Shown: piece by piece, positions 1 to 64,000 of the stretch | How the letters are laid out: each line of letters opens with the position of its first letter | How positions within the stretch are numbered: position 1 is the stretch's first letter | From: an uncultured Pseudomonadales bacterium | GTDB taxonomy: Bacteria > Patescibacteriota > Microgenomatia > UBA1400 > PJMF01 | Direction: 5' to 3' | Length of the DNA: 64,000 nt | NCBI GenBank assembly: GCA_964607285.1 | Contig: CAZSJW010000007.1 | Span: forward strand, 3,079 to 67,078 | Position numbers and translations under genes: made by a program | The notes under the pieces: model-generated | Told to the model about the DNA's origin: nothing | Seen by the model: only the letters and a program-made list of their open reading frames with translations | Database searches by the model: none

Positions 1-1373
1 TACTCCAGCGGCAACTGGCGCACCAAGTCATCAATAAAACCATTCACAATCAGTTTTCGTGCATCAGACTCGCTGACTCCACGACTCATTAGGTAGAACA
101 GCTGATCATCTCCAATCTTGGAAACCGTTGCTTCATGCTGAATTTCCACATTTGAGTTGAAAATTTTGTCCACTGGATATGTGTCAGATCTAGACTCGGG
201 ATCCAGCAACAGAGCATCGCAGATAACGGTATTTTTGCTGTGGTGAGCCTTTGGCCCAACGCTCACCAACCCCCGATAGCTGGTTCGGCCGCCACTTTTG
301 CTAATAGATTTTGAGACTATTATAGAGCTGGTGTATGGGGCTAAGTGGATCGCTTTTGACCCTGTGTCTTGATGCTGCCCCGCACCTGCTAAAGCCATGG
401 AAAGGGTTTCTCCTTTTGCCCCTTTGCCCGCTAAAATAAATCCTGGGTACTTCATGGTGACTTTTGAACCCATGTTGAAATCCGTCCACACCATTTGTCC
501 CTCTGCTTCTACCCATGCCCGTTTCGTCACCAAGTTATAAACGTTTTTATACCAGTTTTGTACGGTGGTGTACTGGCAGCGTGCTCCTTTTTTGACGAAG
601 ATTTCGACCACTGCGGAGTGGAGCGAACCAGTAGAAAAGCTTGGTGCTGTGCAACCTTCAATGTAGTGAGCTGAAGCACCCTCATCAATAATAATCAGGG
701 TACGCTCGAACTGTCCTGCATTGGGCGAATTTATGCGGAAGTATGTCTGCAGCGGCATCTTGACATCCACACCTGGTGGAACATACACAAATGAACCTCC
801 AGACCAGACTGCAGTGTTGAGCGCAGAAAATTTATTATCTCCACTAGGAATAACTTTGCCAAAATACTCTTTGACCAAATCAGGATGTTGGCGAAGGGCA
901 TCGTCCATCGACAAGAAAATTACGCCATCTTTGGCGAAGACTTCTTTCAGGGAACCGTACACAACTTCTGAGTCGTATTGTGCCTTTACACCAGCTAATA
1001 CCGAACGCTCTGCTTCTGGAATGCCAAGCCTTTCAAACGTTTCCTTCACATCCGGAGGTACATCATCCCATGACTTTGCCACTGCATCTGTTGGCCGTAA
1101 GTAATAAGAAATCTTATCAAAATCTATGGCCGACAAATCAGCACCCCAAGGTGGCATCTGCTTAGCTAAAAATTGTTCATAGGCTATTTTGCGCAACTTA
1201 AACATCCACTCAGGCTCGCCCTTGAGAGCTGAAATTTCATCTACGACTCCCGAGCGTAATCCTGGTTTAGTAATGTGCGTGTATTGGTCGGTCGGGAACG
1301 AGTACCCATGCTCGTAAGAATCGAGTCCTTGGGCTTCAAAATCAGTAGTATTTTTTTGTGCAAATCGAGCCAT
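1..1373 (-). CDS. sufB: Fe-S cluster assembly protein SufB (3' end truncated by the window edge; start codon near 1371-1373)
   Basis: Manual minus-strand translation from the ATG near 1373 reads MARFAQKNTTDFEAQGLDSYEHGYSFPTDQYTHITKPGL...FGKVIPSGDNKFSALNTAVWSGGSFVYVPPGVDV...RGVSESDARKLIVNGF, typical of SufB/SufD-family proteins. It lies downstream of sufC in the same orientation. The ORF is absent from the track because no stop falls inside the window. Confidence 0.85.
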   Translation of the reverse strand, partial: MARFAQKNTTDFEAQGLDSYEHGYSFPTDQYTHITKPGLRSGVVDEISALKGEPEWMFKLRKIAYEQFLAKQMPPWGADLSAIDFDKISYYLRPTDAVAKSWDDVPPDVKETFERLGIPEAERSVLAGVKAQYDSEVVYGSLKEVFAKDGVIFLSMDDALRQHPDLVKEYFGKVIPSGDNKFSALNTAVWSGGSFVYVPPGVDVKMPLQTYFRINSPNAGQFERTLIIIDEGASAHYIEGCTAPSFSTGSLHSAVVEIFVKKGARCQYTTVQNWYKNVYNLVTKRAWVEAEGQMVWTDFNMGSKVTMKYPGFILAGKGAKGETLSMALAGAGQHQDTGSKAIHLAPYTSSIIVSKSISKSGGRTSYRGLVSVGPKAHHSKNTVICDALLLDPESRSDTYPVDKIFNSNVEIQHEATVSKIGDDQLFYLMSRGVSESDARKLIVNGFIDDLVRQLPLE

Positions 1374-1384
1374 GGTTTTTGGGT

Positions 1385-1873
1385 TTATCGAGCGACTTTT
1401 TTGAGCGCTAACTCAACTGCATCTTTGACGAACTTGCCTTTAAATAAATCAAAATCATAGTCGCCAACCTCAGCAAGCGTGACCCAAGCCGAATCGGTGT
1501 GCTCGTCACTCAGTTGCACCACCGGCTGCTCTGGCAGTGGAACAACCCATACACAAATAATGCTAAATAATTGTTTGTTCGCATCGAAATAAGTATCAAA
1601 AAGTACTAGGTTTTCTGGTGTAAACGCTGCTGTTTCGACCAAAATCCCAGTCTCTTCTAGAACTTCCCGCGCTGCATCAGCTGCATACTGCCCAAACCCA
1701 GACTCTGTTGTCTCTGGCCATTCACTGTTCCCACCAGGCGCGTCCCATTTTTCTGGTCTTGAGTTGGCGTTGGCTGCTCTTTTGAGCAATAATACCTTGC
1801 CATCAACAACGAGTGCAACTTTTTGCAATAACTTAACATTCTCAGTTAATTGATGAGGAATTCGCTGTGGCAT
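1385..1873 (-). CDS. NUDIX hydrolase
   Basis: Nudix box GGNSEWPETTESGFGQYAADAAREVLEETGI (GX5EX7REUXEEXGU pattern). 162 aa, placed between sufC and sufB. Confidence 0.75.
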   Translation of the reverse strand: MPQRIPHQLTENVKLLQKVALVVDGKVLLLKRAANANSRPEKWDAPGGNSEWPETTESGFGQYAADAAREVLEETGILVETAAFTPENLVLFDTYFDANKQLFSIICVWVVPLPEQPVVQLSDEHTDSAWVTLAEVGDYDFDLFKGKFVKDAVELALKKVAR

Positions 1874-2640
1874 TACGACTCCTTTTTGTCTGTTTTGACG
1901 GCGTAGCCAGTGGCTTCGATTTGTTCGGCTAGTTCTGCGCCACCCATTTGCACGATTTTACCTTTGCGCATGACGTGGACGACGTCAGGCTTCAGATACT
2001 TCAAAATTCTCTGATAGTGCGTGATAACTAGTACGCCAGAATTGTAGCGATCAATCACAGTGCGCACGCCTTCGGCAACTTTTTTGATAGCATCTACGTC
2101 CAAACCAGAATCAGTTTCATCCAAAATTGCATATTTTGGCTCTAACACTGCCATCTGGACGATTTCCAACTGCTTTTTCTCACCACCGCTGAAGCCTTCG
2201 TTGAGTCCACGAGCTAGCAACTCTGTGTTTACCTGCAAATCTTCTGCTAGAGCTGTCATATGCTTGCGGAACTGAATGACTTTGGTAAACAGTTTGTCTG
2301 GCTGGTCTTTAAATCGTGCTTGATGCGCCAAGCGCAAAAAGTTTTGTACTCGCACACCAGGAACTTCGACTGGATATTGAAACGCTAAAAACAATCCCTG
2401 TTGTGCTCGCTCATCTGGCGACATCGCCAAAACATCCACACCGTCCATCTGCACAGACCCGCCAGTGACCGAATAATCGGGATGTCCCGCCAAAGTCGCA
2501 GCTGTGGTGGATTTTCCAGAGCCGTTAGGACCCATCAACACGTGAACTTCGCCAGGTTTGACCGTCAAAGACACATCGTGCAAAATTTTAGTTTCGGCGA
2601 TGCTGACAGCTAAATTCTTGAGGGTGAGTCCGGTTGGCAT
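1873..2640 (-). CDS. sufC: Fe-S cluster assembly ATPase SufC
   Basis: ABC ATPase with Walker A GPNGSGKST, signature LSGGEKK-like FSGGEKK and Walker B ILDETDSGLD. Overall sequence is typical of SufC. Confidence 0.9.
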   Translation of the reverse strand: MPTGLTLKNLAVSIAETKILHDVSLTVKPGEVHVLMGPNGSGKSTTAATLAGHPDYSVTGGSVQMDGVDVLAMSPDERAQQGLFLAFQYPVEVPGVRVQNFLRLAHQARFKDQPDKLFTKVIQFRKHMTALAEDLQVNTELLARGLNEGFSGGEKKQLEIVQMAVLEPKYAILDETDSGLDVDAIKKVAEGVRTVIDRYNSGVLVITHYQRILKYLKPDVVHVMRKGKIVQMGGAELAEQIEATGYAVKTDKKES

Positions 2641-2688
2641 GAGGTAGTAGTATACCGTACATGCTATGAATTCGGAACCTACATCGAA

Positions 2689-3411
2689 TCACCACTCAAT
2701 CACAATCGGCTCGACATTCTCGTAAGGCCGTTCAGTTTCTTTTTTGAATAACATAAACTTAAACACCATCTCCCCAATGCGTGGATGACCACAGGCTGTC
2801 AAGGTCTCTATGGCATGCTCAACTGTATCATCATCGTGGAAAACAAATAATTGTTGCTGAAGAATTCCATTTAATCCACCAGCTACAACAATTCTGTTTT
2901 CACGATCTATGAGCATGGCACCCTGCTCTTGAGCCTGCTCTAAACTTGTAATAAAAGTGGGATACAACTCTTTTGGCAATGTGCCTTGCAGATAATTTCC
3001 CATGGTCTGACTTGCTTGCACAGCACAGTTTGCATAAGGGACTGAAATGCTCCATCCATCCCGCATTGTAAACACCGTGACCAAGTCTAACGGCCCTAAG
3101 CCATCTACCAGAAAATCATACTCATCAAAAGCGATGCCAATTGCATCGGGCTCAGCAATCAACTGTTCAAGCTGAGGCACTCTACGATCAATAATAGATG
3201 CTATTGCAGTAAAAAAATCATCAATCATCTCAGCGGCAATTGCGTGAATGTCGAGAGAATCCTCACGCTCCCGTGCGGAAAAATACTGAGCCTCTACAGC
3301 TGTAAATATCAAATGTTCTACATTGTCTAGCAGTTTACTGCCAGTTTGAAGATGACTTAAACCTGCTGAGTGACATGCATCTGTAACTAAATATTGTGGC
3401 AAGTGCGGCAT
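2689..3411 (-). CDS. hypothetical protein (overlaps the upstream ORF by 77 nt in another frame)
   Basis: 240-aa ORF with no recognisable motif. Overlaps ORF 3335..3736 out of frame. Confidence 0.35.
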   Translation of the reverse strand: MPHLPQYLVTDACHSAGLSHLQTGSKLLDNVEHLIFTAVEAQYFSAREREDSLDIHAIAAEMIDDFFTAIASIIDRRVPQLEQLIAEPDAIGIAFDEYDFLVDGLGPLDLVTVFTMRDGWSISVPYANCAVQASQTMGNYLQGTLPKELYPTFITSLEQAQEQGAMLIDRENRIVVAGGLNGILQQQLFVFHDDDTVEHAIETLTACGHPRIGEMVFKFMLFKKETERPYENVEPIVIEW

Positions 3412-3736
3412 CTAAACTCTGTGGAATATTTGACTCTTCAGCAACTGATAAATAATTTTGTGTGAGTGGATTTAAATATACCCAAGGTGTACCAGAATCA
3501 TTTGGCGTCACAACATATGTATCAAGCAATGAAAGGTTGTACCGCTCATCCCCTACAGAAAATGCAACCGATTTATCAGTCATAGTAGGAGATGAGAAAC
3601 GCACCATCAGCTGTGTCCCAGGAGAAAGACAATCTCGTACTGTTCCAAGAGCAACCCCCTTTGGCAATTCAGTAAAAGAAATGGCCTTGTTTTCAAGTTC
3701 ATTTTTTTGAGAAAAAATTTCAGTTGTCATATCCAA
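3335..3736 (-). CDS. hypothetical protein (possibly the N-terminal part of a frameshifted gene together with 2689..3411)
   Basis: 133-aa ORF. Its 3' end overlaps the next ORF in a different frame. Confidence 0.3.
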   Translation of the reverse strand: MDMTTEIFSQKNELENKAISFTELPKGVALGTVRDCLSPGTQLMVRFSSPTMTDKSVAFSVGDERYNLSLLDTYVVTPNDSGTPWVYLNPLTQNYLSVAEESNIPQSLDAALATIFSYRCMSLSRFKSSSNWQ

Positions 3737-3791
3737 ACAATAACTGTTACCGATTCAAGGGCCATATTAAAAGATACTACAACAAGACCTG

Positions 3792-4916
3792 GTGACCATA
3801 TTCTATACTATCGCTATGAAACTCAACACACCATTATTTTTACTAGGCACAGGTACCTTTCTGCTCGGTTTACTCTACATGAGCTGGTTTGGCTTTGTGG
3901 AAGTAGAAGCAGAGATTTACAATGCAGGAATGGTGTACCGCTCCCTGGGCATACTTGCGCTGCTTTTAGGTTTCTTTTTTGACCAGCTGATGCGACGTTC
4001 CAATGTATGGAGTGCAATCGCACTGGTGCTAGCTACTCTTATCGCTGTGTTGCATATCCCGCCACTACTTCTATGGCTGAGTAATACTCCAGTCACAGAT
4101 TCGCCAACATCTTTTCCTAACCCACAAACCGCATTGTATCCTCTTCTTCATTTTTTCAGTCTGCTTTGCTATGTTTGGATGCTCAGACTGACCAAACCCC
4201 GGCAAACGCTGCAAGAACAAAAAGTGTCGTTGATTCTTAGTGCGTTAGTACCGATTAGTGTGTTGATGACCTGGTTTCTAGCGCTGGAACTGCAATCTAG
4301 TCAACCTATGGTGTACAGCGTACCTGTCGGAACTAGTGTTGCCACTTCCAATGATACTAACCCAGTTGGCATGCCCTGGGATGGCATCCCGCCAATGGAA
4401 GTTCCGCAAGATTCCCTGCAATCCCAAGTACCCGCGCATGAGAAATGGTATCATCCAACAATTCTTGGTACACACATTTATTCGCAACAGGATGAGAGCG
4501 GCAGGACGTATTTCTTGTCAGATGATTTGAACACCAGTAGCGAATCAACTGCAAAAATTATAACCAGACACCGTGAAGAATCAGAGAACTTGCCGTACAC
4601 CATTGTTTGGGAACCCAGCACTCCCACAGCAATTATTCAGTTTTTAGATGATGATGCGGAGAGCTATTCCATATATCTTGTCCAACCAGTAGGTGCGTAT
4701 GGAACGAATCTGCCAATTACAATTTCAGTTGAACAGTTGAAGCTGCCTTTTGCACAAAATACTCAGTACGCACCAATTTCATGGGTATACCAAGACACTA
4801 TTTTGCTCCGAAAAACGGCTCCTGCGCTCAACTCTGCAGATCAAAGCTTAGACACACAAACATATTGGCTGTACTCGCTAGCTGAAAAGAAGTTGCTAAG
4901 ACAGGTAAATTTATAG
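3792..4916 (+). CDS. hypothetical integral membrane protein
   Basis: Several hydrophobic helices in the N-terminal half (LFLLGTGTFLLGLLYMSWFGF, AIALVLATLIAVLHIPPLLLWL, LILSALVPISVLMTWFLAL), followed by a soluble C-terminal domain. Confidence 0.5.
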   Translation: MTIFYTIAMKLNTPLFLLGTGTFLLGLLYMSWFGFVEVEAEIYNAGMVYRSLGILALLLGFFFDQLMRRSNVWSAIALVLATLIAVLHIPPLLLWLSNTPVTDSPTSFPNPQTALYPLLHFFSLLCYVWMLRLTKPRQTLQEQKVSLILSALVPISVLMTWFLALELQSSQPMVYSVPVGTSVATSNDTNPVGMPWDGIPPMEVPQDSLQSQVPAHEKWYHPTILGTHIYSQQDESGRTYFLSDDLNTSSESTAKIITRHREESENLPYTIVWEPSTPTAIIQFLDDDAESYSIYLVQPVGAYGTNLPITISVEQLKLPFAQNTQYAPISWVYQDTILLRKTAPALNSADQSLDTQTYWLYSLAEKKLLRQVNL

Positions 4917-4919
4917 TTT

Positions 4920-6230
4920 TTACCGCCAGTTACTCAACCGAGCATCATCCTTGACCAGCAACAGCTGATTTGCAGCTTTATCATATGTGTAAAGCTGCTC
5001 GGCAGAAACACTATGATCTATGGTTTGAAACAAAACCGTGTCATCATCGATCATCTCAAAACCCTCAAATCCCATGCCAAGCTGTTTTTTAAAACTTGCT
5101 ATCTGGGTCAAACCTGCAGGATTCTGTGGATTCACAGCCAACCACTCAATTTCCATTTTGTCTTCCCCAGGATTCGATGACTGTACAACAGCAAAGAGTC
5201 TCAAGGCTCCCATTTGGTACGCTCCGTACAATTGGTACTCCTGAGGCACACTAGCCAGTTTTTTAAATGTTTGATCTAGAATCGAGAGCTGCATCAGTTC
5301 TGTTGAAGTTTGGTCTCCTAGCGTACTAACATGTTTGACAGCGAGTAACGAGTGATCATCATACCAGTCAAGCATATACCCGCCATACCCACCAAACTCC
5401 TCTGCTATCGGGATTGAGACTTCAGCTTTAGTGGCTATAGACACTACCACTGGCTCCATACCTTCATAGAAGCCCCTTCGCACATACAGATACTGGTTTG
5501 TTGGAGAAAAGCTCATACCGTTGTAGCCGAAAATCAGCGTACCCCTACTACTTTTAGCTTGTGTGGAAGTCGTTTGTCCAAACAAAGGTTCAGTTGTGTT
5601 CGTTTCAAACGAGTGTACATATACATTGTTGGAGGTTGAAAATGCTACGTGCTTACTGTCACGGGAAAAAGCAATTTCGACAAGTCGATACACATACTCT
5701 AAGTTCGTAGTTACATCTATTGAAAATAATTCTGTTTGCTGGCCTGTTTGCGTATTTAGCAAAAAGAGGGTATCAGGATACACAAACTGGTGTCCTACTG
5801 AATTTTCTTGCAAAGCCCCCACAGTGTAAGCTACATACGTACCGTCTGGACTCGACTTGAATGCCAAAACTGCCTTACCCGCTGAGAACAACTGCGTGTC
5901 AACATCGTTCATTGACTGCCAAAGTTGCCAGTCTCGCACATAGTAAAGCGGTTTGGATTCTTCCTGAGACACTATTTCTGGAGTAGTGGTTGGTGTTTCA
6001 GCCACTTGTTGTTGGGATTTTTCCTCTGGTCGATTTATGACATAGAACCAAAGACTACCTATGCCAACCAGTAAAAATAACAACAGAACTACTGAACTTG
6101 TGAGAAATCTCTGTTTAGACTCTGCGAGCTCTGGATGATCTATTGTGTGCTGAAACTGTAATGGTTGTTCAAGTGTTTTTTCAGGCGTTGGCAGTTGGCT
6201 CATAGAGCAATTGTACAGCAAGCACGACAA
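4920..6230 (-). CDS. membrane-anchored TolB-like beta-propeller (PD40 repeat) protein
   Basis: N-terminal TM helix (VVLLLFLLVGIGSLWFYVI). Repeated SPDGTYVAY / SRDSKHVAFSTS motifs are typical of PD40/WD40-like propellers. Confidence 0.5.
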   Translation of the reverse strand: MSCLLYNCSMSQLPTPEKTLEQPLQFQHTIDHPELAESKQRFLTSSVVLLLFLLVGIGSLWFYVINRPEEKSQQQVAETPTTTPEIVSQEESKPLYYVRDWQLWQSMNDVDTQLFSAGKAVLAFKSSPDGTYVAYTVGALQENSVGHQFVYPDTLFLLNTQTGQQTELFSIDVTTNLEYVYRLVEIAFSRDSKHVAFSTSNNVYVHSFETNTTEPLFGQTTSTQAKSSRGTLIFGYNGMSFSPTNQYLYVRRGFYEGMEPVVVSIATKAEVSIPIAEEFGGYGGYMLDWYDDHSLLAVKHVSTLGDQTSTELMQLSILDQTFKKLASVPQEYQLYGAYQMGALRLFAVVQSSNPGEDKMEIEWLAVNPQNPAGLTQIASFKKQLGMGFEGFEMIDDDTVLFQTIDHSVSAEQLYTYDKAANQLLLVKDDARLSNWR

Positions 6231-6235
6231 GAGAA

Positions 6236-6784
6236 TCAGTGTGAACGAAGCACCCCTAGCACCTCTTCCCGAATTCCCTCAAAGGTCTCAAGCTCCATCA
6301 CCTCCTCCGCACTAAACCACCCAATCCCATCGGTCTCTTGCATGTTTTGCTTGTACTTTACATCTCCAACAGGCTCAAGTAAGTAGATGAAGGAATAATG
6401 CTGCTCACACCCCCTCGGCCATTTTTCGCTTGGATGCGGCGCACTCGGATCCTCACTTGCCAACCGAGCATCGTAGTTTTCCCGACTGATCCAATGTAGG
6501 TTCGCGTATCTGGGTGTTGGCAAGTACTCACTGTCTGTGGACTCTGGCTGAGGTTGTGCACTAATCACACGTGTCTGCACCCCTGTTTCCTCAAAGCACT
6601 CTCGCACGGCTGCATTCTGCGGAAGCTCACCTTCCTCCATGTGTCCACCAGGACAGAGCCAAATACCCAGCTTTTTGTGTTTGACCATCAGAACTTTGCC
6701 TTGGTAAATGGGAATACCAACTACAGTCCAACAAAATCTAGGGGTTTTGAGGTCTGCTGGTTCCGCGATGTGCATGTCTGGCAT
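6236..6784 (-). CDS. NUDIX hydrolase
   Basis: Nudix box GGHMEEGELPQNAAVRECFEETGV. Confidence 0.7.
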   Translation of the reverse strand: MPDMHIAEPADLKTPRFCWTVVGIPIYQGKVLMVKHKKLGIWLCPGGHMEEGELPQNAAVRECFEETGVQTRVISAQPQPESTDSEYLPTPRYANLHWISRENYDARLASEDPSAPHPSEKWPRGCEQHYSFIYLLEPVGDVKYKQNMQETDGIGWFSAEEVMELETFEGIREEVLGVLRSH

Positions 6785-6833
6785 ACATTCCTAACTATTG
6801 CGATTTGCTTAATATTACACATACTTCCTGCGT

Positions 6834-7754
6834 TTAAATGCCTGCCAGCATCATCGTACCATCATATGAATATTTACTGAGCACTTTCTCCAACTCTACA
6901 ATTTCTTCAGTCCTATTCTCTGCATTCACAAAACCAAAAAAGCAAAAAAATAGCAACCTGTACTGCTCCTCACTCAGATCAGCTCTTATCCGATCCATGA
7001 GGTTTAAACATCCACTCAAATTTATAACTGCATCTATCTCCATCTGCTCTGCAATATCCCAAGTAACATACCCAAATGGGGAACTATACCCCAATATACG
7101 AGCCATCAACTCTTCTACCCACTGTGAACCAACTACCTCACCATACACTGATAACTGACTAACCAAATGCAGTGACTCTTCAATAGCAAGCGCACGAGCT
7201 AAAGGTGGCAGGGGAACATTATTTTCTCTCCCTTTACTTGAGAACTCAGCTAAAGTTTCACTACTAACTATAAAATAATTAAAGTTCCCAGCCTCAATAC
7301 CCATTGTTTTGAACTGTGTATGCAACACTCCTGACATAAGATGAGCTGCAAAAGTCCCTTTCATTTTCTCATGCAAAAACTGTACACGAGTCTCAATATC
7401 ATCAAGTACAGCCTCTAAGTGTCTCTTCTTTTCCTCATACAATGCTGGATGCTCACTCATGAACTGCAAGACCTCACCCTTGAGTTTTTCCAGTGGTTGA
7501 GATATAAACGTAGCATACTGCTCTCTTTGAGCTTGGCTTAGCGGTACTGCACCCTCCCACATCTGCGCGACCTGTATTCTGTCGTTAGTATTACACCATG
7601 TAGATTCCTCAAGCCCCGCAATGAACTTGTCTGCGAATTGAGCTACTGCCGAAAGTGTTGCCCTTTGCTCTTCAGTTTTAACTGCAGTAATACCTGTCTC
7701 GGCTTGGAACCTCTCCACCTCACTTGGTTGCTCTTGGGGGTGTTCTCCACTCAT
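6834..7754 (-). CDS. hypothetical protein
   Basis: 306-aa ORF with helical character and no recognisable motif. Confidence 0.4.
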   Translation of the reverse strand: MSGEHPQEQPSEVERFQAETGITAVKTEEQRATLSAVAQFADKFIAGLEESTWCNTNDRIQVAQMWEGAVPLSQAQREQYATFISQPLEKLKGEVLQFMSEHPALYEEKKRHLEAVLDDIETRVQFLHEKMKGTFAAHLMSGVLHTQFKTMGIEAGNFNYFIVSSETLAEFSSKGRENNVPLPPLARALAIEESLHLVSQLSVYGEVVGSQWVEELMARILGYSSPFGYVTWDIAEQMEIDAVINLSGCLNLMDRIRADLSEEQYRLLFFCFFGFVNAENRTEEIVELEKVLSKYSYDGTMMLAGI

Positions 7755-7823
7755 TCTGTGGTACTGTATGTGTTCATACTACGTGTATGTAGCTTAGCAT
7801 ACTTGCACTGCAAAACAGCAATA

Positions 7824-8417
7824 CTACAACAGTGACATTTGAACTCCAGCATCTTTTTGGGCAACATAACTAAAATCAACTGGACACTCAATTAGTCTAT
7901 TCCATTTATTTTTAAACTTTACCATTCCTTTATTCAATCCAAAATCGTACAAGTCACGGGTTACATGGACGTCCTGCAGACAGTAATCTCTAAGCTTCTC
8001 CCACTGTTGTGTATTGTAGTACTTGATTGCGTCCAATCCATTTCCTGACTTACCAATACCTAACGTTTGCTGCGCTACCGCATCCAAACTAATTCTGTGC
8101 CCAGCACTATCTTTGATGCGGGTGAGCAAATCGAGTGTAGGAATTTTATAAATATCTGCAGAGTAATATGGGACAAGGGTAGCCATATCAAACCCGTCAA
8201 TATTAAAACCAATGACTAGATCTGCCTTTTCTAGTAAAGGAAATAAGTTTGGCAGGTCTTTTTCAAAAAAACCCTGCATCTCACCTTTACCCGAAAAACC
8301 CTCACGGATACACACCCCGACAAAAGACACGCCCAATTTTTCAGGAAAGTATCCGCCCACTTCATCAAACGCATGTTTTGTTTCGACATCCAACACAACC
8401 TGCAACATGGCAAGCAC
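7824..8417 (-). CDS. DEDDy-type 3'-5' exonuclease (RNase D / Pol I proofreading-like)
   Basis: Exo I motif VLDVET, acidic Exo II region, and Exo III YCLQD (Y-x3-D) near the C-terminus. Confidence 0.55.
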   Translation of the reverse strand: MLAMLQVVLDVETKHAFDEVGGYFPEKLGVSFVGVCIREGFSGKGEMQGFFEKDLPNLFPLLEKADLVIGFNIDGFDMATLVPYYSADIYKIPTLDLLTRIKDSAGHRISLDAVAQQTLGIGKSGNGLDAIKYYNTQQWEKLRDYCLQDVHVTRDLYDFGLNKGMVKFKNKWNRLIECPVDFSYVAQKDAGVQMSLL

Positions 8418-8447
8418 TTTCTAAGAGTTCACAACTCAGGACTGAAT

Positions 8448-9047
8448 TTAACTAACAGCAGCTAAACGCTCTGCAACCTTACTCCAGTTTACTACATTCC
8501 AGAACGCTGTTATATACTCAGGTCTTCGATTTTGGTACTTCAAGTAGTATGCATGTTCCCAAACATCAATTCCTAGCAATGGCGTGCCCGTAAGCTCACT
8601 TACATCCATGATTGGATTATCTTGGTTTGGTGTTGAGCCTATCAGCAATTTCCCATCAGAAACAACTAACCATGCCCAGCCAGAACCAAACCGTGTAGCA
8701 GCTGCTGTTTCAAACTCTTTTTTGAAACTGTCAAGTGAACCAAAGTCACGAGTTAGTGCATCAGACAAACTACCTTCTGGCGCGCCACCATTTGGAGATA
8801 AACTCTCCCAAAACAAAGTATGGTTGTAATGTCCGCCACCATGATTTCGTACTGCAGCAGGGTGGGCAGACACGCCTGCTAATAGTGTTTCTATAGTTTG
8901 TGCTTCAAGTGCTGTACCTTTGACTGCCTCATTTAGCTTGTCAACATACGTTTGATGGTGTTTTGAATAATGGATCTCCATAGTCTGAGCATCTAAATGT
9001 GGCTCGAGTGCCTCATAGGGAAATGACAGTTGCGGTAAAGTAAACAT
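8448..9047 (-). CDS. sod: Fe/Mn superoxide dismutase
   Basis: [15 protein letters not shown] and the DVWEHAYY metal-ligand motifs. Confidence 0.9.
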
Positions 9048-9108
9048 ACAAACTTTCTGGCGACAGTGAGTCGCGTGGAGTTACAGTTGAGTATAAGACT
9101 GTCTCAAC

Positions 9109-9444
9109 TTATTTTTTACTGGGTTGACGGTCCATTACCTCGAGCAGTTCTTGCACCAAGTAACCTACAAATGCGTAGACGAAAATTGCAAAAAGTGTAG
9201 TGAATTCAAGAGTGAAACCACCGCGAACTGATGAAGTAGGAAATGCTAACAAGAATGGTGCGAGTAGTGGTTCCGTTGTTTCATAAATCCAGCGGACAAA
9301 GCCTGCTTGTGGATTTGCGGCAAACAACTTGAGCACAAAACGAAACACTAACAAAATCTCAACTAGCCCAAATACAAAAGTGGTGAGATCGCGTAAAAGT
9401 TTTCCCATAGACCTCCTTACAAACATTTGTACCTGTGTTTGCAC
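9109..9444 (-). CDS. YggT-family small membrane protein
   Basis: 111 aa with two TM segments and FRFVLKLF...FVRWIYETTEPLLAPF, resembling the YggT/Ycf19 family. Confidence 0.5.
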   Translation of the reverse strand: MQTQVQMFVRRSMGKLLRDLTTFVFGLVEILLVFRFVLKLFAANPQAGFVRWIYETTEPLLAPFLLAFPTSSVRGGFTLEFTTLFAIFVYAFVGYLVQELLEVMDRQPSKK

Positions 9445-9494
9445 CCTCTACTTGTATTAGTACCATATATGAATAGTCTCGTCAAATCCAACAC

Positions 9495-10328
9495 CTAGAG
9501 TGTCCATTCATTCACAATCCGTGACAGTTCCAACAACCTATCCCGACTGGTCGTTTGTACCCCTACAAGTGCTTGTTCTACTGATTGTTGCTTTGCAGAC
9601 ACTGACGGCCAAAATACATCACCAAGCATAAATCCCTGTGCTCCACTTTCCAAAGCTGCTCGTAAGTCATTTTTAGTTGCTTCGTAATTAGTCGAACGAC
9701 TTGTCAGAATCCACGGAATGTCTATATCAGCCGTAATAGTAGCAGCGTTCAGCGGATCACCCAGATACTCGATGGCCAACATATCACAGCTGCGTGCAAA
9801 GTCATGTACACTCAGTAGTTGCGTTTCTTGCAAAATTGCAGCCTCGGGAAGCTCCGACATGGGATGATATACAAATAACTGCAAAATCAAATCAATATGT
9901 TGATAGACACAAAAATCCTTAATTTCCGCTACAAACTGCTGCTTCTTATGTGCAAGTTCCTCTGCTGGGTGATAGTACAACTCAAGCTTAGCTACTCCAT
10001 AGTTGTTGCGAACATACTCAACCCCCCAGTTATCTGCCAAGTGAGGCAAAGATAATGGATCTAACGACTCTGTTTGATCCTCTAGACTGAATACAACTCC
10101 TGCCTCATGTGGCTTCTGATTGATTGTGTTATAGGTGTAGCGAGAGTCAAGAACTACTCCCGAAACGGGTGAGAAAAGTTCGTTTGCTGCTTTACTGATC
10201 AACTCTTTCAGCTGATCAGAAGGCGGCACAGAAGCAGGTTCTCCCGCAGCAAGTGCTAATCCAAAGGGTCGATCAAATTCAAGTAGAGTATATTTTCCCG
10301 AGGTTGCTTGCAATGCTGAAAGCGTCAT
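9495..10328 (-). CDS. class I aldolase, LacD (tagatose-bisphosphate aldolase)-like TIM barrel. The likely start is the internal ATG near 10328; the track ORF extends to 10454.
   Basis: Segments LLEFDRPFG, VVLDSRYT and GVAKLELYYHP resemble the LacD-family motifs ALAFDQRG, ILLDPEYG and KFLLYYD from memory. Confidence 0.4.
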   Translation of the reverse strand: MTLSALQATSGKYTLLEFDRPFGLALAAGEPASVPPSDQLKELISKAANELFSPVSGVVLDSRYTYNTINQKPHEAGVVFSLEDQTESLDPLSLPHLADNWGVEYVRNNYGVAKLELYYHPAEELAHKKQQFVAEIKDFCVYQHIDLILQLFVYHPMSELPEAAILQETQLLSVHDFARSCDMLAIEYLGDPLNAATITADIDIPWILTSRSTNYEATKNDLRAALESGAQGFMLGDVFWPSVSAKQQSVEQALVGVQTTSRDRLLELSRIVNEWTL

Positions 10329-10478
10329 GTACTCAGTATATAGCCATATCTTGAGTTGAGCAATCTTTCCTAAATTTTTAAAACAACTTGTTACTGTGAT
10401 ATAATAATTTTTATAGGTTTCAATATGCATGAACTCGAAACTACAGCAAACCAAGAGCCACGACCAAAAAAGAAGGCA

Positions 10479-10868
10479 ATGCCTTTGTTATTCATCAGCT
10501 TAGCACTCCTTGCACTTGCCTGTGACCTTTCAGATAGTGTTTCTTCAAGTACAAGTAGCTCTGGAACAGAGCCACAACGTTCAGCTCAAGAAACCGATAC
10601 TATCTTCATTCAGCAAACAATCATAATTCAACATGAGTCTGGCTATCGTGTTCAAAAAATTACTAAAAACTGTGCTGATCAATACATAGTAGAAGTTGAT
10701 GGATTTATTATAGTCTCAGGCAGAAATATTGTTGTAAAATACAAAGATGAGACATGGACTGTTAATGGCGTGCTGGAAATACCAGTTTTTAATGAAAATA
10801 CAGTCTTAATTTCATCCCCTGATGACATGAACTCTTACACGTTATCTTTTAGATTCAGCTCGAATTAA
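10479..10868 (+). CDS. small secreted lipoprotein (hypothetical)
   Basis: Signal peptide with lipobox MPLLFISLALLALAC|D, followed by a Ser-rich linker. The track ORF starts at 10425. Confidence 0.45.
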   Translation: MPLLFISLALLALACDLSDSVSSSTSSSGTEPQRSAQETDTIFIQQTIIIQHESGYRVQKITKNCADQYIVEVDGFIIVSGRNIVVKYKDETWTVNGVLEIPVFNENTVLISSPDDMNSYTLSFRFSSN

Positions 10869-10870
10869 CC

Positions 10871-10902
10871 AAAAAGCCCCACCAACGGCAGGGCCTTTTT
10901 TG
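10871..10902. terminator. bidirectional intrinsic terminator between the convergent lipoprotein gene and pnp
   Basis: Short GC stem GCCCC...GGGC, with an A-run on one side and a T-run on the other. Confidence 0.45.
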
Positions 10903-10915
10903 ATTGCATTACGAC

Positions 10916-13279
10916 TTAATCGCGCTGTCCACCTCTAGGAGGACCATAGCTTCGGCGCTCCGATGAGCGACCTCTATCACCACCGTAACTGCCGCGATCA
11001 CCACCGCGTCCGCCGCCGCCGAATCCTCGACCGCCGCGATCACCGCCACGTCCGCCGCCAAATCCGCCTCGACTGCCACCACGGTCACCGCCTCGGTCAC
11101 CACCACCGCCTGGAGGACGACTGGCTTTGCGCTCTTCTTCTTGCTCAGGTGTCAGTAGTGAGAGACCAATTTTGCCGTCATCTTTGATTTCTGAGACACG
11201 GATATGGACTCTGTCACCAACTTTGACCAATTCGGATGCGTCACCAACATACTCGGTTGACATGTTTGATACATGAATCAAGCCTTCTCTGCCAGGTAAA
11301 TACTCGGCAAATGCTCCATAACTTTCCACGCGAGTGATGTCTCCATCAAACTCTTCGCCAACTTTTATAACGCGCATCATGTTTGTGATGATATGCACTG
11401 CTTTGTCGATCTTTTCTTGATCTGGCGAAGAAATGTTGACCAAGCCGAGCGTTTTATCCTCGTTCTCATCTACATTGATTTCAGCACCTGTGGACTCGAT
11501 GATGCTCTTGATCATCTTGCCGCCTGGGCCGATTAGCTCACCAATACGATCTCCTGGGATAGTTACTTGAACAATCTTTGGTGCGTATGGAGATAGGACC
11601 GTTCTTGGCTCAGCAATACACTCAAGCATTTTGCCCAAAATGTGCAAACGACCAACTCGGGCTTGTTCCAATGCTTTCTCCAGGACTTCACGAGTGATGC
11701 CTTTGAGCTTGATGTCCATCTGGATGGCAGTGATACCCTCGGCTGTACCTGCAACCTTGAAGTCCATATCTCCAATATGATCTTCTAGACCTTGGATGTC
11801 AGACAAGACAGCGTAGCGATCTTCGAGCGTCATCAATCCCATAGCGATACCAGCGACTGGGCGCTTGAGTGGCACACCTGCTGCCATGAGTGACATGGTT
11901 GAACCACAGACAGATGCCTGGGAAGTCGAACCGTTTGAACTCATGATCTCGGATACTACGTGGATTGCATAGGGAAACTCAGCTTGGCTTGGGATCATTG
12001 GCAACAATGCTCGCTCTGCCAAGGCACCATGACCAATTTCTCTGCGCTTAGGGAAGCCAAATCTGCCAGCTTCTCCAGATGCGTATGGAGGCATGTTGTA
12101 GTGATGCATGTAGTGGCGAGTTTCTTCACCTTCTATGCTCTCGATCAATTGACCCAACGTTGGGTTACCGAGGGTTGTGATGGTCACAGCCTGGGTAGCT
12201 CCACGCTTGAACATGGCTGAACCATGCGTACGAGGGAAAACATCCACTTCACACCAGATTGGGCGGATTTCGTCAGTTTTGCGATCATCTGGACGAACAC
12301 CTTCGTCCACGATCATCACTCGAGCGAGTTTCTTGAATAAGTTGTTGATTGCCGCTTTGATTTGGGAGTCGGTAATCAGTTCTTCTTCGGTCAGTCCTTT
12401 GTTGAGCGTGGCTGAAATCTTCTCGACCAATGCTGGCAGCTCTGCATCTTGCAGTTTGCCTTCTTTGATCAAAGCAGCGCGGACTTCTTTTTCGTAGTCT
12501 GCCTGGATACGGGCTGCGAGACTTTCGGTTGCAGCTTCTTTCTCAGCATAAGAATCGTCAACGAGGACGATTTTTTCTTTACCAACTTCGTCTGCGATTG
12601 CTTGAATCTCAGCACAGAGGGTTTTGAAAATGTCTTGAGACTTGAGGAGTGACTCGACCATGACGGTTTCGGACACTTCATCGGCACCAGCTTCGACCAT
12701 AACGATAGAAGCGGCTGTTCCAGAAACGATTAAATCCAGATCACTCGTCTCACGCTCGGTGTTGGATGGGTTGATGAGGTATGAGTTATCAGCTTTACGA
12801 TACCCGATACGCAGACCCGCTAGTGGACCATCAAAAGGAATATCGGAAATAGCCAAACCAATTGCACTACCCAACAAACCAAGCATGTCCGGATCGTTCT
12901 CGCCGTCAAATGAGAAAACGGTACAGATTACTTGCACTTCATGGGTAATACCATCAGGGAACATTGGGCGAAGTGAACGGTCAATGACACGAGCCTTGAG
13001 GATAACGTCATCAGTTGGTCGGCCGTCACGCTTTACCCAACGGGAACCTTTGATGATGCCACCAGCGTAGAGCTTTTCAGCAAACTCGACAGATAGCGGG
13101 AAGTAGCCAAGATCGACTTTTCGACCGAGTGCTACAGTGGTGTGGACGACGGTTTCGCCGCAGGTGACCAAGACAGCAGCGCTGACTTGTTCGGAAAACT
13201 TACCGATTTCTACGGTAAGCGTTTTGTCTCCAATTTGGAGCTCTTTTTTGTATGGTTTGAGGTATGTCGGATATGACAT
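10916..13279 (-). CDS. pnp: polynucleotide phosphorylase with an unusual C-terminal RGG/RG-repeat tail
   Basis: Two RNase PH domains, KH and S1 domains (GDKTLTVEIGKF..., FDGPLAGLRIG, GGKMIKSI, HVSNMSTEYV). The C-terminal ~75 aa are GGGDRGGDRGGSRGGFGGGRGGDRGGRGFGGGGRGGDRGSYGGDRG. Confidence 0.95.
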   Translation of the reverse strand: MSYPTYLKPYKKELQIGDKTLTVEIGKFSEQVSAAVLVTCGETVVHTTVALGRKVDLGYFPLSVEFAEKLYAGGIIKGSRWVKRDGRPTDDVILKARVIDRSLRPMFPDGITHEVQVICTVFSFDGENDPDMLGLLGSAIGLAISDIPFDGPLAGLRIGYRKADNSYLINPSNTERETSDLDLIVSGTAASIVMVEAGADEVSETVMVESLLKSQDIFKTLCAEIQAIADEVGKEKIVLVDDSYAEKEAATESLAARIQADYEKEVRAALIKEGKLQDAELPALVEKISATLNKGLTEEELITDSQIKAAINNLFKKLARVMIVDEGVRPDDRKTDEIRPIWCEVDVFPRTHGSAMFKRGATQAVTITTLGNPTLGQLIESIEGEETRHYMHHYNMPPYASGEAGRFGFPKRREIGHGALAERALLPMIPSQAEFPYAIHVVSEIMSSNGSTSQASVCGSTMSLMAAGVPLKRPVAGIAMGLMTLEDRYAVLSDIQGLEDHIGDMDFKVAGTAEGITAIQMDIKLKGITREVLEKALEQARVGRLHILGKMLECIAEPRTVLSPYAPKIVQVTIPGDRIGELIGPGGKMIKSIIESTGAEINVDENEDKTLGLVNISSPDQEKIDKAVHIITNMMRVIKVGEEFDGDITRVESYGAFAEYLPGREGLIHVSNMSTEYVGDASELVKVGDRVHIRVSEIKDDGKIGLSLLTPEQEEERKASRPPGGGGDRGGDRGGSRGGFGGGRGGDRGGRGFGGGGRGGDRGSYGGDRGRSSERRSYGPPRGGQRD

Positions 13280-13490
13280 GGACTCCTTCTTTTTGCCACG
13301 CTACTAAAAGCAAGTGACAAAAGCTGTTATTACTGAGCAACAGGAGACACTGTCATCTTCGCTTGCTGGAAAAAGTTCTAAGCTCTACGCCAGACATTCC
13401 GTTTTGGACAAACTAATGTAAATCGTACAACCTAGAACTGCAGGCGCTTGTCTGCTGCTTGATTGGATTAGATTATAACAGCTCTCTGAT

Positions 13491-13529
13491 CAAAACAAAA
13501 CCCCTCACCTAAAGATGAGGGGTTTTCGG
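13491..13529. terminator. bidirectional intrinsic terminator downstream of the Cys-rich protein gene and upstream of the pnp leader
   Basis: Stem CCCCTCA-cctaaaga-TGAGGGG flanked by A-runs and T-runs on both strands. Confidence 0.6.
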
Positions 13530-13545
13530 TCTCTCTTACAACTAC

Positions 13546-15393
13546 TTATTTCTTCTGCATTGTCCCCACAGTTGCGCAACGTCCATTCAAAATCACCTGT
13601 CCCTTAACTGGACAACAGTACCATTCGGCATAGGTTCCTTGGTAGTTTGTACTACATAGGAATGGACTGCCTGTTGGTGCACCTGCTGATTTAGCTCTGC
13701 ATGCATAGCCACTACCACAAGCTGGAGGAATTGCCGGTGGTGCGTTAGTGACAGCTGCTGTAACAGTAGCACCAGCACGACAGAGCTCCACTGTTGGTTG
13801 GGTAGCTACTTGTGAGTCCCAGATTGGGTTGACACCCATCTTGTACTGTCCCATCTTGAAAGCTTTGATTGCATTGAGATCACCCGAAGAAACTCTACAG
13901 ACACCATCTGCTGCACAGATACCTACACCTTTACCATCTACTTTGGGTACCTGTAGGTAGTAGTCTGAGTTAGCATTGTACCAACCATCAGAGGTGTGAT
14001 CTAAACGCATCACGTATCTCTTGATGTTTTGATTGAGTATATTCTTTGCTTGTCTAAACTCAAAGATGATGTTGTTGCCATCTGCTTGGTATGCTTTCAA
14101 GTTAGTTGCTTGGGCACTAGTTGTAAAGTCAAAACCTGCCTTGGTGGTACCAACTGGGATTTGTAAGTACTGGCAGACTTCATAGGCTAGATTGTCTGTA
14201 CAGGTAATACCAGGATTCCCACTTCGTTTGAATGCTTTGTCTGCATCTTGGTTATTTGTAGTCAGTCGTAAAGTGAACAATGAATCCTCGATATTTAAAT
14301 TAATAGAATATTGACCATCCGTATTTGTTTTAGCAGAACCAGCTACATACTGTGGAGTTATTGTTCTACCTAAAAATGCGACTACAGGTACATTGGCAAC
14401 TGCTTGGTTATTCACAGCACAGGAAATCTTTCCAGTGACTGTCCTAGCTCCCCAAGGATTGGGTGTTGGGGATGCGGTGGTGCCGCTACCGCTGCCACCT
14501 GTTCCACCACCGCCTGTTCCGCCGCCACCGCCTCCGGTGCCGCATTGATCAGAACAGCCTGCAGCACAGTTTGAGGTGCCTACTGGGTGACATTGATTAG
14601 AGCAGTTATAATAGCCACACGTCTCGGAATGACCGTTTGGATCCACTGGTGCAACTGCATTACAGCCAGCCTTATTGCCATCGTATTGACGGCAGTTGAC
14701 TGAGCTGCCACCTGTTCCTCCGCCGGTGTCTCCAGGACTTGACGCACATCCCGGCCGAGCTGCAACTGGATATCTAACTCCATTCTCTCTTGTGCAAGTT
14801 GCTGGACCAGAGGAACTCGCACTATTGCCATGATCACATTCACAGGTAATATTTTCAGACAAGCATTCACCCTTATCAATTTCATGATAACCACCTGTGC
14901 AACGCGCAGTAGATATATAAAATAATGTATCCAGCTTATTTGGATGAGGACAAACTACGCCTGTAGTACCCGCTCCTTTGCAAGTCTCAGGACAGTGATC
15001 AATTCCACTTGCTTGCCAATTTCTACAAAGGTGACTTGTTGTAGTTGTTGAAAGAGTACAATATGCAGAGTGATAAGGTTCTTCGTTGCACTCCGTTTGA
15101 TTTAAATTTTCGCAGGTGAACCTAATGGTGTACGGCCGAATTTTACAACCAATTGTATCTCGACACTCTACCATTGAAGTTATCGCGCCACAGTTTGGAC
15201 CACTCGCCTGCTGCCGTAAATCCTGACTAGTGCCCAATAACGCATACGAAGCTGCTATCCCAACAGACAGCAGTACCAAAACCAACACACCCAACAACAA
15301 ACGTGGCATGGATTTTGTTTTACGATGTTTTAATAAAGTTTGCATTGATACTTTCGTGCGAAAACTACGTGTATCTAGCGTACGTGGCTTCAT
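13546..15393 (-). CDS. large cysteine-rich secreted/surface protein with poly-Gly linkers and a Cna-B / carboxypeptidase-regulatory-like domain
   Basis: N-terminal signal anchor (MPRLLLGVLVLVLLSVGIAASYALL). More than 50 Cys residues arranged in CxC/CxxC-rich modules. Linkers GTGGGGGGTGGGGTGGSGSG. The block VTGKISCAVNNQAVANVPVVAFLGRTITPQYVAGSAKTNTDGQYSINLNI resembles the prealbumin-like Cna-B fold. Confidence 0.6.
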   Translation of the reverse strand: MKPRTLDTRSFRTKVSMQTLLKHRKTKSMPRLLLGVLVLVLLSVGIAASYALLGTSQDLRQQASGPNCGAITSMVECRDTIGCKIRPYTIRFTCENLNQTECNEEPYHSAYCTLSTTTTSHLCRNWQASGIDHCPETCKGAGTTGVVCPHPNKLDTLFYISTARCTGGYHEIDKGECLSENITCECDHGNSASSSGPATCTRENGVRYPVAARPGCASSPGDTGGGTGGSSVNCRQYDGNKAGCNAVAPVDPNGHSETCGYYNCSNQCHPVGTSNCAAGCSDQCGTGGGGGGTGGGGTGGSGSGTTASPTPNPWGARTVTGKISCAVNNQAVANVPVVAFLGRTITPQYVAGSAKTNTDGQYSINLNIEDSLFTLRLTTNNQDADKAFKRSGNPGITCTDNLAYEVCQYLQIPVGTTKAGFDFTTSAQATNLKAYQADGNNIIFEFRQAKNILNQNIKRYVMRLDHTSDGWYNANSDYYLQVPKVDGKGVGICAADGVCRVSSGDLNAIKAFKMGQYKMGVNPIWDSQVATQPTVELCRAGATVTAAVTNAPPAIPPACGSGYACRAKSAGAPTGSPFLCSTNYQGTYAEWYCCPVKGQVILNGRCATVGTMQKK

Positions 15394-15435
15394 GTCGGTT
15401 TGTCAAGCATAAATTTCATTTCACTTGTAGAAGAA

Positions 15436-15461
15436 CCAAAAACCCCGCCTGAAGACGGGGT
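15436..15461 (-). terminator. intrinsic terminator downstream of rpsO
   Basis: Minus-strand stem CCCCG-tcttcagg-CGGGG followed by TTTTTGG. Confidence 0.6.
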
Positions 15462-15482
15462 TCCTGAATGTTAATTTTTGAT

Positions 15483-15752
15483 TTACTTGGACAACTCCAA
15501 ACGATCAATCAATTTACGGTATCGCTCTTCACTGCGCTTCAACAAGAAGTTGAGCAAACGGCGACGCTTGGCAACTTGCTTCAAAAGGCCACGGCGTGAG
15601 TGGTCATCTTTTTTGTGTGACGCCAAGTGCTTAGTTAGCTCTTGAATAGAGTACGTAAGAAGTGCAACCTGCACCTCTGGAGAACCTGTGTCACCCTCGA
15701 AGAGTTGAAAATCAGCTATAATCTGATTTTTCTGTGGTTTTGATAATGCCAT
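15483..15752 (-). CDS. rpsO: 30S ribosomal protein S15
   Basis: 89 aa. [14 protein letters not shown]...[16 protein letters not shown] resembles bacterial S15. Confidence 0.95.
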
Positions 15753-16003
15753 GGTAATCCTTTCTTATGTAAATCTTCTGCTGTGAAGCGAAGAATATAT
15801 ACCCTTGTTGTGTTCGTGTGGCGAGTATCGCCAATGCACCAACACACAAAGTAACCATGATATGCTACGACCTGTAGTATATCATACCTCAAGTGCATCA
15901 ACTATCCCCAACCATTGTGGTATCAAATATCCTTTCATCTTGAAAATTCAAGCAAAATACAGGATACTTAATCAGTAGTTAGAATAGGACGAACAGGTAT
16001 ACC

Positions 16004-16708
16004 ATGCAGGAACTTCCCTCAACACAGCCCGTTAGCACTGACCCACGAGATATGGTTTCACTTGAAGCGGGTGTGATTTTAAGTGAGGCATGGAACTCTC
16101 TCAAAGCGAATACTAGCTTAGTATTAAAAATCTTCGGTCTGCTAATTATTATTTCAATCGCTGCGAACCTCGTTGTACAGGTATCTGCAAGCGTATCTGA
16201 TCTGCTTTCACTCATTGCCCAGCTTGCTAACATGGTTGTACAAATGCTGTTAGGAGTTGGCACACTTTATATAAGCATTGCAGTAGCAATGGAAAAACCT
16301 GTTGAACTCTCAATGTTATGGAAACTTACTGATCGGCTTGCACCATATTTTATAGTGAGTATGCTCTATGGACTGCTGGTGTCTGTTGACTTTCTTCTGC
16401 TGATTTTCCCAGGAATCATCTGGGCAACTAAGTACGGCATGGCAGCTATGATTGTTGCTTGGAAAAAAATGAATGCTATGGACGCTATGCATTTGAGTGC
16501 TCAAATGACCAATGGCTATAAGTGGCAATTATTTGTGTTGTATCTTGTCTTCTTGGTGATTAATGTAGCTGCAGCACTTGCACTGATGGTTGGTCTTCTG
16601 ATCACCATTCCGTTGTCATATTTAGCTATGGGAATCATTTTTGCTAAGCTCGCGGCACAAGTACCAGAGCTGCAACAAGAAGAACAACCAATAGCACCAG
16701 CCATATAA
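16004..16708 (+). CDS. hypothetical polytopic membrane protein (DUF975-like)
   Basis: 234 aa with about six hydrophobic helices and no catalytic motif. Confidence 0.45.
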   Translation: MQELPSTQPVSTDPRDMVSLEAGVILSEAWNSLKANTSLVLKIFGLLIIISIAANLVVQVSASVSDLLSLIAQLANMVVQMLLGVGTLYISIAVAMEKPVELSMLWKLTDRLAPYFIVSMLYGLLVSVDFLLLIFPGIIWATKYGMAAMIVAWKKMNAMDAMHLSAQMTNGYKWQLFVLYLVFLVINVAAALALMVGLLITIPLSYLAMGIIFAKLAAQVPELQQEEQPIAPAI

Positions 16709-16720
16709 TCCATACGGGAA

Positions 16721-18187
16721 CTACTCAGAGTCGTCAATGGTATAGGCGATGATGTGATCGCCTAGCTGGAAGTCCAGCTTTCGATTGCGGAACGTTAGTC
16801 CACACTCGTTTTTAGCTTTAACTGACTGCGTTTCTTCTTTGCCTTGCATCATCATTTTAACCACTGGGTTTGCAACGTTCTCATCTCCACGCTTAAGGTG
16901 TAGTAAGTCATGCCGCTTGATTTCACCAGTTAAAACTTTGCATCCTGCGATACGCTCGCCGCGCATCTCAAATATTTGCATAATCTCTGCTTCACCAGTA
17001 ACAACTTCATCAATACTTGGCTCGAGCAACTTGAGCATTTGTTTTTGTAAGTCGTCAATTAGTTGATAAATAATCGTGTAGTGTTTGATCTTTACTCCTG
17101 CAGTTTTAGCTAGCTTTTTTATTTTGCTAGAAACTGGCGTATTAAAAGCAATGATTACAGAGTTTGTAGCATCGGCCACTTCCACATCTTGCTCTGTAAC
17201 CTGTCCTACACCTGATGCTAGCAACTGTGTGCTTTCAGCATCTAATGTTTGTTTGATTGCTTCAAGTGTGCCTTCCACATCTGAGCGTAAGATCAAGGTA
17301 AGTTTCTTTTTTTCAGAGGCATCAAGCAATTGCGCAAAGTCTGTCGGTACAAACACATCCTCTACTTCTTCTGTTTCTTCTGTCTCTACCACCACCATTC
17401 TTTGGTGAATATCCTGAACTATTGCCCCGACAGCGGGAACTTCCTTAAAACCAACTAGTTCAGCTGGAAAACCTGGCAATACTTTTTGCATGCTCTGGCC
17501 AGCAACGTCACTGAGAAGCTTGACTCTTCCCTCAGTGGTATCAGTCATGATGTCTTGTCGAACCGAAAGTGTACCTTGCTGCACAATTACTGTAGCAACA
17601 GGACCCCTACCGACTTCTTTGGATGACTCAATGACTACTGCCTGCAGTGGTGCTTGTGGGTCTGCTTTCAACTCCATGAGCTCAGCTGTTAGCAAAATAG
17701 TCTCAAGTAATTTATCTACATTTGTACCTTTGGTAGCTGAGACAGGTACTGCTTCAATATCACCACCGTACTCGGTAACCAGGATCTCATGTTCAGCTAA
17801 ACCTGACTTAGCAATGTCCAAGTTCATATCTGGCAAATCAATCTTATTGATTGCCACAATAGTTGTGACATTTGCAGTTTTAATATGGCGAATAGACTCA
17901 ATTGTTTGTGGTTTCACTCCATCGTTCGCAGCAACCACCAGAACAACGATGTCCGTCACTTGCGCACCACGCTCGCGCATTTTGTTAAATGCGGCATGGC
18001 CTGGTGTATCAATAAAAGTGATTGGTTTGCCTTTGTACTCGATAGAGTATGCCCCTACGTGCTGAGTAATACCACCTGCTTCTTTCGCTGCCACATGGCT
18101 TTTGCGAATGTAGTCCAAAAGGGTCGTTTTGCCATGATCGACATGGCCCATGATGGTAACGACTGGTGGTCTGGGTTGTACTGCCAT
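16721..18187 (-). CDS. infB: translation initiation factor IF-2, minimal form (G domain to C2 only)
   Basis: PPVVTIMGHVDHGKTTLLD, DTPGH and NKID GTPase motifs. The C-terminal beta-barrel domains are present. 488 aa with no N-terminal extension. Confidence 0.95.
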   Translation of the reverse strand: MAVQPRPPVVTIMGHVDHGKTTLLDYIRKSHVAAKEAGGITQHVGAYSIEYKGKPITFIDTPGHAAFNKMRERGAQVTDIVVLVVAANDGVKPQTIESIRHIKTANVTTIVAINKIDLPDMNLDIAKSGLAEHEILVTEYGGDIEAVPVSATKGTNVDKLLETILLTAELMELKADPQAPLQAVVIESSKEVGRGPVATVIVQQGTLSVRQDIMTDTTEGRVKLLSDVAGQSMQKVLPGFPAELVGFKEVPAVGAIVQDIHQRMVVVETEETEEVEDVFVPTDFAQLLDASEKKKLTLILRSDVEGTLEAIKQTLDAESTQLLASGVGQVTEQDVEVADATNSVIIAFNTPVSSKIKKLAKTAGVKIKHYTIIYQLIDDLQKQMLKLLEPSIDEVVTGEAEIMQIFEMRGERIAGCKVLTGEIKRHDLLHLKRGDENVANPVVKMMMQGKEETQSVKAKNECGLTFRNRKLDFQLGDHIIAYTIDDSE

Positions 18188-18237
18188 AGTGTGTTTTGTT
18201 TTCCCAACTAGCCGAAACTAGGTGTGCAATGCCTGAT

Positions 18238-19536
18238 TTACTCTGCTTGTGCTGGTCTTGGTCTACGAGGTTTGCTGAGATCAACCTCTCCACCACGCTC
18301 AGCCATTTCTTTCTCAAATGCGGCGACTTTTTCTGATAACAGTTTTTTCTGATCTTCAGCTAACTCTGCTTCCTGCCACTTCATTTGGAAGCGAGCAAGA
18401 TCATTTAAGGTGGTCAGCTTGTGTTCAACTAAGAATGTTCTTGTTTCAGGTGCTAAACCTTCAAAGGTATCGATCTCGTACTCTTCTTCTCCTGTGACCT
18501 CTGACTGAACTTCGCCAGCAGCTGATTTGACAGTGATGCGGTAACCAGTCAATTTGGCAGCCAGGCGGACATTCTGTCCTCCTCGACCGATTGCCAAAGA
18601 AAGTTGATCATCTGGGACTGTAACGACAGCACTTTTGTTTAGTTCATCAAGCTCAATTTTGATACCTTCAGCTGGTGCAAGTGCACCTTGCATGAGAACC
18701 TTTTGACTTTCTGAGTAAGGGATGATGTCCAGTTTTTCATTGTTGAGTTCACGAATGACTTCTTGCACACGCACTCCACGTTGTCCTACACACGAACCAA
18801 CAGGATCAACACCCTCTTGAGTAGAGCGAACAGCGAGTTTGGTGCGAACACCTGCCTCGCGAGCTATCATTGGGATCTCGACAGAACCTGCAGCAACTTC
18901 TGGAACTTCTCGCTCGAACAACTTCACGACCAATTGCTTGTCTGCACGGGACACAATAATTTGTCTGCCCTTGTGAGTTTCGCGAATTTCTTTGAGCAAA
19001 ACAGTGATACGATTATTGACACGATAGAACTCACCCCGCATTTGCTCTTCAGGTGGCATTACTCCCTGACCACGACCAATATCTAGGATAACCGTTCGCC
19101 CATCCATGCGGAGAATTTGAGCTGTGACAATTTCACCCATTTTTTCTTGATAATCAGAAAGAATTTGATCTTTCTCAGACTCACGAATTTTTTGTAAGAT
19201 GACTTGCTTTGCAGTCTGAGCGGCTATACGACCAAACCCAGCTGGAGTGACGTCCGTAGCTTTAGACTCATCCCATTCCAAAACTTCACCTGTTTCTTCA
19301 TCCACTTTAGTTGCTGGCGCTCGAAAAATTTGTGACTCACCAGTGTCTTCATCTAACTTGACGAAATAGTGAGCTACTTCAGCTTCTAAATCACCGAACT
19401 GTTTTCGATATGCAGAAACTAAAGCCTGGCGAATTGCATCATAAATAGAATCGGTGCTAATCTTGCGCTCACCCGCAATTTGGGTTATAGCTGCAGCGAA
19501 ATCTGTACGGACGACACGGCTGTTCATGCTGTTCAT
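18238..19536 (-). CDS. nusA: transcription termination/antitermination factor NusA
   Basis: N-terminal domain, S1 and two KH domains (GSCVGQRGVRVQEV, AIGRGGQNVRLAAKLTGYRI). Lies directly upstream of infB. Confidence 0.95.
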   Translation of the reverse strand: MNSMNSRVVRTDFAAAITQIAGERKISTDSIYDAIRQALVSAYRKQFGDLEAEVAHYFVKLDEDTGESQIFRAPATKVDEETGEVLEWDESKATDVTPAGFGRIAAQTAKQVILQKIRESEKDQILSDYQEKMGEIVTAQILRMDGRTVILDIGRGQGVMPPEEQMRGEFYRVNNRITVLLKEIRETHKGRQIIVSRADKQLVVKLFEREVPEVAAGSVEIPMIAREAGVRTKLAVRSTQEGVDPVGSCVGQRGVRVQEVIRELNNEKLDIIPYSESQKVLMQGALAPAEGIKIELDELNKSAVVTVPDDQLSLAIGRGGQNVRLAAKLTGYRITVKSAAGEVQSEVTGEEEYEIDTFEGLAPETRTFLVEHKLTTLNDLARFQMKWQEAELAEDQKKLLSEKVAAFEKEMAERGGEVDLSKPRRPRPAQAE

Positions 19537-19741
19537 TGTATTCCTTCTGATCTAGTTTGTGCATCGGTAAATTGTGAAAAACCCGACCACAGAGTTGTGA
19601 TTACATAGCGCAGAGCTAATAAAAAAGGGCACGTTTTGTCGAGCCCCTCCCTGTCAATGCTATGCCATGATTATACTATAGGTGGAGTCTACTAACAAGA
19701 TGAAAACTAGCTTGTGGCTGACAACAAGGGTATTAGTAATT

Positions 19742-20566
19742 TCACCCTAATAAGGTGCTCTCTTTAGCAAGTTCTTCATCTGATGGGTGTGTAAAGTGAC
19801 CTGGTGCCGAAAAAAAATAATTATAGCCTAATTCAACATATAGGTACTTTTTAATTATCAATCTGCCCCACTCTGGTGCATCAGATAATTTAAGATACTC
19901 TGAAATATATGATCTTGCTTGACGGCCTCCCAAATGCAGTAGTTTATAAATTTTCCGTGCCTCGTTTTCAACAACCTGTATCTGTTTAACAATTTGGACA
20001 AGACTTCCCATAATTTCTTTTGGCCTGTCACCAAGTGACAGTGAATCTTTTCTCATCTTTTTACCAACAGCATCACAAATAGTACGAGTGTTGCGTACAA
20101 GCTCAAGTATCCTATCCACAGTTTCATCAGTAGCGAAATCTAAACGAAACTGCAACAATCTTTTGTCGATATTTGCAATTATGGAAGCACCGTCGGTAGC
20201 TTGAAGAAGCTGATACGGAGAGAAATCTGAATTTTCACGATAGTACTTGAGCGATTGTATATCCCATTTTCTTTGATCTAAAGCAAAACGCAGCCTGCCC
20301 TCAGTAACACCCAAACTACGGAGTTCTGCAGCAAGCTCTTTATCGCCAGTATGCCACCTATGAATTTCACTTAAGACAGACATGAATTTACTATACATTT
20401 CAACTTGTTTTTCAGGACTCTCAGCAAATGTTGCAAGATCATTTTGAAACTCATTCAAGAGACTAACTATTTCTTCCATTCTTGAGAGTACATCTGCTTG
20501 GTTTTCGAGTTTTCGAGTTGTTTCAGACACTGGTCTGTTCTGATAATTGTGTGGAGTTTCTGACAT
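19742..20566 (-). CDS. hypothetical protein
   Basis: 274-aa helical ORF with no recognisable motif. Confidence 0.4.
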   Translation of the reverse strand: MSETPHNYQNRPVSETTRKLENQADVLSRMEEIVSLLNEFQNDLATFAESPEKQVEMYSKFMSVLSEIHRWHTGDKELAAELRSLGVTEGRLRFALDQRKWDIQSLKYYRENSDFSPYQLLQATDGASIIANIDKRLLQFRLDFATDETVDRILELVRNTRTICDAVGKKMRKDSLSLGDRPKEIMGSLVQIVKQIQVVENEARKIYKLLHLGGRQARSYISEYLKLSDAPEWGRLIIKKYLYVELGYNYFFSAPGHFTHPSDEELAKESTLLG

Positions 20567-20589
20567 ATGTCTACATAATGATAAACCAA

Positions 20590-21381
20590 TTACAACCCTG
20601 TTACAACTTCTATCTTGCGAAACTCTAAATACTTGCGTAGTTCATCTGAAAGTATCGCTACGCTTGGGCTAACTACTAGCCGTTCCATTCGTTGCAAAGT
20701 ACCAGCTGAGGTTTTGGGCATAACAAACCAGGCTGTTGCTGTTTCATCAGTCAACCTTGGGTACTCTTCCTCAAGTGAAAAATCGGGATACAGCCATGGT
20801 TCGTAGCCTATTTTTAGTTTATATGCTAAATACCCAAGCGTATTAATACACCCAAAGGCATTTCGAGAAGCACCAGATTTTACGAGAGTAGGTGCATGGG
20901 CAAAAATATACCGCAAACTTAGTAGGTCAAGCAATGCTCCAATTGAAACATTTTTAAGTCGAGGCAGGGCAATTCTCAGTGAAGCACGGTAAGGCTTATT
21001 CCACTCACCATCTTGTTTACGCAATATAATGGCAGCACCAACTCGCTGCACATCTGCCTGACGCTTAATCTCTACCAACAGAATTTCTGGATACTCGAGT
21101 TTTCTGTGCTCAAACCAATCTGGTTTAGCCAAAACCTCATAGTGCTGAATACTCATTTGATCAGCATAAAATTCCCGCCAATCTGAGTACGACTCAGCTG
21201 TAAGAGGTTTGATCGTGTACACTAGCCCTGCGTGCTCCAAAACTGCATCAAGCTGCAAAGCTAAAGCACGAATAGACTTACTTGGAATGTAAGAAATCCA
21301 CTCAAGCGGCTTAGTAACTGCAAGTGCTTCTTTTGGAAACAGCCATTTTACTCGAGTAGGTCTACTGAACTGAGTGCTCAT
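20590..21381 (-). CDS. hypothetical protein, possibly GNAT-fold (FemAB/BioF2-like) acyltransferase
   Basis: 263 aa. The VKSGASRNAFG segment and an alternating beta/alpha pattern only weakly suggest an acyl-CoA N-acyltransferase fold. Confidence 0.35.
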   Translation of the reverse strand: MSTQFSRPTRVKWLFPKEALAVTKPLEWISYIPSKSIRALALQLDAVLEHAGLVYTIKPLTAESYSDWREFYADQMSIQHYEVLAKPDWFEHRKLEYPEILLVEIKRQADVQRVGAAIILRKQDGEWNKPYRASLRIALPRLKNVSIGALLDLLSLRYIFAHAPTLVKSGASRNAFGCINTLGYLAYKLKIGYEPWLYPDFSLEEEYPRLTDETATAWFVMPKTSAGTLQRMERLVVSPSVAILSDELRKYLEFRKIEVVTGL

Positions 21382-21405
21382 TTATTGGCAGATTGTACTC
21401 TAGTT

Positions 21406-22263
21406 TTACAAAGACTGTTGTTGTAATTTTTCAAAAAGCTGTTTCTGCTCACGGGTAAGTTTTTCGGGAATAGTAATTGTCAGACGCACATACAGATCAC
21501 CCCTCCCACCACCACGGAGAATCGGAACACCTTCACCTCGCAACCGCACCAATGTATGTGGCTGTGTACCTGCTCTGATTTTGAGTTTAAGTGGTTCTCG
21601 AGTTGTCTCTACTTCAGTGACACCACCTAATACCGCTACTGTCAAAGGAATGTTGTGCTCAATAAATAGATCATGACCTTCTCGCTTGAACTTAGCATGA
21701 TTGAGTACATCTATGGTGACGTCAAACTCATCAAAACGAATTCGAGTCCCATTATCTGCACCAGCGGGAATCTTGATGGTGTGTTTTTTACCATCAATTT
21801 GCACTTCCTTATCAACGCCTTTGATCGCATCCATAAAATCGATTGTCAAACTATATCTTGGCCGTCTTGCTTGTTGTGCAAATCCTCCGCCAAAAAACTG
21901 TTCAAAAATCTCAAATGGATCGCCAAAATCCATGCCCTCAAACGGATTTCCCCCACTAGTGTTGTATGTATAAGTGAATGGTCCTTGCCTATACCCACCA
22001 CTAAATGGAGAACCGCCCATTCCAGATGCGGGATCAAATGCGGCGTGCCCGAACTGATCGTATGATTGTCGCTTCTGAGTATCTGAAAGAATTTGGTAGG
22101 CCTCGTTAATTTCTTTAAACTTTTCCTCTGCCTCTGCCTTTTTGTCTTGATTTTTGTCGGGATGCCACTTGAGAGCCATTTTGCGATACGCTGTTTTAAT
22201 TTCAGCTGCTGTTGCTCCTTTTTTTACACCGAGCACTTCGTAATAATCGCGTTTAGTTGGCAT
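21406..22263 (-). CDS. dnaJ: DnaJ-like co-chaperone lacking the Cys-rich zinc-finger domain (CbpA/type II-like)
   Basis: J domain DYYEVLGV...HPDKN, a G/F-rich region and a C-terminal substrate-binding domain. No CxxCxGxG repeats. Last gene of the hrcA-grpE-dnaK operon. Confidence 0.85.
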
Positions 22264-22278
22264 GAAATCTTACTATAA

Positions 22279-22305
22279 GGGGGGCACAGTTGGTATGCGC
22301 CCCCC
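22279..22305 (-). promoter_or_regulatory. GC-rich hairpin in the dnaK-dnaJ intergenic region (possible attenuator or processing site)
   Basis: GGGGGGC-loop-GCCCCCC stem in the 63-nt spacer between the dnaK stop and the dnaJ start. Confidence 0.35.
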
Positions 22306-22326
22306 GATCTGTGTACTTGTTACAAA

Positions 22327-24270
22327 TTAGCTTACCACTTCACCTTCTTCAGCTGACTTCTTACTGTCATCCGCTGGTTTTTCAGACGATTTGGCCTCTG
22401 AATCTGCTGGTTCCGCAGATTTGCCAGCACCCTTTTCAGACTGTGCTTTTTGCATCACTTCACCAATTTTTTGTGCAGACTCATACGTTTCTTTTATGGC
22501 TGATTCCAGGGCATCTTTTGTTGCGTCATCCTTGCCCGCCAGCTCTTTAAGTTTGTTGATGTTTTCTTCAATATTTTTCTTCGTGTCTTCATCAAGTTTA
22601 TCACCATACTCTTTGAGCTGCTTTTCTAGTTCAAACGCTACGCCATTTGCTTGGTTTCTGGTCTCAACCAACTCTCGGCGTTCCTTGTCCTCCGAGGCAT
22701 GCTTTTCAGCATCAGCTTTCATCTTCTCGACTTCTTCATCTGAAAGATTAGTAGAGTTTTGGATAGTGATCTTTTGTTCTTTGCCTGAAGTCTTGTCCTT
22801 GGCTGTGACGTTCAAGATACCATTGGAGTCGATATCGAATGTGACTTCAACCTGTGGCATACCACGAGGTGCTGGTGGAATACCGTCCAGGATAAAGCGA
22901 CCTAGTGATCGATTGTCTGCAGCCATCTCACGCTCACCTTGTAAGACATTTATTTCAACTTGGGTTTGGTTGTCTGCTGCCGTTGAGAAAACCTGCGATT
23001 TGCTGGTTGGGATGGTAGTGTTTCGCTCAATAAGTGGTGTGCGAACTCCACCAAGTGTTTCTAAACCAAACGTCAAAGGCGTAACATCAAGGAGCACAAC
23101 ATCAGAAACGTCACCACCTATCACACCTGCTTGTATAGCAGCACCTAACGCAACTACTTCATCAGGATTTACCCCTTTATGTGGCTCTTTACCAAAGTAT
23201 TTTTTAACCTCTTCTTGAATTTTTGGCATGCGAGTCATACCACCGACTAAGACCACATCGCCAATGTCACTAGGTTTCATACCTGCATCTTTGAGTGCTT
23301 TCTTGACAGGTTCAAACGATTTCTGAACAAGGTCATCCACCAACTCTTCATACTTGGCGCGAGATAGCGTCAACGTGAGATGCAGTGGCTGACCTTCGTC
23401 ACCTTGGGTGATAAAAGGTTGGTTAATCTCAGTTTGTTGTGCACTGGAAAGCTCAATTTTTGCTTTTTCTGCTGCATCTTTAATGCGCTGCAATGCTTGA
23501 GGATCTTTTGAGATATCTTTACCATTTTCTTTTTTGAACTCGGCAATAATCCAGTCGACGATTTTGTTATCAAAATCATCACCGCCTAAGAACGTATCAC
23601 CATTTGTAGCTTTAACCTCAAACACTCCATCACCGATCTCTAGAACTGAAATATCGAATGTACCACCACCCAAATCATAGACAGCAATGGTTTTGCTACC
23701 TTTTTTATCCAAGCCATACGCTAGTGCGGCTGCGGTTGGCTCATTTACAATGCGCTCTACGGTCAGGCCTGCAATCTCGCCTGCTTGTTTAGTGGCTTGA
23801 CGTTGCGAGTCATCAAAGTACGCTGGTACTGTGATAACAGCACGGGTGACTGTCTGGCCCAAATAACTTTCTGCATCAGCTTTGGCTTTACCCAAAATTT
23901 TGGCTGAAACTTCCTGAGGGGTTAGTTTCTTACCATCAATTTCTACCACAGCCATGCCGTCTTTGCCTTCAGTGACGGTATATGAGACGTGCTTTACCGC
24001 CTCTTTGACTGCTTTTTCGTTAAACTTGCGCCCCATGAAGCGTTTTACAGAATTGACGGTTTTTTTGGAGTTCAAAACCATTTGGCGTTTTGCGCCATCG
24101 CCTACAATTATTTCTTCACCTTTGAATGAAACAATAGAAGGAAACGTATTCCGTCCTTCAGAAGTAGGAATAATTTTTGCAGCACCAGCCTCCATAACTG
24201 CGACTGCTGAGTTTGTTGTTCCAAGGTCAATTCCGATAATTTTTCCTTGGGCTTTTGTTGTATCTGCCAT
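22327..24270 (-). CDS. dnaK: molecular chaperone DnaK (Hsp70)
   Basis: [18 protein letters not shown] and [10 protein letters not shown] motifs. 647 aa. Confidence 0.97.
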
Positions 24271-24354
24271 GTGATCCTTTCAACTGATGATTTTTTTCTT
24301 TTAGTACAAGTTTATCTTGGTCATTTTAGCAAACGATGACTGAGACTGCTAGTA

Positions 24355-24852
24355 TCAATTTTTCTTGTCTTTTTTGACTGAGTTGCCCAGCAACACCTTG
24401 GCATGTTGAATCACTTCGCCATTCAGTTTGAAACCAGGACGTACTTCAGAGAGCACAGTCAAACTATCATCAACCTGCTCTACAGCCTCCATTGTCGCCA
24501 CATCGAACTCTTGCCCAATAGTTTCGATCCGTTGCACACCATGGCGTTCTAATGTTTGCCAGAACTGTTGCACTACCATGGACAACCCAGCATCCTGCAC
24601 TTGTTCTGACGCTCTCATCAGATGCTCAAGAGGGAGCAACAACTCTGAAACGAAATCTTTTGTGGCAAGCTTAGCCCATCGGGACTGTTCCTCACGATTC
24701 CTACGTATCAAATTCTGGTAGTCAGCCATAAGCCGCTGTTCTCGCGCTCGGGACAGCTGCAGATCTGCTTGCAACTGAGCAAGTGAATTATCAAACTCAG
24801 TCTCATCTACCTGTTCAAGTTCGTCATCTGTAATTAAAGTGTCATCAGACAT
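24355..24852 (-). CDS. grpE: nucleotide exchange factor GrpE
   Basis: 165 aa with a coiled-coil N-terminus and a C-terminal GrpE beta domain. Confidence 0.88.
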   Translation of the reverse strand: MSDDTLITDDELEQVDETEFDNSLAQLQADLQLSRAREQRLMADYQNLIRRNREEQSRWAKLATKDFVSELLLPLEHLMRASEQVQDAGLSMVVQQFWQTLERHGVQRIETIGQEFDVATMEAVEQVDDSLTVLSEVRPGFKLNGEVIQHAKVLLGNSVKKDKKN

Positions 24853-24880
24853 AAAGACTTTCTAACACATGTGTAAATAC

Positions 24881-25603
24881 TTACTCAACTATTTCAGTGA
24901 TAAGACCACGCATGTACTTCATCATAGGAATCAAGTACGAGTAATCAAATCGGCAGGAACCAAAAATTCCCACATGACAAAGTTGGCCATGGACTAACAC
25001 TGTCATATGAATAACACCAACAGGAGCTAAAAACTTGTTGCTCAACTCCTGACCATATATAACATGAACAGGGTTCTCGCCAACCGCGGATCCAAAGACT
25101 TCCTCTAGAAGTTGCACTTCTTCGATCATCTCTAGCATATTGCGCATGACTTGAATGTCATAAAACTCTGGCATCTGGAGTAAATTTGCGTATCCAGCAT
25201 GATACACTCTGGTTGGATCTACCATCGTGACTGCCAATGCGTGTGATTTATCCGCTAAAACTTTTGTAATTTGTGGCCAAAGTTGATCTGTCTCTTTGCG
25301 AGAGTTCCAAATCTTTTCTTTTGCTGAAACTTCATCAGCTACGGAAAGCTCTTTTTCCTTCATGAGCTCGTTTACATATAGTTTCAGTGCCATAGGTGTT
25401 GGCAATCTTCCTGCACTGGTATGAGATTTTGAGAGATACCCCTGTTTAGTGAGATATACCATTTCATTGCGAATAGTAGCAGGAGAAACACCGATGCTAA
25501 ATTTTTTGTCTATAGTGTCAGAACCAACAGGATCTGCAGTATTGATAAACTCATCAATAATTGCGCGAAGAATTTGCACCTGTCGAGCAGTTAGGTCGAT
25601 CAT
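24881..25603 (-). CDS. hrcA: heat-inducible transcription repressor HrcA (short form)
   Basis: N-terminal winged-helix LTARQVQILRAIIDEFINTADPVGSDTI. First gene of the hrcA-grpE-dnaK-dnaJ operon, with a CIRCE operator immediately upstream. Confidence 0.85.
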   Translation of the reverse strand: MIDLTARQVQILRAIIDEFINTADPVGSDTIDKKFSIGVSPATIRNEMVYLTKQGYLSKSHTSAGRLPTPMALKLYVNELMKEKELSVADEVSAKEKIWNSRKETDQLWPQITKVLADKSHALAVTMVDPTRVYHAGYANLLQMPEFYDIQVMRNMLEMIEEVQLLEEVFGSAVGENPVHVIYGQELSNKFLAPVGVIHMTVLVHGQLCHVGIFGSCRFDYSYLIPMMKYMRGLITEIVE

Positions 25604-25604
25604 A

Positions 25605-25631
25605 TTAGCAATGATATAGCTTGAGTGCTAA
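25605..25631 (-). promoter_or_regulatory. CIRCE operator (HrcA binding site)
   Basis: Minus strand TTAGCACTC-AAGCTATAT-CATTGCTAA against the consensus TTAGCACTC-N9-GAGTGCTAA. The left arm is perfect and the right arm matches 6 of 9. It begins 1 nt upstream of the hrcA ATG. Confidence 0.8.
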
Positions 25632-25639
25632 GTTGTCAA
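25611..25639 (-). promoter_or_regulatory. sigma-70-type promoter of the hrcA operon (-35 TTGACA, -10 TATCAT) with CIRCE filling the spacer; leaderless or near-leaderless start
   Basis: On the minus strand TTGACA lies at 25639..25634, followed by a 17-nt spacer and TATCAT at 25616..25611, with 7 nt to the ATG. Confidence 0.5.
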
Positions 25640-25754
25640 TGCAAGAAGCAAGATACTTTTCTAACAAAATTAAGGTGCAACAACAAAACATTGTCCTCAA
25701 CCTGAACGCACAACGCAATACTAGACAGTTGCACATAATTTCTGCATACTTTTT

Positions 25755-27182
25755 GTGATGTCGGTACCCAATGCCATTCAATTTAAGAGACGTGCAAGGC
25801 GAATGAAACTGATCTTTCAGGGAAGTGTCATTTTTGTACTCGTAGCTGTAGCCATAGTCGGTGCATTTCAATTAGATGTGGTCAGAGAATATTTTTCCAG
25901 AGCTAGTGGTGAACCTGCAAACATAGTCATCGACACTAAATTTGTAGTGGGCCCGCTGCCACGCCCATGGCGTAACTTGGCTCAAGGTGGTGAAGGCCAT
26001 GATTGGCTCCTGCAACCGTTGGCACCACAAGTTAAAGCAATCAATACTGAGTACGTTCGTCTCGATCACATCTATGATTTTTATGACATCGTGCAAGGCA
26101 CATCTGGAAACTTAACCTTCAATTTTTCAAAACTAGACCCTGTACTAGATGGCATCACAGCTGCTGGGGCGAAACCATACATTGCACTGTCCTACATGCC
26201 TCCTGTCATCAGTTCAGGAGACATTATCTCCACACCGAGAGATTGGAATGAATGGCAATTAGTAGTGCAAAAAACTGTAGAACACATCAGTGGCACTCGT
26301 GGTATTTCAGATGTGTACTATGAGGTTTGGAATGAACCAGATTTATTCGGTGGGTTCAAGTACTACGGTGATAAAAACTATCTCACCATGTACACCTACT
26401 CTGCACAAGGTGCAGCAAACGCGCGTGGAGTGAGACCATTCAAAATAGGTGGACCTGCAATCACAGCCCTGTACAAAAACTGGATTGAAGCCTTGGCAAA
26501 ACATAGTCTACGAAACAACCTAAGACTTGACTTTATTTCATGGCATCGCTACAGCATGGATATTGATGATTATGTGGATGACGCAGTCAACGCCCGAACA
26601 TGGATGCAGCAGTACCCTCAGCTAGCAGCCACCGAGTTTCACATTACTGAATGGGGTCATGACAGTAGAAACCACGCAGGATACGATGGAGCACTTGGTG
26701 CTGCCCATACTGTAGCAGGTAGCATAGAAATGGCTGGTCGAGTTGATAGAGCCTTCATTTTTGAAATTCAGGATGGCAAAGACCCCGCAGGACAAGCTAT
26801 GTGGGGACGATGGGGAATGTTTACACACAAGGACGCTGGAGCACAAGCAAAGCCTCGGTATAGGGCACTGCAAATGCTTGAACGCCTAGGTGGCGAACGA
26901 CTGCAACTATTTGGCAAAGGCAGTTGGGTTAAGGCAATCGCGGCACTAGACGGGGAAGAGAACGTTGGTGTCGTCTTAGCTAACTATGATCAATTTGGGC
27001 GGAATATTGAGAATGTGCCAATTACTTTTTCTAATATTCTCCCTGGCTCATACACCATCACCAAGCAACTCTCAAACGGCCAACAATTTACGGAGACAAT
27101 TGCTACAACTGCTGCTCAACTACAAACACAGTTTTTGATGCCTGCGAACACGTATGGGTTTGTGCAGATGGTGAAAAATTAG
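25755..27182 (+). CDS. membrane-anchored clan GH-A glycoside hydrolase (GH39/GH5-like TIM barrel)
   Basis: N-terminal TM anchor (VIFVLVAVAIVGAF), catalytic acid/base motif EVWNEPD and nucleophile motif ITEWG. Confidence 0.6.
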   Translation: MMSVPNAIQFKRRARRMKLIFQGSVIFVLVAVAIVGAFQLDVVREYFSRASGEPANIVIDTKFVVGPLPRPWRNLAQGGEGHDWLLQPLAPQVKAINTEYVRLDHIYDFYDIVQGTSGNLTFNFSKLDPVLDGITAAGAKPYIALSYMPPVISSGDIISTPRDWNEWQLVVQKTVEHISGTRGISDVYYEVWNEPDLFGGFKYYGDKNYLTMYTYSAQGAANARGVRPFKIGGPAITALYKNWIEALAKHSLRNNLRLDFISWHRYSMDIDDYVDDAVNARTWMQQYPQLAATEFHITEWGHDSRNHAGYDGALGAAHTVAGSIEMAGRVDRAFIFEIQDGKDPAGQAMWGRWGMFTHKDAGAQAKPRYRALQMLERLGGERLQLFGKGSWVKAIAALDGEENVGVVLANYDQFGRNIENVPITFSNILPGSYTITKQLSNGQQFTETIATTAAQLQTQFLMPANTYGFVQMVKN

Positions 27183-27214
27183 TTATTTTGCACCGCACAA
27201 AAATTTGGGATTTT

Positions 27215-30200
27215 TTATTCTACATCATCGATAGGAATTGATACACAACAGGTGGATATATCGTACCCGTTGAACTTTGAATTCTTTGAGTCAAGAAAAA
27301 TTTTTGGGTTGTTCGAGTAGCGAAGCATGTATGCATCCCAAACACCTTGCCTGTTGGTGGAACTTGCTCCCTTCTGATCAAGAGGGATAACAACCGTGTC
27401 TATCTTGCGTCTTTTGGCGGTTCTCTTAGAATAAGCAACTACTTGATCTAAATAATCATGTGTGTCTATACCAGCTAAGGTATTTTCCAGCGGATTGTTC
27501 CCTCGAATAATAAGTACATCTTTGCCTGTTCTTTTTTCAGTACCTTCAATCAGCAAGAAAGCACCCCCAACCCGACAATTTTTTTTACTCTCAGGATTAC
27601 TCAGGATGATGATCGGCGTGAGCTTGGGATTATTCACCATAATGTCATCCAAGCTTGTCCAACAGGCGTCACTAATGTATCCAGATAGTTCCCCCAGGAT
27701 TCCTCGATCAGGTTTAAACAAGAAAGTGGACGTATTACCATACTCTTGATTCTTCATATGTCGGGATAGCTCTTGCCGTAAACCTTTTACATCGAACATA
27801 TAACTAAGGGCTTTTCTTTTGTTTTGGTCTGGAAATGCCTTTGGTAGGTACTCTTGGATGATGGTATGTTCAAATAACTCTACTAAATTTGCCATTGCCT
27901 CAAAGCTTAGTCGAGCACTGCTTACCTCCTGGAGATTACCTCTTATTGCGGTATTTTTTTTCACGAATGTGTGAAGGATTGCACTTCTTAAAAATGAATC
28001 AATGGCTGTGTTCCTTTTAAATACTTGCTTGCTTGCAAGCAACACATCTATCAATTGATCTACTGTTGATATTTTTTGCATTGCTACAATTATGCCCTCT
28101 AGGGAGGCTAGCTGACTTTTTAAGAGAGGTGCAACCTCAGAGTTGACTGCTAAAGTAGCTGTAACCCTCGAAATTTGCTGGTTTATTAGTTCATGCATTG
28201 ATTGCTGTACTTCAGCAATCATCTGCTGAGGAGCAATTTGAGAATCGAAATCAATTGCTTTGAGCAAAGTGTTTTGTAGGCTCAAGAATTGAGAACGAGA
28301 TTCCTGGGTAAACTCAATCTCATCAGAAGATAAGTCTGTAGAAAGAACTCGAACTACTTCTTCTTCATACCCCAGGGCTATCTCAAGTTCTCCTCTGCTC
28401 TCAGCTTCAAGCACTGAAATGAGAACTGTTTCCAGTCGTTTGCTTCTAGACGATTGACTAATATCAAAACGGGTGAGGCCACGCACTAACTCAGCTACAA
28501 CCGGGTTTCTCATTTCTTGGATACTCAATTTTTTCCTCAATATCTTTTCAATCAAATCAGTAACACGTGCTTTCAGTTGTTTTCTACCCTCTGCACCCAA
28601 TTCAGTGACTCCAAGACTCGCAGCACTCTTTGGAACTTCACTAGCGGTATCAATACTGCAAAATACTCGATACGTCTTGGGTAATACCAGATTTGACATT
28701 GAATCAGTAAAATCAATTACGCGTTTAAATTCTTCAGGTGTGAACTCTTGTAGCTTTGACGCAGGATAGTTTTCCCTGATGAACTTCCATAACTTATTTG
28801 CATCTATACTTTTAGTTACCTCAAAAAACATTTTTACAAACCATGCACTAACACTAAAGTTCAATATTTCTGTGTACAGACTAAGCGTTTCATCGAGTTT
28901 TACAAACCCGTGTGGATGAGCCATCGAATATGATATGAGTACATCTGCAAATGTTTGGTCTATGCCAAACAACTGAGCAATGACTACCTGATGCTTAGTC
29001 CATAGTTCAAATATTTTTACCCCATCATATATATATTTCTTTTCTTTCTGATCGTTCTGAATATTGCATTTTTCTCTCAGAGCTCTAAATAGAAGTAGTT
29101 GCTGTTCTGTACTTTCTTTTTTGTGGTCTGCTGTATCAGAAATCAGAATCAATGCAAACTGTTGCTCACTCGGATCGTACTGTACCTCAGTCAATCTCGA
29201 TGACAACTCCTCGATGTCTCCCTTTTTAGAAAAGCTGAAAAGCTGGGCTAAGGCACCAGCATGCCTTCCGTCAGTATTTAAATTAGTAAGTGAACCATCT
29301 GGGCTAAGTAACCAGTTCCGAACTGCTGGTATTCTCAAAAGTTTTTTCTGATCTTCCTCTGAATGGCTGTTCAGTAGTGATTGTTGCAGTGAGGATGAGA
29401 TTTGAGTTGCATCAGTTCTATAGCTTGAAGAAAGAGTAATAAACTCCTGGGCTCTATCAGGTTGTTTTAAAATCATCTGAAAGATAATATTATTAAGAAA
29501 ATCTATTGTGTTCTCATTTGTTGGCGTAAGTACTCCAAGCAGTTTGTGAAATACTTCTAAATCTGCGGCTATTTCACCTGCAAAGCCTTCACCAACTGTG
29601 CGTATAATGGTTGACATTTCCAGAAGCACTACATTAGGACTAGTGTCTCTAAGCCAAGGGAGAGACTTTAAAATGAATGCATCCCATATCTTGCTTGCCA
29701 ATTCATTTTTTGTTGTAACTATCAGTTGAATAAAAACTTCTAAAAAACCAATATACTTCATACCATCCTGATGATCACAGTTGGTAATAATATGAAGTAC
29801 TATGTCCACAGCATGTTCCAGAAACGTATCAGGAACTTCAGAGCCATTTACTACAAGTAAACATATCATATTCAAGTAGTCCATCTGTGAAAGCTGTGCT
29901 AATCCCGCAAGAAAATCTGGGTTAGATGCAGTTGGTAATTTTTTTTCTACACATACATCACTTAGCGCATAATGCGCTTGAGTAAACACCCAATCATGCT
30001 CTGGTTGAACATTTGGTTGAAACTGTATCGCATCTAAAAACAAACGAAAATCACCGCGGGATAATTGAAGATTGATGACACGCCTCAAGAAAAGATCTCT
30101 ATCATTTATCAAGAAGTCCTCCACAGTATGTAACTCAAACAACTCAGAGATAACAGCGTGCTGCCGAAGCTGCAGCTCATCTATGGCATCATATGAATTT

Positions 30201-30754
30201 GATGTGTATCCAATTTTATCTTGCTCAACAAGCTCTATAAGCTTTTCATCAGGCAAGCTATGTAAATACTCAGGGATGTTGATCATACGTCTCCATAATG
30301 CATCCTCAAGATTTTTAAGAGTTTCGCCAGTAACTGCAGCAATAGCATCTGCTCTCTCAAGAATGCTGGCGTGCAAACTTATGAGCATTTCCGAATTATT
30401 CTTAATAAACCTCAGGTAATGAGTTACTCTCCCAAGCTCGAAAACGGATTTAGCATTTGAAATAAATTTTTGCAGCATCTGCATATGCTTCCCATAGAAC
30501 TCCTCATCAACATGCACTGGTAAAGATCCAGCCTTGACTTCGCTGATAGATACCGCAGAATCCATTATGGAAAAAAGTGTGTCCTTTTGAAAAGGGTACA
30601 CAGACATCAAAAAACCGGGCTCATTGTATCCACCGTTTTTACTGAAAACACTTAAGTCAGCAATGATCTTAGCTGTATCTTCTTTCGAGAAAAAAACTTC
30701 AGCATCAACGTTCTGCTCTTGATCTAAACTGGGTGAAAATAACTGTTCAGCCAT
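27215..30754 (-). CDS. giant hypothetical protein (1179 aa), mostly alpha-helical, with a C-terminal Cys/His/Asn-containing region
   Basis: Uninterrupted 3.5-kb ORF with no recognisable domain. The C-terminal ~180 aa contain ISDACWTSLDD, GIDTHDY and YSNNP in a Cys-His-Asn order. Confidence 0.55.
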   Translation of the reverse strand: MAEQLFSPSLDQEQNVDAEVFFSKEDTAKIIADLSVFSKNGGYNEPGFLMSVYPFQKDTLFSIMDSAVSISEVKAGSLPVHVDEEFYGKHMQMLQKFISNAKSVFELGRVTHYLRFIKNNSEMLISLHASILERADAIAAVTGETLKNLEDALWRRMINIPEYLHSLPDEKLIELVEQDKIGYTSNSYDAIDELQLRQHAVISELFELHTVEDFLINDRDLFLRRVINLQLSRGDFRLFLDAIQFQPNVQPEHDWVFTQAHYALSDVCVEKKLPTASNPDFLAGLAQLSQMDYLNMICLLVVNGSEVPDTFLEHAVDIVLHIITNCDHQDGMKYIGFLEVFIQLIVTTKNELASKIWDAFILKSLPWLRDTSPNVVLLEMSTIIRTVGEGFAGEIAADLEVFHKLLGVLTPTNENTIDFLNNIIFQMILKQPDRAQEFITLSSSYRTDATQISSSLQQSLLNSHSEEDQKKLLRIPAVRNWLLSPDGSLTNLNTDGRHAGALAQLFSFSKKGDIEELSSRLTEVQYDPSEQQFALILISDTADHKKESTEQQLLLFRALREKCNIQNDQKEKKYIYDGVKIFELWTKHQVVIAQLFGIDQTFADVLISYSMAHPHGFVKLDETLSLYTEILNFSVSAWFVKMFFEVTKSIDANKLWKFIRENYPASKLQEFTPEEFKRVIDFTDSMSNLVLPKTYRVFCSIDTASEVPKSAASLGVTELGAEGRKQLKARVTDLIEKILRKKLSIQEMRNPVVAELVRGLTRFDISQSSRSKRLETVLISVLEAESRGELEIALGYEEEVVRVLSTDLSSDEIEFTQESRSQFLSLQNTLLKAIDFDSQIAPQQMIAEVQQSMHELINQQISRVTATLAVNSEVAPLLKSQLASLEGIIVAMQKISTVDQLIDVLLASKQVFKRNTAIDSFLRSAILHTFVKKNTAIRGNLQEVSSARLSFEAMANLVELFEHTIIQEYLPKAFPDQNKRKALSYMFDVKGLRQELSRHMKNQEYGNTSTFLFKPDRGILGELSGYISDACWTSLDDIMVNNPKLTPIIILSNPESKKNCRVGGAFLLIEGTEKRTGKDVLIIRGNNPLENTLAGIDTHDYLDQVVAYSKRTAKRRKIDTVVIPLDQKGASSTNRQGVWDAYMLRYSNNPKIFLDSKNSKFNGYDISTCCVSIPIDDVE

Positions 30755-30808
30755 ACCCTACCATGATACAACAAATCGGAAACTAAAAATTGAATAAATT
30801 GGCACGCA

Positions 30809-31936
30809 CTACACTACTTTGGAAACAAAACTCAGTAAATTCTCTTGGAACTTTTCCTTGCTAAACTGCTTGGCGTGGCGGTGGATAGTGGCTGCTTGCA
30901 GATCCATCTTATCCAGCCGCTTCACAGCTTCAAGAATATCCTCAACACTAAGCTTGCTGAAAAAAATACCAGTTATACCTTCTATAACTGACTCCAGTGG
31001 TCCTCCTGACTTGTGTGCAATAACTGGTACGCCATGACCCATAGCTTCAACAGGCACAATACCAAAATCTTCATCTTCAGCTGGAAAAAACAGAGCTATT
31101 GCACCACTGTATAGCTTTGAGAGTTCTGCATCCGTAACCTCACCTAAAAACTCTATGGTTGGGCCAGCAATTTGTTTCAGGTATGCCAAACCCTTGCCCG
31201 ACCCCACAACTTTAAGTGGCAATCCAAGGGCGTTGGCGGCTGCAATGGCTAAATCCACATGTTTGCTTTGCGCAATGCGCCCAACGGAAAGATAGTAAGT
31301 ACGTTTGGAAAGTGGTGTCTTTGGAGCCAGTTCTGGAACATTGACGGGCGGATACAACACAGTTGCTTCACGTCTATAAAATTTTTGAATTCTTCTCTTT
31401 GTTTCAACAGAGTTTGCAATGAAGTGGTCAACTTCCTGTGCAATGTACCAGTCACGAACACGTAAGTAGTGATTTATCACAGAGCCTAATACTCGGGTAA
31501 TAGGATTACGTTTCCAGTCAGTCATTGTTGTATACCCATAGAGCGATCTAGCAGGTGTGTGGCAGTAACAAACATGCACTCCATTTGGCACATGAACGGC
31601 CTTAGAAAAATAGGCATTACTCGATGAGATCACCAGATCATACTCAGATAAATCAAAACGAGAAAAGTATTCAGGCGCCCACACCCGCAATGGTGAAAAC
31701 AATTTTCTATACAATGGCAACCGAGTAAGCCAACTCTCACGCAAATCCCAGTTAGCAAATCGCTGCCAATGCCCTCCTGCCACCACTGGATCAGAAAACG
31801 CTATGTACACAGGAGCTTCTGGAAAGAGCTCATGTATCGCTTCCAAAACACGCTCTGCACCACCATACTCGCGCAAGTAGTCATGCGCCAATGCAATCTT
31901 GAGTTTTTTGAGCTTCTTTGGAATTGTAATTGCCAT
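30809..31936 (-). CDS. GT4-family glycosyltransferase
   Basis: C-terminal EX7E motif EDFGIVPVEAMGHGVPVIA and a GT-B fold pattern. Confidence 0.8.
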   Translation of the reverse strand: MAITIPKKLKKLKIALAHDYLREYGGAERVLEAIHELFPEAPVYIAFSDPVVAGGHWQRFANWDLRESWLTRLPLYRKLFSPLRVWAPEYFSRFDLSEYDLVISSSNAYFSKAVHVPNGVHVCYCHTPARSLYGYTTMTDWKRNPITRVLGSVINHYLRVRDWYIAQEVDHFIANSVETKRRIQKFYRREATVLYPPVNVPELAPKTPLSKRTYYLSVGRIAQSKHVDLAIAAANALGLPLKVVGSGKGLAYLKQIAGPTIEFLGEVTDAELSKLYSGAIALFFPAEDEDFGIVPVEAMGHGVPVIAHKSGGPLESVIEGITGIFFSKLSVEDILEAVKRLDKMDLQAATIHRHAKQFSKEKFQENLLSFVSKVV

Positions 31937-31944
31937 AATTTGGA

Positions 31945-32928
31945 TTAAAAAAGTGCTTCTTGAACGGACAACTCAAACTGGTCTTTTGGTAACAATGAAA
32001 TAAGAGATCTAAACTCTAGTTCCTCAAATCGCTCTGCTACTACAGCCTTATCATATGACCTCAGCAGGCAGTCGTCCAGAGTAAACTCGATAGGCACATC
32101 CCTCTGAATTCGTGCTAAGTTTTGGCTCAAGTATGCTTGTGTTTTTTCTGCCAACAGTTTCTGGGTTAGGGCAGGTTTAAACAGAGAAGCATGCTTGTTT
32201 CGTTTGGATTCATCTTCCACTACCTCGTAGACACCGTCCAGTGAACCAAAAGTAGCTATCAGGTTCACCGCAGTTTTCTGACCCACTCCCTTGACACCAG
32301 GAATATTGTCTGATGCATCACCCATTAAAGCTTTAAGATCAACAATTTGATTGGGGAAAACACCCATTTTTTTCAATACACCCTCCGAATCGTACTCTAT
32401 ATCGTGTGTTTGCACCCCTTTACGAACAGCCCGCGCTGGGATCCACACTGTAACTTGGGGGTCTACTAACTGAAATAAGTCTTTATCTCCCGTGATCACC
32501 GTGGACAAAATGTCTAGTCTGTCATGTAACTGCTGAGTAATAGTACCGATGAGATCATCAGCTTCATACCCCTCAAGGGAAAACTGTGGGATGTTTAATG
32601 TAGTAACCAAATCTTTAATAATCTGAATTTGTGGTTTGAGATCATCGGGCATTTCTGGTCTGTGCGCTTTGTACTCTGCATACGCTTGAGCTCGCTGCGT
32701 CGGACCTTTATGATCAAACGTCACTACACAATACTCTGGGCGGAAATCGGACAAAACAGTCAGCAATATTCTGGTAAATCCATATACAGCATTTACCAAA
32801 GTGCCATCGGCAGCTGTCAAACCAGGAAAAGCATGATAGGCACGGTAAATAAGCGCATGTCCATCAATGAGGAGTAGTCTTTTGCGATCTGCAGTTTCTA
32901 GATAGTGTTCTGTAAGTGTCTCAGGCAT
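31945..32928 (-). CDS. stand-alone 5'-3' exonuclease (Pol I N-terminal/FEN-like domain)
   Basis: LLLIDGHALIYRAYHA, GYEADDLIGT and ITGDKDLFQLV motifs, plus the H3TH motif ASDNIPGVKGVGQKTA. Confidence 0.85.
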   Translation of the reverse strand: MPETLTEHYLETADRKRLLLIDGHALIYRAYHAFPGLTAADGTLVNAVYGFTRILLTVLSDFRPEYCVVTFDHKGPTQRAQAYAEYKAHRPEMPDDLKPQIQIIKDLVTTLNIPQFSLEGYEADDLIGTITQQLHDRLDILSTVITGDKDLFQLVDPQVTVWIPARAVRKGVQTHDIEYDSEGVLKKMGVFPNQIVDLKALMGDASDNIPGVKGVGQKTAVNLIATFGSLDGVYEVVEDESKRNKHASLFKPALTQKLLAEKTQAYLSQNLARIQRDVPIEFTLDDCLLRSYDKAVVAERFEELEFRSLISLLPKDQFELSVQEALF

Positions 32929-32948
32929 GCACGATCTGGTGAAAATCC

Positions 32949-34865
32949 CTAGACAGATGCTGTTTCAATTTCAGCAATCTTTGCTTTTGGGATACCCATT
33001 AGTGTAGCAAACTCGTCACCATCAAGCGACTCGATTTCAAGCAAGCGTTCCGAAACAACTTCTAATTGCTTGCGATGTTTTATCAAAATTGCCATGGCAC
33101 GAATCTCTCCTTCAGCAATAATCTCGCGAATCTCTTTATCTACTTGCTCTTGCAATGGATCAGAAATTTTGTGGGGTTCACCGTAAGATTTTGAGTAGTT
33201 CATGTTCTCATACTGTGGCCCAAAGTACATAGGTCCCAATTTGCTCATGCCATACTCAATCACCATTGCTCGTGCAAGCCGTGTGGCTCGATCAATATCG
33301 CTACTAGCACCCGCCGTCAGTTCATTAAACACCAACCGTTCAGCGGCACGACCACCCAACAAAACAGCAATCTCATCTAAAATTTCTGATTTAGTAGTTT
33401 GCAGCTTGTCACGCTCAGGCGGAGTTAGTGTAAATCCAAGTGCTCGCCCTCGTGACACAATAGAGATACGATGCACTGGATCTGCTTGAGGAGAAATATG
33501 TGCTATCACTGCATGACCAGCTTCGTGGTAGGCAGTCATCTTACGTTCAAGCTTGTCCTGGAGTCTTTTCTTACTTGGACCAAGTTTCACTTTAAGTGAA
33601 GCTTCTTCTACATCTTCCATAGTTACCGCATCACGGCTTTCTCGGGCTACAGAAATAGCTGCCTCGTTCAACATATTCTCAATATCTGCACCTGAAAATC
33701 CGACCGTTCTCTTGGCAACTCGATCCCAATCAAAGTTTTTAGCAAACGGCTTGCCTTTTGCATGAATTGAAATGATGTATTTTCGCTCTTCTAAATCAGG
33801 CAAGTTAACCATAACCCGCCTATCAAACCGACCTGGTCGAACCAAAGCAGGATCGAGCATATCGCCTCGATTTGTAGCTGCCATAACGATAACATTGTCA
33901 TTCTGTGTAAAGCCATCCATCTCAACCAAAATCTGGTTGAGTGTCTGTTCACGTTCATCATGACCACCCATGCTTCCAAATCCCCGCATACGACCAATGG
34001 CATCAATTTCATCAATAAATATAATTGAAGGTGCAAGTTTTTTTGCTGTCGTAAATAAATCGCGAACCCGTGACGCACCCACACCAACTAGCATTTCCAT
34101 AAACTCGCTTCCAGCAATTGAAAGAAACTGCACATTAGCTTCGCCAGCAACTGCTCGAGCCAAAAGCGTCTTACCCGTTCCAGCAGGGCCGACTAGCAGT
34201 ACACCTTTTGGAGTACGAGCACCCACCTTTGAGTACTTTTTCGGATTGCGAAGAAAATCAACTACTTCTTCGAGCTCTTTTTTAGCTTCGTCCATCCCTC
34301 CAACTGCATCAAATTTGGTATTCTGCTTACCTTTTACAAATAGCTTAGCCTTACTTCGGCCAATACCCATGATGCCATCTTGCGCGCCTCTTGCTTGACG
34401 AAAAATGAAAAAGAAGAAAACTAGCATCAAAATAATCGGAACAATGTTGATAGCAAGTTCCCAAAGTAGTCTGCCTGTACTGACATTATTTACCTCGAGG
34501 TTGATCGCTGCTAAATCAATCCCTGCATTTTCCAAGACGGATAATGCTTCCTGCCCATCTTCTTTGCGAGCTACTCGCAAACTCCCATCTTGGTATTCAG
34601 CACGCAAATCATTTCCTGCAACCATTACTTTAGAAACTTTTTGGGATTGCACATCTCGAACCAACTCGCTAAGCCCAATCCGCTGTGTCGAAGAGTCACC
34701 AAAAAGTGAAAGTATAAAGGGTAGGAACAAAACTGCTAAGAAAATATATAAAATACTCTTATTCAACAAAGAATTTAAATTCAGCTGAAACTCAAACTCA
34801 CGGATACGCATCTTGCGTGGCTGCTCGGGAGTTTGGGTTGATTGTGGTTTTTTTTGATTTGCCAT
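32949..34865 (-). CDS. ftsH: ATP-dependent zinc metalloprotease FtsH
   Basis: N-terminal TM segments, AAA module ([26 protein letters not shown]) and zinc motif HEAGHAV. Confidence 0.95.
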
Positions 34866-34959
34866 AATGGTTGTAACCTTTTACACAGTTCGTGTATCGG
34901 AGGATCTATTGTACCAAACTATACCAAAATACAGCGAACAAAATAGTACTTTACTACAC

Positions 34960-35325
34960 TTACCGTAGGGGAGTTCCAGGATCTGCTGATTGGTCTGGAT
35001 GCAGTAGAATGGCTTCAACCTCTCCTGCAGCGATCAACATACCTTGACTTTCTACTCCACGAATGATCCGAGGTGCCAAATTAGCCAAGTACGGAACAGT
35101 TTTTCCAATCAGTTGCTCGGGACTGTACCATTGTCTCAATCCCGCTGCCACAGTACGCTCACCAAGTTCCCCCACGTCCAAAGTGATTTTAAGCAATTTG
35201 TCTGCACCGTCAACCAGCTCTGCTGCAATAACTTTCGCTAAGCGAATATCCAGTTTTGCAAAGTCATCATAGCTTATGACAGGCTTTTGATCTGAAGGGG
35301 TAATTTCTGGAAGTGCGTCTGTCAT
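34960..35325 (-). CDS. tRNA-binding domain protein (CsaA/Trbp111/EMAP-II-like)
   Basis: DIRLAKVIAAELVDGADKLLKITLDVGE...RGVESQGMLIAAGE resembles the OB-fold tRNA-binding domain found at the C-terminus of MetRS. Confidence 0.8.
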   Translation of the reverse strand: MTDALPEITPSDQKPVISYDDFAKLDIRLAKVIAAELVDGADKLLKITLDVGELGERTVAAGLRQWYSPEQLIGKTVPYLANLAPRIIRGVESQGMLIAAGEVEAILLHPDQSADPGTPLR

Positions 35326-35327
35326 AG

Positions 35328-36320
35328 TTATCCTAAACCCATACTTGTTCGTACTGTACTCATAGTCTGCCTGGCAAGCATGCCTGCTCTTTTGGCACCA
35401 TCTCTGATAACGTCATCAACATATCCCACATCTATTGCCAATTGCCTTCTCTGGTCTTGTATTGGCTGTAACTGCTCGATAATTGCTAGAGCTAACTCTC
35501 TCTTGAGATCACCATACCTGAGTCCCGACTTTGTGTACTGCTGTACATACTCTTCTCGTTTCTCTTTGCCTTGAAAGAGTTCCACAAATCGTAGTAAATT
35601 CGCAACTCCACCCTCTGTAGGAAACACAGATCCTTTTCCAGAGTCAGTTGGGGCACTAGCCAGACGTTGTTTGATTGTATCCAGGTCATCTGTAAGTGTG
35701 ATGAAACTACCCTCCACCGACTTGCTCATTTTGCCACTCCCCTGTAAAGATGGAATGTACTCGCCAGCTGTGGCAAACCGTTTTGGCTCGGGAAAGTGAG
35801 ACCCGTACTCTGTATTAAATTTTCGAGCAATTTCTCGGGCGATCTCAAGATGGGGTTCTTGATCCAATCCTACAGGTACCAACTCAGCTTGATATAACAA
35901 GATATCTGCTGCCATAAGTAATGGATAATTGAGCAGTGCCATTGTGGCAGCATCTGGATACTGTTTCACTTTTTCTTTGAAAGTGGGGAGATGATGCATG
36001 CGCGCTATCGACATCACAGAAGAGAAATAAAACATTAGTTCAAAATGATCTGATACATCGGACTGCATAAATAAAATACTCTGGTTTGGATCTAAGCCAC
36101 AAGCTAAATAGTCCAGAATGACCTCACGCCTATTCACACGTAATTCTTCGATCGAGTACGGAGTAGTTAATGCGTGTGCATCTGCAACCATGTACAGTGG
36201 CTCGTATGTTGTGTCTGCCTGTAAAGCCAACATACCTTTGACGGCACCAAAATAATTACCAAGGTGCAGACGACCAGTAGCACGAATACCAGAGAGGACA
36301 CGACGAGTTGTTTGTGGCAT
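35328..36320 (-). CDS. trpS: tryptophanyl-tRNA synthetase
   Basis: HIGH-type motif RLHLGNYFGA and KMSKS. 330 aa class I synthetase. Confidence 0.9.
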   Translation of the reverse strand: MPQTTRRVLSGIRATGRLHLGNYFGAVKGMLALQADTTYEPLYMVADAHALTTPYSIEELRVNRREVILDYLACGLDPNQSILFMQSDVSDHFELMFYFSSVMSIARMHHLPTFKEKVKQYPDAATMALLNYPLLMAADILLYQAELVPVGLDQEPHLEIAREIARKFNTEYGSHFPEPKRFATAGEYIPSLQGSGKMSKSVEGSFITLTDDLDTIKQRLASAPTDSGKGSVFPTEGGVANLLRFVELFQGKEKREEYVQQYTKSGLRYGDLKRELALAIIEQLQPIQDQRRQLAIDVGYVDDVIRDGAKRAGMLARQTMSTVRTSMGLG

Positions 36321-36348
36321 ACTCTCGGATCTTACAGGAGAAACGCCT

Positions 36349-36696
36349 TTAGCTCAAGAGCTGTACGGCAGTGGTGGAGGCACCAACAGTATTGATAAGC
36401 AAAGCACCAGCACTCATAAGTTTAGCATTTGCAAATTGATCAGCACCCTCAGCAGGTGATTCTTTAGAAAGCACAACTAAGGTACTTAGCGCTGATGCGC
36501 AATCCAATAAAAAGTAAAACATTGCCTGAATACAAATGAGATTATAGAAAGTAGTTTCATTACTACTATCTACAGCCAAGTTTCTGAGCAGAACAGCAAC
36601 AAAAACGTGAAGAATGGAAGCAAGAAAAATCAGCTCAGCAGCTTTTTGCGCAGCATTTGATGGGGTTCTATCACTATCAAAGTCAGGTGAATACAT
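36349..36696 (-). CDS. small hypothetical membrane protein
   Basis: 115 aa with three hydrophobic segments. Confidence 0.35.
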   Translation of the reverse strand: MYSPDFDSDRTPSNAAQKAAELIFLASILHVFVAVLLRNLAVDSSNETTFYNLICIQAMFYFLLDCASALSTLVVLSKESPAEGADQFANAKLMSAGALLINTVGASTTAVQLLS

Positions 36697-36725
36697 TTTA
36701 ACCCTTCGTGCGAAGATACTGTGCT

Positions 36726-37592
36726 TTACAACTCTTCAATTTGAATTGTTGGAGCCATCTCAGGTGCGTCTATAAGTTTAAGATATTTTTCTGTAGTTGT
36801 AATCCGCTTGTGACCAACTAATTGTGAAACATACACTAGTGGTGTCCCTGCACGGAGTTGCTCAACAATGAAGGTGTGTCGCAAATCATTAACCTTTGCA
36901 TCACGGATGCCCGCTAAACGGAAGTAGCGATCTATAGCTGTGCGAATGTTGCGAACTAAGAATGGTCTACATGTCTTAGTCAGGAATATCACTTTTTCTC
37001 TGGCTCTTGGGCGAACCGTGAGGTATTCCTGAAGTGAGTTTTTTGCCGCCAGGTTCATGGGCACTTTTCGTGTACCTCGAGAATTTTGTGGTTGAATGGT
37101 GATAATGTTGCGATCGAAATCAATATCTGAAAGTTCTAGGGCTGCTAGCTCACTGATTCTCATGCCTGTTTGAAGCAACAACTCAACAACAGCAGACATG
37201 CGAACGTCACCACGACAAGCATCTCTAAGTGCTCGATACTCTAGTTTGGATAATACTCGAGGAGGAGATTTATCAAACTTAGGATGCAGGATTTCATCAG
37301 CAGGATTACTGGCAATCAAGCTTTGGCTCATCAAGAAACGAAAGAAAGCTTTTATGGAGTTAATCTTGCGAGAGATTGATTTGCCTGTGTATCGCTGCTT
37401 TTTCAATAACTCTTTAAACTCGTCGATGTCATCAGACTGGACTTCATCTACTAGTGTTTTGCCTTTTTTGCCAACATGCTCGACTAACTGCTCAATATCT
37501 TTGCTATAGGCAATAACAGTTGCGTTTGCTTTACCAGCTGCTTTGAGATTGTCGGTAAACAGCACGTGGGCATCTGATAATACGGTACTCAT
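36726..37592 (-). CDS. tyrosine site-specific recombinase (XerC/XerD-like)
   Basis: N-terminal SAM-like core-binding domain. Catalytic residues in order: R (MRISELAAL), HTF (DLRHTF), GHKRITTTEKY. Confidence 0.8.
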   Translation of the reverse strand: MSTVLSDAHVLFTDNLKAAGKANATVIAYSKDIEQLVEHVGKKGKTLVDEVQSDDIDEFKELLKKQRYTGKSISRKINSIKAFFRFLMSQSLIASNPADEILHPKFDKSPPRVLSKLEYRALRDACRGDVRMSAVVELLLQTGMRISELAALELSDIDFDRNIITIQPQNSRGTRKVPMNLAAKNSLQEYLTVRPRAREKVIFLTKTCRPFLVRNIRTAIDRYFRLAGIRDAKVNDLRHTFIVEQLRAGTPLVYVSQLVGHKRITTTEKYLKLIDAPEMAPTIQIEEL

Positions 37593-37705
37593 ACAATTCT
37601 TTCAGTAGGCAGGTAATACGATATACTGGTTCTTGTTGTGTAATGTGCGTGAGCAATATTTTCACTGACTCTCAGCACTTTCCTCAAGTCTTATAATAAC
37701 ACAAC

Positions 37706-38077
37706 TTGGGATTTAATGCAATGCGTAGCTTACTGTTTCATCCTATTACAGTAGTGGTAATAACAATTTTAGCACTGCTCTATTTTTTTTCTCTACGGTC
37801 TACAAATCAACGAGCATCGGAGCCAAGTCAGACAGTCAACGAATTAAAACAGGAAGTGTCCAATTTGGCAAGTGAAGTTTCTGAGTTGGAAAAACGTGTA
37901 GCGACCTCACAAACGGAGTTCGCTCGAGAAAAAATCATTAGAGATCAGCTCCTGATGCAAAAACCAGGTGAATATGTCATTCAAGTAGGAGAAAATGTGA
38001 ATACAGCAGAAGAAATTGCTAAACCATCACCAACTCCCACTGTCTGGGAGGAATGGAAAAAGCTGCTATTCAATTGA
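37706..38077 (+). CDS. FtsB/DivIC-like septum-formation protein (TM helix plus coiled coil)
   Basis: TM segment ITVVVITILALLYFF followed by the heptad-like stretch VNELKQEVSNLASEVSELEKRV. Confidence 0.5.
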   Translation: MGFNAMRSLLFHPITVVVITILALLYFFSLRSTNQRASEPSQTVNELKQEVSNLASEVSELEKRVATSQTEFAREKIIRDQLLMQKPGEYVIQVGENVNTAEEIAKPSPTPTVWEEWKKLLFN

Positions 38078-38139
38078 TACTGTTTGAGCAGTATTCCAAG
38101 GTACTACAACTCAAGAACAGAGATAAGCTAAAACTGCGT

Positions 38140-38400
38140 TCAGCTGCTCCTCAGATTGCCTCCACTCGGAACTTTGTTAAATTGTAGCTGCCACATATTT
38201 TCAGCTGAGCGTGCAAACCAAACGTTAAATGCGGTACCACTACTTGGGTTGCCCATCATCACATACATATTTTGAAAAGGATCGAAAAACTTACTATATG
38301 GAATCTCAGAAATAGCTGCACCACTAAATGGCGTACCACTAATCATTGCTGTCAAAACTTGAGTTAACTGATCTGCGGTAAGTGCTCTGTCTCCATACAT
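38140..38400 (-). CDS. hypothetical protein (same frame as the 34-codon ORF 38431..38535, separated by one TAA)
   Basis: 86-aa ORF. The upstream small ORF is in the same frame, with a TAA at about 38431..38433. Confidence 0.3.
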   Translation of the reverse strand: MYGDRALTADQLTQVLTAMISGTPFSGAAISEIPYSKFFDPFQNMYVMMGNPSSGTAFNVWFARSAENMWQLQFNKVPSGGNLRSS

Positions 38401-38650
38401 TGCTGCAACATTTGAAAGCAGCTCTTTGCCTTAAGTAATCACCTGTGCATCGATTTTTTCAGGTGTAGGAGAAACATCCTCAAGCACCTGAAGTGCGTCT
38501 ACAAGGCCTCTTTTTGTTTCTTTTTCATCCATCATAACTACTCCTTATCTTTTGGGCACTCGTCTCAGTACCACTTCACCCAGAAGTATAGCATATGCTG
38601 TATATTGGAAACATTAAACCAACATCTTTATTAAAGTTATTATTGATGCT

Positions 38651-39010
38651 ATGAATCTAAAAATTGGTGATCCTGTTCAATTTCGTTCTGGTGTTTATAT
38701 TATTACAAAGGTCACACCAATTATTAATGATCAGCCTGTTAGTTGGACCATCGAGGGCAAACTATATTGTTATGTCAGTAAATATCCAAATTCATATGAG
38801 GATGAACCAAAAGAAATTGTAGTGGATGCGACAAAGCTGACAATCTTCAAATACTCACTTCCTCGATTTACCATTGGCGAAAGAGTGACTTTAGACGGAC
38901 ATCTTCGAGATTTAATTCGTGCCAGCTTATACTGCACTTCTGAGTATAAGCACTTTTACATCCTGGAGAATACTCCAGGCTACTTTGAAGATACAAGTAT
39001 TAGTAGATAG
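38651..39010 (+). CDS. hypothetical protein
   Basis: 119-aa ORF followed by an intrinsic terminator. Confidence 0.4.
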   Translation: MNLKIGDPVQFRSGVYIITKVTPIINDQPVSWTIEGKLYCYVSKYPNSYEDEPKEIVVDATKLTIFKYSLPRFTIGERVTLDGHLRDLIRASLYCTSEYKHFYILENTPGYFEDTSISR

Positions 39011-39029
39011 CACAATAATTTATCTTTAA

Positions 39030-39056
39030 AAAAAGACCCAGTTAAGGGTCTTTTTA
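39030..39056 (+). terminator. intrinsic terminator
   Basis: AAAAAGACCC-agttaa-GGGTCTTTTT. Confidence 0.65.
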
Positions 39057-39061
39057 CAGTG

Positions 39062-39130
39062 TTGCGGAGCCGGGAGTCGAACCCGGCCTGTGAGATTATG
39101 AGCCTCACGTGCACCGTACACTACCCCGCG
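39062..39130 (-). tRNA. tRNA with CAT anticodon, probably initiator tRNA-fMet (C1-A72 mismatch), short D-arm
   Basis: Manual fold of the minus strand: CGCGGGG-TA-D arm-TGAGG-CTCATAA-TCTCA-CAGG-CCGGG-TTCGACT-CCCGG-CTCCGCA-A. The 5' and 3' ends match the E. coli initiator tRNA pattern. Only 69 nt, so the D-loop assignment is uncertain. Confidence 0.55.
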
Positions 39131-39209
39131 CGATAAGATGTGTAGTATAACGCACTTGAGACTGATGCACCACCCCCTGTAATTCCCGGTCAGTTTTTCA
39201 GTCGGTCTT

Positions 39210-39218
39210 TGATATAAT
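39210..39218 (+). promoter_or_regulatory. extended -10 promoter element (TGaTATAAT) for the plus-strand tRNA gene
   Basis: TGATATAAT lies about 22 nt upstream of the tRNA 5' end. No good -35 hexamer is present. Confidence 0.4.
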
Positions 39219-39240
39219 CCATCCTGTTGCAATGCAACGC

Positions 39241-39314
39241 GCCAGGGTAGCTCAGTTGGTTAGAGCATGGGATTCATAAACCCAAGGTCGAGAGTTCGAA
39301 TCTCTCCCCTGGTA
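39241..39314 (+). tRNA. tRNA with CAT anticodon (elongator tRNA-Met or lysidine-modified tRNA-Ile2)
   Basis: GCCAGGG-TA-GCTC-AGTTGGTTA-GAGC-A-TGGGA-TTCATAA-ACCCA-AGGTC-GAGAG-TTCGAAT-CTCTC-CCCTGGT-A. Canonical cloverleaf with G1-U72; CCA is not encoded. Confidence 0.8.
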
Positions 39315-39320
39315 CAAATA

Positions 39321-39800
39321 TTAAACAGTTCGCTCCAAACTCACATCGATCTCCACAAAACCTTGCTGCTTATAAAACTTGATTGCGCCCAGGTTTGCCC
39401 AATAGGAATTTACGAACAATTTTTGATACCCATTTTGCACAGCCCACTCTCTACAGACCTCAACTAACTGCGCGCCAACACCTTGCGATCTAAACTCTGG
39501 CATAACGCCCATATTGTCAATTTCTAGGTATTTTGATCTGCGATAGTCGATTGGCTTGTGGCTGGCTGCTAGGTACCCAACAGGTTTGTTCTCTTCACTC
39601 ATTGCCAAGAAGCAAACAGCACTAGGATCAACAACTAGATTGCGGTAATACGCCTCCCCAGCCGGTGACTGCGCCCAATCTACCAGCATGTCAGGATCGT
39701 ACTGCGCATTATCAGTTATCACTTGGTCATTGAGTGCCTGTACTGCCTGCCATTCATCAGACCGGGCTTGGCGAATTGTTATCATGGGGATAGTATACAA
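39321..39800 (-). CDS. GNAT-family N-acetyltransferase
   Basis: Acetyl-CoA binding motif RSQGVGAQLV (Q/R-x-x-G-x-G/A) and typical GNAT length. Its start abuts the stop of the upstream giant ORF (39800/39801). Confidence 0.8.
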   Translation of the reverse strand: MYTIPMITIRQARSDEWQAVQALNDQVITDNAQYDPDMLVDWAQSPAGEAYYRNLVVDPSAVCFLAMSEENKPVGYLAASHKPIDYRRSKYLEIDNMGVMPEFRSQGVGAQLVEVCREWAVQNGYQKLFVNSYWANLGAIKFYKQQGFVEIDVSLERTV

Positions 39801-42800
39801 CTAATCAGCATACTTCTTTAAAAGTCTTTGAAGACTTACCACGTTCCTTACCAGCAGCAGAATTTCAAGTGGAGGAGTGACTCCTTCAGGGAGTTTAGCC
39901 ATAATAATGGGCAGTAGATGTGCTTTATCTTCAGTACTCGTCATGTTAAGCGCGTTTGGTACTTCCATAAGTACAGCTTGTCCAATATTGATAATCATAG
40001 CTTCAATACTATTTTCTGGGATAGCATTTCTCCTAAGTATAGCTGCTAGCAAACTATGAAAAAACTGCATGGTTTCTCCTTGCAACAACAGCTGTGCAAT
40101 GCTGCATTCCTCCGGTGTTAACTTCAAGTACATATGTCGATCAAGAACCGCCGCAACAGGCTTGGGACTGCTGAACAAATGCTTCCAATTCCTTATTGGA
40201 TGTGGATTAATCATGTAGTTTCCCAGATGTGGATCTGAGTGCAATAACTGAACATTTCTACCATCTAAGGTGGACGATTGCTGCTCTTGAATTTGAGATA
40301 CAAATAAACGCATCAGCTCCTGAGCAACATGCTTTTTGTCCGCGTACGGCGTACTGGCATCAGCGAAATATGCATTCATTGTTTGTCCGGTAGCACGTGT
40401 TTCAATTTTGACCTTTTTAGAATTAAACAAGACTTTCGGTACTGAAAAATCAAATGTGCCAGATGTTAACTTGCGTACGAACGGAGCGTATAACTCGTCA
40501 TCCCTTTCAAAAGTTGCATCAGTAATTTCTGCCATACACCATGCATGAGCAGTACCAAGTAAGAGTTCCACGATCGAGATCTCATGTTGCCACTTGGTAT
40601 CTTCAGAATTCTTTAATTCTTCAACTACCTTTTTCAGTGCTAAATAACTTTCTGTAACGATGCTTTCTGCATTGGGATTGAGAAACTTAATTACAGCTGA
40701 AGTTTTCCTGCCAAAACGACTTGCTAGTGTCAATTCAAAAGTAGTAAATAAACTACCACCACCCAAGTACTCTCCTATGCTGACTTTTCTAGAGCGAAAA
40801 AAAGCCGATAGTTTTGGGTCAGAATCTAGCCATTTTCTCAGATTTTCTAGCGCAAAGATTTTCTCAATTCCTGGATTACGATCCAAACTATTATCCAATC
40901 GCGCTTCAACCTCTGGAGAAAAAGAGTACATTTGACGCGCAAGCTGCAAACATTTCACACCAACTGGACTAGACCATTCCACGGCCGAAATAACTGTCTC
41001 AAGTGCATGGCTAATTTTTGTTTGCTGTTCAAGCGTTACATCATTTCCAGCTTGTTCGGCAACATTTTTACCATTAACAGGTGGCAATGTTTCTAATCGA
41101 CTATTGAGGATACTGTAGATTTCACGAAATACCTGGTCGCTACGCTCTGCCTTCTGCGATATCCAGGCATGGGGAGATGTGCTGTAGTTATGGCTTGTAA
41201 CTCTAATTTGATCAGTTGAAGCAGCCAATATTCGCTTTAGTTGCGCCTTATCTGCAATTTTATTTGCAATTTTTGGATTTTGTAGTAACTCTGCCACATC
41301 TACCCGTGCCACTGCCAATCCTTGAAATAATAGTGGACTAATTAACCTACTTGCCGATAATGCTACGAGCTTTGTGTTACCATTAGTTATTGCAGCTTTC
41401 ATGAGCAACTCAACAAATTCATTTTCTAGTCCTACCGCCTTCTTAATTACATCAAACAGCTGTGTTCGAGCATTTTTATTAGCAAGCACTCCATGACGCT
41501 CAGTCAGCGCTTTGGTTGCCAAAAAGAAACGCGCTGTTTCAGACATACCCTTCAGTAGAGAAATCAGATCAGAGAATGAAATAAATAAACTGGTTTTTCT
41601 TGCCGCAAATTTCCCTTGCTCTGGTATGAACGTAGCGGATAATTCCCTACCCACCCCAGACCTTTCCGCCGTTATATTGAACTGACTCCAGAGAGCAGCT
41701 AACTTTGTGCTAGCTTGCTTGGAGCCATCATCCGTATCATCTGAGGTTTGAAGAACCTCTAACTGTTTGCCAGAGAAAAAATGATTTGCCAATTCCAGAG
41801 CAATGAATCCAAGTGTTGCGTCGTTCGGTGATTCTAGCAGCTTGTCAATTTGCTCATGCATTGCAGCATATAGATATTGATAGTCTGAAAAGTCATGGAT
41901 AGTCTTACCAATCACTATCAGTCCTTCCGCACCTATATCTGCAAAATTATCTAGCAAGACTATAACTCGTCTTTTGAAAGGAATTGCAGTATTGGCAATG
42001 TACTTTAGATTTATTCTTCTCAATATTGCAACCGTTTCAAACGTATTTTTAGGCAGAAATCTTAGAACGATTTCATGAATCTCAATAACACTCAATTTGG
42101 TTGACGTCACATTTAGAAGCTCAAGTAAATTTTCACGATACCTCTCACCCAATACAACCAGCCATGGTTCTTGAGAAAATATGTCGGAAAATCTCCCTTC
42201 ATCGTCGCCTTTTGTTAGATTGTAAAATGGATCCTTAAAAAGGGAATAAAAAACTTTTAACTGTTGTACAAGCTCGGCAATACTCATTGCTTTTGGCAAC
42301 ATCTGCAGTTTTTCAGCCACCGCAGTCGCCATTGGCATGTGGTGAAACTGATCTGCTGGCAATGTAAAGCTACTACTTGTTCCAGAATTGTTTGCCACCC
42401 AATGTTGCTGAATGGTATTCATAGCAAATTGACTTACTGACCAGTGAGCACCTGATCCTTTATTAAGGTAAACGAAAAACCTAATTTGTTGTTCGAGTGA
42501 GAGCTGCTCTATAAAGGGTGAAATGCCAGAAATCGCCTCCTGCAACAAAGGGAGACTTTGTGCATCCAATGATGGCAACATCTTAGATAAGATATTTACC
42601 TTGATTAGTGCTTTTAAAAATAGGGAATTGAATTCATCGGAAGCTTCTATGTTTCCATTTGGATTGCGACTCAGTGATTCAGCAGGAGATTTTGCCAAAA
42701 ATACTAAAGGATCATTTGTTGTTTTGACATCTAATGAATCGACGTATCTAAATAGCAGCTGCACAGTTTCCTGCAAAGTAACTTCAGACATGTATTTGTG

Positions 42801-44585
42801 TTGCTCTAAATACCTAAGTAAGATCTCAATTGGTTCTGCGGAGCAGTACTCTTCCGAGTTGGAATTGCCAAATGAAGATACTAAATACCTATCAATTAAT
42901 TCCTGAATTGTTGGGATACTACTTACTTCTTTCTTAAGAGATAGACCAAATACTTCTGCGATTACCTCGTACAATTGCGCTTCATTAGACCCAGGCGCAC
43001 TTTCCTCATAGAGATCTACTATTTGATTTCTAATCATTTCTGGTGGGAAAATATGCAGTTCTTTTGCTGTAGTGAAAAATTTTATTGCTTCTTCTCGAAC
43101 AAATACTTGATTAACCCATGCAACATCTGCGATTCGCATCATCCAAATACTGCATTTTTCTCTAAATTGGTGTATGTGTGTCGTTGCAGTATTGAATATA
43201 TTTCCGCTTGTCAAATTAAACCAATACATGAAAAATGTCATTTTCTTAAACTCAGAGTTCCAGGTATTATTAACCATTATTTTTTTATGCAAAGTCAATA
43301 ATTTGAAGAACAATTCTGGACTTAGCTCTAGTATATTTTTTTTACTAAAATCGGTGATAAATGCACTGAAGACATCTGGGCAATCTACTCTATTTTGGAC
43401 TGCATAACCAAAAATATTTTGATACATTTGTAGTAAAACATTTCTATTTTCCAGCTCCTCCAATGCATCAATGAAAGTTCCTACTTCCTCTAGGGATGAA
43501 AACAGATGAGTTGGGAATTCCATGTTACGACTAAAATTCAGACTGAGGCTCATTTCAAAAATAACTCGCTCATCTTGCGAGTATCCGGCATCCGCTATGC
43601 GCCTAGAGATCTCAGCAACCAAAGCTGTACGAAGTTTTATCCACACAAAATAATTATACGAATCAAAATTCCTCTGAATTCGATTTATTACATAAAACAG
43701 ATCTCTCCCATGCAGTGAACCTAAAATATTCGATAAAACAGTCAACTGTTCACCTTGTTTTCTTGTAGCTTCATCGTCGGATGCGTACACCAAACTACCT
43801 ATAAGCTCAGCATTTGTCGGCTTAATGCTTGTTGTATGTAGCGGTTTCGACAAGTCCTTAAGGCTCAAGTGACTTGTTGCCGAATCTCGCAGGTGATGGA
43901 CAGCAGCAGATAGAACCGCTGAGTGTAACTCCTTAGCTACAGTCTCAATTGCTCTGGTGTTGTATCCCGCTTGCTCAAGAATTTCCAGACTTTCTTTAGC
44001 TGCTACTGCTTCATGCGCCCTACCTAGGGCGTATCCATGCAATGCAGAAATATCCGATGCAATTTCAGCTGTAAGTGCGGACTGCCTTTGCAACTTTGCT
44101 ACCTCAGGAGCTAGCACAGCAGCCAGCTCGTCCTCTGAGTGAACTCTGTTCAAAGCAGACTGAGTAACACAGACCGTGCCATCTGCAAACGATGTCACTT
44201 TCGGTTCCAACCCTCGTTTTAGAATGATTACTCTGATTTTCTTATTGGTATCTCGGAATAACTTTCTCAATATATTATTTATGTAGTTGCATCTCTCAGT
44301 GTCCAGCTCGCCTTCTCCTGTTTGAAAGAGATAATTAATTTCTGATAGAATCTCAGATGCAAGAATGTCCTGAGTTCTAACAAGTTTTCCTTGTTGCCGT
44401 TCTAAAAATGATAATATTGGATTTGCTGCTGCATCGACGGCAGTTTGATTTTTAACTTCAATCGGTTGCAACAGTTGCAGCGCCTGTGAATCGGTAGGAT
44501 AATCACGATGGAATTCTTCCGGTCGCAGTGAAAGCTCGATTTTTTCTACACTCTGATTCATACTGAATGCCTTGCAACTAATCAT
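39801..44585 (-). CDS. giant multidomain protein (1594 aa): N-terminal degenerate M48-peptidase-like motif, long helical middle region, C-terminal ABC1/UbiB/ADCK-type atypical protein-kinase-like domain
   Basis: N-terminus: TSFADGTVCVTQSALNRVHSEDELAAVLAPEVAKLQ matches the M48 pattern NAFA-x-G...dELxAVLAHExxH, but reads PEVAK in place of HExxH. C-terminus: glycine-rich loop SIGEYLGGGSLFTTFEL, VAIK-like AVIKFLNP, catalytic loop HSDPHLGNYMINP (compare UbiB HADPHPGN), and LD in place of DFG. Confidence 0.65.
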   Translation of the reverse strand: MISCKAFSMNQSVEKIELSLRPEEFHRDYPTDSQALQLLQPIEVKNQTAVDAAANPILSFLERQQGKLVRTQDILASEILSEINYLFQTGEGELDTERCNYINNILRKLFRDTNKKIRVIILKRGLEPKVTSFADGTVCVTQSALNRVHSEDELAAVLAPEVAKLQRQSALTAEIASDISALHGYALGRAHEAVAAKESLEILEQAGYNTRAIETVAKELHSAVLSAAVHHLRDSATSHLSLKDLSKPLHTTSIKPTNAELIGSLVYASDDEATRKQGEQLTVLSNILGSLHGRDLFYVINRIQRNFDSYNYFVWIKLRTALVAEISRRIADAGYSQDERVIFEMSLSLNFSRNMEFPTHLFSSLEEVGTFIDALEELENRNVLLQMYQNIFGYAVQNRVDCPDVFSAFITDFSKKNILELSPELFFKLLTLHKKIMVNNTWNSEFKKMTFFMYWFNLTSGNIFNTATTHIHQFREKCSIWMMRIADVAWVNQVFVREEAIKFFTTAKELHIFPPEMIRNQIVDLYEESAPGSNEAQLYEVIAEVFGLSLKKEVSSIPTIQELIDRYLVSSFGNSNSEEYCSAEPIEILLRYLEQHKYMSEVTLQETVQLLFRYVDSLDVKTTNDPLVFLAKSPAESLSRNPNGNIEASDEFNSLFLKALIKVNILSKMLPSLDAQSLPLLQEAISGISPFIEQLSLEQQIRFFVYLNKGSGAHWSVSQFAMNTIQQHWVANNSGTSSSFTLPADQFHHMPMATAVAEKLQMLPKAMSIAELVQQLKVFYSLFKDPFYNLTKGDDEGRFSDIFSQEPWLVVLGERYRENLLELLNVTSTKLSVIEIHEIVLRFLPKNTFETVAILRRINLKYIANTAIPFKRRVIVLLDNFADIGAEGLIVIGKTIHDFSDYQYLYAAMHEQIDKLLESPNDATLGFIALELANHFFSGKQLEVLQTSDDTDDGSKQASTKLAALWSQFNITAERSGVGRELSATFIPEQGKFAARKTSLFISFSDLISLLKGMSETARFFLATKALTERHGVLANKNARTQLFDVIKKAVGLENEFVELLMKAAITNGNTKLVALSASRLISPLLFQGLAVARVDVAELLQNPKIANKIADKAQLKRILAASTDQIRVTSHNYSTSPHAWISQKAERSDQVFREIYSILNSRLETLPPVNGKNVAEQAGNDVTLEQQTKISHALETVISAVEWSSPVGVKCLQLARQMYSFSPEVEARLDNSLDRNPGIEKIFALENLRKWLDSDPKLSAFFRSRKVSIGEYLGGGSLFTTFELTLASRFGRKTSAVIKFLNPNAESIVTESYLALKKVVEELKNSEDTKWQHEISIVELLLGTAHAWCMAEITDATFERDDELYAPFVRKLTSGTFDFSVPKVLFNSKKVKIETRATGQTMNAYFADASTPYADKKHVAQELMRLFVSQIQEQQSSTLDGRNVQLLHSDPHLGNYMINPHPIRNWKHLFSSPKPVAAVLDRHMYLKLTPEECSIAQLLLQGETMQFFHSLLAAILRRNAIPENSIEAMIINIGQAVLMEVPNALNMTSTEDKAHLLPIIMAKLPEGVTPPLEILLLVRNVVSLQRLLKKYAD

Positions 44586-44658
44586 ACAACAATATTAAAT
44601 ATTACTCTATGGTCGTTGTAAAAAGTTGATTTCACTGACATTTTTGTATTTTCTGATT

Positions 44659-45273
44659 ATGCTCAAACAATCATTCGCAACTGCGCATCAGACCGTAACT
44701 ATTAGCACAACCAATCGTGGTGAAACTTTGGAGCAACTGCTACATGAAGAAGCTTTTTCAAAAACAACACCAGTATTTGCAGAGCAAGTCCATGGGGCTT
44801 TAGTAACTGTTGTGCATGACGCAATCACAGAACCACTTCCAGCAGCCGATGGCATGATAACCAAGAACCCAAATTTAACTCTGGTCATTCGCCACGCCGA
44901 CTGCCTACCCATTATTTTTTGGCATGACTCGGGCGTGTTTGGTGCGTTACATGCGGGGAGGAAGTCTACAGTTGCTGGCATCACTCCCAATGCACTCAAT
45001 GTACTGGAATCTGAGTTTGGGATCACAGAAAACGTCCAGTTTTGGTTTGGGCCGGCTATTTGCAAAAAATGTTATCAAATTGACCGAGAAAGTGACAAAC
45101 ATTTTGATCTCGCATCTGAAAACTCAGAGCAAATTGACACTTGGTTTGCCCAGCGTTCAAACACCATTCATACAAGTGATATTTGCACACTTTGCAGCAA
45201 CAATCAGTTCTACTCATACCGAGGAGATGGATCAAACACGACGATGAACTACACAGCGGTGCAGCTGCATTAA
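44659..45273 (+). CDS. YfiH/PgeF-family (DUF152, laccase-domain) purine nucleoside phosphorylase / peptidoglycan-editing factor
   Basis: Conserved AEQVHG, IRHADCLP and C-x-x-C...YSYRG residues. The track ORF starts at a TTG at 44626. Confidence 0.65.
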   Translation: MLKQSFATAHQTVTISTTNRGETLEQLLHEEAFSKTTPVFAEQVHGALVTVVHDAITEPLPAADGMITKNPNLTLVIRHADCLPIIFWHDSGVFGALHAGRKSTVAGITPNALNVLESEFGITENVQFWFGPAICKKCYQIDRESDKHFDLASENSEQIDTWFAQRSNTIHTSDICTLCSNNQFYSYRGDGSNTTMNYTAVQLH

Positions 45274-46088
45274 AATAGTTGAACTGAAAATTTGAGATTT
45301 AGCAGTTTAGTTTTTACAGCAGGGTATGGTATTTCTACTACGCCCGCTCCTTGCTTTGGCAATCTCTCTTGAACATAGTGTGCGCGTTTGTCACTCTTTA
45401 CAACTTCTGGATGATCTGGGGAGTAACCATATCGCTTCATCACATCTGCTTTTCTTGCGTCATATCCAACAATACCATCAGGAGACACACACATATCTGC
45501 ATACCACAATGCTAAAACATTGTGTGCGTGCCAACGTCTCTGCATTTGCCTATATCCAATGCTATAAATTAGTTTGCTAACTTTTGGCGAAAAACCTAGC
45601 CGTTCAACCATTTTTTTGGTGGCAATTTCCTCATCTTCACCCCACTGCTCCTTGAGTAAAAACTGCATGAAAAACCAATATCCTTCCTGGTCTTTCATAC
45701 CTGGCAAGAATTCCTTTATTTTAATCAAATTAGCTAGATCATGAAATAGTGCTGCAGTGCGAACCAATTCAGGATTTACTATACCCAAAATAAATTTTGC
45801 AAGTAGCCAATGCGCCACGGAGGAAGGTTCTTGCCACACTGTAGCCACGTACTCGGCGACGGTGGCAACAGCAAGCTGGTGCTCAATTATCATATCTGGC
45901 ACCTGCATGGCTTGATAGATTACTGGTAATGGAGTATCAATGGGTGGTTGTTTTTTGCGTGAAATAACTAACCAAAAATGGCGAACCTCTGTCGGAATGT
46001 ATACTGGCCTAAGCCAACTTCTGCCATTTTCACGTCCACCAGGTTTCATAGTGTGGCTTTCACAACTACAACTGAAAAACGCAGACAT
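45270..46088 (-). CDS. HD-domain phosphohydrolase (start uncertain; ATG candidates near 46088 and 45908)
   Basis: Motif H...AALFHDLANL. The track ORF begins at a TTG at 46136. Confidence 0.5.
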   Translation of the reverse strand: MSAFFSCSCESHTMKPGGRENGRSWLRPVYIPTEVRHFWLVISRKKQPPIDTPLPVIYQAMQVPDMIIEHQLAVATVAEYVATVWQEPSSVAHWLLAKFILGIVNPELVRTAALFHDLANLIKIKEFLPGMKDQEGYWFFMQFLLKEQWGEDEEIATKKMVERLGFSPKVSKLIYSIGYRQMQRRWHAHNVLALWYADMCVSPDGIVGYDARKADVMKRYGYSPDHPEVVKSDKRAHYVQERLPKQGAGVVEIPYPAVKTKLLNLKFSVQLF

Positions 46089-46354
46089 GTCCGAGCGGTA
46101 TGGAAGAACAGACAATTGGTACTTCTTTAATCCCAATCTTTGCTGTCAGTTCTTCCCTAAGCATGGTGAAGGCGCCATGCGTCCCGAGGAAGTGTCTAAG
46201 TTTTCCACTCCTCCACATGTAACAAACCCGCATATCTTGAGGGCTTCGAAGGTATGACTATTGCATCTGGAACGTATCGTTCTGTCGCAGTCATATCTTC
46301 GTGAGCGCAGTATTGCTGCGCGTCCCTCAAGTATATGCGGGCTTTGTTACAGTA

Positions 46355-47992
<1,638 letters not shown>

Positions 47993-48008
47993 TTAGAAAA
48001 TCAAAAAG

Positions 48009-48323
48009 TTACTTAATAGTAGCGAGTAAGTCCTCAAACTTGAGGAACTGGTACTCAACATCTGCGACCTTGAAGTCATTGCCACCCCATTTTTTGTAGA
48101 TGACTTTGTCACCTTTTTTAACTGGGCTCTCGACTTTTGCGCCATCAATCATGGTGGCAGCACCAACGGATAAGACTGTGCCATACAGTGGCTTTTCTTC
48201 GGCAGAATCGGGTAAGTAGATACCTGAAGCAGTTTGCTTCTCTTGCTTGGCTGGCTCAACCAAAACATAGCCTGGTAACGGAGTTACCTTTGCGATGGAG
48301 ACAGACGTATCGGTCATAAACAC
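48009..48323 (-). CDS. groS: co-chaperonin GroES
   Basis: ~100 aa with the mobile loop and GDKVIYKKWGG. Lies directly upstream of groEL. Confidence 0.9.
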   Translation of the reverse strand: MFMTDTSVSIAKVTPLPGYVLVEPAKQEKQTASGIYLPDSAEEKPLYGTVLSVGAATMIDGAKVESPVKKGDKVIYKKWGGNDFKVADVEYQFLKFEDLLATIK

Positions 48324-48463
48324 TCCTTAGAGTCAAATGGACTCGTACTTTTTACTTAGTGCAGACGTGCATACTACCACGGAGGCAGTAGTTTTGAAAG
48401 TTGCTCAACACAGTGTAATTTTCAACAGTGCGAGCTACGTTGGCAGTAATTGTCACTGACTGC

Positions 48464-48490
48464 TAAGCAGATACTATACGAGAGTGCTAA
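48464..48490 (-). promoter_or_regulatory. degenerate CIRCE-like operator upstream of groES
   Basis: Minus strand TTAGCACTC-TCGTATAGT-ATCTGCTTA: one perfect arm and one arm matching about 5 of 9, roughly 150 nt upstream of the groES start. Confidence 0.35.
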
Positions 48491-48516
48491 CGAGGTGTCA
48501 AGGGGTGGAGTTGCTA

Positions 48517-49080
48517 TTACTGATTTACCACAGACTTGGTCTGAGTACTAGAAAGCGTAGGCTGGGCTTGCCATTCTTCTTTAGTAATCCAAGTTTCACC
48601 TGTACTATAGAAGGATCTCTCCGAAAATATGGATGCACCACGTTGGGTAGATAGGTCTTGAATAATCCTAACAACTCTCAGCATTTCGTCAGAGAAATTT
48701 TCACTGTCAGGATACTTAACCATAGTACCATCTGCAGCAACCTCAAAATTATACTGTCTACCAGTATTCTCTGGTTTGACAAAAATTTCATCTGGAATAT
48801 CAATAGCTCCATCAAGATATTTAGCAATGGTTCTATACACAGCAACAAATGGTTGGTTTACTCCAGGAGCATAGTATAAGATGCGTGTCATCCCACCATG
48901 CTCCCAAGTATGAGGGTGAAAACCTTCAGGATGAGTGGCAGCAAGCCACTGTAAACTCGGGACGGGAGGATCAATTTCAAACAAGTTTTTGAAGTTTGGC
49001 CTAGGCCGTTCAGCAGTTTCTACACGGGCCTCTTCTACTTCAACGCCTTGTAATGCAGATTCGTCAAAAGGTGCAAACAT
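48517..49080 (-). CDS. hypothetical protein (internal ATG start; the track ORF extends to 49260 and overlaps the upstream gene)
   Basis: The ORF has no recognisable motif. The chosen start MFAPFDESALQG avoids overlap with the SPFH gene. Confidence 0.4.
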   Translation of the reverse strand: MFAPFDESALQGVEVEEARVETAERPRPNFKNLFEIDPPVPSLQWLAATHPEGFHPHTWEHGGMTRILYYAPGVNQPFVAVYRTIAKYLDGAIDIPDEIFVKPENTGRQYNFEVAADGTMVKYPDSENFSDEMLRVVRIIQDLSTQRGASIFSERSFYSTGETWITKEEWQAQPTLSSTQTKSVVNQ

Positions 49081-49093
49081 ATACTCTTGCCTT

Positions 49094-49780
49094 CTATTCA
49101 GAATGTTCTGCAACTTTTTTATCCGATTGCCCCACCATTTGTGGCTGCATCGGATAGTACGGCATGTACTGAGGATATTGCATTTCTTGTCGTTGCTCAT
49201 GCACAACGACCTCTTCTCGGCCACTGGCTGTCTTGAGCTTAGAAAGCAAAAAGCCTTCACAGTTTATGCCTTTATCTTTGAAGTATAAATTCAATTCATC
49301 TTTGACTCGCTGCTCCACCTGGGCACGATTGCGCTTAATTTCTTCTAGGGTCAAATCTGAAAAAACGCTCGCAATCTTGCTACGAGAAAATGGCCGCACA
49401 ACCTTGGACACAACATTCTCTCCTAAATTTTCCCATAGCTCGGGTGCATTATGTTTATCAATGCGGAACAAAACTGAGCCCTCAATAATTATATCTTTAC
49501 CTTCCTGAGTAGTAGTGTGAACTGGTTCATCACCCAATGCTTCTTGGTTTTTTGAGAAATCGAACCCATCACGGATCGAGTACTCGACCATCTGCGCATT
49601 AAAGAGCTTAGCTACTTGCCAAAAAGGAATCTTGAAATGTAACCCTGGGCCCCACACTCGAGGTAAAACTCCACGCCCTCGATCATATACACAAGCCACA
49701 TGACCAGGTGGTACCGAAATAAAAAAGCCACCAACAACTTCATCTACTAAAAATGAAACAACTAAGCGATCGAATTCCAT
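49094..49780 (-). CDS. SPFH/band-7 (prohibitin/HflC-like) domain protein
   Basis: N-terminal hydrophobic anchor followed by an SPFH-like core (VPPGHVACVYDRGRGV...VLFRIDKHNAPELWENLG). Confidence 0.65.
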   Translation of the reverse strand: MEFDRLVVSFLVDEVVGGFFISVPPGHVACVYDRGRGVLPRVWGPGLHFKIPFWQVAKLFNAQMVEYSIRDGFDFSKNQEALGDEPVHTTTQEGKDIIIEGSVLFRIDKHNAPELWENLGENVVSKVVRPFSRSKIASVFSDLTLEEIKRNRAQVEQRVKDELNLYFKDKGINCEGFLLSKLKTASGREEVVVHEQRQEMQYPQYMPYYPMQPQMVGQSDKKVAEHSE

Positions 49781-49822
49781 ATATGTATTGTACCGTATTT
49801 CGGCAACCTTTGCGTATCTGTT

Positions 49823-50617
49823 CTACTTGGTATCAGCTAAAACTGCGTCATGCGGTGCATCAGTCGGACCAGCACCAGCGGATTTCTCCTGATAACGCTT
49901 GATCATTCTGAGCGCAACTTTGATTAAGGTCAAGATGATACTGAAGATTAGTGACGTGATGACAAATAACTTCTTCCCAGCTGGCAACGCCATAAATACC
50001 ACAAATGAAACTAATGGTAAAACTAGTTGCAAACGCACTACCTCATCACGGCGAACAGGATACGGAGAAGTGTATAAAGAAATTGTTTCTAGCACGAAAA
50101 TCAGCAGAGACTGGATTGCATTCAGAGAATAGCTAGTGTGTGACAGATCAAACAAGCCCATAAAGTTCAAATTGAATGGCAACGCAACATCAGGCATGAT
50201 TGGATATATCAAATGAATATCCTCACCTGGCAAACCAGTAGAGAACATTTTCCACAACATCAAAGCAATAACCACTTGAATTGCAAGGTTGATTAGTTCG
50301 GAAACTAACACACGGCGATTAGTTTTAAATACGTTCTTTTTCTCTTTTTCTAACCTAATTGGATCAGATGCGTATGCTGCTTCCAATTCTTTAACTTTTT
50401 CAGCAATCTCCCTACGCTCCTTCTCTGAACGATCACCTGCTATCGATAACGGTAGCAGAAGTACTCTGATGAAAATTGTCAGCAAAATAACCGCTACACC
50501 CATATCTGGTTTGCCATCCATTACGAACCCCAAACACCAATAAAAAAACACAATGACATTAAAGAGTGGCTGATAAATAAATGTAATAAATAGTTCTGCC
50601 ATGAAAAATACGGCCAA
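49823..50617 (-). CDS. yidC: YidC/Oxa1-family membrane protein insertase (short form)
   Basis: Conserved TM2 region VAVILLTIFIRVLLLPLSI and five TM helices. Confidence 0.7.
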   Translation of the reverse strand: MAVFFMAELFITFIYQPLFNVIVFFYWCLGFVMDGKPDMGVAVILLTIFIRVLLLPLSIAGDRSEKERREIAEKVKELEAAYASDPIRLEKEKKNVFKTNRRVLVSELINLAIQVVIALMLWKMFSTGLPGEDIHLIYPIMPDVALPFNLNFMGLFDLSHTSYSLNAIQSLLIFVLETISLYTSPYPVRRDEVVRLQLVLPLVSFVVFMALPAGKKLFVITSLIFSIILTLIKVALRMIKRYQEKSAGAGPTDAPHDAVLADTK

Positions 50618-50642
50618 GCCGCTCCAATACCAAACTGTGCAA

Positions 50643-50996
50643 CTAGCTAACTAATTGTTGTTGATCCCCCAAAATTCCCTCCATGAGTTGCAATGCATCA
50701 CGAAGCGAAGTCACTAATTCATGAGAAAGTTCCAACACTTCATCATCAAATGGCAACTCATCCAAAACTAAGTTTGAGTCGTCCACTAGTGCATCGAATG
50801 CTTGATTCACAAACTCACCATATTCTTCTATCCAAAGACTTCTATCATGGGATGAAAGGTGTAGAACATGATGTAGCAACGCTTTAATTTGCTGTATCTC
50901 TCTATTTTTCAGGAACAATCTAAACTTAGAGGATGAATCAACTGGAACTACGTCTTGATATGGTGAAGTATGCAAAGTTTTTTTTGACGAGCGCAT
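50643..50996 (-). CDS. hypothetical protein
   Basis: 117-aa acidic ORF. Confidence 0.3.
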   Translation of the reverse strand: MRSSKKTLHTSPYQDVVPVDSSSKFRLFLKNREIQQIKALLHHVLHLSSHDRSLWIEEYGEFVNQAFDALVDDSNLVLDELPFDDEVLELSHELVTSLRDALQLMEGILGDQQQLVS

Positions 50997-51023
50997 ATTT
51001 TCTCATTATAGCACTTCTACTTA

Positions 51024-52181
51024 GTGCATTTTCCAGGCAGTATAATAGCAGTTGAAAATGAAGAAAACATGAAACGAATCCAAATCGCAAGTATACCTAC
51101 AAGTGACTTACTTTCGCAAACTATTGCCGTTTTAAAATCTGGTGGTTTAATTTTGTTTCCCACAGAAACTACTTATGGCGCAGGTGTTGATGCAACCCAA
51201 CCAAAAGCTGTAAACAAGCTGCTAGCATATAAATCTCGCCGTGAGGGTAAACCCCTCTCAATTGCAGTCGCTAACCAAGAGATGGCTGAACAGTACGTAA
51301 TACTCAACGAGCAAGCACGCACACTGTACCGACAGTTTCTGCCTGGTCCACTAACTGTTATCTCTCAAGCAATTCCAGAAGCTGTCGCTCCTGGAGTTGC
51401 ATCTGAGTTTGGTAGTCTTGGCGTACGCATACCCGCATACCCCTTAATTCTTAATTTGATATCCGTGTATGGAAAACCCTTAACTGCAACCTCAGCTAAC
51501 GCGTCAGGAAAAGCTCGCCCCTATACTATTGATGGCTGTTTAGCAGACCTATCTGCCAAGCAAAGATCTCAGATTGATCTCATCCTAGATGCCGGTGAGC
51601 TACCCCCAAATCCTCCTTCAACCATTATAGATACTACGCTCAGTACTCCAGTCACGTTTCGTACAGGACAACTGCAACTCTCTGAGGATCAGTCAGCAAG
51701 CACAGAACTTACAAGCAAATCTGCTGTAGAAACACAAGGTATAGCAGGTAAATTTTTACTGAAACATTGGAACGCCATCCGCTCTTATGGCCTTCTGGTT
51801 GGACTTGATGGTAGCTTGGGGGTTGGTAAAACTGTATTTACAAAAGGCATCGCACAGTTTCTTGGTATTACTGATCGAATGACATCACCCACATACAGTT
51901 ATATTGAATCGTACGATTACTCAAGGCATGGTGTGAATGGAACACTGCATCACCTTGATCTATGGAAAGTGGGCTCTGTAGCTGAGCTAGACCGACTTGA
52001 AATTTCCCGACTTCTCCAACCAAATGATGTGGTTGTCATTGAGTGGTTTGGGTCATTTTCAAAAGAATTAGCACTGCTTGCTAAGCAAAAAAGCACACCG
52101 CTCGTACACGTAGCAATTACTGATAGAGACCTTGAGATATCACACAGACGACTCATCGTCACAGAGATACCATCATCATGA
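51024..52181 (+). CDS. fused t6A-pathway protein: N-terminal TsaC/Sua5 (YrdC domain, threonylcarbamoyl-AMP synthase) plus C-terminal TsaE (YjeE P-loop ATPase)
   Basis: YrdC-like N-terminus (ILFPTETTYGAGVDA...SANASGK). C-terminal TsaE motifs GSLGVGKTVFTKG, TSPTYSY and HLDLWKV. The ORF overlaps the start of tsaD by 4 nt. Confidence 0.75.
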   Translation: MHFPGSIIAVENEENMKRIQIASIPTSDLLSQTIAVLKSGGLILFPTETTYGAGVDATQPKAVNKLLAYKSRREGKPLSIAVANQEMAEQYVILNEQARTLYRQFLPGPLTVISQAIPEAVAPGVASEFGSLGVRIPAYPLILNLISVYGKPLTATSANASGKARPYTIDGCLADLSAKQRSQIDLILDAGELPPNPPSTIIDTTLSTPVTFRTGQLQLSEDQSASTELTSKSAVETQGIAGKFLLKHWNAIRSYGLLVGLDGSLGVGKTVFTKGIAQFLGITDRMTSPTYSYIESYDYSRHGVNGTLHHLDLWKVGSVAELDRLEISRLLQPNDVVVIEWFGSFSKELALLAKQKSTPLVHVAITDRDLEISHRRLIVTEIPSS

Positions 52182-53233
52182 AACAGCCAATACTCTTAGC
52201 AATCGACACTTCCTGTGACGATACAGCTGCTGCAGTAACACAAGGCACTGTTGTGTTATCAAATGTGATTGCATCACAAACTGAACTACATAAACCGTAT
52301 GGAGGAGTCTTCCCAACCGTTGCTAAGCAAGCCCACAGAGAAAATATCGCCCTCTGCATTCAAAAGGCTTTACAAAAAGCGGGTGTTTTGCCCAGTCAAA
52401 TTGAAGCTGTAGCAGTAACTCAAGGCCCTGGATTAGCACCCTCTCTGGAGGTTGGCATACACTATGGACAAGAGTTTGCTACAACACACCAGATACCAGT
52501 ATATGCACTCAATCACCTTGAGGGGCATCTCTTTAGTGTCCTCGCAGAGCCAAACCGAAGAATTACCGTCCCCAATAGAGAAATCAAAGTACAGTTCCCA
52601 GCAATAGGGCTAATCGTCTCTGGAGGAAACACCCTTTTTGTGAAAGTTGAAGACTTGCAGTCTTTCACCGTTTTGGGCAGCACTTTAGATGACGCTGCTG
52701 GTGAGTGCCTAGACAAAATTGGACGAATGCTCAACCTTGGTTATCCGGCAGGCCCTGTTATTGAGCAATTTGCCCGTTTGGGAAACCCTCAGCGATTCCC
52801 TTTTCCTTTGCCACTAACAACCGTTAAATCCTTTGATCTCAGCTTTTCTGGACTAAAGACATTCGCCAGAAACAAGCTAGAAACACTTGAAAAAAATGGC
52901 AGCTTAGATACACAAACTATCTATGACCTCTGCGCCGCTGCACAATCTGGAGTGTTTCGGCACATTACCTACAAACTTGAGAAGCTGCTACCTAACCAAA
53001 ACATCTCCGAGCTATGGTTAGGAGGAGGTGTTGCTGCTAATAGCACACTACGCAGAGAGTTACGAAAACTATTGAGACGTGTCTATCCAAATAAAAAAGT
53101 CCCATTACGTGTTCCATACACAAAGCGTTTATGCATGGATAATGCTGCAATGATTGGGGTGGCTGCGTACGCAAACAGTAAGAACCGTGTACATAGAACC
53201 CAAATCGATCGAGTTCCACGCCAAACACTATAA
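52178..53233 (+). CDS. tsaD: tRNA N6-adenosine threonylcarbamoyltransferase TsaD (Kae1/YgjD family)
   Basis: LAIDTSCDDTAAAV, metal-binding HLEGH and GGGVAAN motifs. Confidence 0.9.
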   Translation: MKQPILLAIDTSCDDTAAAVTQGTVVLSNVIASQTELHKPYGGVFPTVAKQAHRENIALCIQKALQKAGVLPSQIEAVAVTQGPGLAPSLEVGIHYGQEFATTHQIPVYALNHLEGHLFSVLAEPNRRITVPNREIKVQFPAIGLIVSGGNTLFVKVEDLQSFTVLGSTLDDAAGECLDKIGRMLNLGYPAGPVIEQFARLGNPQRFPFPLPLTTVKSFDLSFSGLKTFARNKLETLEKNGSLDTQTIYDLCAAAQSGVFRHITYKLEKLLPNQNISELWLGGGVAANSTLRRELRKLLRRVYPNKKVPLRVPYTKRLCMDNAAMIGVAAYANSKNRVHRTQIDRVPRQTL

Positions 53234-53247
53234 TTAAAGAAGTAAAG

Positions 53248-53685
53248 TTACTTACCTGTTACTCGTTTTAGCAAATTGGCTGCTCCAGAGAGGCCTGAAA
53301 ATGGTTGCGCCCCTGCATTAGGTGCCACTGGTGTTGACACTGCGTCAGGTGTAGATGCAGGTGTTTGTGTAGGGGCAGGTGAGTCCTGAGTGACAGTCTG
53401 TGGTGCATGCCCAGTTGCTTGATCATTCGCGATTGGCTTTCTCAGTTCCTCCAAGTCCCTGAGCAGTTGATCAAAATCAGGCGGCTCAAACTTAGGTGCA
53501 GCTGTTGGTTTTGGTGACGTAACAGAGGGTACAAAATCAGCAGTATTTGTAGCTGGTGAGTCAGCAATGACTGGAGTAGTAGACGTGCCTGTACGCATAC
53601 GAACCTCAGCGGTTACTTCATCGACCAAGGCCTCAACTAATTGTTGCATCAAAGACTGGATGCGGGCAGAATTTTTCATAGACAC
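53248..53685 (-). CDS. hypothetical Pro/Thr/Ala-rich protein
   Basis: 145-aa low-complexity ORF. Confidence 0.3.
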   Translation of the reverse strand: MSMKNSARIQSLMQQLVEALVDEVTAEVRMRTGTSTTPVIADSPATNTADFVPSVTSPKPTAAPKFEPPDFDQLLRDLEELRKPIANDQATGHAPQTVTQDSPAPTQTPASTPDAVSTPVAPNAGAQPFSGLSGAANLLKRVTGK

Positions 53686-53754
53686 TTTTCCACTTTGAAT
53701 TACATATTCAAGGTACAGTACAGTATAACAGTTAGCATACGATCCTTGTCAATC

Positions 53755-54318
53755 TCAACTAGAAAGTTCGTCTATACTGTCAAATGAAGGACGGCTTCCC
53801 CGATCATCAAAATATCTGTTCCAAACACCAAGCAGCCTCAACATAGTATGCATCTTTTCTTCTGGACCAACAATTGTAGTTTCTATTTTTGCAACACGTG
53901 CAGTTCTCTGGTCAGCAATAGAGCTACCGTTTGAAAAAAAACCATAGTATTCTTGCAACTGAGGACTCTTTTCCATACCCTTCAGTTCTAAAAGCTGTGT
54001 CACCTTATTTTGATACTGTTTCATCAAATCTTTAAATAACCGCGTTGCTTCCTCTGCTTTATTTCTATCTTTTAGTGCTTCAGCCACTTCAACCCCAAGA
54101 ATAACCTTTTTAAACGTGTCTATGTCTCTCGAGAGCGTTTTAGTTGCTTCTAGCTCTGTGAGTAGTAATTCAAAGTACTCACTTTTTTTCTCGCCTAAGA
54201 TGAAAACATCTATCACGTCTCGTGCTGAGACTGCATCACGATAATTTTTATCAACTAGTGAGTGAATTGTCGAGAGCAACACGCCTGAATTGATAAAAAA
54301 AAGCGTTGTGGGGATCAT
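53755..54318 (-). CDS. hypothetical protein (overlaps the upstream ORF by 68 nt in another frame)
   Basis: 187-aa ORF. Confidence 0.35.
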   Translation of the reverse strand: MIPTTLFFINSGVLLSTIHSLVDKNYRDAVSARDVIDVFILGEKKSEYFELLLTELEATKTLSRDIDTFKKVILGVEVAEALKDRNKAEEATRLFKDLMKQYQNKVTQLLELKGMEKSPQLQEYYGFFSNGSSIADQRTARVAKIETTIVGPEEKMHTMLRLLGVWNRYFDDRGSRPSFDSIDELSS

Positions 54319-54985
54319 CTGGCGTATCCGTACTTGGCAATTGATCCATTAACCGCTCTATATCGTCTACAGCCATATCAGCAAATCGATTACCCTCAAG
54401 ACTATCTACTACTGCTGAAGACAACATCCTCTGCATCTCAATGTCCACCTTATAATACAAAGCCAGTATCTGCCTCATGAGCAAGACAGTCTCTGACTGT
54501 TTGTTAGCCTCAGCTGCCAATACAGCTGGTTGCATAACATCAATCAATCGTTCAATCTCTGCTTGGTTTGCTTGCCCAGCGTGCACTTCTGTAACAAACT
54601 GTCTCAGCATGCGTGTAATAAAAGGTGCGACCGTAAAACCAAATTCCTGTTCAAAGCCATCAATACCTTGAGATCGTATACTTCCTGAGAAGACAGTCTC
54701 TAGTACAGACAATACTTTCTCTCTGCTAACATCAAGATCTTCACTAACTTCCTGATAGGATGCAATTTTTTCTAGAAGAACCTTTGGATTAGCAGAGGTA
54801 GCATGTTGTAGAACCTCTGTGACCAAGCTATGCAGATCTAAAGAAGCAGCACGTTCTAAGGTTACCCTAACTTCTTTTCCGATCGGTTCTTCAGTGGCTT
54901 CATGCTCTGGAACCACAGTTACTGAGCCGTTCTTTTCCATACAATTTATTTTACACCATGTATGAAGCAAAGTTAAATAGGACAA
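54251..54985 (-). CDS. hypothetical protein (possible N-terminal part of a frameshifted ~410-aa gene)
   Basis: 244-aa ORF. Confidence 0.35.
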   Translation of the reverse strand: MSYLTLLHTWCKINCMEKNGSVTVVPEHEATEEPIGKEVRVTLERAASLDLHSLVTEVLQHATSANPKVLLEKIASYQEVSEDLDVSREKVLSVLETVFSGSIRSQGIDGFEQEFGFTVAPFITRMLRQFVTEVHAGQANQAEIERLIDVMQPAVLAAEANKQSETVLLMRQILALYYKVDIEMQRMLSSAVVDSLEGNRFADMAVDDIERLMDQLPSTDTPDDPHNAFFYQFRRVALDNSLTS

Positions 54986-57168
54986 GCCCCACTCTCACAC
55001 TTGAGATGCTCATAGTCAATATCTTCTGCGAGTGCTTCATCTTTCTCTATTTCATCCAAGACCCGCATAAACTCCGATATAGTAACTGGCTGCTCTGGCT
55101 GGTACTCATAGGCAGTAGCATCTTGCTGAGGCATAACACTACAGCATTTGATTAGCCCCTGGTACTTAGACACCATATCTGCATACTCTTTGTACGAGAC
55201 TTTTTTGGGATCGTACTTCAGTGTGTATGAGACTTGGTTGCCCGTATCTTCCAAAGGCTCACCATTTTCATCTACACCGACAATCCAATACTTTTCCAGT
55301 AGCATCAACCATTTGTATTGTTCTTCTGGTGTGGCTTCTCCAGCAGTTACTAGTTCACCATTCATGCCAATTCTACAAATGAGTGGCTGGGTAGGAAAAC
55401 CAATTGCGGTTGTACCCTGATAACTTTTAAGTTCTTTTGTTGGATACCCTTTTTTCTTGTATTTTTTGACCAGTGGATCATCACTACTATATTGAACCCA
55501 CCGAATGTACTCTCGCATACTCGGTAAGTGTGCACCTTCTGTAAGGGCGAATAACTTAGAAATTGTGCCTGAAGGTTTAATCGTTGTATTTGTATGTGGA
55601 ACAACCACGCCCAATTTTTTTGAGTAGCTTTCAGCTTCCTCTACTACAGCACGCTTGAAACGCGCTAAAGTCATCCAAAAATCCTTAGACTTCTCCTCGT
55701 CAATTAAGTCTCTGAACGAAAAGCCGAACATATTCCAAGCGAACTCATGGATACCAGTCATACCAACACCTATGCGATTAGTCCGTTTGACTTCTCGATT
55801 GTACAAAGAGTCCATTGTGTTCACTCGAATGAGTGCTCTGGTGACTGCCCTGTACGCTTCCTCCGCATCGTCAACTGTTGGACAAAAGTAGGGCACTACA
55901 TCTGCAATTACACAGTATCCACCCAACATATTCAAAGAAATTTCACCACAGGGGTTAGGAATTTGGGAGTACACCTTTGCTCCAGCATTGCGCGCAATCT
56001 TTGCTAGCATCTTGACTGTACGCTCCATCGGTTTGTATTTTGCACTTTCAGCATAGTGACCATCTTGATAACCGTCGTAACCCTCATCATTTTGTACCAG
56101 ACGATGCTGATTTATAAATCCAGGCTCGCCTGTACCATCTTCATAAGAGGCCTTCATGATGAGCTGTAAGACTTTTTTAGCATGGCTATTTTTTTGTTTC
56201 CAGAATTTATCATCTACAGAAATTGAGTTATTTGCACTCCATAAAAATCCACCACGTTTTATAGATATAAAGTCGAAAATTTCTGGATCTGTCCATACTT
56301 TGGTTGCAATACGAGCACTTCTGCGCGCACCACCCACCAGCACACATTCAGCCAAATAGTGGTCAGCAAATAATGCCTGTTTCCAAGGAGACATATCGGC
56401 ACCCTTGATAGTTGCTAACTTCTCAATTGCATTCATCAATGGCTTAGGACCAGATGAAGGACGGTTTTGCATACCTTTAATTGGGCTGCCCTTTGGTCTA
56501 ACATCAGAAAAATCTAAGATAAGCAAATCGTCTTTATACTTCTTCTCATAAGCCATTACTTCAATCATCTCAACAGCCTGAGCCCAACCTTCACGACTAT
56601 CTGGTACTGTGAACCAGTGAATCCCTCGGCCTTCACCATACTTATGCTTAGCATCTCGAACACTTTCATCAAAGCCCCAGACAAAATCTGGGTGAGTATC
56701 AGAGATCACTAATCGAACGTTTGGCATGAAATCCCAATCAACTAAACACATATCATCATCATATGGTCTACCCACTCCTGAACCATTCATAAGCAGGTAA
56801 AATAAAATGTATGATGAAGAGGCAGTTGAACAATTGGTAAACACTTCCATGTTTCGACTAGACTGGGTTTCATCTCCATGTTGCAAATGCCGACCTGACA
56901 TTAAGACTGAGCCATTGCTAATATGCTTCTTGAGTAATTCAAACTCTGCTTTGCGATGAGCACTCTCTGATTTAGGCGCCAAACTAGTATTCCCAATTGC
57001 TACCCGTTCAGCCACCTCGGGCCACGTCTCCCATCGCTCCTTTTTAGTTTCTTTGTCGATGACTTGGCGCAAATAAGTACGTCTTGCTACAGCGATACCC
57101 ATTCCTTTATCAAGACTACGCTCTACGAATCGCATGCGTTTTTTAGGAAGTGTTGCTGCAGGTGCCAT
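54973..57168 (-). CDS. nrdJ: class II (adenosylcobalamin-dependent) ribonucleotide reductase NrdJ
   Basis: Active-site NPCGEISL, TIKPSGTIS, and the C-terminal redox pair CESGAC. 731 aa. Confidence 0.85.
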   Translation of the reverse strand: MAPAATLPKKRMRFVERSLDKGMGIAVARRTYLRQVIDKETKKERWETWPEVAERVAIGNTSLAPKSESAHRKAEFELLKKHISNGSVLMSGRHLQHGDETQSSRNMEVFTNCSTASSSYILFYLLMNGSGVGRPYDDDMCLVDWDFMPNVRLVISDTHPDFVWGFDESVRDAKHKYGEGRGIHWFTVPDSREGWAQAVEMIEVMAYEKKYKDDLLILDFSDVRPKGSPIKGMQNRPSSGPKPLMNAIEKLATIKGADMSPWKQALFADHYLAECVLVGGARRSARIATKVWTDPEIFDFISIKRGGFLWSANNSISVDDKFWKQKNSHAKKVLQLIMKASYEDGTGEPGFINQHRLVQNDEGYDGYQDGHYAESAKYKPMERTVKMLAKIARNAGAKVYSQIPNPCGEISLNMLGGYCVIADVVPYFCPTVDDAEEAYRAVTRALIRVNTMDSLYNREVKRTNRIGVGMTGIHEFAWNMFGFSFRDLIDEEKSKDFWMTLARFKRAVVEEAESYSKKLGVVVPHTNTTIKPSGTISKLFALTEGAHLPSMREYIRWVQYSSDDPLVKKYKKKGYPTKELKSYQGTTAIGFPTQPLICRIGMNGELVTAGEATPEEQYKWLMLLEKYWIVGVDENGEPLEDTGNQVSYTLKYDPKKVSYKEYADMVSKYQGLIKCCSVMPQQDATAYEYQPEQPVTISEFMRVLDEIEKDEALAEDIDYEHLKCESGACPI

Positions 57169-57177
57169 GTGTATCCT

Positions 57178-57639
57178 TTAGTTTTCTGTCAGCAAGCGAG
57201 CAATCTCTGATTGAAAGTCTTCGACAGACTCAAAATCGCGATAAACGCTTGCGAATAATAAATACGAAAGCTTATCCAGCTTTTTTAGGCGATTAATAAC
57301 TAAATTACCAACCTCCCAGCTTTTGACTTCTTTTGAATCTTTGAGACGAAGCTTGCGTTCTATCTCATCTACTAGCTCGTCTATATCTGCCATGGAAACT
57401 GGTCTCTTCCATGTAGCCTTGACGATACCGCGCCTCAACTTTTCTCTACTGAAGTCTTCTCTCGTTCCATCTTTTTTAATGACTTTCAAATCAATACCTT
57501 CAATACGCTCATAGGTAGTAAAACGCTTGGCACAACTGCCACACACTCTGCGGCGACGAATGGATGATTGCTCATCGCACTCTCGTGAGTCGATCACATT
57601 ACTGTCTGCTTTACTACAATAAGGGCACTTCATCAACAA
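57178..57639 (-). CDS. nrdR: transcriptional repressor NrdR (zinc ribbon plus ATP-cone)
   Basis: MKCPYCS...C-x-x-C zinc ribbon followed by an ATP-cone. Lies directly upstream of nrdJ. Confidence 0.9.
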   Translation of the reverse strand: MLMKCPYCSKADSNVIDSRECDEQSSIRRRRVCGSCAKRFTTYERIEGIDLKVIKKDGTREDFSREKLRRGIVKATWKRPVSMADIDELVDEIERKLRLKDSKEVKSWEVGNLVINRLKKLDKLSYLLFASVYRDFESVEDFQSEIARLLTEN

Positions 57640-57667
57640 TGCTTTCTTCCCTCAACAGCTTGTGCTA

Positions 57668-57697
57668 AATACACATCTATAACACAACATGTTGTGG
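57668..57697 (-). promoter_or_regulatory. NrdR-box-like palindrome upstream of nrdR
   Basis: ACACAACATGTTGTGG matches the consensus acaCwAtATaTwGtgt at 13 of 16 positions. A partial ACACATCTATAACACA repeat overlaps it just upstream. Confidence 0.4.
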
Positions 57698-57769
57698 TTT
57701 TCCCTTTTGCGGACATTTAGAATCTCATGGGTAACGGAGAGGTGTCAATTAGCGGAAACTATATCAAAT

Positions 57770-58315
57770 TCATTCATGAACAGATTCTGCAAGCTGCTTC
57801 TCGAGTACTGCATTTTCAGCGATTAGTGCATTGATCACTGCCACTTGCTCATCGGTAAATTCAGGGGAAAGCTCGCTAATCTTCTTTGCGTGAAATCCAA
57901 TTTCTTCCATGATGCGCACCCTAATAGCTCCCTGTAATTGATGTTCAAGAACAGTGTGAGCGACTGAGAGCAAGTATTTTTGGGATTTTGTGAGTGTAGA
58001 CAATGCTAGTTCAGTATTGCCTCTTTCTAAAAGCTGTTTGGTATATCCTAGTCGTCGCTCGGCATACTGAATTTTTACATACAGCTGCTCGTGTTCATCT
58101 GCCATTTCCAACTCAATACGATCAGATGCCATAATCAGCGGATACAAAACGTGATCGGGAAGGATTTCATCGTGCACATATAAAGTTCGATCACTCATCC
58201 TGCCACCATCACTTGACTCAACAGCACCAGCAGTGACTAGTGAAACGCCTACTATACTCAATCCAAAGGTTAGTGCCACCGCGGACGCGCCAAGCCGAAG
58301 AAATCGAATACTCAT
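57770..58315 (-). CDS. hypothetical secreted/membrane-anchored protein
   Basis: N-terminal signal/TM segment (LGASAVALTFGLSIVGVSLV). Confidence 0.4.
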   Translation of the reverse strand: MSIRFLRLGASAVALTFGLSIVGVSLVTAGAVESSDGGRMSDRTLYVHDEILPDHVLYPLIMASDRIELEMADEHEQLYVKIQYAERRLGYTKQLLERGNTELALSTLTKSQKYLLSVAHTVLEHQLQGAIRVRIMEEIGFHAKKISELSPEFTDEQVAVINALIAENAVLEKQLAESVHE

Positions 58316-58341
58316 ATTTTTTTGATCCTAGACTGTGCACT

Positions 58342-59016
58342 CTACCATGCATGGACGAGCAAGACCATCCCCCAGATTGCATGAGAGAGCACAAGCGCGT
58401 ATGCATTGCGACGAGCGGCAAATAGAAAGCCTTGCCCGATTGCAAATAAGAATAATATAAATATTTGCCCCCCTACCGCAGCAGTGTCAAACCGTAAGAT
58501 AGTATTGGGGATATGGAAAACCAGAAATATTACGGCTGTCAATAACACTTGGGTGACCATTGGCCAATTCTTAAACTTTTCTATTATTACTGTGAGAGCG
58601 AAACTAAAAAAGAGTAGTGTTTCCCAAAAACCTGTCAATAACGCCAAGAGAAACTCGCGCCAAAACTCCTGAGATTCAAACAACCATACTGCCTGAACCA
58701 CTCCACCTCTCTGCATCAGAGAAAGAATCGACATTACAAAGCCGAATATGCCACCAACTGCCACACCAAGCAATAAACCAGGCTTGAGTTTGGGTAGCGA
58801 GAATGAGTCAGGAATAGAAAGTGTCGCGGTAGTGGTGACATATAGCCAAACAGGAAATCCAAAAAAAACAGCCTTGCCTACTGTTTCATCAAACCATACG
58901 GGGAAATTGAACAGCAATCTATATACAAACCAACTTACCAGTATCGCAGCCAATACTGGGAAAAACGCTACATGGCTACTTAGGTAACGTGCTGGTTTAT
59001 TGCTTGATGACGGCAT
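58342..59016 (-). CDS. polytopic membrane protein, possibly a CPBP (CAAX protease / Abi) family member with a degenerate motif 1
   Basis: FWETLLFF (E-E-x3-R-like motif lacking Arg), LVFHIPN (F-x3-H) and HAIWG motifs across six TM helices. Confidence 0.35.
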   Translation of the reverse strand: MPSSSNKPARYLSSHVAFFPVLAAILVSWFVYRLLFNFPVWFDETVGKAVFFGFPVWLYVTTTATLSIPDSFSLPKLKPGLLLGVAVGGIFGFVMSILSLMQRGGVVQAVWLFESQEFWREFLLALLTGFWETLLFFSFALTVIIEKFKNWPMVTQVLLTAVIFLVFHIPNTILRFDTAAVGGQIFILFLFAIGQGFLFAARRNAYALVLSHAIWGMVLLVHAW

Positions 59017-59632
59017 TCAGTACAATCTCCAGTGACTCGTATTGGTTCAACTTATACGTATCAATAACAATATCGTATAGTCCTGGAAGCCAAAAATCAA
59101 TTGGCTCATTTGCAGGTACTGTTCCTGGAGACACAACCCACTCATTCCATTCAGCTGCATACATGCGCTGCCACTTCTTTAAATTGGACTGATATCGATC
59201 CAACATGTTTTGCTTAGCCGCTTCAACAGAGACATTATCTCTATTGATTATGCGATCAACCCGTACGGAATCATCACTACACTGCATTAAGATTTTAAGT
59301 GACCCAGGAACCTGTTGAGCCAAAAAACCTGAGAGCCACGACTCCAAAATCCAATTCTCCTCCTCCCTCAATTTTTGTCGCATACCCATATCTACTTCAC
59401 GATCAAAGTCATCAGAATACACAGTTGCTGCGTGATGGTGTCCAGAGTTTGCATCGAAAAGACCTTTTTCTACAGCGTAGGCTCGCATAAACTCACCGCC
59501 ACTGAAACCTTTCCAACCAGCAAACTGCATCGTTTCGGTTTCTCTGAGTAATCGTAGCAATGTCGTAGAACCACAACCTGGTAAACCTGAGATTGTGATG
59601 TTCTTGTACGCGAATTGTGGCTCAATGTTCAT
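58997..59632 (-). CDS. cytidylate-kinase-like P-loop NTPase (internal ATG start; the track ORF extends to 59701)
   Basis: Walker A ITISGLPGCGSTTL near the N-terminus and a Cmk-like family pattern. Confidence 0.5.
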   Translation of the reverse strand: MNIEPQFAYKNITISGLPGCGSTTLLRLLRETETMQFAGWKGFSGGEFMRAYAVEKGLFDANSGHHHAATVYSDDFDREVDMGMRQKLREEENWILESWLSGFLAQQVPGSLKILMQCSDDSVRVDRIINRDNVSVEAAKQNMLDRYQSNLKKWQRMYAAEWNEWVVSPGTVPANEPIDFWLPGLYDIVIDTYKLNQYESLEIVLNAVIKQ

Positions 59633-59740
59633 AGCAAACTCCTCTATGTTATTTGAAAAAGGGAATGGGGGTATTGTAACTAGTATGTCGCTGGAGAGCA
59701 AGGACAGAGCGACTTATGGTTTATTGGCAAAAACTACTGC

Positions 59741-60244
59741 TCAATCTTTGCCCAAATGATTTGTTGTCCGACAAGTCAATGCAGACTCAATTGCCTGTGA
59801 AATCTCCTCCACATATCCATATGCCTGTGCCAAACTCAACGCAGTGACAGTGGTGGGATAATAATGAAATACCCGATTACGACACTCAAGCCAAGCAGTC
59901 CATAAAGTAGTCGATAATGCGTCACCACACAATTTGCTGACATCATCATACAACCACCACTCGTCACGCTGATTTTGATTAATATCGGGATTGAGTGCTC
60001 TACCTATACGAAACCTCTTGCCTTCAAATGTGGCTGTATCAATCAAACCTATACTAAGAAAAAACTCTTTTAAAAAACCTTCATATGCCTTGGCAATGGG
60101 GAAAACAACAAACGAATAATCAGACAGAGTACTACTAGAAGCTTTCTCTCGCTCATACAACATATACGCAAGTTCAACTCCACGCTGCTGCTTTGGATCA
60201 AGAGCCGAATACCAGACTTTGTCACGAAGTGCTTGAATTGTCAT
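59741..60244 (-). CDS. hypothetical protein
   Basis: 167-aa ORF. Confidence 0.35.
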   Translation of the reverse strand: MTIQALRDKVWYSALDPKQQRGVELAYMLYEREKASSSTLSDYSFVVFPIAKAYEGFLKEFFLSIGLIDTATFEGKRFRIGRALNPDINQNQRDEWWLYDDVSKLCGDALSTTLWTAWLECRNRVFHYYPTTVTALSLAQAYGYVEEISQAIESALTCRTTNHLGKD

Positions 60245-60317
60245 ACTGCCAGTATACAGCGAGCTATAACTTTGGTCGTATCCACTTTTGCAATAGGTAC
60301 ATACTCCAGCTCGCGAT

Positions 60318-62819
60318 TTGGTACACTATACCTACAGCGATTGCACACTCAACGCATGGAAAACTCCGCATACAAACATGCCCAAAAAAAACCAACTCAC
60401 TAAAATGCGCTCTGCCCTCGATGGCAAGCAAGAAAAAAAGACTGAGAAAATAACCAAAATAATAGACACTGCTGCTGAGCAACGCTCAGTAAAAGGTGCT
60501 CCAGTGCCTTCCCGCAAACGAAAAGTGATTAGTTCATTTGGTCGATTCATTTCTTGGTTTTTCACCAGTAAACTTGTCCGAGTTGGCATCCTTGGTACCA
60601 TCGTAGTTTCAATTGTACTAACTCTCTATCTTCTTAAAGATTTGCCCTCACCCCGCAAACTTACCACATTAGACAATTTCGCGGTAAGTACCCAGATCTT
60701 TGATCGAAATAACAAGCTACTCTACGAGATTTATGCAGATGAAAATCGCACACCTATCAATTTAGAAGATCTTCCTCCACATGTCTGGCAAGCTGCTGTT
60801 TCCATAGAGGACAAAAACTTTTTCAAACATTTTGGCTTTGATGTAACGGCTATTGCCCGAGCAACAATTGCAACCCTCAGTGGGAAACGACTGGAGGGTG
60901 GTTCTACTATCACGCAGCAGCTCGTCAAGAACGCTCTGCTCACAAACGAACGTTCGCTGCAAAGAAAAGCCAAAGAAGCCATGCTTTCTGTCATGACTGA
61001 GGTACTGTATGACAAAGAAGATATTTTGGAAATGTATCTCAACTATATCTCGTATGGGGGTACCTCCGTTGGGATTGAAGCTGCAGCAAAATCATACTTT
61101 GACAAGCATGCCAAAGACCTTACTATAGCTGAGGCAGCATTACTTGCTGGTCTACCTCAAGCTCCCAGCCGATACTCACCATTTGGATCACAGCCAGAAA
61201 CTGCAAAGAATAGACAAAAAGATGTCATTCGTCGCATGCGCGAAGATGGATACATCAGTACTGCAGAGGCAGAAGCCGCAGAAACTGAAATCATGACGTA
61301 TGCACTATCAAGAACAGATATTCAAGCTCCTCATTTTGTATTTTATGTTCGTGACCTACTGTACCAAGAATATGGTGTAGAACAAGTTGAGCGTGGGGGT
61401 TTGCGAGTGCATACCACTCTGGATCTTGATCTACACACAATTGCACAAGCGTCCCTTTCTGCCGAAATAGACTCTCTTGAACGCTATCGCGTATCAAACG
61501 GAGCTGCGCTGATTATCAAACCAAATACAGGTGAGATATTAAGCATGATTGGTTCTCGTGATTATTTCGATGCCACGCATGATGGTGAAGTCAACGTCAC
61601 TATCGCCGAACGGCAACCTGGTTCATCGATAAAACCAATCATGTACGCTACAACATTCCAAGAAAAAACCTTGAATCCTGGTACTATTCTGATTGATGCT
61701 CCCACTTGTTTTGAAATAGTAGGTCAAAAACCGTATTGTCCTAAAAATTACGATGGAGGCTTTAAAGGCCCTATCAGTATCCGTGAGTCGCTTGGAAACT
61801 CACTCAACATTCCCGCTGTTAAGTCATTGGCAACTGTCGGTGTACCAACCTTTATGGAGCAGGCAACTGCTATGGGCATCACGAGCTGGAAAGACCCATC
61901 TAGATATGGTTTGTCACTTTCGCTTGGTGGTGGAGAAGTTCGCATGATAGATTTAGTCCAAGCATTCAGTGTTCTTGCTAACCAAGGCGTAAAAGTCCCA
62001 CTTACCCCAATCTTAAAAATCGAAGACTACACAGGTAAAGTATTACAAGAAGTTAGCACTGAAACACGACTATCACAACTAAAAGAACTGACCGAAACTA
62101 CAGAGCAACAAGCTGGTGATCTAAAGCGCGTTATGGATCGTGCCCCAGCATATCTCACCAGTCACATCATGCAGGACAACCGTGCTCGCAGTCGCGCATT
62201 TGGTTCACGCTCTGAGCTCGTCATTCCTGATCAAATTGTTAGTGCAAAGACTGGCACTACAAATGACCTCCGTGATAACTGGACGGTAGGCTTTACACCA
62301 GAGTTTTTAGTTATGACTTGGGTTGGGAACAATGACAACACACCCATGAACCGAAGCTTAGTTTCAGGTGTGACTGGTGCCGCACCTATTTTCAATGACA
62401 TCATGACGTATGTGCTGCAAGGTCGTGAGGCAACATGGCAGGAAAAGCCTGCCGATGTGCTTTCCGCCCAAGTTTGTCAGCATGGTATGCCTAAACAAGG
62501 TTCAGAGATTTGCCAACTTGGAGCAACCGAACTGTATTGGCGAGAAAGCAAACCTTCACTATCCTCCGTTGAAACAAAACAAGTATGGATTGATCCTCGT
62601 ACTGGTTTACCACCCCCCTATGGTGAAGTTGTGGATGGTTTAGTGCTTGAGGAACGAACAGTGTACACTGATCCTGTTACAGACAGCTATTGTGCAAATT
62701 GTACCCGACCTGTCACCGAAGATGGAAACATACAGTATGAACAATATACTGTGCAGGATGAGCTGCAAATTGAACGAAATGAAAGAAGATCAGAGACACA
62801 AACCCAAACTATTGAATAG
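60318..62819 (+). CDS. class A penicillin-binding protein (GT51 transglycosylase plus transpeptidase), PBP1A-like
   Basis: N-terminal TM segment. GT51 motifs EDKNFFKHFG and GGSTITQQLVKN. Transpeptidase motifs QPGSSIKP (SxxK), SLN (SxN) and KTGTT. The ATG at about 60378 is a plausible alternative start. Confidence 0.9.
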   Translation: MVHYTYSDCTLNAWKTPHTNMPKKNQLTKMRSALDGKQEKKTEKITKIIDTAAEQRSVKGAPVPSRKRKVISSFGRFISWFFTSKLVRVGILGTIVVSIVLTLYLLKDLPSPRKLTTLDNFAVSTQIFDRNNKLLYEIYADENRTPINLEDLPPHVWQAAVSIEDKNFFKHFGFDVTAIARATIATLSGKRLEGGSTITQQLVKNALLTNERSLQRKAKEAMLSVMTEVLYDKEDILEMYLNYISYGGTSVGIEAAAKSYFDKHAKDLTIAEAALLAGLPQAPSRYSPFGSQPETAKNRQKDVIRRMREDGYISTAEAEAAETEIMTYALSRTDIQAPHFVFYVRDLLYQEYGVEQVERGGLRVHTTLDLDLHTIAQASLSAEIDSLERYRVSNGAALIIKPNTGEILSMIGSRDYFDATHDGEVNVTIAERQPGSSIKPIMYATTFQEKTLNPGTILIDAPTCFEIVGQKPYCPKNYDGGFKGPISIRESLGNSLNIPAVKSLATVGVPTFMEQATAMGITSWKDPSRYGLSLSLGGGEVRMIDLVQAFSVLANQGVKVPLTPILKIEDYTGKVLQEVSTETRLSQLKELTETTEQQAGDLKRVMDRAPAYLTSHIMQDNRARSRAFGSRSELVIPDQIVSAKTGTTNDLRDNWTVGFTPEFLVMTWVGNNDNTPMNRSLVSGVTGAAPIFNDIMTYVLQGREATWQEKPADVLSAQVCQHGMPKQGSEICQLGATELYWRESKPSLSSVETKQVWIDPRTGLPPPYGEVVDGLVLEERTVYTDPVTDSYCANCTRPVTEDGNIQYEQYTVQDELQIERNERRSETQTQTIE

Positions 62820-62862
62820 TTTGCAGTGTTGTACCTAAAAATTGTCACCTGCCTCCGCATAT

Positions 62863-64000
62863 GATTTTACAAAGTGCGCGTCGTAAACAAACTGAGGGTA
62901 CTGCCATTCGCCAACGGAGTTGGGATGAGTGGTGGGATCATGTCAGTTGGTGGATAAAACTATCTACATTCTCGCTTACTCTTTTAGTCGTAACAGCTGC
63001 TATTTTTGCAGGTTGGGTGTGGGAGTTACCTCTGAAATCTCCACTTGGACCACTTTCAACACTTCAGTTTCTACCAAATAAAAACTTTGATTCGACTGGG
63101 AAAGTAGTATATGGATTTATACCGTACTGGAACTTACAAAAAGTTGCTATTCAACCAGAGCTCACGCATCTTGGCTACTTTGCGCTCACCATTGGTTCAG
63201 ATGGTTCACTCATCACCCGCGGTGAAGATGGTAATGAGGAACCTGGTTTTAACAAACTAAAAGCTGAGAAATTATTAGATTTAAGTAATGAAACACAGGC
63301 ACAAGGAGGCCAAGTTGAGTTAGTGCTAAGTCAATTCTACGCAGATGACATTACTGCATTCTTAGTTTCACAGAAGGCACAGGATAATTTTTTCGTATCT
63401 CTTGATAATATTCTACTAGCGTATCCATTTGCAGGCGTGAATATTGATATAGAGTTAGCTGGCTCAGCAACTCCACAGTTACGTGAAAATATGTCTAAGT
63501 TTATGGCTCGACTTCGCAGCCATTTGGATCAAAAGTATAATAAAATTTCACTATCGATTGACGTGTATGCAAGTGCAGCCCTGAATTCTCAATTGTGGGA
63601 CATCTCAGCTCTTGAACCAAATGTCGACTACATCATCATAATGGCGTACGACTTCCATAGACGCACATCACCTCTGGCGGGACCCGTTGCCCCATTGTTT
63701 GGGGGTCGAGAACTTTGGGACAGCGATATTAACCAACATTTACAAGAATTTGTTAAGCAAGTGCCTTCAGAAAAACTGCTACTTGGAGTACCATTTTATG
63801 GTTATGAATGGCAAACCACTTCACGAGATTCACAATCCCATACTTTTCCAGATTCTGGTTCGACTGCAAGTTTTGAGAGAGTTCTCAAACTGCTGGAAAG
63901 GCGTGAAGAATTACAAGTACAAGAACACTGGAACGATGATGCACTATCACCCTACCTATCATATATTGAGGATGGAGAGATCTACGTAATCTACTATGAG
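62863..64000 (+). CDS. GH18-family (chitinase-like) glycoside hydrolase, membrane-anchored, 3' end truncated by the window edge
   Basis: Manual translation MILQSARRKQ...TM segment...GVNIDIELAG (DxDxE catalytic motif) ...IIIMAYDFH. No stop occurs before the window end. Confidence 0.6.

What the first reader, a model, noticed from the sequence alone, without database searches (positions are those of the whole stretch)
27215..30754. 1179-aa domain-less giant protein, last gene of an ftsH / 5'-3' exonuclease / GT4 gene string, with a possible C-terminal Cys-His-Asn catalytic arrangement
The uninterrupted 3.5-kb ORF has no detectable conserved domain. The C-terminal ~180 aa hold a Cys followed by Trp (ISDACWTSLDD, reminiscent of the papain-type CW catalytic Cys), a downstream His (GIDTHDY) and an Asn (YSNNP) in the order seen in CA-clan cysteine peptidases and transglutaminase-like enzymes. 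Its position, on the same strand downstream of ftsH, the exonuclease and the GT4 gene with short gaps, suggests co-transcription. The layout of a long helical targeting region plus a small C-terminal enzymatic module recalls polymorphic toxins or effectors. This is speculative.
Basis: inference. Interest (0 to 1): 0.6.

Follow-up and report, generated by a model that had tools for sequence, protein, structure and literature searches.

The report
Uncharacterised Patescibacteria protein with GNAT-like end
The 1179-residue gene is real and belongs to a large, unnamed protein family of ultra-small (Patescibacteria/CPR) bacteria whose conserved C-terminal end is predicted to fold like a GNAT acyltransferase with an invariant cysteine, not like a papain-type protease or a polymorphic toxin.

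Summary
The ORF (27215-30754, minus strand, 1179 aa) exists as described. It has no Pfam, NCBIfam, PADLOC, PHROG or PDB sequence match. It is not an orphan: an exhaustive HMMER search found 683 cluster representatives (458 at E<=1e-10). These share only the C-terminal ~490 residues. Record titles are almost all Patescibacteria.

Cys1031 is invariant in 151 of 151 aligned members and Trp1032 is present in 146.

AlphaFold2 with an 89-sequence alignment gives a confident model (pLDDT 93, pTM 0.89): a helical domain followed by an alpha/beta domain with GNAT strand and helix order. The best PDB fold matches are GNAT acetyltransferases (KacT, NAA40, AtaT, HAT1), all weak. No papain or transglutaminase match appears in the top 50. 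The canonical CoA-binding motif is absent.

There is no conserved neighbour, secretion signal or immunity gene, and no copies in phage or plasmid collections. In oral Saccharibacteria the protein is more conserved than its neighbours.

Best reading: a cytoplasmic enzyme with a divergent GNAT-fold catalytic domain, possibly cysteine-dependent, on a lineage-specific helical scaffold. Substrate and chemistry remain inferred.

The parts
27215..30754 (-). Complete ORF of 1179 aa plus stop. Member of an unnamed, mainly Patescibacteria protein family.
   Evidence: ORF listing and translation. There are 683 family representatives at E<=1e-3, and P0006 and P0007 align over the full length at E 1e-142.
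28730..30754 (-). Lineage-specific N-terminal region (aa 1-675). Predicted all-helical, acidic, with no signal peptide or TM segment.
   Evidence: Iterated jackhmmer against the 151 members: aa 1-490 are shared only with P0006 and P0007, and aa 492-689 also with P0008. Helices come from a low-confidence single-sequence model. No TM-like segment was found; K+R 62 against D+E 98. The N-termini of 34 other long members have no Pfam domain.
27743..28729 (-). Conserved helical domain of the family module (aa 676-1004). It carries the Gly-rich motif LGxxxxGxxGxxQL (G715, G720, G723) and R762.
   Evidence: Conservation in 151 members, consensus sequences, and high-confidence helices H3-313 of model m7e675d717fb1.
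27218..27742 (-). C-terminal alpha/beta domain (aa 1005-1179) with GNAT-like topology beta1-alpha1/alpha2-beta2-beta3-beta4-alpha3-beta5-alpha4-beta6-beta7.
   Evidence: AlphaFold2 with an 89-sequence alignment: pLDDT 93.1, pTM 0.89, strands E316-326, 356-363, 372-384, 390-399, 431-435 and 481-484. Top Foldseek PDB hits are KacT, NAA40, AtaT, GmvT, TacT and HAT1.
27659..27691 (-). Invariant alpha1-alpha2 segment E1022-L-S1024-G1025-Y-I-S-D1029-A1030-C1031-W1032. Cys1031 is at the start of a short helix.
   Evidence: Counts in 151 members: E 148, S 146, G 148, D 142, C 151, W 146. A1030 is 95% conserved. Helix H342-345 of the model corresponds to aa 1031-1034.
27491..27505 (-). R1084-G1085-N-N1087-P1088 at the C-terminal end of beta4. 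It occupies the place of the canonical GNAT beta4/alpha3 cofactor loop but does not match Q/RxxGxG/A.
   Evidence: Counts in 151 members: R 151, G 146, N 149, P 150. Alignment A5. hhalign places the canonical RSQGVG opposite DTHDYL.
27350..27355 (-). N1134-R1135 of the (T)NR(P) motif in the beta5-alpha4 loop.
   Evidence: N in 150/151 and R in 150/151 members. Position relative to E431-435 and H447-457 of the model.
27263..27274 (-). F1161-N1162-G-Y1164 motif in the beta6 region.
   Evidence: F in 146, N in 150 and Y in 145 of 151 members.
27458..27460 (-). Not conserved.
   Evidence: Column composition: E 51, K 18, S 15, G 13, D 12, Q 11. It is Lys in P0002.
27308..27313 (-). Not conserved.
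   Evidence: Column 1148: K 28, E 21, N 18. Column 1149: L 73, A 20, N 14.

Best explanation
The gene encodes a soluble, probably cytoplasmic protein of a large uncharacterised family that is essentially confined to Patescibacteria (CPR).

The family is defined by a C-terminal module of about 490 residues. The module is a helical domain packed against a divergent GNAT-fold (acyl-CoA N-acyltransferase-like) domain.

The near-invariant polar residues are E1022, S1024, D1029, C1031-W1032, E1070, R1084-G-x-N1087-P1088, N1134-R1135 and F1161-N1162-x-Y1164. They fall on the elements that form the substrate cleft in GNAT enzymes: the alpha1-alpha2 segment, the end of beta4, the beta5-alpha4 loop and beta6.

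The domain is therefore most likely an active group-transfer (acyl- or aminoacyl-transfer) enzyme. It has a non-canonical donor-binding loop, and Cys1031 is either a covalent acyl carrier or an essential active-site residue. The lineage-specific N-terminal helical region (aa 1-675 here) would act as a scaffold or partner-binding part.

Shown here: family membership, the conservation pattern, the confident predicted fold and topology, and the absence of the triad. Inferred: placement of the invariant residues in the cleft (from GNAT topology, not from coordinates), enzymatic activity, the role of the Cys, donor and acceptor identity, and cytoplasmic location.
For: Family:
- 683 representatives at E<=1e-3 and 458 at E<=1e-10, with alignments confined to query residues ~690-1170 for all but three.
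- 80 genomic loci. 53 carry Saccharibacteria or other Patescibacteria names. 16 are labelled 'uncultured Gammaproteobacteria', and several of these are syntenic at 80-90% identity with Patescibacteria-named loci.

Conservation:
- C1031, G1064 and R1084 are present in 151/151 members. N1134, R1135 and N1162 are present in 150/151, N1087 in 149/151, and E1022 and G1025 in 148/151.

Fold:
- AlphaFold2 model with pLDDT 93.1 and pTM 0.89, with GNAT order of strands and helices.
- 12 of the top 13 Foldseek PDB hits are GNAT enzymes: KacT 5zgn_C (E 0.034, prob 0.99), NAA40, AtaT and GmvT (TacT and HAT1 follow lower in the list). About 145-160 columns align, with target TM 0.45-0.51.
- Acetyltransferase-like hits also appear among viral models.

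Cellular role rather than a weapon:
- No TM-like segment in 148/151 members.
- Neighbours are unrelated housekeeping genes.
- No copies in IMG/VR, INPHARED phages or PLSDB plasmids.
- GC3 is native.
- In Nanosynbacter the protein is 95-98% identical while neighbouring genes average 86-92%.
Against: - The GNAT assignment rests only on a predicted structure and weak Foldseek scores (no E<=1e-3; target TM ~0.5).
- No sequence or profile method links the domain to GNATs. Pfam, NCBIfam and PDB profile searches were empty. hhalign against a RimI-like GNAT profile gave probability 3%.
- The canonical Q/RxxGxG/A pyrophosphate loop is absent, so acyl-CoA use is not assured.
- I know of no described GNAT family with an invariant alpha1-alpha2 Cys, and a literature search found none.
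- I could not inspect coordinates, so the proximity of Cys1031 to the beta4/beta5 cleft is untested.
Confidence: 0.5

Rival explanations
1. The C-terminal ~180 aa form a papain/CA-clan or transglutaminase-like thiol enzyme with a Cys1031-His1099-Asn1148 triad. The protein would be a polymorphic toxin or effector with a helical targeting region.
For: The Cys-Trp dipeptide is invariant and sits at the start of a short helix followed by antiparallel strands. The protein is large with a variable N-terminal region.
Against: - His1099 and Asn1148/1149 are in variable columns, and no conserved His exists in the domain that this protein also has.
- No CA-clan, NlpC/P60 or transglutaminase chain is among the top 50 of 264 Foldseek PDB matches.
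- The conserved C-terminus and variable N-terminus are the reverse of polymorphic toxins.
- There is no secretion signal.
- There is no downstream immunity gene and no conserved partner.
- N-terminal identity is 95% among Nanosynbacter species.
Confidence: 0.04
2. The GNAT-like domain is a conflict-system effector: a GNAT-type toxin, or a module of 'polyvalent' proteins of mobile elements. It would acetylate aminoacyl-tRNA or another target of a host or competitor.
For: - The best structural matches include the TA toxins KacT, AtaT, GmvT and TacT.
- The closest full-length homologue, P0006, lies between an Xre-type HTH gene and a serine recombinase.
- In Nocardia arseniciresistens the module is embedded at aa 2405-2905 of an ORF of more than 5567 aa, with a weak, sub-threshold SecA-like P-loop match (E 1.6e-4, 21.8 bits against a cut-off of 27) and about 9 HTH domains.
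- In P0144 (2469 aa) the module is internal.
- One locus pair (L026/L057) shows 54.5% identity for this protein against 82-91% for its neighbours.
Against: - For the window gene and most CPR members, neighbours are housekeeping genes and there is no antitoxin-like partner.
- The family is absent from 2.9 million viral contigs, 50,697 phage records and 72,556 plasmid records.
- GC3 is native.
- In Nanosynbacter the protein is more conserved than its neighbours in nearly all of the 68 locus pairs compared.
- The protein is about 7 times larger than GNAT toxins.
- The acetyl-CoA motif A is missing.
Confidence: 0.15
3. The GNAT-like domain is a non-catalytic pseudo-enzyme: a ligand-binding or structural module that has lost cofactor binding. 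The protein would work as a large scaffold.
For: The canonical Q/RxxGxG/A loop is absent and there is no profile similarity to active GNAT families. The rest of the protein is a long helical array, with one weak HEAT hit among relatives.
Against: About 20 polar or small residues are >=90% conserved across members that share only ~25% identity overall. They include a 151/151 Cys and Arg and three Asn present in 149-150 of 151 members. That pattern is typical of active sites rather than scaffolds.
Confidence: 0.15
4. The domain is a GNAT-fold transferase that does not use acyl-CoA. Instead it would use aminoacyl-tRNA (as Fem/MurM, L/F-transferase, ATE1 and MprF do) or acyl-ACP (as LuxI-type synthases do). 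This is a sub-variant of the best explanation.
For: Motif A is missing, as I recall it is in those tRNA- or ACP-dependent GNAT-fold families (established knowledge; its absence here). The invariant N-R and R-G-x-N-P could bind phosphates of a nucleic acid or phosphopantetheine (inference).
Against: No Pfam hit to FemAB, Leu_Phe_trans, ATE, DUF2156 or autoinducer-synthase families for any of about 70 members scanned. None of those families appears among the listed fold matches.
Confidence: 0.15

Closest known systems
GNAT (Gcn5-related N-acetyltransferase) superfamily. The nearest solved structures by Foldseek are KacT (5zgn), AtaT (6ajm, 6gtq), GmvT (9ilr), TacT (7ak7-9), NAA40/NatD (7kd7, 4u9w) and HAT1 (9mjg, 2p0w).
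   Same: The predicted order of secondary structure is beta1-alpha1-alpha2-beta2-beta3-beta4-alpha3-beta5-alpha4-beta6-beta7, with long antiparallel beta2-beta4. About 145-160 residues superpose (probability up to 0.99). Conserved residues concentrate on the elements that build the GNAT cleft.
   Different: There is no sequence or profile similarity. The Q/RxxGxG/A cofactor loop is replaced by R-G-x-N-P plus a longer loop. There is an invariant Cys-Trp in alpha1-alpha2. The domain is always preceded by a conserved helical domain of about 320 aa and usually by 300-1300 further residues. It is not a small stand-alone toxin and has no antitoxin neighbour.
Papain-like (clan CA) cysteine peptidases and transglutaminase-like enzymes
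   Same: A Cys followed by Trp at the start of a helix, as in the papain 'CW' motif.
   Different: There is no conserved His or Asn/Asp partner. The predicted fold is different, and no such chain is among the listed fold matches.
Polyvalent proteins of phages and conjugative elements (Iyer et al. 2017, PMC5512222)
   Same: A few non-CPR relatives are giant multi-domain proteins in which the module is internal: a Nocardia ORF of more than 5567 aa with a weak SecA-like P-loop match and an HTH array, and P0144 of 2469 aa. That paper notes that GNAT domains occur in polyvalent proteins.
   Different: The GNATs described there are RimI-like, which this domain is not. The window protein and most of the family sit in chromosomal housekeeping contexts. 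The family was not found in viral or plasmid collections.
Polymorphic toxin systems
   Same: A large protein with a small C-terminal putative enzymatic domain.
   Different: The C-terminus is conserved and the N-terminus variable, the reverse of polymorphic toxins. There is no trafficking domain, no signal and no immunity gene, and the protein is under purifying selection in Nanosynbacter.

Membership tests
Clan CA papain-like / transglutaminase-like thiol enzymes | Nucleophilic Cys at the N-terminus of a helix, often followed by an aromatic residue | tested here: met
   C1031 is present in 151/151 and W1032 in 146/151 members. The Cys is the first residue of model helix 342-345.
Clan CA papain-like / transglutaminase-like thiol enzymes | Conserved catalytic His downstream of the Cys | tested here: not met
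   The His1099 column reads E 51, K 18, S 15, G 13, D 12, Q 11. The only half-conserved His columns of the domain (1026 at 55%, 1127 at 52%) are Tyr and Gln in this protein.
Clan CA papain-like / transglutaminase-like thiol enzymes | Conserved Asn/Asp third residue after the His | tested here: not met
   Columns 1148 and 1149 are variable, with K/E/N and L/A/N as the commonest residues.
Clan CA papain-like / transglutaminase-like thiol enzymes | Papain-like fold | tested here: not met
   The model has pLDDT 93. The top 50 Foldseek PDB hits contain GNATs and helical noise but no CA-clan chain.
GNAT superfamily | Conserved core topology beta1-alpha1-alpha2-beta2-beta3-beta4-alpha3-beta5-alpha4-beta6-beta7 | tested here: met
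   DSSP elements of the model over aa 1005-1179 follow this order.
GNAT superfamily | Significant structural similarity to solved GNAT domains | tested here: inconclusive
GNAT superfamily | Motif A Q/R-x-x-G-x-G/A at the beta4-alpha3 junction (acyl-CoA pyrophosphate binding) | tested here: not met
   The family consensus is IRGLNPxENxINxLxxxDF. hhalign aligns the canonical RSQGVG with DTHDYL, so the Gly residues are missing.
GNAT superfamily | Sequence or profile similarity to known GNAT families | tested here: not met
   There were no Pfam GNAT hits for the query or for 25+34+6 relatives, apart from the separate N-terminal canonical GNAT of P0007. hhalign probability was 3%. A PDB profile search gave only chance hits.
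GNAT superfamily | Acyl-CoA binding and acyl transfer activity | not testable with these tools
   Needs biochemistry or ligand co-folding.
GNAT-type toxin-antitoxin toxins (AtaT/TacT/KacT/GmvT) | Small stand-alone toxin (~150-180 aa) with an adjacent antitoxin gene | tested here: not met
   The protein has 1179 aa. Upstream is GT4 and downstream a convergent GH39 gene. No recurrent small partner was found at 58 loci.
Polymorphic toxins | Conserved N-terminal trafficking part, variable C-terminal toxin, immunity gene immediately downstream | tested here: not met
   The conservation pattern is reversed. There is no signal or TM segment, and the downstream gene is convergent.
Polyvalent proteins of mobile elements | Location on a phage, plasmid or conjugative element, with several recognisable effector domains in one polypeptide | tested here: not met
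   For the window gene: housekeeping neighbourhood, native GC3, and no other recognised domain. The family is absent from viral and plasmid collections. Only rare non-CPR relatives resemble this architecture.

The most novel reading that the evidence does not exclude
The family would be a previously unrecognised class of cysteine-dependent GNAT-fold enzymes that work through a covalent Cys1031 thioester (ping-pong transfer). They would have a new donor-binding loop (R-G-x-N-P / T-N-R-P) and be conserved across much of Patescibacteria. They would be tethered to fast-diverging helical scaffolds that select lineage-specific macromolecular targets, for example a CPR-specific protein- or RNA-modification system.
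Probability: 0.2. Interest if true: 0.65.

Novelty: new variant of a known kind. Interest (0 to 1): 0.42.

Why it matters
Patescibacteria make up a large share of bacterial diversity, and much of their proteome is unannotated. This work turns one 'domain-less giant' into a defined family with several useful properties:
- There are at least 683 clusters at 50% identity.
- No model exists for it in the Pfam, NCBIfam, PADLOC or PHROG libraries searched here.
- It has a confident structural model, a short list of invariant residues and a testable chemical hypothesis.

In oral Saccharibacteria the protein is syntenic and more conserved than its neighbours. It is therefore likely to serve a core cellular function in organisms that are now genetically tractable. 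If the invariant Cys proves catalytic, it would add an unusual mechanism to the GNAT superfamily. If not, the family is still a useful marker and a candidate for a new Pfam entry.

Tried and rejected
1. Single-sequence AlphaFold2 of the full protein gave pLDDT 38 and was unusable.
2. The word-index homology search found only the protein itself plus one relative, both with the single sequence and with a 25-sequence profile. The exhaustive HMMER search was needed.
3. PDB sequence and profile searches gave only chance hits.
4. Pfam, NCBIfam, PADLOC and PHROGs gave nothing for the query or relatives.
5. hhalign of the C-terminal domain profile against a RimI-like GNAT profile, built from the window's own GNAT gene, gave probability 3%.
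7. Neighbourhood analysis of 58 non-redundant loci found no conserved partner. The Nanosynbacter locus has only unrelated housekeeping genes around it: NUDIX, SDR, S51 peptidase, GrpB, LepA, guanylate kinase and LssY_C.
8. Searches of viral contigs, phage records and plasmid records found no match, including with the Nocardia module as query.
9. There is no relationship to the second giant ORF of the window.
10. Literature searches for a described GNAT family with a catalytic Cys, or for this family in Saccharibacteria or Patescibacteria, found nothing relevant.
11. Horizontal acquisition was rejected because GC3 is native.
12. N-terminal hypervariability as a general property was rejected because identity is 95% among Nanosynbacter species.

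Full report
**1. The observation**

The ORF at 27215..30754 (minus strand) is uninterrupted, starts with ATG and encodes 1179 aa. A GGTAGGG stretch lies just upstream of the start.

It follows, on the same strand:
- trpS (35328-36320);
- a 121-aa ORF;
- ftsH (32949-34865; Walker A GPAGTGKT and HEAGHA are read directly);
- a 5'-3' exonuclease (31945-32928; PF02739 and PF01367);
- a GT4 glycosyltransferase (30809-31936; PF00534 and PF13439).

The last three gaps are 20, 8 and 54 nt. The next gene downstream, a GH39-family glycoside hydrolase (25755-27182), is convergent, so the giant ORF is the last gene of the string. No terminator-like site lies in the 54-nt gap.

The motifs ISDACW (C1031), GIDTHDY (H1099) and YSNNP (N1148/1149) are present. 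Pfam, NCBIfam, PADLOC, PHROGs and PDB sequences give no match. The literal observation is confirmed.

**2. It is not an orphan**

The word-index search found only the protein itself and one distant relative, P0002. In P0002 the C-terminal 140 aa are 33% identical. ISDACW is retained, but His1099 is Lys.

The exhaustive HMMER search over 1.84 billion representatives found 683 proteins at E<=1e-3, 458 at E<=1e-10 and 35 at E<=1e-30.
- Two proteins (P0006 and P0007, 29-30% identity) align over the full length.
- One (P0008) aligns from residue 514.
- All the others align only with residues ~630-1175.

An iterated local search confirmed that aa 1-490 are shared only with P0006 and P0007. The family is therefore defined by a C-terminal module of about 490 aa. 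In 80 genomic loci the module sits at the very C-terminus of proteins of roughly 460-1800 aa. The exceptions are noted in section 6.

Record titles of the 80 loci break down as follows:
- 32 Saccharibacteria;
- 21 other Patescibacteria (Nomura-, Morani-, Kaiser-, Yonath-, Peregrini-, Dojka-, Magasanikbacteria and Parcubacteria);
- 16 'uncultured Gammaproteobacteria';
- 6 'bacterium';
- one each of Methanosarcinales, Myxococcaceae, Omnitrophota, Oligoflexia and Nocardia.

Several 'Gammaproteobacteria' loci are syntenic at 80-90% protein identity with Patescibacteria-named loci. Examples are L026/L057, L069/L041 and L040/L035. Those labels are therefore unreliable, and the family is essentially patescibacterial.

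**3. The proposed triad**

I aligned 151 members to a family HMM.

| Residue | Conservation |
|---|---|
| Cys1031 | 151/151 |
| Trp1032 | 146/151 |
| His1099 | variable column: E 51, K 18, S 15, G 13, D 12, Q 11 |
| Asn1148 | variable column: K, E, N commonest |
| Asn1149 | variable column: L, A, N commonest |

The only half-conserved His columns of the domain (positions 1026 and 1127) are Tyr and Gln in this protein.

The truly conserved set is: P1015, R1017, E1022, S1024, G1025, D1029, A1030, C1031, W1032, P1043, G1064, E1070, R1084, G1085, N1087, P1088, F1101, A1113, N1134, R1135, F1161, N1162 and Y1164. Independent MAFFT alignments agree.

The His and Asn are not.

**4. Fold**

AlphaFold2 on residues 690-1179 with an 89-sequence alignment gave pLDDT 93.1 and pTM 0.89.

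Residues 690-1002 form about 15 helices and one short strand. Residues 1005-1179 have this order of elements:
- strand 1005-1015;
- short helices 1019-1041, with Cys1031 opening one of them;
- strands 1045-1052, 1061-1073 and 1079-1088;
- helix 1098-1115;
- strand 1120-1124;
- helix 1136-1146;
- terminal strands.

This is the GNAT order beta1-alpha1-alpha2-beta2-beta3-beta4-alpha3-beta5-alpha4-beta6-beta7 (established knowledge of the superfamily).

Foldseek against the PDB returned no hit at E<=1e-3. Twelve of the 13 best hits, and most of the top 50, are GNAT enzymes. KacT (E 0.034, prob 0.99), NAA40, AtaT and GmvT are among those 13; TacT, HAT1, alpha-TAT1, YhbS and AAC enzymes follow lower in the list. 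About 145-160 columns align, with target TM 0.45-0.51. BFVD gave acetyltransferase-like viral proteins at similar weak scores. No papain-like, NlpC/P60 or transglutaminase chain appears in the listed hits.

Sequence-level support is absent. A family profile against the PDB gave only chance hits. hhalign against a RimI-like GNAT profile, built from the window's own GNAT gene at 39321-39800, gave probability 3%. The single aligned stretch puts the canonical RSQGVG-alpha3-beta5 opposite DTHDYL-alpha3-beta5. That register is consistent with the fold, but it shows that the Q/RxxGxG/A cofactor loop is missing.

The domain is therefore GNAT-like in fold (my confidence about 0.8). It fails two defining sequence features of canonical GNATs.

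**5. How it probably works**

By GNAT topology, the invariant residues lie on the four elements that build the substrate cleft:
- the alpha1-alpha2 segment (E-x-S-G-x-x-x-D-A-C-W);
- the end of beta4 (R-G-x-N-P);
- the beta5-alpha4 loop ((T)-N-R-(P));
- beta6 (F-N-x-Y).

About 20 residues are >=90% conserved against a background identity of about 25%. That pattern argues for an active enzyme rather than a scaffold.

The most economical mechanism is group transfer in the GNAT cleft. Donor binding would be non-canonical, with Arg and Asn replacing the Gly-rich loop. Cys1031, at a helix N-terminus, would act as covalent acyl carrier or essential active-site residue. Acyl-CoA, aminoacyl-tRNA and acyl-ACP all remain possible donors. 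This step is inference; I could not inspect coordinates.

No TM-like or signal-like segment exists in the query or in 148/151 members. The default location is therefore cytoplasmic. The acidic, helical, lineage-specific N-terminus most likely acts as a scaffold or partner-binding region. One relative gives a weak HEAT hit, and 34 long relatives have no Pfam domain in their N-termini.

**6. Context and rivals**

Neighbourhoods of 58 non-redundant family loci share no recurrent gene. The flanking genes are ribosomal protein S2, TrmD, ClpP, TIM, DNA ligase, primase and aminoacyl-tRNA synthetases, among others. No recurrent small partner was found. The ftsH, exonuclease and GT4 linkage is specific to this window.

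In nine oral Nanosynbacter species the gene is syntenic. It lies between GrpB and LepA-like genes, about 5 kb upstream of hrcA-grpE-dnaK, which is a loose echo of the window's own arrangement. There the protein is 95% identical in the N-terminal part and 97-98% in the module. Across the Nanosynbacter locus pairs it is 94-98% identical while the neighbouring genes average 86-92%. That indicates purifying selection rather than an arms race.

The family is absent from IMG/VR viral contigs, INPHARED phages and PLSDB plasmids. GC3 of the gene (0.343) is native. These results argue against a polymorphic toxin, a TA toxin or a mobile-element weapon for the window gene.

Some evidence points the other way:
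- P0006 lies between an Xre HTH gene and a serine recombinase.
- P0007 carries an extra canonical GNAT at its N-terminus, in a core-gene context.
- P0144 (2469 aa) has the module internally.
- A Nocardia arseniciresistens ORF of more than 5567 aa has the module at aa 2405-2905, after a weak SecA-like P-loop match and before about 9 Xre-type HTH domains.
- One locus pair (L026/L057) shows 54.5% identity for this protein against 82-91% for its neighbours, with the N-terminus most diverged.

I therefore keep a conflict-related use of the module in some lineages as a minority rival.

**7. Comparison with known families and novelty**

The closest known kind is the GNAT superfamily, by predicted fold only. 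The family differs from it in four ways:
- it lacks motif A;
- it has an invariant Cys-Trp in alpha1-alpha2;
- it has the R-G-x-N-P, N-R and F-N-x-Y signatures;
- the GNAT-like domain is always fused to a conserved helical domain of about 320 aa.

No curated library holds a model for it (Pfam 2025, NCBIfam 20.0, PADLOC, PHROGs). Literature searches found no description. I file it as a new variant of a known kind.

**8. Verdict**

Interest is moderate: a large, conserved, unannotated patescibacterial family with a confident model and a testable active-site hypothesis, but no demonstrated function and a familiar fold.

Noticed in passing
window 39801-44585 (-) and 39321-39800 (-): A second giant ORF (1594 aa) has only weak, sub-threshold Pfam hits: Peptidase_M48 at aa 134-166 and ABC1 kinase-like at aa 1371-1463. 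A 159-aa RimI-like canonical GNAT gene abuts it directly downstream. It is unrelated in sequence to the 1179-aa protein.
   Followed up: partly
L058 45-16747 (Nocardia arseniciresistens NZ_JBKORD010000020.1): One ORF of more than 5567 aa runs off both ends of the fetched stretch. It has a weak SecA-like P-loop match near the N-terminus, the family module at aa 2405-2905, and then about 9 Xre-type HTH domains. This is the only locus whose title names a strain rather than a MAG. It had no match in PLSDB plasmids.
   Followed up: partly
L084 10001-14062 (protein P0007): One of the two closest full-length homologues carries an additional canonical Pfam GNAT domain (aa 91-183) at its N-terminus. 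It therefore has a classical GNAT and the divergent GNAT-like domain in one polypeptide. Its context is aspS, serS and secA genes.
   Followed up: partly
L002 2377-7507 and L003 (protein P0006): The other closest homologue is preceded by a 70-aa Xre-type HTH gene and followed by a large serine recombinase. This suggests a mobile-element location, unlike the window gene.
   Followed up: partly
L013, L015, L027, L073, L078, L083: In six loci the family gene is split into two adjacent same-strand ORFs. These could be frameshifts, pseudogenes or assembly errors.
   Followed up: no
L026 5991-9491 versus L057 4-3525: Two closely related genomes have neighbouring proteins 82-91% identical, but the family proteins are only 54.5% identical (22-54% in the N-terminal 600 aa, 57-77% in the module). 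This is the opposite of the Nanosynbacter pattern and may reflect paralogue replacement or local rapid divergence.
   Followed up: partly
L008, L014, L026, L027, L032, L036, L040, L042, L048, L060, L062, L069, L070, L074, L076, L078; L004: Records titled 'uncultured Gammaproteobacteria' (and one 'Methanosarcinales') carry the family. Several are syntenic at 80-90% identity with Patescibacteria-named MAGs. The L004 protein has the same length and the same profile score as that of the Saccharibacteria locus L005. The taxonomic labels look wrong.
   Followed up: partly
JAHISJ01 (L043 and L051); CAURVP01 (L022 and L066): Two different family members occur on different contigs of the same MAG, so some genomes carry paralogues.
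   Followed up: no
window 22327-25603 (-) and L011 14052-16669: Both in the window and in Nanosynbacter loci, hrcA-grpE-dnaK lies a few kb downstream of the family gene on the same strand. This loose synteny fits a Saccharibacteria-related origin for the window.
   Followed up: partly
window 39062-39130 (-) and 39241-39314 (+): Two divergently oriented tRNA genes lie just downstream of the GNAT / 1594-aa ORF pair.
   Followed up: no
method: The word-index protein search returned 2 hits for this family, even with a 25-sequence profile, whereas the exhaustive HMMER search returned 683. Very divergent families can look like orphans with the indexed tool.
   Followed up: yes

Follow-up and report, generated by a model that had tools for sequence, protein, structure and literature searches.

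The UbiB/ABC1/ADCK family, which includes E. coli UbiB, human COQ8A/ADCK3, M. tuberculosis Rv3197 and the plant ABC1K proteins, consists of ATPases whose active site is occluded (10.1101/149823; PMC8956952) and whose targets are CoQ precursors and lipids (10.1101/149823; PMC8346625). They are defined by an Ala-rich loop in place of the Gly-rich loop (PMC8956952). According to the same paper, which cites the ADCK3 structure paper for this point, a single Ala-to-Gly change in the Ala-rich loop of COQ8A unlocked protein kinase activity in vitro, and AtABC1K6 also has protein kinase activity (PMC8956952). In the lipid droplets of plastids and cyanobacteria (plastoglobules and cyanoglobules), ABC1 kinases occur in one compartment with the M48 protease PGM48 (PMC8956952, PMC12223511). 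Soluble M48 peptidases are represented by E. coli BepA, a periplasmic protein whose peptidase part leads into helices that presumably bind the substrate, and by Geobacter Q74D82 (PDB 3c37).

Both families meet in a single gene of the window analysed here, a stretch of 64,000 nucleotides to which all coordinates refer. The gene (39801-44585, minus strand, as are all features located below; stop codon 39801-39803) is a single open reading frame of 4.8 kb without interruption, coding for 1594 amino acids; the copy of the protein at NCBI (P0001) starts at M9 (44559-44561) and has 1586 amino acids. A preliminary description of this DNA had presented the product as an M48-like domain with a dead active site joined to a UbiB/ABC1-type kinase. 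All the motifs that it quoted were located in the 1594-aa protein at verified positions, including the N-terminal string TSFADG...VCVTQSAL...EDELAAVLAPEVAKL, with PEVAK at aa 160-164, and, towards the C-terminus, IGEYLGGGS, whose GGGS is at aa 1275-1278, and LD at aa 1481-1482. Taken alone, the window protein matches Pfam below the cut-offs, both for Peptidase_M48 (E 0.0015, 18.9 bits against 20.3) and for ABC1 (E 0.0077, 15.8 bits against 22.9). These sub-threshold matches become strong once relatives are included, so that the motifs exceed chance.

The relatives were revealed by an exhaustive HMMER search, which found 222 of them at E<=1e-3, including 114 with E<=1e-30, nearly all 1500-1700 aa long and alignable from end to end. 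This rules out a mis-assembly of several genes, and the reading frame, as judged from these alignments, is one genuine gene and a divergent member of an unnamed protein family. The same search overturned the orphan status suggested by word-indexed searches, in which the whole protein matched only itself, its N-terminal 394 aa recovered neither relatives nor the protein itself, and a search with the family profile added one match. Single-protein scans of genome and metagenome contigs also recovered no relatives; the related loci in these contigs were found only by alignment-based scans. Motif counts given below are likewise alignment-based, a regular-expression census having missed many members. 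No significant match to PDB was obtained by phmmer with the whole protein or with either end. A 1179-aa orphan reading frame elsewhere in the window was considered as a paralogue of the large protein and rejected.

At 50% identity the family falls into over 200 clusters. The fusion of M48 and UbiB domains, described earlier as an unusual architecture, is thus borne out, while its uniqueness is not. A literature search joining M48 or ABC1/UbiB with the candidate phyla radiation yielded no description of such an architecture, and the M48-UbiB/ABC1 fusion defines a family, so far undescribed, in ultrasmall bacteria of the candidate phyla radiation. Relatives that bear a phylum-level name come from metagenome-assembled genomes (MAGs) of Patescibacteria (candidate phyla radiation), and related loci were found in MAGs of Candidatus Curtissbacteria, Daviesbacteria and Nomurabacteria. 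Since half of the ten genome loci (five) carry the label "uncultured Gammaproteobacteria" or one like it, the family may not be confined to Patescibacteria; on one contig with the Gammaproteobacteria label, TsaD is only 43% identical to its E. coli counterpart, which makes the label of that contig doubtful. The window itself has features of a reduced genome: IF-2 is 488 aa long and YidC 264 aa, and a 5'-3' exonuclease is encoded on its own. No relatives were found on viral contigs, and PADLOC models of anti-phage defence gave no match at E<=0.01 with the window protein, three relatives or the neighbouring acetyltransferase.

The family plan consists of three parts: an M48 zinc-peptidase domain of the soluble BepA/3c37 type, a helical scaffold of about 950 residues, and a C-terminal UbiB/ABC1 atypical kinase-like domain. 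Neither a signal peptide, nor a transmembrane helix, nor an N-terminal hydrophobic stretch was evident in a hydropathy scan of the window protein (highest 19-residue window 1.77), which suggests a soluble protein.

The M48-like domain spans aa 85-235 (43881-44333) and is degenerate in this protein. The homology proposed in the preliminary description was confirmed by Peptidase_M48 (PF01435) in 30 of the 30 family members scanned (best E 7.9e-16). The family profile also matched M48 structures in PDB, namely 3c37 (E 1.9e-12), BepA (E 5e-7) and HtpX (4e-4), aligning with the soluble M48 peptidases over about 100 columns that include HExxH and the E-x-x-x-D helix. An AlphaFold model built for aa 1-300 from the single sequence was poor (pLDDT 44); its first PDB matches were BepA, 3c37, BlaR1 and selecase, all with E>=0.02. 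Unlike the soluble M48 peptidases, the window protein has PEVAK (aa 160-164, 44094-44108, cct gag gta gca aag) in the position of the zinc-binding HExxH, both histidines being replaced, by Pro and Lys, as had been pointed out earlier. Downstream, the segment HEAVAAK (aa 191-197, 43995-44015), aligned to the NEQEAD stretch of BepA, retains the invariant E192, the presumed third zinc ligand, and has Ala instead of the family-invariant D196. HExxH is kept in 111 of the 116 full-length relatives, and H160, H164 and D196 are invariant in the 39 relatives aligned, against P160, K164 and A196 here. From this comparison the window protein is an M48 homologue and is predicted not to be an active member. 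The loss of the site is thus specific to its lineage, and the pseudopeptidase state is an exception met in this protein, not the ground plan of the family. As E161 and E192 remain, the site may still bind metal to some extent or in another way.

Alternatively, the altered peptidase site could belong to a gene that has lost its function and is turning into a pseudogene. In addition to the three replaced invariant residues, a conserved 12-residue segment after the M48 domain is deleted in the window protein, alone among the 40 aligned members. In each region the protein ranks with the more divergent members, and its ratio of M48 to kinase identity, the third lowest of 40, fits a relaxed constraint on M48. 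However, the frame is uninterrupted, the invariant residues of the UbiB domain are all kept, and so are many conserved non-catalytic positions of the M48 domain, including T89, E93, G136, T137, Q142, N146, D152, E153, E161, H191, E192 and N209. Moreover, dead genes are quickly lost from small streamlined genomes, and we consider ongoing decay of the whole gene improbable.

The AlphaFold model of aa 395-1594 bears out the first description of the region between the two terminal domains (aa 240-1195, 41001-43868) as uncharacterised helical sequence, since nearly everything ahead of model residue 870 forms helices. As in BepA, these helices come after the peptidase and presumably bind the substrate. 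Conservation is low up to about aa 800 and higher over aa 801-1160. The PDB matches of this region were weak and of the solenoid type (karyopherin, PIKK), with probabilities below 0.75. In contrast to the soluble M48 peptidases, the region of about 950 aa has no detectable TPR signature and leads to a kinase-like domain fused C-terminally; the window protein also lacks a signal peptide, BepA being periplasmic.

The assignment of the C-terminal domain (aa 1197-1594, 39804-40997) to the UbiB/ABC1 kinases, also made in the preliminary description, is upheld by Foldseek, hhalign and Pfam. With the AlphaFold model of aa 395-1594 (pLDDT 79, pTM 0.75) as a query against PDB, the top 11 matches were all UbiB-family structures, e.g., COQ8A (5i35, E 3.8e-7; 4ped, target TM 0.61), MSMEG_1954 (E 6e-6) and Rv3197 (E 7e-5). 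Alignment by hhalign with E. coli UbiB (probability 91.5%, E 8.5e-7, 265 columns) showed motif-by-motif correspondence, and ABC1 (PF03109) was detected in 18 of 30 family members (best E 8.7e-13). The family thus has in common with UbiB/ABC1/ADCK proteins the bilobal protein-kinase-like fold, the catalytic Lys, the H-x-D-x-H-x-G-N loop and the metal-binding Asp, and from this fold and these motifs it is expected to act as an ATPase or an atypical kinase. A K/R-x-x-Q motif in a putative N-terminal helical lid is a possible further likeness. In the window protein, the KxGQ motif of UbiB corresponds to KCLQ (aa 1211-1214, 40944-40955; family consensus RxLQ), where the basic residue and the invariant Q1214 are kept and G is replaced by L. 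AVIKF (40683-40697) carries the ATP-binding K1300, conserved in at least 90% of sequences and aligned to the VVIK lysine of UbiB. The catalytic loop HSDPHLGN (aa 1449-1456, 40218-40241; family form HSDPHxGN), with invariant D1451, G1455 and N1456, aligns to HADMHPGN, and LDR (40137-40145), with invariant D1482 and R1483, occupies the DFG position and aligns to IDCG. A 20-residue stretch ahead of LDR (aa 1459-1478) is about 10-13 residues longer than in relatives. All invariant residues of the domain (Q1214, G1277, S1278, K1300, E1395, D1451, N1456, D1482 and R1483) are kept, so that the nucleotide site is complete and its predicted catalytic residues are intact.

The family differs from UbiB/ABC1/ADCK proteins in several respects. 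First, the Ala-rich loop is absent: its position is taken by a Gly-rich loop, GGGS (aa 1275-1278, 40752-40763), which aligns to ASAS of E. coli UbiB, and this departure from AAAS is family-wide, G1277 and S1278 being invariant in 40-52 sequences. Second, L stands for G of KxGQ, and IDR for DFG/IDxG. Third, there is no transmembrane anchor, and the domain ends a protein of 1600 aa behind an M48 domain. Finally, the hosts are probably devoid of quinones.

The native GGGS could make the UbiB fold competent for phosphotransfer to proteins, so that the protein would be a true protein kinase, with the dead M48 domain and the helical region recruiting substrates. The presence of this loop throughout the family, the reported effect of the Ala-to-Gly change in COQ8A and the activity of AtABC1K6 (PMC8956952) agree with such a role. 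However, the KxGQ-type lid, which occludes the cleft in UbiB proteins, appears to be kept as R/KxLQ with invariant Q1214, and the neighbourhoods show no evident substrate, docking motif or phosphatase partner; a protein kinase is a possibility that we hold to be unlikely. Another alternative is a canonical UbiB function, that is, the handling of quinones or isoprenoid lipids at the membrane. Homology to UbiB and COQ8, the action of UbiB proteins on CoQ precursors and lipids, and the lipid droplets shared by ABC1 kinases and M48 protease would be in line with it, but the window protein has no transmembrane segment by hydropathy, the Ala-rich loop is not conserved, and no ubi or men genes are present within the 64-kb window. 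To our knowledge, bacteria of the candidate phyla radiation are generally without quinone synthesis and respiratory chains, and the canonical function is very unlikely here.

The neighbouring gene (39321-39785) codes for a GNAT acetyltransferase with a match to Acetyltransf_1 (E 2.2e-18, 67.1 bits, above the 20.7-bit cut-off); no NCBIfam equivalog reaches its cut-off for this protein. It had been said to begin directly after the stop of the large gene (39800/39801). This holds for the mechanically called frame with a TTG start (39321-39800), which abuts the stop codon, but not for the more plausible ATG start at 39785 (MITIRQ...), which lies 15 nt after TAG. The GNAT gene adjoins a tRNA-Met gene, and no att-like direct repeat of the 3' end of tRNA-Met was found around the gene pair.

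The earlier proposal that the large protein and GNAT form a co-expressed kinase/acetyltransferase module for signalling or an effector function has in its favour the common strand, the gap of 0-15 nt and the lack of a terminator-like site between the genes in a promoter/terminator scan, which as a whole gave counts at or under shuffled expectation. The proposal does not stand up to comparison: among 24 related loci, of which 18 extend for at least 800 nt beyond the gene on its downstream side, phmmer (E<=1) detected no GNAT homologue. Instead, Pribosyltran, PIN, AbiEii, RecA, recombinases or nothing recognisable are found downstream. The composition of the two genes also differs (GC3 0.47 in GNAT vs 0.34 in the large gene), and the position next to the tRNA-Met gene counts against a module as well, which we regard as highly improbable. 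The GNAT gene is probably an unrelated chance neighbour and no functional partner, as far as gene order and composition indicate, and read-through co-transcription with the large gene in the source genome is possible.

The explanation that accounts for the locus as a whole, to which we assign a probability of about 0.6, is a single-gene fusion of UbiB and M48 that acts as an ATP-using scaffold, its protease arm being now a non-cleaving binder, with GNAT unrelated. The UbiB-like domain would still bind and hydrolyse ATP, or transfer phosphate, and the helical scaffold would couple this activity to the N-terminal domain, as the fusion itself suggests. In most relatives the N-terminal domain would cleave the bound substrate, while in the lineage of the window protein it would be limited to binding. 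Seen in this way, the window protein would be an ATP-coupled protease in a pseudoprotease or chaperone-like form. No conserved gene neighbourhood pointing to the substrate was found among the related loci. If a second copy with an intact site is present elsewhere in the genome, the reading would shift to subfunctionalisation.

Analogues of such a protein are the protease-dead chloroplast FtsHi and the protease-independent function of BepA. The likeness to FtsHi would be one of logic only: a zinc-protease fold without HExxH, with the ATP-using domain kept in the same chain. The ATPase parts are non-homologous (AAA+ in FtsH, protein-kinase-like here), and the proteases belong to M41 and M48, respectively. 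The pairing of ABC1 kinases and PGM48 on plastoglobules and cyanoglobules brings the same two families together. In plastids each is a protein of its own on a lipid droplet, while in the family described here they form one polypeptide, and the link is circumstantial. We know of no lipid-droplet context in bacteria of the candidate phyla radiation.

A more far-reaching and rather doubtful version of the favoured explanation is that the whole family is an unrecognised nucleotide-coupled protease, in which a UbiB-type ATPase/kinase with a Gly-rich loop, and not an AAA+ domain, gates or drives the M48 peptidase via the helical scaffold, the window protein being a protease-dead derivative that keeps ATP-driven binding. 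If so, the fusion would be a "Rosetta stone" for the joint work of ABC1/UbiB and M48 proteins, and would explain their co-residence on plastoglobules and cyanoglobules.

UbiB/ABC1 proteins, which are conserved across every domain of life and have a link to CoQ-deficiency disease in humans, play a biochemical role that is still unsettled. The family described here is among the larger conserved proteins of ultrasmall bacteria without an assigned function, and it may provide a handle on that role in several ways. The domain is present in organisms that are probably without quinones; it has naturally a Gly-rich loop, the change reported to unlock the kinase activity of COQ8A; and it is covalently tied to a peptidase of the M48 family, which also accompanies ABC1 kinases on the lipid droplets of plastids. 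The copy in the window, with the peptidase site gone and the nucleotide site intact, would be a natural separation-of-function variant.

The open reading frame at 39801..44585 on the minus strand encodes a protein of 1594 aa (1586 aa, starting at M9, in its NCBI copy P0001, found on a 70.8-kb contig). All motifs quoted in the preliminary description are present at verified positions: PEVAK at aa160-164 (within ...EDELAAVLAPEVAKL...), GGGS at aa1275-1278, AVIKF with K1300, HSDPHLGN at aa1449-1456, and LDR at aa1481-1483. No transmembrane segment or N-terminal hydrophobic stretch was found in a hydropathy scan. Taken alone, the protein gave sub-threshold Pfam matches to Peptidase_M48 (E 0.0015, aa134-166) and ABC1 (E 0.0077, aa1371-1463), no significant match among PDB sequences, and only itself in word-indexed homology searches. 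An exhaustive HMMER search of 1.84 billion cluster representatives with aa 395-1594 as the query recovered 222 relatives at E<=1e-3 and 114 at E<=1e-30, which rules out orphan status. Nearly all relatives are 1500-1700 aa long and match the query along its full length, and in full-length alignments the colinearity starts in the N-terminal domain and holds through the last helix. Hence, the reading frame is one gene, not several genes mis-assembled, and its architecture, initially presumed to be unique, recurs widely in a conserved family. The M48 and UbiB combination is unnamed in the protein collections searched, has no curated NCBIfam model (HtpX and BepA matches were weak only), and no description of it was found in a literature search. 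Each of the two enzymatic domains, by contrast, is from a superfamily that is already known.

Peptidase_M48 was detected by Pfam in all 30 members scanned singly (best E 7.9e-16). A 40-member profile matched the solved M48 structures 3c37 (1.9e-12), E. coli BepA (~5e-7), and an HtpX fragment (4e-4), and the aligned region takes in the strand-turn-helix that precedes the active site, the helix with HExxH, and the E-x-x-x-D helix downstream of it. In consensus, the family sequence is DE.AAVLAHE..HL ... GW.HE...D. Among 116 relatives that are 1400 aa or longer, 111 have HExxH within their first 450 residues; the five that do not are the window protein, P0076 (HDISH), P0095 (HEIEGH), and two proteins of different architecture. 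H160, H164 and D196, invariant in the other 39 sequences of the 40-sequence alignment, are P, K and A in the window protein (the codons of PEVAK were read directly from the DNA), and a conserved segment of ~12 residues following the domain (..RG..HQ.GL.RA.Q) is missing. E161, H191, E192, and many structural M48 positions are kept. Only two of the 40 sequences have a lower M48-to-kinase identity ratio than the window protein, in keeping with relaxed constraint on its M48 domain. The dead M48 domain proposed earlier is therefore borne out by the sequence, as a lineage-specific loss in a family that in its ground state has the metallopeptidase intact. Given P0076 and P0095, the site may have eroded more than once. 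Modeling aa 1-300 from the single sequence gave a low-quality structure (pLDDT 44), and its best PDB matches, BepA, 3c37, BlaR1, and minigluzincins, had non-significant E-values.

The middle of the protein (aa 495-1265, model residues 100-870) is almost wholly helical when aa 395-1594 are modeled with AlphaFold from a 52-sequence alignment (pLDDT 79, pTM 0.75); sequence conservation, low across aa 240-800, is higher over aa 801-1160. The assignment of the C-terminus to the UbiB/ABC1 family was confirmed. ABC1 was detected by Pfam in 18 of 30 members (best E 8.7e-13) and APH in three. The 11 best Foldseek matches of the model in the PDB were all UbiB-family structures, including human COQ8A/ADCK3 (5i35 at 3.8e-7; 4ped with a target TM-score of 0.61), Mycobacterium smegmatis MSMEG_1954 and M. 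tuberculosis Rv3197. In hhalign, the family profile aligned with E. coli UbiB over 265 columns (91.5% probability, E 8.5e-7), and the motifs paired one-to-one: GVR.LQ with IKFGQ (the KxGQ motif), YLGGGSL with LASASI (the Ala-rich loop), VVlK.lNPNA with VVIKVIRPD (the catalytic Lys), HSDPHvGN with HADMHPGN, and VIDR with GIDCG (the DFG position). Ten residues are invariant or nearly so in the family (Q1214, G1277, S1278, K1300, E1395, D1451, G1455, N1456, D1482, and R1483), and the window protein retains all of them; that its gene is decaying is highly unlikely. The stretch INPHPIRNWKHLFSSPKPVA (aa1459-1478, 40152-40211), which follows the catalytic loop and precedes the DFG-equivalent Asp, is ~10-13 residues longer than in the closest relatives and is modeled with low confidence (model residues 1070-1078).

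The whole family departs from canonical UbiB in having GGGS in place of the Ala-rich loop and L in place of G in KxGQ. A canonical quinone or lipid role is very unlikely. An Ala-to-Gly change in the Ala-rich loop of COQ8A is reported to have unlocked protein kinase activity in vitro (summarized in PMC8956952), so that the native Gly-rich loop is suggestive as to mechanism. A true protein kinase nevertheless seems unlikely.

The GNAT gene directly 3' of the large gene (Pfam Acetyltransf_1, E 2e-18) probably starts at the ATG at 39785 (MITIRQ...), 15 nt downstream of the TTG just past the stop codon, which is only a mechanical start. It differs from the large gene in composition and adjoins a tRNA-Met gene, and no att-like repeat bounding the two genes was found. 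Co-expression of both as one module had been suggested; no GNAT homologue was found in any of 24 related loci (phmmer E<=1), so the partner is not conserved and a joint module is the least probable of the alternatives. Two tRNA-Met (CAT) genes, initiator, elongator or tRNA-Ile2, lie 110 nt apart (39061-39130, minus strand; 39241-39315, plus strand); 5 nt separate the end of the second from the stop codon of the GNAT gene, and a terminator-like hairpin lies 3' of the first.

The window is chromosomal, with a reduced-genome look, and contains groES-groEL, dnaK, ftsH, trpS, pnp, nusA, and PBP1a genes. A short IF-2 (488 aa, 16721-18187), YidC (264 aa, 49823-50617), a stand-alone 5'-3' exonuclease (31945-32928), and a class II (adenosylcobalamin-type) ribonucleotide reductase (54973-57168) fit a candidate phyla radiation genome. 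A Sua5/TsaC-TsaE fusion (51024-52181, plus strand) overlaps the start of tsaD (52178-53233, plus strand) by 4 nt, forming a compact fused t6A-synthesis operon. Large minus-strand ORFs at 27215-30754 (1179 aa) and 13546-15393 (615 aa) had no Pfam or NCBIfam match; the former was rejected as a paralogue of the window protein.

Of the 24 related loci, alignment-based scans supplied 10 from genome contigs and 11 from metagenome contigs, and exact look-ups (P0002, P0003, P0004) another three. Phylum-named genomes were Candidatus Curtissbacteria and Daviesbacteria (both Microgenomates group) and Candidatus Nomurabacteria; one metagenome locus lay on a 1.15-Mb contig. Six TPA MAGs (L002, L003, L004, L007, L008, L010) are labeled 'uncultured Gammaproteobacteria', Ectothiorhodospiraceae or Pseudomonadales. 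TsaD of L004 shares only 43% identity with that of E. coli, which makes such labels doubtful and suggests mislabeled MAGs rather than presence of the family in Proteobacteria.

The gene neighborhood is not conserved. Housekeeping neighbors encode CysRS, Trp/TyrRS, RecA, RecG, and TsaD; AAA_14 ATPases (two loci) and recombinases also occur. Toxin-antitoxin or mobile-element genes often adjoin the large gene: AbiEii in three loci (L015:3302-3964, L017:6048-6719, L021:2330-2971), PIN in two (L003:12759-13178, L021:1888-2271), and a VirD4-like ATPase with a serine recombinase in one (L016:547-3552 and 8851-10446). The window (36726-37592) and the Nomurabacteria locus L006/L018 each have a tyrosine recombinase 2.2-2.4 kb downstream of the large gene. 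Two unrelated loci have a phosphoribosyltransferase-domain gene (Pribosyltran), absent from the window, next to the large gene (L005:14-562, L012:12805-13437); one lies upstream, the other 5 nt downstream. The window protein and three relatives had no PADLOC match at E<=0.01, and no relatives were found on viral contigs.

The window protein combines an M48 homologue with a destroyed metal site, a helical linker, and a UbiB-type domain whose nucleotide site is intact. This domain would bind and hydrolyze ATP, the sole activity that the UbiB proteins studied so far have in common (10.1101/149823), or transfer phosphate. The fusion implies that peptidase and UbiB-like domains would be functionally coupled; in this lineage, the N-terminal domain would have turned into a non-cleaving binding module. 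On plastoglobules and cyanoglobules, ABC1 kinases share a compartment with an M48 protease (PGM48, sll1280; PMC8956952, PMC12223511), whereas here both domains reside in one protein. Through this circumstantial link, the M48-UbiB fusion is a possible 'Rosetta stone' for the ABC1/M48 pairing.
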